Shown here: positions 1 to 32,265 of the stretch, in pieces
Layout of the letters: every line of letters begins with the position of its first letter
How positions within the stretch are numbered: position 1 is the stretch's first letter
Source of the DNA: Lophium mytilinum
Taxonomy: Eukaryota
Reading direction: 5' to 3'
DNA length: 32,265 nucleotides
Assembly (NCBI GenBank): GCA_010093605.1
Contig: MU004192.1
Coordinates: 1,521,112 to 1,553,376, forward strand
The notes under the pieces: generated by a model
What the model was told of the DNA's origin: nothing
The model's database searches: none
Seen by the model: the letters and a program-made list of their open reading frames with translations, nothing else
Translations under genes and position numbers: made by a program

Positions 1-18
1 ATAAGAATGTTAGAGAAT

Positions 19-275
19 TATAAGGATTATAATAGCATAAGCGTTAAATCCTTACGCATAATAGGCTTAAAAGCCTTTAAACGGGACGAAACCGTGAGCA
101 TTTAAACGTGATACAACGAACGTTGGATAACGTTACAAGAAAGTTAGAGAAATGTTTTATAATGCATTAAATGCTGTATATATACTCCGTTGCTGTTAAT
201 ATAGAATAGAACTTAAGTAATACAATTCCTATCTATCTATCTATCTATTCTCCCATTAACTCTATACCTTTAATA
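19..275 (+). repeat. 5' LTR of copia element
   Basis: TATAAGG...TTTAATA is the RIP-mutated form of TGTAAGG...TTTGACA, whose intact termini are seen in the copy at 30295..30558. Aligns over its full length with 5227..5483. Confidence 0.95.
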
Positions 276-289
276 GGTTATAAGCTTAG
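276..289 (+). promoter_or_regulatory. Primer-binding site, copia/Ty5 type (internal tRNA-iMet fragment)
   Basis: GGTTATAAGCTTAG directly after the LTR; C>T/G>A reversion gives GGTTATGAGCCCAG, resembling the half-tRNAiMet PBS of copia-type elements. Confidence 0.7.
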
Positions 290-951
290 ATTGCACTACG
301 TAATCTACAGCTATATAAAGCACTAACGGGCAGGTTCCATCTTAAAATCAACTAGATATTAATTAAAATCATTTAAATTAACTAAATATTGGACGAAAAC
401 GACGCCGTTTACTATCTTAATTACTATCTCCAGCATACAAACCTACTATACTACCCTACGAGTGGTTTCAAGCATAAAATAAAGCCGAAAACAAAGCCAA
501 AATTAAAGGAGACGAATTAATCGACTATAAACCCGCCATACAACAGCTAGAACGCGATCTGGAATTATAAATCTATCATAAATAAAATTAGACTAAAGAA
601 ATATTACCTATTTATTATATCTATTAACACGAAGCTTCTATAAGCTTATATTACATTATAAACTATATAATTAACCTTCCAACATCTATTATCTATTACG
701 TATTAAATCTAGATACTCTAGATTAGATTATAACTTTTTATCCTATTATCTCATCTAATACAAGAAGATAAATCAATTAGAATTTAAAATATTTCTCTTT
801 CTATCTACCTATCTATTCGCTAAATATATAGATAGCTAGAAATCTATCTATTTAAACAAAAATCTATAGATATATAGAAATCCATCTATTTATCTATTTA
901 TCTATCTATCTATTTGCCTAACGGGCTATCTATCTATCTATTTAATCTAAA

Positions 952-3900
952 ATGGATAAAATTAGTATTACTAAGCTAGTTAGTTAATCTAACTATAAAG
1001 TTTAGGCTCTAAGAGTACAATCTCTCTTAGTAGAAAAAAGTTATAGTAATGCTATTAGCAGTACTACTCCTATTCCGATTAATAAGGAAAACAATGCAAA
1101 AGTATTAGCTACTATTAGGCTTACTATAGAGGATGGTCCTCTATTATAATTATAGTATTCCGCTACTATAATAGAAGCTTAGAAGCTACTAAAGAAGCTA
1201 TATAGCCTAAAGGGCTTTAGTTCTAAATTCCTTATTTATAAGAAACTATTTAATACTATTTTATCCAAGTTTTTAACTATAGAAGATTACTTAAATAAGA
1301 TAAAATAGTTAATAGATTAATTAAAAGCGAAAAAGCTTAAATTACTAAACTAAGTTATTATAGCCTGGGTTTTAAATAACCTAATAGACCCCTATAATGG
1401 CTTTATAATAATAGTTACATAATTCTATAGGGAAAATTCATCTAATATTAAATTAGATAATTTATTCTCTAATTTAATAGATAAAGCAAGAAGACAAGAG
1501 TCTAAAGAGCACGAAACGGCTCTATTTAATAGAACTAAAAAGTTCTTGCCTAAAAATAAGAATAGAATAGAAAAACAATACTATAAGAAGTGTAAAACAG
1601 CTACGCACCTTATAAAAGATTGTTTCTATCTATTTCCTAAAAGGGCACTAAAATAGTTTAGAACTAAAGAATATTTTAAACCACTAAAAGAAAATAAGGA
1701 AGAATCCTTAATTATAGAGGAATCTAACCCTAGATAGGACAATTTTAATATAGAACTAGATGCAGCTAAAGTAAAGGTATTTCTAGCATCCTATTATACC
1801 CCTAATAATAAAGCTAATTATATATTAGACTCTAGGAGCACAAGCTATATAATAGTAGATAGAAAGCTATTTACTAGCTATAAAGAATAAGCTACTATAT
1901 TAAATTAGGCAGAAAATAAAACTATAACTATAAATAGTGTAGGAAATATACAATTAAAACTAAATAGAAATATATTTATACTAGAAAAGTGCCTTTTTAT
2001 ACCTAACTTTAGATATAATCTAATATCTATAAGTAAATTAGATTCTATAGGAATAAGCGTTATATTTAAGAATAAAATAGCTATTATATATAAAAATAAT
2101 AATATACTAGTAATAGCATTGCTTAAAAACTCTTTATACTATATAAATCTAGAAAATACAACACTTTTTATAAAGTAAATAGATAAAAAAATAAACTAAA
2201 TATATAAAGAGATAGATAAAAGCGATTTAATAAATATATATATAGATAGAAATAATCTATCTATTTAGCACTAAAGAATAGGCTATATAAGCTCTAGAAA
2301 GCTTAGTATACTATTAGGTATACTGCCTATAAAAGAACCTATATAATGTAAAGCCTATATAAAAGCTAAGATAACTAAAAATAAAAGAAGTAAGAAATTA
2401 ATAGTAAAAACTAAAATTCCTTTATAAAAAGTATCTTTAGATCTAGTAGGGCCTATAGATCTACCTACTTTAGGGGGTAATAAATACATTATCTTCTTTA
2501 TAGATATAGCTTTAAGATATATAGAATATAAACTATTAAAATCTAAAGATAAAGCTTATAACGCCTTTTTAGAATATAAAGCTAAGGCTAGAAATATAGA
2601 AGATAAAAGGAAGATACAAATCTTTAAAACTAATAATAGAGGAGAATATATAAATAAGAAGTTTAAAATAACTCTTTTAAAAACGGGTATAACCTATTAA
2701 TTCTTAAGCCCCTATACGCCGGAATAAAACGGCTTAATAGAATAAATTAATTTAACTATATTTAATATAGTAAGGGCTCTATTATATACAGCTAATTTAC
2801 CTTTTAATTTATAGGGAGAAGCTGTAAATGCGGCCGTATATATATATAATAGAACGCCGCATTCTAGCTTAATAGATAAAACGCTAATTAAGCTATATTA
2901 TAAAAGAAAAGCTAAAATAGATAATATAAAAATCTTTGGCTCTACAGCTTATTATAAGGTTAAAACGCAAATAACTAAATTAGAACTAAGAGCTAAAAAG
3001 GCTATAGTATTAGGCTATAGTTTAAATGCGTATAGACTATTAGATCTAGAAAGTAAAAAGATCTTTTAGGCAAGAGATGTATCTATAATAGAAGGCTTCC
3101 TTAATAAAAGGAATAAAAATAACGTTAATAAAAAGGGAAATCCTTTAAAATACGTTATTAATATAGAGCCACTAAAAGATAATACTAGAAGTAGTAATAC
3201 TATAAGTAATACTATAAGTAATAACACTATAAGTAGTAATAATTTAATAATAGATAAAAGCTCTAAAGATAAATTAGCTATAAAACTATCTAGAAATCTA
3301 TCTATTTAAAGATATACATAAAATCTAAATTTAATAAATAGATATATAGATAAAAATTAAGTATAATTATTAAATACATATATAGATAGAAACTAAACTT
3401 AATTATCTATAAATATATATATAGATAATCTATCTAAAGATAAATTAGCCTTTATTATTAATAATAATAATAAGCCAAATATATATAAACAAGCTATAGA
3501 ATCTTCTTATAATAATAAGTAGAAAGAAGCTATATAAATAGAATTAGACCAGCTTAATAAGTAAAATACCTGGGAGTTAGTAGACTTACTAGTAAATAGA
3601 AATGCGTTAAAAGGACGCTAGGTTTATAAAATTAAAACTAATATAGATAATAATATATCTAAATATAAAGCAAGATAGGTAGTAAAAGGTTTTAGCTAAG
3701 TCTATAGTGTAGATTATAAAGAAACCTTTACTAATACTTGCCGCCTAGAAGTATATAGGCTATTACTTATATTAGCTACTTATTATAACTAGGAAATAAT
3801 ATAATAGGACTTTAAAAACGCATTTATATATATAGACTTAAATAAAGAACTATATATAGAATAACTATATAGTTTTAATAGAAATAATAAAGTCTAGAAG

Positions 3901-5013
3901 CTAAATAAAGTATTATACGGCCTAAAATAGTCCCCTAGATAATAGTATATCTATTTAGCTATATATTTAGAAAAGTACAGGTTTAAAAGTACTATTACAG
4001 ACTAAGTAGTATTTAAAAATACGCAATTAAATATAATAATAGTCTGCTACGTAGATAATTTATTAGTATTTAGGCTAAATATAAAAGATATAGAAAATCT
4101 ATAATTAAAACTAAGTAAAGACTTAGAATTAATAAACTTAGGCCCTATATTCTATTTTCTAGGCATAGAAATAATATATAATAGAAAAGAAAGAACCTTA
4201 TTACTAAGCTAGAAAAAGTATATAAAAAGTCTATTAAAAAGATTTAATAAAGAGAAACTAAATCCCGTTTCTATACCAGGAGAAATAGGTATAAAACTAG
4301 AGAAAAACAATAAATAGGTATTAAAAGAAGATATAAAACTATACTAGTAATAAGTTAGAAGTCTTATTTATCTATTTATAAAGATAAGACTAGATATAGC
4401 CTATAGCGTAAATCTATGCGCTTGTTTTATATCTAATCCTAGTTCTATTTACTTTAAAGCCTTAGAAAGGATCTGGAAATACTTATTATATAAGCCTACG
4501 CACGGAATTAGTGTTAAATTTTCTCCTAGTGATCTAGCACCCTATTTATTAGGATATTCCGATGCAGATTATAGGGGTAATATAATAGGAAGAAAATTAA
4601 TAACTAGCTACTACTTCTCCTATAGAAAAACCCCTATTAGCTAGAATAGTAAACTATAGAAATCTATAGCACTATCTAGTTGCGAAGCTAAATATATAGC
4701 TTTAAAAGAAACTATAAAAGAATATAGATACTTAATAAGTATATTAATCTAACTTAATATTAGAAATATAGAAGAATTCTATCTATTTATTAATAGTTAA
4801 TTAGCTATAGAATTAGCTAATAATTCTAAATACTACTTAAAAACTAAATATATAGATATATAATATTATTTTATAAAAGAAAACGTTTAAAATGGATTAA
4901 TAAAGCTAGCCTACCTTAATACTAAGGAGTAAATAGCTAATATATTCACTAAACTATTAGTAGAAAGTAGTTTTACTAAAATAGTAGACTATATAAGATT
5001 AGATACTAAATAG
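952..5013 (+). pseudogene. gag-pol polyprotein relic (1353 codons, many RIP stops)
   Basis: ATG 952, the RT motif and the terminal TAG 5011-5013 share one frame. Motifs: zinc knuckle (C>Y)KKCKTATHLIKDC ~1582-1623; protease YILDS ~1819; integrase DLVGP ~2440 and TPE*NG ~2716; RT KYKAR*VVKGFS* 3661 and YVD(D>N)L 4048; RNase H GYSDADY ~4552 and IA(D>N)IFTK ~4933. Confidence 0.92.
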
Positions 5014-5066
5014 ATATATAGATATATAGATATAACTCTATTATATAAATAGATAAATATATAGAT

Positions 5067-5103
5067 TCTATCTATCTATCTATCTATCTATATAAAGAAG
5101 AAA

Positions 5104-5171
<68 letters not shown>

Positions 5172-5180
5172 CTCTATCTA
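5067..5180 (+). repeat. (TCTA)n microsatellite in the element 3' UTR
   Basis: Long TCTA runs; the same tract appears as (GATA)n at 30604..30698 in the inverted copy. Confidence 0.9.
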
Positions 5181-5217
5181 TTTAAAAAAGAATATATAAA
5201 ATAAGCATATAACGCTT

Positions 5218-5226
5218 AAGGGAGTG
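5218..5226 (+). promoter_or_regulatory. Polypurine tract
   Basis: AAGGGAGTG immediately before the 3' LTR; same in the second copy (CACTCCCTT from 30559). Confidence 0.75.
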
Positions 5227-5483
5227 TATAAGGATTATAATAGCATAAGCGTTATATCCTTACGCATAATAGGCTTAAAAGCCTTTAAACAGGACGAAAC
5301 TGTAAGCGTTTAAACGTAATATAATAAACGTTGGATAATATTATAAGAACGTTAGAGAAACGTTTTATAATGCATTAAATGCTGTATATATACTCTGTTG
5401 CTGTTAATATAGAATAGAACTTAAGTAATATAATTCCTATCTATCTATCTATCTATTCTCCCATCGACTCTATACCTTTAATA
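5227..5483 (+). repeat. 3' LTR of copia element
   Basis: 257-bp direct repeat of 19..275; differences are mostly C>T/G>A. Confidence 0.95.
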
Positions 5484-5488
5484 AGAAT

Positions 5489-5617
5489 TATTTTATAATA
5501 TATTAAATGCTATATATATACAGCTCTATTGCTATAAATAAAATAAAACTTAAAGTAATATAATTTTTATCTATCTATCTATCTATCTATTCTTATATTA
5601 ACTCTATACCTTAGATA
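5489..5617 (+). repeat. 3' half of an older LTR of the same family that was the insertion target (its 5' part is at 1..18)
   Basis: Joining 1..18 (ATAAGAATGTTAGAGAAT) to 5489.. (TATTTTATAATATATTAAATGC...CTATACCTTAGATA) reconstitutes the LTR sequence; it is more mutated than the inserted element's LTRs. Confidence 0.85.
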
Positions 5618-6133
5618 TAATATAGTTAGCCTTCTATAGCTATAGATAGTCTTTAATATCCTAAAATCTAATACATTATATAGTAAGCTAATAAGCTATA
5701 GAAAATTTGCTCTAGAATCTTAGTCCTTATATTAAATAGTTTTATAAATTTAGGTAAGTAATAATACTTTATATTAGAGATATAGAGAGAAGTACTACAA
5801 GTAAGATTACTAGGCTATTATCTATCTATATAAAACTTTGTAAGTATGTTTTAATCGCATAATGTTAGTAGTGAGATAAGCTATAAGGAGTGCAGCAAAG
5901 CCTTTAAAAAGCTGTTATCCCAGGGACCAGCAGTATTGGCGGAACACTAAAGAGTATTAACATGCTACTGGTTTATAAGCCTTGCGTCATAAAGTCGCTT
6001 TAGACTATAGTTCATTGCAGCAACTTATTGCATTGTACGATGTCAACACTCTAAGCTTCCACAGGGAGAAAGATAACCCATATTGTGCTATTAATGATCC
6101 AGTATACGCTTGTTTACAAGCCCCGTGTCTCGA

Positions 6134-7049
6134 CTACCAGGGGGCATCAGCTAAAGTAGCAATGTGATGCGTCTGGGGATTATGCTTGGCCCAATTCAAG
6201 ATATCCGCGGCCGCCTCCTTCGTCGCATCGCCGCTCACGTAGTGATTATGTTTGCGTCCATAGATCATTCCATCAACACCGGCTTCCGCAAACAGCTTAT
6301 CCACGTACCAAGCATGGCCTTGGAGACTCGTCCACCCGAAGACTCTGCCAAACTCATTCGTCTCGTGTCCCTTCCTTAGTTCGGTGCACGTTTTGTATCC
6401 CTTCTCGTGACAGTTCCCGAAACCGGCGGACAAGGCATAGTAACCGTAAGACATAATGAGTTTCGGGCGGTCAACATTGGACGCTACTTTATTGAAAGCA
6501 TCCAGGCATTCTTGCGCCTCGCCGTTCATATTGATTGCTTCGAAGCTCTTCAGAGTCGGTGCGGTGGACGCCAACGCCTTCTCCTTTCCGTTGTAAAATC
6601 CATATAGCACTTTGACGCCAACGGGCTCTAGGTGCTTCGCTGCTAGGTCGCGGAGTGCTTGACAGTGCACTGTGTCCATTTGGGTCCATATTCGGAGAAC
6701 ACCAATCCGGGCTCTTCAGATCAAGCCAGACAAAGGTGACGGTCCTTCCTTGAGAACGCGCCTCGGCAATGGTTTTGAACATAAGCTCTGCCGTGTCGCC
6801 TCTGGCGGCTGCGTCTTCGTCATGTTGCGCGTTCCAACCGTGTTTGTTGGGCATCATGTCGATTTCAAGTGCGTTTGCGCCGTTGTTCAAGGCATCCCAG
6901 ACGCCAGTGGTCATCAGCACTCAATGGGCGATCGCATACACAGGCCGGGTTGCGTGTTGTTCTTCTTGCGGAGTGCTGAGCACCTGTTGTGTTCCGAGTG
7001 CGCTACCCAGCAGCAGAGACACAGAGAGAAGAGCGAGAGTTAGCTGCAT
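6134..7049 (-). pseudogene. Secreted sphingomyelinase D / phospholipase D (SicTox/Corynebacterium-type GDPD-like) pseudogene
   Basis: ATG 7049 with signal peptide MQLTLALLSVSLLLGSALG. Motifs PVYAIAH*VL, GANALEIDM, AQHD, VWLDLK and C-terminal plug ATLADAPW. In-frame TGA at 6921-6923 and a net frameshift at ~6655-6700 joining ORFs 6489..6920 and 6134..6679. Confidence 0.9.
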
Positions 7050-7579
7050 ATTCGCAGTTAATTGGAGTAGATTGAAGTGTAGTGTGAGCTGTGAGCTTAA
7101 TGTAACATCGAGCTAAGTTGGCAATTGCAGCCGCATTTTATAGGTCTTCCAAAGTTCGGTAAGCCCAGGTGCTCCCAGTACGGAGTCCAATTGTTGGCCA
7201 AGCCCTTAAAGTTGATCTCATGCCGAAGTTTTGCTCATGCAGCATTCGCAAAGGTCTTATTAGTCAGTTAAAAGTCCCGGGAGACCATTTACGTCCTGTA
7301 TGCTGAAAGACGTACCTTTTCGGCGCGAATGCCGCGTTCGCCGTATAACAGGGTTCGTTTATGATCACTAGAGAATAGAAAATGGGCAGAGAGTGCTTCG
7401 ATAGACTGGCCTCGGGGCAAAAGTAAGGCCAAATAGTGAAAGTTGCGCCTTGGCCGTGATTGTGGCGCTGTTGGACTAGGTGACTTGCTGGAAACGCAGC
7501 TGAGCTGTGACACAAATTGGGATGGTTGTATTGATATAAATTCACGACGCGGAAGGAAGGCCAAGAAGGGGAAGAACTT

Positions 7580-7811
7580 GATGTGAGACTGGCTGGATAT
7601 TGACGAAACAAGAAATTGTGGCGTTTAGTTTGTTGTCCAGAACACTCGCTTCGACGCGAGTGGAGACGAAAATGCCCGCCATACTTTTTGAGGTGAGCTG
7701 GAGTTTGATCTTAGACCAAGAGGGATGTGAGGCTGAATAGATAGTGACGAAACGGGAAAACTGTGCGTTTGATTGGTGTCCAGAACACTCGCTTTAGCGC
7801 TAGTAGAGAGA
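7580..7811. repeat. Imperfect ~90-bp direct repeat (7580..7667 and 7725..7811) in the divergent PLD/PI-PLC intergenic region
   Basis: Shared GATGTGAG, TGACGAAAC, GCGTTT and an identical TGTCCAGAACACTCGCTT (7634..7651, 7777..7794). Confidence 0.8.
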
Positions 7812-8152
7812 GCCGGGAAGGAAATGCACGGCGGAAACGACCTGGTTATCCACGTGGGACGTGCAGAATTAGTGGTTTATGCATCCATCATACTGCTCAA
7901 ACACTGTGATAGGGCCTGCATGCAGCAATAGATTATGTGACTGTTTTTAGATGGCCTGATGGTTTTCGGTGAGGCCGCAGGCTTGGAGGACTGTTCAACT
8001 GCCGTCTCGCAAAATGTTCCGCGACTGAAAATAAACAGTCCCTTTAAATAGGTAAGAATGTGCATCTTCGAAAGTGCGGTTATCCCTCAAGCTTCTCGCA
8101 CTCAACTTAGACGGTCTTCGCGTCGCTTTCTTACTAGCAATACATTTCAAGT

Positions 8153-9529
8153 ATGCCGTCAATTCCAAGTCTTCCGAACGACATACATACCAGACTGTAC
8201 GATGAAGGATCGTACCGGCTCAGTGCACTCGTCGCCGGAGCACACGTTGAGAGTCAATGTCTAGGCCATTCCACATTGGTGTGGTATGTCGACAAGCAAC
8301 CGTCACCAGAGGCTTCAGAAGAGAAGCGCCAAGTACGAACCGAAATGAAGTCCTACAGCACATTTCCGAAGACTTTCCACTACGAATGCAAGATTGTTTC
8401 TGGAGGCACTATCAAATTCGATGGAAAACGAGAGTAAGGTGTGCTTAGAGATAGTGAATGCAACTGCTGACCGTTCAAGCCCTAGTTATATGTCAGTGTC
8501 AATGGGGACCAAGTACAACGGCAATCTTCTGGAGATGCCAGCGCACCCAAGGTATGTCCGACTGAAAGAAACGATGTTGAATAGCGCTTACGTTCACTGA
8601 ACAACAGCACTTTAGTGAAAAGTAGCGTACAAAACCTTGATCCAGCTGATTGGATGCGCGTCATCCGACAGCAGCACCCTGGAACCCACAAGCTCTCCAG
8701 TCTCACGATACCCGGCACCCATAACAGTTTTGCGAGGGTTGGATATGTCGAAGCCTCCCCTATATTTCCAGATTTTGTGCGCGAATTCGCCGAGTGCCAG
8801 ACATATGGAATCAGGGAACAGCTACTCATGGGTGTACGCTTCATTGACCTTCGAACATCAGGTACTGATCTGCGTCTACGTCACGGCCGTATTGGGCTTA
8901 AGGGACATCTTCGAGAGGCTCTTGACGCTATTGCAGAATTTCTACAGCAGCATTCTCACGAAACTGTGTTGGTCCAGGCGAAACGAGACATGGAGTCTTT
9001 AACGGGAGATCGTCAGGGCGAAACCCCGGAAACCAGACGGGCGGTTGAAGACGCTTTCAGTAGCTACCCATGTAGCTATGTGGAAACGAGGGAGCCTTCT
9101 CTTGACGAATGCCGCGGAAAGATGGTTCTTTTGTCTACCGATCACGCGACGAAAGGCATAAACCTGTCTCCAATCCGTGATGGATCGCCGAATATCAATT
9201 GGGACTATGAAGACGTGGAGCAACATTGGAAAGACGTCGCGCGACGCTTGGAATGGAACGTTAACAACTCCTCTACCGATGATGGGTTTTGGTATCATTG
9301 TGGCTGCAATAGTTACTGGTTTCCTCCGGGAAATGTCCTCTCGAATGTGGTAGCGATCGAAAAGCACGGCTACCGGACTCCAAGGGACCATTCCAACCAT
9401 CTCAATTGGCGCATGAGTGAGCTCATCAAGAATCAGTACTGGGACAAGCCGAATCGGCTTGGGCTTGTGCAGCTGGACTTTGCGTATCCCACCCTCGTGA
9501 AGCAGTTGCTTTTGACGAATTTCAAGTAG
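8153..9529 (+). CDS. PI-PLC X-domain (bacterial-type phosphatidylinositol phospholipase C-like) protein, 3 exons
   Basis: Exons 8153..8433, 8486(or 8480)..8551 and 8608..9529. Introns GTAAGG..GCTGAC..TAG and GTATGT..CAG keep the frame. Motifs WM, LSSLTIPGTHNS, CQ..I.EQL..GVRFIDLR, RHG, L.ECRGKMVL and C-terminal LGLVQLDF; both catalytic His present. Confidence 0.9.
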
Positions 9530-9841
9530 TTGTACTTTAGAACTTTAGTGAGTAGAGCGCTCGTGACGTGGGGCGTACCTACATTATCCGAGTGGAATAT
9601 AACAGCATGTTTGCTTCATGCCTATATGCTCTCTGTGAGTACACAGTGATTACGTCTTCGTTAATGCGTTCCGTATAAACCTCACTATGATGTATGAACT
9701 TCATTTGAACTAATAGCCATTGGTTGGACTTCCAATTATCAACTCCGCGACTGTTACAAAAAGAAAATAATGCCGCAAAGGCTCATGCAAATGCTAGAAC
9801 GCGAAAGGGTTGCAAAAGGAAAGCGAAGCGGCTCCACACAG

Positions 9842-12800
9842 TCATACCAACGGCCCACGACAAGAATGGTTCTTGTGACAATGAACAGATTCCCACAGTA
9901 AAGACGGAAGGCCTTTGGGTAGAGTATCAGAGGCTTTCAGTGATGGACACTCCCAGTACAACTGGTCATCAGTCAGATAGAGAGTACGCTTGGATAGTAT
10001 GCGCTCTTGTTGCGACCAAGCTCGAGTATCCCACGAGGCGTCCGGAGTCAAGTGGATCGTGGGATCGTTGTTGTCGTCACTGGGTTGTCGTCCAGCACCA
10101 TTCTCTGGACTGTTGCTGCCATAGCTAGCGGCGATGGTGACTATCGCATTGCGGTAAAGGTTCGTCATTTTGGTACATTCTTCGCGGCGATCGCTCGGAG
10201 AGTCTTGAAGCACGCAAAGCGCATCCACCCATAGATAACGGAGGCCCAACTTCCTCGTAACTGATATGGCATCTGCCACTGGCTTCGAAAGGGAGTCAAT
10301 CGAGATGGAATCGAATAACGCGGCAGTGTTGTGCGAGGTGAGAAGGAGCTCGTCAGCAGCACTCCAAATGTAGCTCAGAGCTGCGTAAGCAGTGCTTGAC
10401 GGAAGGACGCTTGAAGCGACAACATGAATGGCAGTATCGTTAGACCCCGTGGAGTCGATGTCGAGAAGTCGGACTGGAAGCGTTGAAGTATGTTGTCCTT
10501 CGGGCATTGCGTGCTGACAGGAATGATGATGAGCAGCACAAGTCTGCAGCCAGTCTGAGACGTTGTGGAATCGAACTTCGTGCTCGGCAGAGCCTAGTGC
10601 ACTGACAGCAATGGGACTTTCATTAGTTGTGCAGTCAAGCAGGACCGCACAAGCCTTTGCCTCGTCCAGTGGTCCCGGAAAGGTGCGTGTTGTGTTTGGC
10701 CACGCGAGGCAACAGGATCCGGGGGTAAAGATTGAGGCAAGTGAGATTGCATCAGGGCGACTTTCTGGTAATGCATCCAGCATGGCCTTCACAGTCTCAA
10801 GCACGAGAAGCTCTTGGTGAGCTGGGTTCGTCTCTCGAAGTCGATCAAGCCACCAATGAACACGAGGAACGTCCTTGTAATAGAACTTGCCCCCCGTGAA
10901 TTCCTTCTGGAAGCCGTGATGGAGTTCGTCCTTATTCTCGCGGACTACTAGAGCCATCTCGAGAAACACACAGCCAAGCGACCATATGTCAGCCTCTGGT
11001 CCTCTTGAAGTATGATTTGCAACTTCGGGGGCGCAGTAGCGGGGTGTCATTCGACCAAAGTCTTGCTCCACAAGAAGGTCATCTGATGCTCGAGAGATCC
11101 CAAAATCGCTCAGGATGACATGTGGAAAATCGTTCTTGCCCTGAACTATTAGTATATTTTGCGGTTTGATGTCAGTATGCATCACAAGAGGCCGCTGCTC
11201 GTGTAGATATCGAACGGAAGAGGTCAGACATCCAAACATCTGGAGGACATTTTCTTTTCCGCCCACGGGAGCTTTGCCGGCGTAGTTTTCCAACCAGACA
11301 GACAATGTCATATCAGCGACTGGGGAAAGTAGAATCGATAGTCTGTCGCTTTGCGTGTACGACTCTAGGAGTCGGATGATGTGAGGATGTCGAAGTTGCT
11401 GAAGAATATCGACTTCTTGCGTGATATCAGTCGGTAATAGCTTCCTCGGTGGTCTGACGGTTTTCCGACAGAGCCGAAGTCCTGTCTCGCGGTGCAGTAC
11501 CTCCTCAACAGTGGAGAATCCGCCCATACCGAGGAATTTGATACTGAGAAACGACTGCGATGTAGGCGATGGATACCCTAGTATAGGATTTGTAATCTGC
11601 AATGACTCGGGTAGTAGTATTGTTGGAGTCAGAGTCTGTTCCGTATGAGAAGCTTCCCGGGATGCAATTGCAATCCTTGGGGTCAGCAAAATGCGATCTT
11701 CTCTTTCTAGTCGGATTACAGACCCGGCGGGGAGTCCAGAATGTTGACCGTGACCGTCCTTTAAACAAATACTCGGGCTGCTTCGTTGAGCGGACGCCTT
11801 CACGACGTAGCCGCACAAATCCAGCTCAGAGAGCACTGATCCTCTGCCATAGCAGGAAACGAAATCACTCCTAGACTTCAGATCGGGAGAAGTAAGCTCA
11901 ATGGTGCCGTTGAGTTCAACACCTACAGAACAAACCTCAGGCCGAATTGAAGCACCGTGCGGAGGCGTATGGCGATTGATATCGGGTTCGTCCACGCTGG
12001 ACGATGCTTTCATAGAATAGACGGGGTTTGGGCCGGGAGGATGTGTCGATATCGTTGACTCCTGGGAAGCATTTTGCCCTGTACTAGAAGAGAGCACGGG
12101 TTGACTGCCAGTGTCGACGCAATTGCTGCTCGCGCATCTACTAGATGCTCCGGAATTCAGTGATCTATGACTGCCTCCACTACCATCACCGTTCCCATCA
12201 GTGCCCGGACCTCCTTTGTCCCCATTAAAATGATTCCGCTTGCCTCCTATTTCTCTTCGAGCACTGCGTGTGGAAGTGTTGTCTTCGAAGTCGTCGTCTT
12301 TGGAGGTATCATCTCCTGGGGCGTCATCATCATCAGAATCGTCGCCGGAACTACTTTCACCCTCCTGGACACCGTCGTCCCATTCGAGCATGCACTTCCC
12401 CTGTTTGAAATGCTCGGCGATGTGGTCTATCCTTTCTTGGCGTGAAGAGAACACATGCGGGCAGAAACCACATTGCCTAGGAAAAGCCGTCTCCGCCTCT
12501 ACCAGGCTGTCTGCCTCATAGTCGGCGGCAGAAAATGTTGGATGGATGTTGTTGAAGTGCTGGGTGAAATGATAGCGACGGTAACATGGTTTGGCCCGTT
12601 CCAACCCTAGAGTCTGGCAGAGACTGCACAGCCAATGCCTCGAGGGGTAACCCTCTTGCTCATTGCGTTTCCAGTCGCATTTGCGGACATACCGTTTGCC
12701 ACATTTTCGAGTGCATTGATATATCCGGCTTTCGTCTCTGCATAGTAGATCTGGACTTGAAGTGGGGGTGCAACTCTTCTTGCCGAATCTCTTGCCACTC

Positions 12801-13894
12801 TTACGGGTGAGATCCTTGGTGCAATCAACCTCCTCAGTGGTTGTGGGGTCCATCAAATTCCGATCAAGTCCGTCATCGAGATCGTGAGGCCTTTCGTCCG
12901 ACCGCGTGGTACCTTCTCCGTTCGTTTGGGACATATAAGCCGAATCGTTCTCGGAATGAAGGCCCCGAGCAAGAAAATCTCCGAACCAGTTTCTTATTGC
13001 GCTGGCCGGCATCCTAGTCAAATGACTTAGAGCTGCGATGTCCTTGTCACTAGGGAATACAGAGTATCTCTTGCTGAACCACGTCGAGCAAACGTCTGCT
13101 GCATCTTCACTTAGTGCCGAGTCGGATTGACTTAGTTGATAATGGGATTTCCCTGAAATAGGCGTTCTCCCTTCGATCAGAGTTGTGTCGGAAGAGGCAA
13201 ACGTGAGAGATTCTGGGGACAGATGACTAGTTCCTTGAGTTTCTGATACCATTTGACGTTTTGGATACGGGAAGTCTGAGAAGTCTGCCTGGAACGGTCG
13301 CTTTCCGACAGCGCCTTGCTGAGTATCGCAGAACTCGAATGAATTTGACAAGGTGGCAGTCAGGTCAATGGGGCTTACTTCCGGCACCGCCTGCGCCGCC
13401 CAAGTTTTGGATGTATTAGGGAGGGCCTAGTATGGTCAGCACCAAGGTTTATTGAGTGGAGGAAATTGAATTGACTTGTCCTCTAGCAGGGACCGACCGT
13501 AATTCGCATAATAACGTTGAGTACTGCGACATGACTATCTATTTTCAAAAAGTCTTACCGATGTTGTGTTCAGATCATGTTGATGCTTGGAGGGCACACG
13601 AAAAGCATTTTGCGTAGTGGAACGCGTTAAATCAATTCCCTCGATTGCCTGCTGGAAGCCGGGAGCTCTCCCTGAGTTGAAGTCGAATGCAGATAGAGAC
13701 GTATCCACAGCGGATGGCATCGTCATGTCGCTATCCATGAAGTCTGGCGCAAAAGAGGCTGGGAAGTCGGAGTTCCACAAAGAACCATACTCTAATTGGC
13801 TGTCGAATGGTTGCAGATCAACATTGCTGTCCATTGCGTCCAGGCCGACAGAAGAGTAATCGAGGATGTCATGGAATGAAGTCTGAGAATCCAT
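9842..13894 (-). CDS. ~1306 aa multidomain protein: degenerate homeodomain + C2H2 zinc fingers + Ser/Thr kinase + HET domain
   Basis: Exon 1 13894..13559 (MDSQTSF...), intron 13558..13427 (GTAAGA..GCTGAC..TAG, phase 0), exon 2 13426..9842. Homeodomain-like TWF....FPS..DIAALSHLTRMPASAIRNWF. Fingers YQCTRKC, WLCSLC..HFTQHFNNIH and CGFC..RIDHIAEHF. Kinase GMGGFSTV, LCRK, HTDIKPQN, DFG, APE, DIWSLGC. HET LPVRLLD, YAALSYIW, LGLRYLWVDALCVLQD, M..LY.NA..TIAA, RAWSQQER.LS.R. Confidence 0.88.
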
Positions 13895-14688
13895 GCTTGC
13901 GACCCGAGTATCGCGAAATGGAGGTGTATAGCTGTTTCCCTCGCAGTGAATTTGGAGAAAGGGAAACAATAATGTGAGGTCTGCAAGTTATGAGTCAACT
14001 TTGAGCCTTGAAACGGAGGCCAACTAAGGCGTTGATCGCTTGGCAGATGCTGCGCCCTCGTCAGAGCCGTTGAGCGCCCTTTTTCCAAAGCCCTTCGCTG
14101 GTGTTGCAGACGAGAGGTCAGCCCTAGGCAGCAACATTCGCGCCAAAAGGGCGGAGTCCAATCCAATCCCGATCGATGATCGTCGTGCAGGGGCCCACAA
14201 GGTTGCATCGCCTTTCATCTTTCGCACAGCCACATCAGCATTTGAATTCCTGCATGAGATTATTACCAGTCGCCAACTTCAAACCTGGGAAGACTCCGTT
14301 CCTTTGCACTATCTTACTGGCCCTTATCTAATTTCTACCGTCCGGTTCTATCGAACACCATGTCAATAATTAGAAGGTCTACGTAGGTCCATACACAGTA
14401 AAACATTTTCTAAGATGCCAATTTAAGTACGCCTTCATTTCGCTTGAAGTACTACCGCACCCTTGTGTAGCGTCTTTCGCCGTATCACATCGATTATGCT
14501 AGCTGGGCATGTTTAGATGCATCTGTTCAAGACCCTTCAATTAGGATGTCATCTAGGAGACTACAAAGGTAATATGATCTTATACCCTTGCTTCTCCGGT
14601 AGAAGCACGCAAGTGATCATTATTCCGCTGGATTTCAAGTCCTTTCAAGCTAGCACACCACAGATTCGAAGAACGTGGAAAGATACCT

Positions 14689-16129
14689 TTAGAGTCTCGA
14701 CTGGCTCACTCCTGGCCAGACTTGTGCCACGAACTCTTCAGTATCCTGCAGCAATAAGCTAGGTTGCTCCAGAGCAGCAAAATGCCCACCCTGTTTAGAT
14801 AATCAGCAGAGCCTCGCAATTAGAACAGGCGGACATACCTTGCTGTGTTCTCGGTGAAATACTAGATTGCCTGCAGTTGCAGCCCAAGCTTTTGGTACGG
14901 GTGATAGTTCAAACGGGAAGTACGAAAACCCAAATGGCTTGTCTGTGGGATCGGGTTGTTTCTGCCCGCTGACGAGGCCTCGATAGGGATATATCGAGCG
15001 AGGAAAGGCGTCCGTGAACCAGTACAGAGACACCGACTCCAGAATCGTATCAAGGGTCGGATCTTCCTCAGTCCAATCCAAGAACTTCTCTCCAATCCTA
15101 TGTCGTTCGTTAACTTTTAATCGGTTTGCAAAAGAGGGAAGTTGACCGCGCCCACAGGGAAATCGAGCTTACCATGCTAGGAGTGCCAGAGGGTTTGATG
15201 ATAGGACGTGTCCAATGGTGCTGGGCCTTGTCCCGTGTTCTTGAGCATATGCAAATCCACGCTGTCGGAAAGCCTGGGTCCTTTGCAGCCCCTTACGTTC
15301 CACGTCGCTCACTTCAGCATTTTCCGGTGGATCTGTTATTATCATCATGTTTACTGATGCTGTTAGTTGCAACGAACGAGTCCAATGTTCTTACAAAATG
15401 ACGTACAATGTTTAGCCTTGCATTCGTTGTACTGCGAGAGCAATTCGGATGCAATGAAGCTTCCAACATCTCCCCCCTGAGCAACATATCCATTGCCGAA
15501 CCCAAGCTCAATCATCAAGTTGTTGATGATGAATGCAGCATCAGGTGTGGTGAAATCCTTGTCTAGTGGTGGGCCTGCAGATAAAGTATAGCCAGGAAGC
15601 GATGGAACAATCACATGATAGGGAAGTTCTTCTGGTGAATATTTGTTCTTAAGCAGAGACAACATCGGAAGGAACTCCAGGAAGCTCCCTTGTGGTGAGT
15701 AAGGTGTCAGCACGAGAAAGCAGATGAATGCTTGAATCACATACCTGGCCAGCCATGGAGGAAAACAACCGGGATGGCATCTTTCTTTTCGGAGAAGAGG
15801 GCAGCGAAATGAATGGCTGATTCATCACCATCTTTGTCTTTGACTCCCAGTTTGAAGTTCGGGAAGGAGTTGATATGTTTCTCATGAGCCCTCCAATCAA
15901 AAGACTCAAGCCAGTAGTCTTTGGCATTGGAAAGCCATGCTCGAGTTATCCCGAGGAGGCTGATACCATCTGGGCGATCGCCTTGCTTCCCTTCCCAGGT
16001 CACGGGGCCCAGTCTTGATAGCTGGAGTAGAGTTTTGAACTCTTTCAGATCGTCTTCTGGAACAGCAAGGGTATATGGTTGAGGGTGTCCCTTGGCGGAG
16101 CTCGGGATTTTGGTGTATGGTCCAGACAT
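14689..16129 (-). CDS. Epoxide hydrolase (microsomal/EHN-type alpha/beta hydrolase), 5 exons
   Basis: Exons 16129..15745, 15688..15407, 15353..15173, 15097..14839 and 14790..14689, all GT-AG and in frame. Motifs FDWR, HGWPGSFLEF, PSLPGY, AQGGDVG (nucleophile), HLNM, WIGEKF, GGHFAALE. Ends in SRL. Confidence 0.95.
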
Positions 16130-16815
16130 GATGGCTGTGGTTTGTGCTGGTGAATTGGCAATGACCCTATCTATGTATCGGTTCAACGTCATTTATGCCT
16201 CGGGATTAGCGTAATATGGAGTCATAGTCATGGGGACCGAGACCCCGAACTATTTGGGAATACCGAGACACCGTCTGAGATCATTCCAAGAGAGACCGAC
16301 TGTGCGACATCACAAGCGGAGAAAGCGGGGTGCCTAACGTTGTCAGTATTATCTATGTCAGCTTCTTCACTTCAAGATGGATCTCCTAGAAGACTCCCTC
16401 GTTCAGCAGTGAGATGAGTTTGTACGCATTATCGACATGAAAGTACATATATGTACTATTTCGTCCTTTGAGAGTGTTATATTTTAACTGATTCGATGGC
16501 TTTGAAGCAATACTGGCGGTCTCGGGTGACCGGAACTACTACCTTGAAAAGGCCCCCAGTATCGTTGCTCGGTAGGAGCACTCAGGCCGGGCCGATGTCG
16601 TGTGCGTAGCAATAATTGATGCGAGCGAGAAGAGAAGGGGAAGGGTACCTAGCACGCCTGGCAATCCGCAAGCATCCGAAGTGGTAGTAGTGGGGCACCC
16701 GAATCTCTGGGCAGCTAAGGCCTGAAAGCCCCTCGACCAATCGGACTTTCCCACATCCAAGCTTTCCCACACCAAACCACCAGGCCACCAGCACCATCTC
16801 GCTAGGAAGCACAAT

Positions 16816-17383
16816 ATGGTGAGCATGGTTTTATTTCCCACAAATGAAGTCTCGACTAACTCTATGATAGGCTCCTTCGCAAGCCAGCCGTAAGCGCGAG
16901 GGCGCGAAGCCCCGCAAGACCTCCCGGCCTCGACCAGTCTTCGAATCACCGGACACAGTTTTTCCCTCGTCCAAGAAGGACAAACGCACGATCAAGCACT
17001 CTGTATTTGTAAACAAAATCACCAAGACGCACAACAAGCCATTGAAACGGCGGAGGCCGAACAAGAAGCTCGTGGCCAATCTTGAGTCTCTTGCGGAAGC
17101 TTTACCAGATCTTGCTGAAGATGAAGATGGGGGGTCCACCACAATTGGAATGGCTAAAATACGACACAAGAGTCTGAAAAGTCGGCCAGGTGCCATGAAG
17201 CGCAAGGAGAAGATTGAGCAGCTAGAGCGGGAGAGGTTTGGGAAGAACCTGGCGCAGATGATGGGAAGCACACCAAGCCAGCAGGACAACGCAAAACCCG
17301 CTACAATCGCAGATCGCTGGTCGGCTTTGAAGTCGTTTGTCCAGAGCACGACAGAAGTGAAGCCAGAATTCGGAAAAACTTGA
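16816..17383 (+). CDS. SLX9: Ribosome biogenesis protein SLX9/FAM207A-like
   Basis: ATG-only first exon (16816..16818), intron GTGAGC..CTAAC..TAG 16819..16870, exon 2 16871..17383. Basic protein with SKKDKRTIKHS.FV, RRRPNKKLVANLESLAEALP, KSLKSRPGAMKRKEK..E.ERF..NL, RWSAL. Confidence 0.8.
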
Positions 17384-19014
17384 ATGGACTCGGGGCATAG
17401 TTAAGATTGCATCTACGAGAACTGTGGCCTGGCGTATGTTTCCGATACCCACTTAGAGGAGCTGAGTGTGAGACGGATCGGGTTTCTTGAAAAAAGAAAC
17501 GGGATAGTGGCAATGTTGCTGACTAGGCGACATACACTTTGATTACAACCTGGGCATCTAAGCCATAGTCCATACAGAGAAGATACCGGGCGTAGAAGAC
17601 AGACCCTCGGTGAAGCTGGCAAGACAGTTAGGAGGACGAGTTAAGCCAGAATTGAATAACAAAACAACATTTGCAATAACGCGCATCCGCGCGGAAAGCT
17701 ATACTCTTCCTCGGCAGAATTTGTTTAGAATGCTCGATTAGACATAGTGCGCCTTTATTTATAAAAAAGCCCACTGTAAAGACCTAACGTGTTATGCAGA
17801 TCTATTAAGCAGATATTTGTGACGAGCTTAATTACCACCCCTCTTTTCTCTGCCTATCTATCCTAAGCCTCCTCGCCTGCTAATGTGTCCACCACCTGCA
17901 GGTTCGCTCTTTAACACAAAAAGTACCTAGATATCCACCTCTTAAGCAGTCTGCCGTGCCAGGCCCTTTGTAATGAGCTATTGTCCTTCCCTCAAGTAGA
18001 ATCAAGTCCTCCTCTGTAGATATATAGCGGTTAGAGGGGTACTATTAAATATAGTGCAAGATATAAAGTGTAGTTTAATATAAATATTACGTTGAAGTCT
18101 AGTAAGTAATACACCTTCCTGTCAGTAAAGCAAAGTTGCTCCCAGCTGGGGGCTAAGGTTGAACTTAGTTGGGGGAAACAATAGGATGGGAAGAGAAATA
18201 GGGGGCAGTACTAGTAAACCTCCTAATTAGTAGCGTTATACCTATTTAATCTAATCTTCTCGTTAGCGTAGAGGTGTGCTCTAAAGTCTCTAATTTACTT
18301 GCTTAATTTATATATAAATTCTAAATACTTTCTCTAACTAAAGTAGGAATATAAAGAGTTAAAGTCTAATTCTATCTATATCTATAATATACTATAGCCC
18401 TCTAGCTACTATAGCTACTATAATATTAGAAAAGAAGTATATTTTACTCTATAATAGAGTACTATAGGCCTATAGTAAAGAGAGTAAAAGGTATAAAGCT
18501 TATTATACTTAGTAGATAGAGAGTAATAAAGAAATACTAAGCTTTATATAGGAAGCTCTAGTAAAATAAAATTATAGTAGTCTAATATACTTATTAATAG
18601 ATAGACTAATAGGTAGAGAAATAGAGAAATAGTAAAAAGGGGTAAGTATTTCTATGCCCCCCTATTATAGTTATATACCCTCTAGCTTTAGTAGATGCAC
18701 ACCCCTCTTATTTAATCTTTTAATTAGCTAGAAAGTAATCTTTTAATTAGCTAGAAAAGCTCGGACTTTTATTAAGAGCTCTAGAAGCCGGCTACCTAGC
18801 TTAAAAGGAGGGTATTATAGAAGAAGGTAGTATATTAATACTATAGAGAGTAGTATAGCGGCAGGATAGCCCCTATATTAAGTATTAGCCTTATTCTTAG
18901 CCTTAGGTAACGCTAGTATAGCTTCCTTATAAGGAGCTACAACTTTAGATATAAGAGTAGGAAGAGGAGGAGTTATAGATAAGAATAGCTAGGGCGGTAT
19001 AGCAGTATTATAGG

Positions 19015-19278
19015 TGTAAGTTTTATAATAGTATAAGCGTTATATCCTTTTATATAATAGGCCTAGAAGCCTTTAAATAGAATAAAACTGTAAGAGTTTA
19101 AACATATTATAATAAGCGTTAGATAATATTAAAAGAATATTAAAGAAGCGTTTTATAATATATTAAATAATATATATATATATAACTCTATTACTATTAG
19201 TATAGAATAGAACTTAAGTAATATAATTTCTATCTATCTATCTATCTATCTATTCTTACAATAAATCTATACTTAATA
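19015..19278 (+). mobile_element. Solo/remnant LTR of the copia family
   Basis: TGTAAGTTTTATAATAGTATAAGCGTTATATCC...(TCTA)n...CTATACTTAATA aligns with 19..275; flanks ATAGG/GTTGG give no clean TSD. Confidence 0.88.
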
Positions 19279-19586
19279 GTTGGGGGCTAGCTCTAATATA
19301 AAGAGGCTGTAATAAGGTAAGATCTTACTTATTTTAGTATACTTATAGGCATGTAGATATATAGGTAGCAATATAATGGCCTATATATACTATAGGAAAT
19401 TGAAAGTATCTATAGTAGAATAGGTATGCTGTATAGCCTTACTATAAGTACAGCCTTGCGTACGGCCTTACGCATAATCTTACATGCAGCGCGCGGTTGT
19501 ATATAGCCTACTGTAAATAGTAAGAATGTATAATGAAATAGTAAGACTATATAGCTTGCCTATTCTAAGCTTTAGAGTAGTAACCC

Positions 19587-19847
19587 TATTAAAGGTATAG
19601 AGTTAATTAAAAAATAGATAGATAGATAGATAGATAGGAATTATATTACTTAAGCTCTATTCTATATTAACAGCAATAGAGGATATATACACTATTTAAG
19701 GCATTATAAGACGCTTTCCTAACGTTCTTGTAATATTATCTAATATTTATTATATCATGTTTAAACAATTACAGTTTTACCCTACTTTAAGGCTTTTAAG
19801 CCTATTATATGTAAGGATATAACGCTTATGCTATTATAAATCTTATA
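19587..19847 (-). mobile_element. Solo LTR of the copia family
   Basis: Reverse-complement match to the LTR; flanked by AACCC / AATCC (TSD with one C>T). Confidence 0.92.
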
Positions 19848-19881
19848 AATCCAAGCCCTCTAGGCCAATTAGAAGATAAGA

Positions 19882-20055
19882 TGTAAGGAAGGGGTGTAAA
19901 ACTATAACAGGGGGGCGTAGAAGTACTTGTGCCCTAGAGAAATAGAGAAATAGATAAAGAGAAAAGTAATAGAATAGATAGATATATAGATACATAGTTA
20001 TATAGACATATAAATAAATAGATAGATAGATTTAAAGATAGATAGAAAGATAGAT

Positions 20056-20110
<55 letters not shown>

Positions 20111-20155
20111 AGGAAGGAAGTAGAAAACTTCTTTAATAGTATACATGTCCTTACA
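19882..20155. mobile_element. Putative LTR of a second family, with internal (GATA)n
   Basis: 274 bp bounded by the 8-bp inverted termini TGTAAGGA...TCCTTACA; internal sequence differs from the main LTR; no TSD visible. Confidence 0.5.
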
Positions 20156-20886
20156 CTAGTTCTAGACTAACTGTAGTATCTAGCAACCTACCTACTTCTA
20201 ATTTAATTCTAGTAGTTAGGCTCGCTAATCTAGCTAATAGCTTAAATTAATAGTATAGTTTGTTTATACTAACGCTAACTAGTATTATAGTAGAGAGAGA
20301 TAGAGATAGTAGGAGGATATACTTAGGTTAAATAGTAGTAATAGATAGAGGTGTAGATATAATATAGAGAGGCTATAATAGTAATACTTTAATAATTTAG
20401 TTATACTTCTAGATATATAGCAGATACTATTACAGTAATATATAACTGCAGAAATAGAAAGAATATATAATGAAATAGAGGGGCTATAGAGCCTTATATA
20501 TAGTGTAAATGCACGTAAGAACAACGCTTTAGACAAAGTAAGCCTTTCTACCTGAATTGGAATTTTAGACGGGATGGGCTGTGTACAATTACTAGAAAGG
20601 GGGTATATGAATATCAACACACTATTACATCTTCCTTTTTCAGGATCACGGTCACCAGAGAGGAGAAGGTTCGGAGTTGATAAGCCTGGAATAGGAGATC
20701 TAGAAGTTGAGGCCGTAGGCCCATTGTGCTGCCTATCAGGCTGCTTGGGAAAGAAGAGTAAGAGATGACACATAAAGGGAAGGACCGCCGCAATCAATTA
20801 AGAAGGGGCTCAGTAGCCTATTCCATGCGATTGACCCAATAGCACCGGGTCTACCTCACTCACCACACAAGTAGTTGATCTGAAAA

Positions 20887-22143
20887 TCACAGCATCGGCG
20901 AAGGTGGGATGTCTGTGGGGAAGCAAGCCCATGCGCTCTGTGCTTGTGTAGCTGCCCTCCCATCACTCATGTGAGCAAAGTAGATCCGCCTAGAGACCTT
21001 CCGTTCACCGCAAGACAGGGACATCCAGAAGCTCTTCTGTCCTGCTATCCTTTGTTGAATCTCTCGGGCTTCCTCCTGCATTAGGTTAGAGAAGGTAGCG
21101 CTCAGAGCTTGTTGTGATGATTGAGCAGAGTTCGGCGAGAAATATACTAAAGCACGAATGCCGATTCGATCGAGGGCAGACCAAGCGATCTCTGGGGTGG
21201 CTAAAGGGTCTTCGACTAAGACGAAGCAATCCTGGTAGGATGAGTAGACTTCTTTGATCCTGTCGGACAAAACAGTCACCTTCATATCGAGATCTTCCCC
21301 TTCAGTCTCGGAATCTGGTTTTGCTAGAGCTTCGGCAACGTTGTTTGAGTCCGTGTCATATTCTTCGTTGACAAAACTGAACCAGTCAAAATCCGCAAAT
21401 GATGGAGCGATTGTTCCCGGACCTCCAGCTATTGGGGCTCCCGATGTCCGGGCGGCTTTTTGGACAGCCAGACTCCGAATACTTTCTGTCATGTCAAGCT
21501 GAGAGCATAGCAACAAAGCAGAATCCGTTTTGTTTGCTTGCCAGAGCTCTGTACACCACTCCAAGACGAAACCAGGTCGCGCATGGTCGCGCACCGTGGT
21601 TTCCAGTCTGAATTCCTCGCCTCTAGAAGACGGGCGGTTGAGGAACATACAGCCTCCTACTCGTAAACCCCGTGGGCCTAGACGGAAGGCTTCCGAATGA
21701 AATTTGATAGGGTTGCCCATGATAGAGGTTTCCGCGACGCATAGAGAGCTGAAAAGCTCATCCAGCACGAGGCCTTCGGACTTATGGACGGGCTTCGACG
21801 AGTTCGAACCAACGGATGGAGTTTTCCAGTAGCAAATGGCATTCTTGACCTCTTCACTTCTTGCAAAGTCGAGGCTAAGGAAATCGACATCAGAAGCGGA
21901 TAGATCAGAAACTGACCAGCAGTTCTTAGAGCTAATCGAGGAAGGCCAGGTGCGTGTAGTAGAAGAGGAAACGGTCGACGCATCCGTCGTATCAGACATG
22001 CTGATACTAGAATCGCTACCGCTCATACCACTAGCCGTAGAGTTTGAACGCATTCGACCCGTCTCTCGTGTTGGCGAGCTCAATGATGGAGGATTGCCAA
22101 ACAATTGGGGCACGGAAGCAACGCAAAACTCTTTCTCAGGCAT
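20887..22143 (-). CDS. Degenerate LOV/PAS-domain protein
   Basis: Single ORF, first ATG at 22143 (MPEKEF, 418 aa). Ser-rich N-terminus, then SLCVAETSIMGNPIKFHSEAF...VGGCMFLN...LLLCSQLDMT, resembling the LOV consensus (FCVTD...NPI.F.SE.F, GRNCRFLQ, FIG.Q.DVT). Confidence 0.68.
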   Translation of the reverse strand: MPEKEFCVASVPQLFGNPPSLSSPTRETGRMRSNSTASGMSGSDSSISMSDTTDASTVSSSTTRTWPSSISSKNCWSVSDLSASDVDFLSLDFARSEEVKNAICYWKTPSVGSNSSKPVHKSEGLVLDELFSSLCVAETSIMGNPIKFHSEAFRLGPRGLRVGGCMFLNRPSSRGEEFRLETTVRDHARPGFVLEWCTELWQANKTDSALLLCSQLDMTESIRSLAVQKAARTSGAPIAGGPGTIAPSFADFDWFSFVNEEYDTDSNNVAEALAKPDSETEGEDLDMKVTVLSDRIKEVYSSYQDCFVLVEDPLATPEIAWSALDRIGIRALVYFSPNSAQSSQQALSATFSNLMQEEAREIQQRIAGQKSFWMSLSCGERKVSRRIYFAHMSDGRAATQAQSAWACFPTDIPPSPML

Positions 22144-22599
22144 CTTAGTAGACAGTGCGAAACGATCGTCTTCTTTTGCCGTGAAGCAAGGCTTGGGGGA
22201 TTGTAGAACTTGAATGAGGATCCAGGAGTGTGATGACGATGACGATGACGACGAGTGCAGGGTTTCATCTTGCGATACAATCAAGATCAATACTTATACG
22301 CTCCACAGTCGACGCATTGTGTACCGACATTGTCTCACTTGAGTATAATTCCTTAAAGCGTGTTCGGAGACAAAGAAGTTTAGAAGCGTGAGAACAAAGC
22401 CATGGTCTAGAAGTGAGACGGTCTGAAACAGCTCGAGTGATAAAACAAGTGATAAACGCGTGTTCCTACATTCCGCGGTCCTAGGTGGCATCGCGACCTA
22501 GCAGGTTGCTCGAAAGGATAATCAGAGCAGTGTGTACAGATATATAACGAAATAGTATAAGTTCTATCTTCACTATTCACCTTCATAATCAGAGGACCC

Positions 22600-23829
22600 C
22601 TAGGCCCTGAGAAACTTGACAACTGCGTCTCTGCCTTGGGATTTAGAGGTTGCTTCAGTGTGAAGAGCGCCCTGAACATCATGCCTTGTAAGGTTGAATT
22701 TTAGTTGCCGACATAGACGTTGGAGGTCGTCTGCCTGGTCAGAAGGAACAATCTCGTCTCGACCAGCCGTGATAAGCAATATTGGCATACTTGCACCCGC
22801 AGGAGTTATAGCTATGGCCCGCAGTGCCTCTTCATTGTCCCACCAGTTCCATAGGAAGGGTGAGAGGTAGCGGTATGGCAGCCACTTCTGAGGGTACAGA
22901 CTTACTAGCATGCGTTTGATGCTAACAAAGGGTGTCTCCAATATGATGCCGTGAAGCTGGAGGTTCCTTGACTCATTAGATTGGAGCAGACGAGAAGCAG
23001 CTCCAGCTGCAACCGACGCCCCGATACTCTGGCCCCAGAGGACTAATTTTGGGCGACTTCTCGTGGAATGATCCTCGAACCGGGTTTGGGCCCAGGCTAT
23101 GGCTGCGTCAGCATCCATCTCAATCCCTCTTTGAGATGCTCTGCCTTGAGAAGTCCAGAAACCCCTGTAGGACACAGCGACGAGCGTGTACTGGTTGCCG
23201 GGATTGAGAGAGTTCAACACTTTAGAAAGCGTCGGCAATCGAGGCGGAAGGGAAGAGGCGTTCCTGTGTGTCGTGAGCGGACTGAATCCTCTTATTTGAT
23301 TTTCTGCATCCGGCCTGACCTACCCTTGAAAGTAGAGTACGACAACGTGGCTGGAGCTCGGTCCTGCAGAAGTACCATGAGTTTCGTCTTGTAGCTGGCC
23401 TATACACAGGGAAATTCGAGTCCCGTCTATCGAGGTGATCCGTTGTTCCTCCCAATGAACCGAACCACACGTGCGGGTATAATCTGCGATCTTCTCCCGT
23501 CGGGAATAGGGTGGTACGGACGGCATATAAATGATTTTGTTCTGAAAGAGGATCATCATGCAGCATTTGTAGAACCACAGTGTTAAAGCAAGGCCGACAA
23601 AGACCACCGGAGGCGTGATGACTGGTATTATCGCAATGCTAGAGAAGTGCCGTTTGTATGCCTCAATTGCAGGAGCGCATGGGCATACGACGCGTCCGCG
23701 TGAACGGTGATGGTCGAGAGGCAGCAAGTTGGAGGGAACAACGCATGTCAGTCGGCATTTTCGGAGGCTGTGCAGGGTCTGGCGCATATATATACGAGAG
23801 GAAATGGGAGTGTAGACCTTGGAGAGCAT
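22600..23829 (-). CDS. BEM46/ABHD13-like alpha/beta hydrolase, 2 exons
   Basis: Intron 23323..23264 joins LYFQG|NASS. Motifs FQNKIIY, SYRGFW.S.G, LWGQSIG, LETPF.S, G.DEIVP, GALH, plus a TM segment. Start uncertain (23865, 23829 or 23787). Confidence 0.9.
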
Positions 23830-23923
23830 GCTCAAGGGGGCCGATGCTGGCTCTGCATTGTTCAAGTTTTGGTGTTGAAGCGTGACGCGGAAAAAGAAAA
23901 CGCGACGTCAAATATTCTAAACG

Positions 23924-23930
23924 ATGACTC
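23924..23930 (+). promoter_or_regulatory. Gcn4/CpcA cross-pathway control site (ATGACTC) in the short bidirectional promoter
   Basis: TGACTC core ~125 bp upstream of the HIS4 ATG, as expected for amino-acid biosynthesis genes. Confidence 0.55.
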
Positions 23931-24052
23931 TCTCTCCGAAAGCGGCGTGCCCCACCACCGAACTCTGTCATCGGTTTTTTCTTTCTCTGCGTTCTCTTCT
24001 CCAATTCAACCCTCTATACAGCACTTCCTGCGAGAGCAGGACTCACGACAGC

Positions 24053-26957
24053 ATGACGTCTACATTTCTCACCTCAATCGATCTCGCGAGCTACGCCAAT
24101 CCCTCCAGCGGCCCCGACTTCAACGCACTCGGTCTCGTCGGCCACGTCTTCACCAAAGTCGACCCAGCTGCCATTGACAATGCGTTCCTCTACCTGCAGC
24201 GTACGATTGGCCTTGTATCGACGTACTTCGATGTCACGTCGCTGGCCTCAGTCGACGAGATTGTGTCGCTCCTAGATTCTGGCGCTTCGAAAGTCTTCGT
24301 GACGCGCCCCCAATTGGATCAACTTGTTTCTGCCAACATATCCCAGGAGAGGCTGGTGCTTGCTATGCCTGGGAACACAAGAGATGAAGTCATAAACGCC
24401 ATCGCTGGGACCGCAGTGGACGTCTATTCCCACCAGGTGCACGATGTAGAGCTGGTTGAAGCATGGCTCAAGGAGTACGGCACAGACCGACCTGAGGTCT
24501 ACGCCTCGTTCCTCGAGCCTAGCCTTGACAGTGCACTGCGCATATCCCGTCTCTCTGCGATTCCGATCCTGCCCGTAAATCTTCTCACTGTGGACCCCAA
24601 GGCTCAACCAGAGCTAATCAGCGTCGCCAAAATTCTGCTCGCAAATGCTACGAGTGACAGACCCGATGGACTCTTCACGACTCTTGTTGCAGATGAGCGA
24701 GGAGTGGCATTAGGCCTCGTATACAGTAATGAAGAAAGCGTTTCGGAGAGTCTAAGAACGGGGCGTGGTGTATACCAAAGCCGGAAACGTGGACTGTGGT
24801 ACAAAGGTGAAAGCAGTGGTGACGTCCAGGAGCTGGTAAGCATCAGCTTGGATTGCGATCATGACTGCTTGCGATTCATCGTAAAGCAAAAGGGCAGAGG
24901 TATGGCCTACAGAATTACATCTCGTCAAACACGAAGATAACCATCCACAGGGTTCTGCCATTTGGCTACTGCGACATGTTTTGGCCAGTATCGCGGTCTT
25001 TCCCGCCTACAACAGACCCTCCAGGAGCGTAAGGAGTCCGCACCGGAAGGCTCGTACACAGCTCGGCTGTTCAATGATTCAAAATTGTTGAATGCCAAGA
25101 TAATAGAGGAAGCAAATGAGTTGTGCGAGGCCAACACGAAATCTGAGACAGCTTTTGAAGCCGCAGATCTAATCTACTTTACCCTAACTAAATGCGTAGC
25201 TGCTGGCGTAACCCTGGAAGACGTTGAAAGAAATCTTGATGCGAAAAGCGTTAAGGTAAAGAGAAGGAGAGGGGATGCCAAGCCGCAGTATACATCCCAA
25301 GCAGTGGTGGCTGGTGGGCAAAGTAATGGCAATACGGCAAAGGAAGCCGTCAAGGAAGCAGCCTCTGTTCCGAAGAGTCAATCGGACCAAGCGGGGCTTC
25401 AAGCAGGCAGGATACAGATGAAGCGATACATCACGTCTGAGCAGTCCCCTCAGACAATCGAAGCTGTACTACAGCGGCCTTCACAAAAATCTGGCGAGCA
25501 GATCATGGGAATCGTTCGCCCAATCATTGACGCAGTTAAGTCTCGAGGGGATGCTGCACTACTGGAGTACACGCAAAAGTTCGACAAGGCAACTTCGCTC
25601 AGCTCGCCAGTCCTCCACGCTCCATTTCATCCATCGCTGATGCAGCTGCCTCCTGAGACAATAAAAGCCATCGACATCTCGTTCGAGAATATCAGAAAGT
25701 TTCACGCCGCCCAAAAGGAAGACAAACCGCTTTCCGTTGAAACTATGCCTGGGGTCGTCTGCTCTCGGTTTTCCCGTGCGATTGAACGTGTCGGCCTCTA
25801 CGTGCCTGGCGGTACTGCCGTTTTGCCATCGACAGCGATGATGCTGGGAGTGCCTGCCATGGTGGCGGGCTGTAAAAAGATTGTGATTGCGTCGCCACCG
25901 AGACCCGATGGATCCATTACCCCTGAGATTGTTTATGTTGCGCATAAGGTTGGAGCTGAAAGCATCCTCTTAGCTGGGGGCGCCCAAGCGGTTGCGGCCC
26001 TCGCTTACGGAACGGAGAGTGTGTCTAAGGTTGACAAAATCTTAGGGCCAGGCAACCAATTCGTTACCGCGGCGAAGATGTTTGTATCCAACGATACTAG
26101 CGCCGGGGTGAGCATAGATATGCCTGCCGGCCCCAGTGAGGTTCTGGTCATTGCGGACGCATCAGCAAATCCTGCTTTCGTGGCGTCGGATCTTCTCAGT
26201 CAAGCGGAGCACGGCGTTGATTCTCAGGTTATACTCATCGCAGTAGACCTGACCCAAGGTCAACTCGGAGCAATCGAAGACGAATTGCACGCACAAGCCA
26301 ATGCTCTGCCGCGCGTGGATATTGTTAGAGGAGCGATTGAACACTCGGTGACACTCGTCGTAAAAGACATCGTCGAAGCAATGAGGCTCAGCAACCTCTA
26401 TGCCCCCGAGCATCTCATCTTACAGGTGCAGAATGCTGAGGGCGTCGTTGCCTTAGTCGAGAATGCTGGTAGTGTGTTCATTGGAGAGTGGACACCAGAG
26501 AGCGTGGGTGATTACTCTGCAGGCGTCAACCATTCGCTGCGTAAGTGACAAGTCCAACTTTACAGCACGAGTATTACTATTGTGTATATTAGCATGCTAA
26601 CCTGAAGCTGCAGCGACGTATGGTTATGCCAAACAATACTCAGGAGTAAATCTAGGCTCCTATATCAAGCACATCACTAGTTCCCAGTTGACACTAGAGG
26701 GGCTGCGTAATGTAGGAGGTGCAGTAATGCAGCTAGCGAAGGTCGAAGAACTAGAGGCGCATCGTAGAGCGGTCGGAATCCGACTAGGTGAGTTGTATTA
26801 CTAGATAGGGTCGGAGGCCTATTATGAGTGCAATACTTGCTCGTTCGAGCAATCATATGTGCTCAGCATCCAAAAGTCTGGGTATGTGTGCTACGTAGGT
26901 GAGAAAAAAAGTCTGAACTAAAACTACCTCCTTCTTTTAGCAGGCAATACAATATAG
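24053..26957 (+). CDS. HIS4: Trifunctional histidine biosynthesis protein (PRA-CH / PRA-PH / histidinol dehydrogenase)
   Basis: Exons 24053..24899, 24951..26540 and 26614..26787, then either a spliced tail 26941..26957 or the unspliced stop at 26804. Motifs YQSRKRGLWYKGESSG, DCDHD, FCH, SYTARLF, EAADL, VGLYVPGG, GPGN, DMPAGPSE, SQAEH, APEHL, GDYSAGVNHSLPT, LEAH. Confidence 0.97.
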
Positions 26958-27506
26958 CTACCACTTTCCAGGAGATTGTACCTATAACGCGCTCTTCATA
27001 TAATACGCTCCTTTTATTTGCACCGGAATCACATGGACCCCATCACGTGTCCTTGTTACATAAACCCCGCTTAGCGTTAGAGGCCAGCGGCCTACCTCTC
27101 GGCCGGCCCTCTGCGCCCTCTTCTTACACCTTCGTCTGAATACACAGCATAATGAGGTCGTCTTTCTCAATACTCGTATTGCACCGTAACATTCTTTCTA
27201 ACAATAGCCCAATGTTATCTTAGATAGGCTGCTACTTCTTAGGAAGTGTAACTAGCGGGAAATCGCATCTGTCCACCCTCGATCCTTATCTCCACTCTCA
27301 TTCCTTGCCCAATAATTATACCAAGCGTTAAGAACTATACCCAACGGAGTTTATACTGGAGTACAGCTCGGCCTCCGCACACGGCTATTTGCTGTCGCGA
27401 CGCCATCTCTCCCCGACGGAGACTCACCAATCCTATCTTCGGATCATGACTATGCTATGGCTGGATGAAGCCTAATGCTGGTTCTCGGTACTGCCGCGTT
27501 CGCTTC

Positions 27507-29076
27507 TCAAGTAACCCAGTCATTACCATCTTCCGCATCACACGATATATCCATCTCTTTCACGTAATCTGAAAACCTCTCTATCATCCAGCCTGACCGA
27601 ACGGAGCTGGTAATTTGAGCATCAGCGCCATCGCTTCACGCAACCATCTTTGAGCGCAGACAACCCCCAGCTGCATTGGAATACTCTAGACACTGCGAGG
27701 TTGCCTTGTATCCTTGCTTGACTTCGTTCGAGATGGAGCATCTGCCAGCGGCATACGAAAACTGGAGGCAACTAGGTTTGGTTTCGCAAATAGCCTTACA
27801 GTTCTGAAAAGATTTTGGACCCTCTTTCTCAGCCTGCGAAAGACCCCGCATCTGCTCATCTGACAGCTTTAAAAATGCGTCTCCGCTGTACTCCGTCCCG
27901 ATAGACAGGTTATCCCAATCGCTGCGCTCGGCAGGAAGCTGAGAGAGGATAAAATCTTTGAATACGTCGCGGTGTCGCATAGTGGTAGCGGAGTTGCCAG
28001 CCCGGAGATGCCAGTCCTGCTCAAACTTCCACAGCATGCGCACTTCATCGTGGCGCATGTGATGATAGGTAACCGGAGCAAAGCACCAGGGCTTCTTGTC
28101 GGCCTTGGTGATGTTATAATCCAGCGCCGACACGGTATCGCCCTGAAAATGCGGGAACGCCCAAAATAAGTGTATGTTGACATCATTTAGCGCTTTACCT
28201 AGTACCACGTCGCCTGCCCACTCTTTATTCGTGTACTGCGCATACTCATCCACATGTGCCCTCCAGTGTTCCGTTACTCTGCGAACGGCGGTGTTTGAGA
28301 GCGCGAATCCGGATCCACCATGCGCAAAGAGGACATCACCAATATACATATGCTTGCCAATGTAGTGTGGTTCGCTTGGGTCGAACTTGGCGAGATATTG
28401 CAATAGATTCGGCCAGATGATGTATGTATCCGGCTCGATGAAGACGAACCACTTTGCATCCGGCTGATAGCGCAGCGCCTTGTTGACCATGGGCAAGAAC
28501 TTCCACTTGTCGAGCTTCCAGCCTGGGTTCTGTATCGCGCCGGCAGGGCCGCTGCCAAATTTAATAGTGCTGTTCAGTCCTTCTCTTCCGTGCAATCGGA
28601 GACGATTGTATAGCTCGAACTCTGGGACTGTGTTCTTGAGTGTGTCATCGACTTCATCGAGTACATCGTAGATATGGCGGCCATGGACATCTTCTTCGAA
28701 GTCAGAGTAGATGATGTGATTATGGACGCAGCGGAGAGTAGTGTCAAAATGCACCGGGAACTTCTCAAGCACTTCCGTGGCTCCTGTTCTAAACACAAGC
28801 AAGATATCTTTCGACAGAGGGAATCCCGGGCAATGAGGTCCAGTATCTTGCTCAGATGGTTTGACCAAAGGTGACGAAAACGATTTGACCAAAGGTGATG
28901 AGAATGATTTGACCATAGGTGACTGACGGAACTGGCGAGCGGTGGAGAAAATGATACAGCACCAAGCAAGCTGCAAATGCAAGTAGAGTAATGCGGTGGC
29001 GTCGTCGGAGAATAACGCTGGGACCAGACCAGTGCTTGTTCCACCGCCCCTCAGGACCCTTCAGATCTCTGGACAT
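27507..29076 (-). pseudogene. GT31 (Fringe-like/beta-1,3-glycosyltransferase) gene with an apparent frameshift and premature stop
   Basis: Type II anchor (MSRDLK...RRRHRITLLAFAACLVLYHF) from ATG 29076 is out of frame with the catalytic ORF (RTGATE, IYSD, GWKLDKWKFLPM, WFVFIEPDTY, FAHGGSG, WAGD, TYHH, WDN). TGA at 27636-27638 is followed in frame by SGWMIERF...M..SC...W and a stop at 27507. Confidence 0.8.
28860..28923. repeat. 24-bp tandem repeat x2.7 in the GT31 stem region
   Basis: TTTGACCAAAGGTGACGAAAACGA / TTTGACCAAAGGTGATGAGAATGA / TTTGACCATAGGTGAC, encoding VKSFSSPL repeats on the minus strand. Confidence 0.9.
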
Positions 29077-29164
29077 AATGTAATAAGGAAAAGGTAGGAG
29101 ACAATGGGAAAACGCTGTCGCGACGTTTGCCCGCGTAAGAGAGTCATTTTCATTAAAAAACGAA

Positions 29165-29255
29165 ACCTACGGCGCGTAGCTGTAGATTGCGGCACAGTAT
29201 GCAACGCCTCAACCCTAGGCACCTCACGGCGCGTAGCTAGTGTTGCGGCACAGTA
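29165..29255. repeat. 35-bp imperfect direct repeat upstream of GT31
   Basis: ACCTACGGCGCGTAGCTGTAGATTGCGGCACAGTA (29165..29199) and ACCTCACGGCGCGTAGCTAGTGTTGCGGCACAGTA (29221..29255). Confidence 0.85.
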
Positions 29256-30294
29256 CTCAAATAGCAAACCCTTCGCTACGATACTGCGGAATCTTTTTTC
29301 TACACCGTCAAGATTTGAAGTGAGAGATGAGAATACCGAGAACCTTTGCATCGACCTCAAGTTTTGGTGAACGGCTCCTTCGAATTTCCTAGGGCATATT
29401 CCCTTACTTCTAGGAAAGGTTCTACCGTAAATGTTTCATGGGCGACACAGTATCCTAGCATCAATCTGTACTCTTACTAGAGAGGCAAGGTGGCCAACAG
29501 TCCAAATAGTTGCTGAGTGACTCTGCAGCAACTTCAACCAGTGAAGCGTGGACTGATAGAAGACAGCCAAGTTAGCACTCGACTGGTACCAATGGGAGGT
29601 CTTGGCCGTTGAGACCAATCTCACGGTACCCTATATGGTCCAAATCGTGAATGGACACGGAACGCGGTAGGAGTCGACAGGTGGAGACTTCTGGGGGAGC
29701 AGCTAGTATGTACATATAGCCGGACAAACTAGAGTAGCCATCGGCTTTCTCAAGCACTCATCAACCGCTTCCTTCCTCAAGCACTCCCTCTCCTGCTTTG
29801 TCGACCTCTTTGCCGTTGTTGACAAGCAACATTCTTGTGTCTACCTCCTCGTCAATTACAGCTCAACATAACCTACTGCCGTTGGCAATTGAGGCAATAG
29901 CACAAACGGCGTCGTTGGCTTAAGCATTGCCGTGAGCATAATATTGATTGGCATTGCTACATGTTCTCTTTCATAACTCAGGCGTCGACGCCGCAAAACC
30001 TCTAAAGCATTCGTGGCCTCGCTGCTATCCCCCGCTAGCGAAGTTTTTACTGAATATGGGCAGTTCATGCTATTGCGCCTTTAGAGCTGCAAGACATAAG
30101 TCCGTGCTACGAACTGCCGGTTTTAGAAACTAAGAGGCAGACAATGGCGCAAGTTGAGTGGGGTTCAAGGCAAGGCAGGATAATTTGAGCATTATCTAAA
30201 CGGCGTGATTATAGTTACAACAGCGCACAGAGACAATGACTATATGCAGGGGTGGAGTTTAGTAGCTTAGGTGTACAAGTGTACTTATCTATAT

Positions 30295-30558
30295 TGTCAA
30301 AGGTATAGAGTCGATGGGAGAATAGATGGATAGATAGATAGATAGGAATTGTATTGCTTGAGCTCTATTCTACATTAACAGCAACAGAGTTGTATATATA
30401 CAGCAATTAATGCATTATAAAATGTTTCTCTAACGTTCTTGTAACGTTATCTAACGTTCGTTGTATCACGTTCAAACGCTCACGGTTTTATTCCCTTTAA
30501 TAGCTTTTAAGCCTATTATGCGTAAGGATATAACGCTTATGCTATTATAATCCTTACA
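30295..30558 (-). repeat. 3' LTR of the second element (264 bp, least RIP-affected copy)
   Basis: TGTCAAAGG...TCCTTACA on the plus strand; retains many CpA/TpG sites lost in other copies. Confidence 0.95.
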
Positions 30559-30603
30559 CACTCCCTTAAGCGTTATATGCTTATTTTATATATTCTTTTT
30601 TAA

Positions 30604-30661
<58 letters not shown>

Positions 30662-32265
30662 TTTCTTCTTTACATAGATAGATAGATAGATAGATAGAAT
30701 CTATATATTTATCTATTTATATAATAGAGTTATATCTATATATCTATATATCTATTTAGTATCTAATCTTATATAGTCTACTATTTTAGTAAAACTACTT
30801 CCTACTAATAGTTTAGTGAATATATCAGCTATTTACTCCTTAGTATTAAGGTAGGCTAGCTTTATTAATCCATTTTAAACGTTTTCTCTTATAAAATAAT
30901 ATTATATATCTATATATTTAGTTTTTAAGTAGTATTTAGAATTATTAGCTAATTCTATAGCTAATTAACTATTAATAAATAGATAGAATTCTTCTATATT
31001 TCTAATATTAAGTTAGATTAATATACTTATTAAGTATATATATTCTTTTATAGTTTCTTTTAAAGCTATATATTTAGCTTTGCAACTAGATAGTGCTATA
31101 GATTTCTATAGTTTACTATTCCAGCTAATAGGGGTTTTTCTATAGGAGAAGTAGTAGCTAGTTATTAATTTTCTTCCTATTATATTACCCCTATAATCTG
31201 CATTGGAATATCCTAATAAATAGGGTGCTAGATCACTAGGAGAAAATTTAATACTAATTCCGTGCGTAGGCTTATATAATAAGTATTTCTAGATCCTTTC
31301 TAAGGCTTTAAAGTAAATAGAACTAGGATTAGATATAAAACGAGCGCATAGATTTACGCTATAGGCTATATCTAGTCTTGTCTTTATAAATAGATAAATA
31401 AGACTTCTAACTTATTACTAGTATAGTTTTATATCTTCTTTTAATACCTATTTATTATTTTTCTCTAGTTTTATACCTATTTCTCCTAGTATAGAAACGG
31501 GATTTAGTTTCTCTTTATTAAATCTTTTTAATAGACTTTTTATATACTTTTTCTAGCTTAGTAATAAGGTTCTTTCTTTTCTATTATATATTATTTCTAT
31601 GCCTAGAAAATAGAATATAGGGCCTAAGTTTATTAATTCTAAGTCTTTACTTAGTTTTAATTATAGATTTTCTATATCTTTTATATTTAGCCTAAATACT
31701 AATAAATTATCTACGTAGTAGACTATTATTATATTTAATTGCGTATTTTTAAATACTACTTAGTCTACAATAGTACTTTTAAACCTGTACTTTTCTAAAT
31801 ATATAGCTAAATAGATATACTATTATCTAGGGGACTATTTTAGGCCGTATAATACTTTATTTAGCTTCTAGACTTTATTATTTCTATTAAAACTATATAG
31901 TTATTCTATATATAGTTCTTTATCTAAGTCTATATATATAAATGCGTTTTTAAAGTCCTATTATATTATTTCCTAGTTATAATAAGTAGCTAATATAAGT
32001 AATAGCCTATATACTTCTAGGCGGCAAGTATTAGTAAAGGTTTCTTTATAATCTACACTATAGACTTAGCTAAAACCTTTTACTACCTATCTTGCTTTAT
32101 ATTTAGATATATTATTATCTATATTAGTTTTAATTTTAAAAACCCAGCGTCCTTTTAACGCATTTCTATTTACTAGTAAGTCTACTAACTCCCAGGTATT
32201 TTACTTATTAAGCTGGTCTAATTCTATTTATATAGCTTCTTTCTACTTATTATTATAAGAAGATT
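30295..32265 (-). mobile_element. Second copy of the copia element (3' LTR, RNase H, RT), running off the window end
   Basis: Reverse complement of ~3500..5483 of the first element, with PPT and an LTR with intact TG...CA termini. Confidence 0.96.

Follow-up and report, generated by a model that had tools for sequence, protein, structure and literature searches.

The window, that is, the whole stretch of 32,265 nucleotides of Lophium mytilinum DNA that was analysed, carries on its minus strand a gene with two coding exons and one intron, whose spliced product of 1306 aa is letter for letter P0001, the L. mytilinum protein BU16DRAFT_513599. Exon 1 (13559..13894, minus strand) begins with the ATG at 13894 and encodes residues 1-112, its translation being the start of P0001; exon 2 (9842..13426, minus strand) encodes residues 113-1306 and ends with the stop codon at 9842-9844. 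Between them lies a phase-0, in-frame intron of 132 nt (13427..13558, minus strand), which opens with GTAAGA, contains the branch site CTGAC and closes with TAG. A previous reading made from the sequence only had described one uninterrupted frame; the domains do lie where it had placed them, but the frame is interrupted, as the stop-to-stop frames 9842..13426 and 13535..13987, which are in the same phase, are separated by three in-frame stops, all of them within the 132-nt intron.

A single spliced contig, assembled from run X1, whose kind was guessed as RNA, extends over 9693..14117 (minus strand), its untranslated parts measuring about 223 nt (5′) and 149 nt (3′). This contig (X1 record 2, 4293 letters) maps to 9693..13425 and 13558..14117, skipping exactly 132 bases, and the ends of the joint are CT..AC on the plus strand, in other words GT..AG on the minus strand. 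The intron is skipped in contigs of both X1 and X2, and the assembled contigs show no additional joint inside exon 2. With X1 presumed to be RNA, the contig is probably the mRNA; the sequence-only reading had named separate transcripts as what would speak against its proposal, and all four domain-coding regions are found on this one contig. The four-part architecture is contained in a single, probably expressed gene, and the genes adjoining the locus are ordinary metabolic genes.

The four parts of the protein

The N-terminal region contains a conserved basic motif, GKRP...PKR (13256..13306, minus strand, residues 153-169; family consensus LGKRPLQLD..DFPQ.KR, in which the majority residue is common to about 60-80% of the family rows), possibly a bipartite nuclear localisation signal, and after it a homeodomain-like domain of three helices (12953..13123, minus strand, residues 214-270), which is net acidic, with a median net charge of -3. 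In the AlphaFold2 model, residues 8-20, 28-38 and 42-54 are helical, with pLDDT 90-97, and the module is confidently predicted to have a three-helix homeodomain fold. When compared with the PDB by Foldseek, homeodomains only were found among the matches listed for this part; the best, TGIF1 (6fqp_B), has probability 1.00 and an rmsd of 1.9 over 53 columns, but E=0.03, and none of the matches listed reaches E<=0.001. The target TM-scores range from 0.09 to 0.87, and the best of the short alignments lie at 0.68-0.87. Rank 10 among these matches is HOP (2hi3), a small free-standing protein that has the three-helix homeodomain fold in common with the module, the likeness being in fold alone and not in sequence; its homeodomain is not known to bind DNA.

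At the level of profiles the signal is fainter. Homeobox_KN scores 16.1 bits in P0001, below the Pfam cut-off of 24, and no homeobox Pfam row was obtained for the four other orthologs scanned (P0007, P0029, P0049, P0083). A PDB sequence profile search with the module gave 12 rows at E up to 10, among them 6 homeodomains and 4 C2H2 fingers, all individually weak, the best being Gfi-1 at 0.053 and TGIF1 at 0.17. As for the recognition helix, in the customary numbering of the homeodomain motif, Trp48 and Phe49 are kept in all 96 full rows and Asn51 and Arg53 are absent from all 96: at position 51 the rows have Arg, Gln, Leu, Asp, Glu or Lys but no Asn, at position 53 Leu, Met, Val, Ile or Cys but no Arg. 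The motif WFxNxR is incomplete throughout these rows.

Three C2H2-type fingers follow. The first (12647..12721, minus strand, residues 348-372) is degenerate, with Cys350 and Cys354 invariant and Asn and Gly in the places of the expected His; up to P0001 residue 364, which is model residue 153, its AlphaFold2 pLDDT is below 50, and from there to residue 372 it is about 63. The second (12542..12634, minus strand, residues 377-407) consists of Cys-x2-Cys and three His with a long spacer of 15 residues (Cys379, Cys382, His398, His402, His407), and Cys379 and the three His are found in 111 of the 112 rows, Cys382 in 110. The third (12410..12478, minus strand) is a canonical C-x2-C-x12-H-x3-H finger (Cys431, Cys434, His447, His451), whose ligands are present in 111-112 of 112 rows, whose pLDDT is 88-92, and which aligns with the last finger of P0117. 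The finger region produced no zf-C2H2 Pfam row at E<=1, and it is basic (median net charge +7). On the alignment, the module has lost its DNA-reading residues and the His ligands of finger 1, and two fingers are intact; because these two are intact and the region is basic, the module may bind DNA in the ordinary way.

The best reading of these resemblances is that the module descended from the fungal family of C2H2-homeobox transcription factors. In BLASTP, P0001 aligns collinearly with P0117, a genuine homeobox-C2H2 protein (Homeobox_KN 5.6e-14), through the fingers (E=2e-12) and the homeodomain (E=0.01), and in the ESM Atlas the two nearest clusters with Pfam annotation (0.93 and 0.92) have Homeobox_KN on 94-97% of their members, the top cluster (0.95) carrying no common family. 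The described factors (VdChtf1-7 of Verticillium dahliae, PsHOX5-9 of Phoma sorghina and MGG_01730) have the same order, a TALE-like homeodomain and then three fingers, as well as the same ending, CGFC...DHIAEHF..G..M..W. Unlike them, the module lacks Asn51, Arg53 and the finger-1 His ligands, has a homeobox score below the cut-off, and forms one protein with a kinase and a HET domain, neither of which is carried by the factors as described in the accessible text of the papers on them.

The linker between the module and the kinase (11558..12355, minus strand, residues 470-735) is variable, acidic and rich in Gly and Ser, and measures from 141 to 775 aa over the full set of 112 aligned rows, some of which are truncated gene models. 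In the ortholog P0049 there is a short NPHP3_N match within it.

The protein kinase domain (10727..11551, minus strand, residues 738-1012) matches Pkinase of Pfam at residues 741-938 with E=8.4e-37 (127.4 bits against a cut-off of 31.7). The G-loop, Lys767, Glu783, Asp864, Asn869, DFG and APE are kept in 111-112 of the 112 rows, and His862 in 111. At position 863, which is Thr in L. mytilinum (His862-Thr-Asp864), 89 rows have Met and 17 Leu, Thr and Gly occur in 2 rows each, and the last 2 rows have some further residue that is not Arg; since Arg is never found there, the kinase is non-RD. The closest solved kinases in sequence are DAPK2 (E=1.8e-21), followed by DAPK1, CASK and Snf1. With the death-associated and CaMK-group kinases there is a generic likeness of the kinase domain only, including all the catalytic motifs; unlike them, this kinase is non-RD (H-M/L/T-D), has no calmodulin-binding or death domain and is flanked by other domains. 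It is best described as a non-RD, CAMK-like Ser/Thr kinase that looks active from its conserved motifs. Non-RD kinases have been linked to innate immunity.

At the C-terminal end lies the HET domain (9878..10567, minus strand, residues 1066-1295, including an N-terminal lead W..C...H..C), whose Pfam core (9992-10387, minus strand, residues 1126-1257) has E=4.1e-21 and 76.3 bits against a cut-off of 22.5. The three blocks Y.ALS..W, Y.W.D.LC..Q and WDTRAW.LQERLLS are all conserved; at the position aligned with the Glu of block 3, 82 of the 112 rows have Glu, 24 have Asp and 4 have Asn. In the accessible text of the literature, HET is a TIR-like domain of some 220-240 aa, sufficient for cell death (PMC12881547, PMC10197012, PMC4986451). 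HET-domain genes are abundant in fungi, and reviews among these papers place most of them in fast-evolving families of paralogs and describe the biochemical role of HET as still unknown. The structure model of the domain (pLDDT 69.6, pTM 0.71) gave no clear Foldseek match (best E=0.22, probability 0.15); VIA-align gave Z values of at most 5.5, in the range where the tool warns of a merely common arrangement, the top rows being nucleoside deoxyribosyltransferases (Z 5.1-5.5, below the tool's confidence level), and 15 of the 50 matches listed are TIR, SEFIR or ThsB chains (Z 3.6-4.7). The likeness to TIR is weakly seen in the model of P0001.

With the heterokaryon-incompatibility proteins HET-E/D/R, TOL, PIN-C and HET-6 the protein shares PF06985, which scores above the cut-off here, and the three conserved blocks, and the length here, about 230 aa, is within the range given above; unlike in those proteins, HET is C-terminal here and there is no NLR. 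The sequence-only reading had recognised each of the four parts and had read the helix NWFGDFL, the finger DWKRNEQEGY and the intact motifs of kinase and HET correctly. It had also known of no characterised protein of this architecture; no description of it was found in the searchable literature, supplements aside, in which a table of kinases or of HET domains might include the gene, and the literature search found no paper for six locus tags of the orthogroup.

Distribution and conservation

There is about one ortholog per genome in more than 100 Dothideomycetes, and Pkinase and HET are present together in 113 of the 117 matches, from Pleosporales, Mytilinidiales and relatives. The module is found in all 96 rows with a complete N-terminus, the other 16 of the 112 being gene models cut at that end, and it is the most conserved part of the protein (73-78% mean identity): computed from 96 of the 112 rows, mean pairwise identity is 0.78 in the fingers, 0.73 in the homeodomain-like part, 0.64 in the kinase, 0.53 in HET and 0.31 in the linker. 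The apparently degenerate residues of the module are fixed across the family, and some of them are common to free-standing and HET-less relatives. Among proteins shorter than 718 aa there were 32 matches, for the most part pieces of members of this orthogroup or gene models of it that had been split; none is a named Lophium paralog, in a search that depends on shared words and does not imply absence. In Exserohilum turcica, P0297 (459 aa, on a 4-Mb contig) is the module alone.

The comparison within species covered the members of 90%-identity clusters. In these, 8 haplotypes of P. nodorum, from 154 contigs, are at least 99.0% identical, with one variable column in HET, and in P. teres the identity between haplotypes is 98.5% or more; among the matches of the orthogroup search, neither species showed a second, divergent class of alleles. 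In Alternaria the minimum pairwise identity is 96.4%, spanning several species.

The module also occurs beyond the orthogroup. Its profile found 1496 representatives at E<=1e-3, and among the best 150 of these are 131 new relatives, of which 5 have a genuine homeobox domain and 30 a Pkinase; 7 of these 30 also have HET, 1 has ankyrin repeats and 2 have DUF7896. In other fungal classes too the module is found on a kinase lineage related to this one, in some members together with HET and in others without it, and the named members of the wider family come from Coniosporium, Eremomyces, Lophiotrema, Glutinoglossum and Bacidia. In the kinase tree, built without P0122, P0204, P0217 and P0250 (truncated or near-duplicate) and without rows having fewer than 220 kinase profile positions, and with five long-branched rows among those included, the orthogroup kinases form one clade (SH-aLRT 99); HET requires 4 changes on it, 80 of 500 shuffles are equally low, and the tree is compatible with gain as well as with loss of HET. 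Many of the relatives scored as HET-less sit on short contigs and may be truncated, and P0122 has no HET, yet P0249, of the same 90%-identity cluster, has it. These searches suggest that the pairing of module and kinase is wider than the HET fusion and that the gene is one of a larger module-plus-kinase lineage in Pezizomycotina, apparently not described before, only some members of which carry HET.

Possible roles of the protein

The reading that we favour, with about even confidence, is that of a conserved signalling kinase in which a repurposed transcription-factor module and a TIR-like HET output have been brought together in one Dothideomycete gene. The module would be the part that targets or senses, by binding a partner protein or a nucleic acid, probably in the nucleus, and may have the role of a sensor; it would control the kinase, whose activity or oligomerisation would in turn gate the HET domain, and this would be the output, acting as a homotypic adaptor or else as an effector that kills the cell or consumes NAD.

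A somewhat unlikely alternative is that the protein is a working nuclear regulator of transcription or chromatin with a developmental role like that of the known C2H2-homeobox factors, in which fingers 2 and 3 would bind DNA, the kinase would phosphorylate chromatin or transcription proteins in place and HET would be no more than an interaction domain. The canonical finger 3 and near-canonical finger 2, kept in 110-112 of 112 rows, the basic character of the region, and the strong purifying selection and low polymorphism that would befit a core regulator are consistent with it, as is the homology of the module with C2H2-homeobox factors that, in the accessible text of two papers, control conidiation, microsclerotia and virulence (PMC11423567, PMC11121360). 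However, the homeodomain-like part is acidic and has neither Asn51 nor Arg53, finger 1 has no His ligands, and HET is difficult to explain as a passive tail because all three of its blocks are conserved.

A bolder reading, which is distinctly unlikely, is that the orthogroup and its module-kinase relatives are a new class of fungal proteins that signal in innate immunity or cell death, in which a module derived from a transcription factor would sense a foreign molecule or nucleic acid (for instance, viral RNA, or an effector with which an antagonist attacks C2H2-homeobox factors) and signal through a non-RD kinase to a TIR-like HET executioner. If this were true, the class would be a fungal counterpart of the logic of PKR or IRAK-TIR, and would offer the first conserved, genetically tractable entry to the function of the HET domain.

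In plants, the integrated decoys of NLRs and the kinase-fusion resistance proteins of cereals join a bait domain, transcription-factor-like or other, to a signalling or death part. The sequence-only reading had proposed the same idea here, with the module as bait or nuclear sensor. On this view the module would mimic genuine C2H2-homeobox factors, and its binding or modification by an antagonist's effector would make the kinase and HET trigger defence or death. Several observations would agree with it: the module is without canonical DNA-reading residues but is predicted to be still folded, the kinase is non-RD in every one of the 112 rows, there are free-standing relatives of the module that could be guarded targets, and HET domains can kill cells and have been proposed as immune parts (among PMC12881547, PMC10197012 and PMC4986451, in their accessible text). 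Nevertheless, this explanation has come out of the analysis as very unlikely, firstly, because the protein has about one copy per genome in more than 100 taxa and an invariant architecture, with no expansion of the family, unlike the plant decoy NLRs; secondly, because its bait-like part is the most conserved region, in which the degenerate residues are fixed and partly common to relatives that have no HET; and furthermore, because the haplotypes of a species differ by no more than 1.5%, the locus lies among ordinary metabolic genes, the module-kinase pairing extends beyond the HET fusion, and no NB-ARC or NACHT Pfam row appears in P0001 at E<=1.

That the gene governs heterokaryon incompatibility, as an allorecognition gene, is highly improbable: HET is above its Pfam cut-off and many characterised het genes encode it, according to the accessible text of the reviews already cited, but the near-identity of the haplotypes of P. 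nodorum and P. teres, as compared within 90%-identity clusters, and the one-to-one orthology across orders stand against this. Scarcely credible is an annotation artefact in which a neighbouring transcription-factor-like gene and a kinase-HET gene were misread as one, as records of the module alone, such as P0297, and the long, poorly conserved linker might suggest, given an unbroken frame between the intron and the stop codon, one spliced contig over all the parts, and a collinear architecture in nearly all of the matches.

Returning to the signalling kinase with a HET output, this is a single-copy gene of deep conservation and very little polymorphism, in contrast to the published HET genes, which are paralogous and fast-evolving in the accessible text of the sources, and it occurs in many genetically tractable Pleosporales. 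As a conserved HET gene of single copy on an active-looking kinase in such species, it therefore makes the function of HET directly testable, whether as regards control by the kinase, consumption of NAD or cell death. The homeodomain/C2H2 module, for its part, appears to have been put to new use, on the N-terminal side of a related kinase lineage, in several classes of Pezizomycotina.

Gene model, transcript and neighborhood

On the minus strand, the frame scan gave two stop-to-stop frames in one phase, 9842..13426 and 13535..13987, with three in-frame stops between them, and the DNA that separates them looks like a fungal intron of 132 nt in phase 0 (13558..13427), with GTAAGA at 13558, the branch site CTGAC and a TAG that ends at 13427. 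The spliced product is of 1306 aa and in a word-indexed search proved 100% identical, at equal length, to the hypothetical protein BU16DRAFT_513599 of Lophium mytilinum, whose sequence is continuous over the predicted exon junction. In the sequencing run X1, a single contig of 4293 letters lies on 9693..13425 and 13558..14117, its joint dropping exactly 132 bases and having GT..AG ends on the strand of the gene, and the identical joint is present in X2, the run of a relative. X1 is RNA by guess only, and the intron-free form of its contig argues for an RNA origin; these contigs end in the flanks and are uninformative on transcript ends and expression levels. As the coding regions of all four domains lie on that one contig, it favors a single gene; separate transcripts were what the sequence-only reading had named as its refutation. 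That reading had also placed the bounds of the coding sequence correctly, at 9842 and 13894, while the one uninterrupted frame that it described is in fact broken by the intron.

The neighbors are ordinary genes. A PI-PLC X-domain gene (8654-9529, plus strand, E=5.8e-08) and the present gene are convergent, and between the two, separate X1 contigs end at 9534 and start at 9693; the others are the N-terminus of an epoxide hydrolase (15737-16192, minus), an alpha/beta hydrolase (22600-23118, minus), PRA-CH and histidinol dehydrogenase ORFs (23924-26548, plus; E=1.1e-132 for the latter), which look like exons of a HIS4-type gene for making histidine, and a Fringe-like protein (27636-28916, minus). 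AT-rich blocks of 22-37% GC occupy positions 1-6000, 18000-20500 and 30000-32265 of the window, with gene islands of about 50% GC between them, and the gene studied lies within the 6000-18000 island; the alternation is like that of RIP-type isochores in Dothideomycete genomes.

The N-terminal module, the kinase and the HET domain

In the Pfam scan of the protein (P0001), Homeobox_KN stayed below its cut-off of 24 bits, at 16.1, and there was no row for C2H2, but the N-terminal module is supported by four other lines: structure, fold search, profile search of the PDB and homology. In the AlphaFold2 model, built from a 13-row family alignment, the three helices have a pLDDT of 90-97, the fingers 63-92 and the spacer below 50. 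Against the PDB, the matches that Foldseek listed are all homeodomains, TALE-class ones for the most part, with TGIF1 in first place (6fqp_B; probability 1.00, rmsd 1.9 over 53 columns); owing to the length and partial disorder of the query, none has E<=0.001. The profile search of PDB sequences, with E up to 10, gave 12 rows, all weak, including six homeodomains and four C2H2 fingers. The module is collinear with the Fusarium homeobox-C2H2 factor P0117 (fingers E=2e-12, homeodomain E=0.01), which itself matches Homeobox_KN at 5.6e-14, and its ESM Atlas neighbors are Ascomycota clusters with Homeobox_KN on 94-97% of members; C2H2-homeobox factors are described as a fungal subfamily in two articles (PMC11423567; PMC11121360).

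The sequence-only reading was correct on the degenerate transcription-factor residues, and these are altered throughout the family, both at homeodomain positions 51 and 53 and at the His positions of finger 1. Among 96 full rows, Asn at position 51 and Arg at position 53 each occur in 0/96, Trp48 and Phe49 are invariant in 96/96, and the median net charge of the homeodomain-like part is -3. Finger 1 has two invariant Cys, with Asn and Gly at the expected His positions; finger 2 has Cys-x2-Cys, a long spacer and then three His; finger 3 has the canonical form in 111-112 of 112 rows, and the finger region is basic overall (median net charge +7). When all the relatives were aligned to the module profile, the loss of residues was seen to be graded. 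The genuine factors P0247 and P0216 retain H-x3-H in finger 1 and P0117 has H-x4-H; WF.N.RR is retained in P0247, and the homeodomains of P0216 and P0117 did not align to the profile. A large non-canonical family, free-standing as well as kinase-fused, is without Asn51 and the second His (finger 1 reads DWKRHEE.NYP), and the orthogroup, that is, P0001 and its Dothideomycete orthologs, has lost the first His as well. This gradation shows a degeneracy that is old, shared and fixed, rather than a decay still under way.

In the kinase (Pkinase, residues 741-938, E=8.4e-37), the G-loop, Lys767, Glu783, Asp864, Asn869, DFG and APE are each present in 111-112 of the 112 rows. It is non-RD, since Asp864 is preceded by Met, Leu, Thr, Gly or some other residue, and by Arg in 0/112. 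The closest solved kinases, at about E=1e-21, are DAPK and others of the CaMK group, a relationship that is generic. The bridge between kinase and HET (10718-10588, residues 1016-1059) contains a strongly conserved Cys-rich motif, FTPAPCCL.WPN...FPGP.EEL.

The HET domain (residues 1126-1257, E=4.1e-21) has its three blocks conserved in the family alignment, and with its W..C...H..C lead it measures about 230 aa, in the range of 220-240 aa given in the literature. Its model (pLDDT 69.6, pTM 0.71) found no clear match in Foldseek, and in VIA-align the best Z was 5.5, a value that, as the tool warns, may reflect a common arrangement only; nucleoside deoxyribosyltransferases are frequent in the list, and 15 of its 50 rows, at Z 3.6-4.7, are TIR, SEFIR or ThsB chains. 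The result agrees with the remote HET-TIR link given in PMC4986451, although it is not independent proof of it.

Conservation across Dothideomycetes and a proposed role of the module

A search with the initial 420 residues of exon 2 gave 117 proteins, 113 of them with Pkinase and HET, and these 113 come from more than 100 named Dothideomycetes, including many Pleosporales, Zopfia, Delitschia and Lojkania; the Mytilinidion ortholog is 81% identical. There is about one copy per genome, the species seen twice being represented by different strains or gene models. In the alignment of 112, mean pairwise identity is 0.78 in the fingers, 0.73 in the homeodomain-like part, 0.64 in the kinase, 0.53 in HET, 0.46 in the kinase-HET bridge and 0.31 in the linker, the module being the most conserved region of the protein. 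Sixteen N-terminally cut rows without the homeodomain-like part look like truncated gene models, and nine of them start at an internal Met just after that part. Within species, variation is unlike that of a het locus: in P. nodorum, 154 contigs give eight distinct proteins, at least 99.0% identical, with 18 of 1357 columns variable, and in P. teres the identity is 98.5% or higher.

While the gene, its domains, its conservation and its distribution are demonstrated, the mechanism can be proposed: the repurposed module would target or sense something and would govern an active-looking non-RD kinase, with the HET domain as a gated output. The sequence-only reading had suggested that the degenerate module could act as bait or nuclear sensor on a kinase-HET effector, in the manner of integrated decoys. 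The decoy reading now seems improbable, principally on evolutionary grounds, that is, the distribution, the regional conservation, the low variation within species and the neighbors; it would have to explain why, in a single-copy gene, the supposed bait is under the strongest constraint, and why the same module also partners related kinases without HET. A literature search, with supplements outside it, found no paper on this architecture or these loci.

Some orthologs differ in their linkers and tails. The extra linker matches, ankyrin repeats in P0029 of Lentithecium fluviatile (residues 613-689) and an NPHP3_N P-loop fragment in P0049 of Neocucurbitaria cava (residues 591-639), are either lineage-specific insertions or gene-model artefacts. 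After the position of P0001 residue 1295, many Pleosporales orthologs share the short motif LRNCQWIKKEGDGIGDSMEAAQT, within otherwise variable tails that reach 360 aa; this motif is absent from Lophium, Mytilinidion and the P0003-P0006 group, whose proteins end 17-22 aa past HET. The annotation of Exserohilum turcica has the module by itself, as a C2H2-type protein of 459 aa on a 4-Mb contig (P0297, SETTUDRAFT_29926); either the gene model was split there, or the orthogroup gene is truly divided in this species.

The wider family of the module

Against 1.84 billion representative proteins, the module profile matched 1496 at E<=1e-3, of which 371 had E<=1e-10 and 62 had E<=1e-30. Among the best 150 of the 1496, the 131 new proteins were scanned with Pfam: Pkinase was present in 30, accompanied by HET in seven (two of these being cut members of the orthogroup), by ankyrin repeats in one and by DUF7896 in two; a genuine homeobox domain was found in 5/131, zf-C2H2 in 3/131 and a weak lectin match in 1/131, and 92/131 had no match at the thresholds used. 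Named relatives belong to Coniosporium, Eremomyces, Lophiotrema, where a distant paralog exists in addition to the ortholog, Glutinoglossum (Geoglossomycetes) and Bacidia (Lecanoromycetes), and P0249 of Coniosporium apollinis has module, kinase and HET together. In a tree of 38 kinase domains the orthogroup forms one clade (SH-aLRT 99), and the HET-bearing relatives are found both adjoining it and far away; the tree, in which truncated models blur the pattern, favors neither a gain nor a loss of HET.

In the relative P0246, from a Logan contig, the HET domain (414-520) stands ahead of the kinase (534-732), after the module. The lichen fungus Bacidia gigantensis has two module-plus-kinase paralogs, P0181 (KY384_004040) and P0226 (KY384_004046), on one contig and six locus tags apart, one of them with DUF7896 after the kinase.
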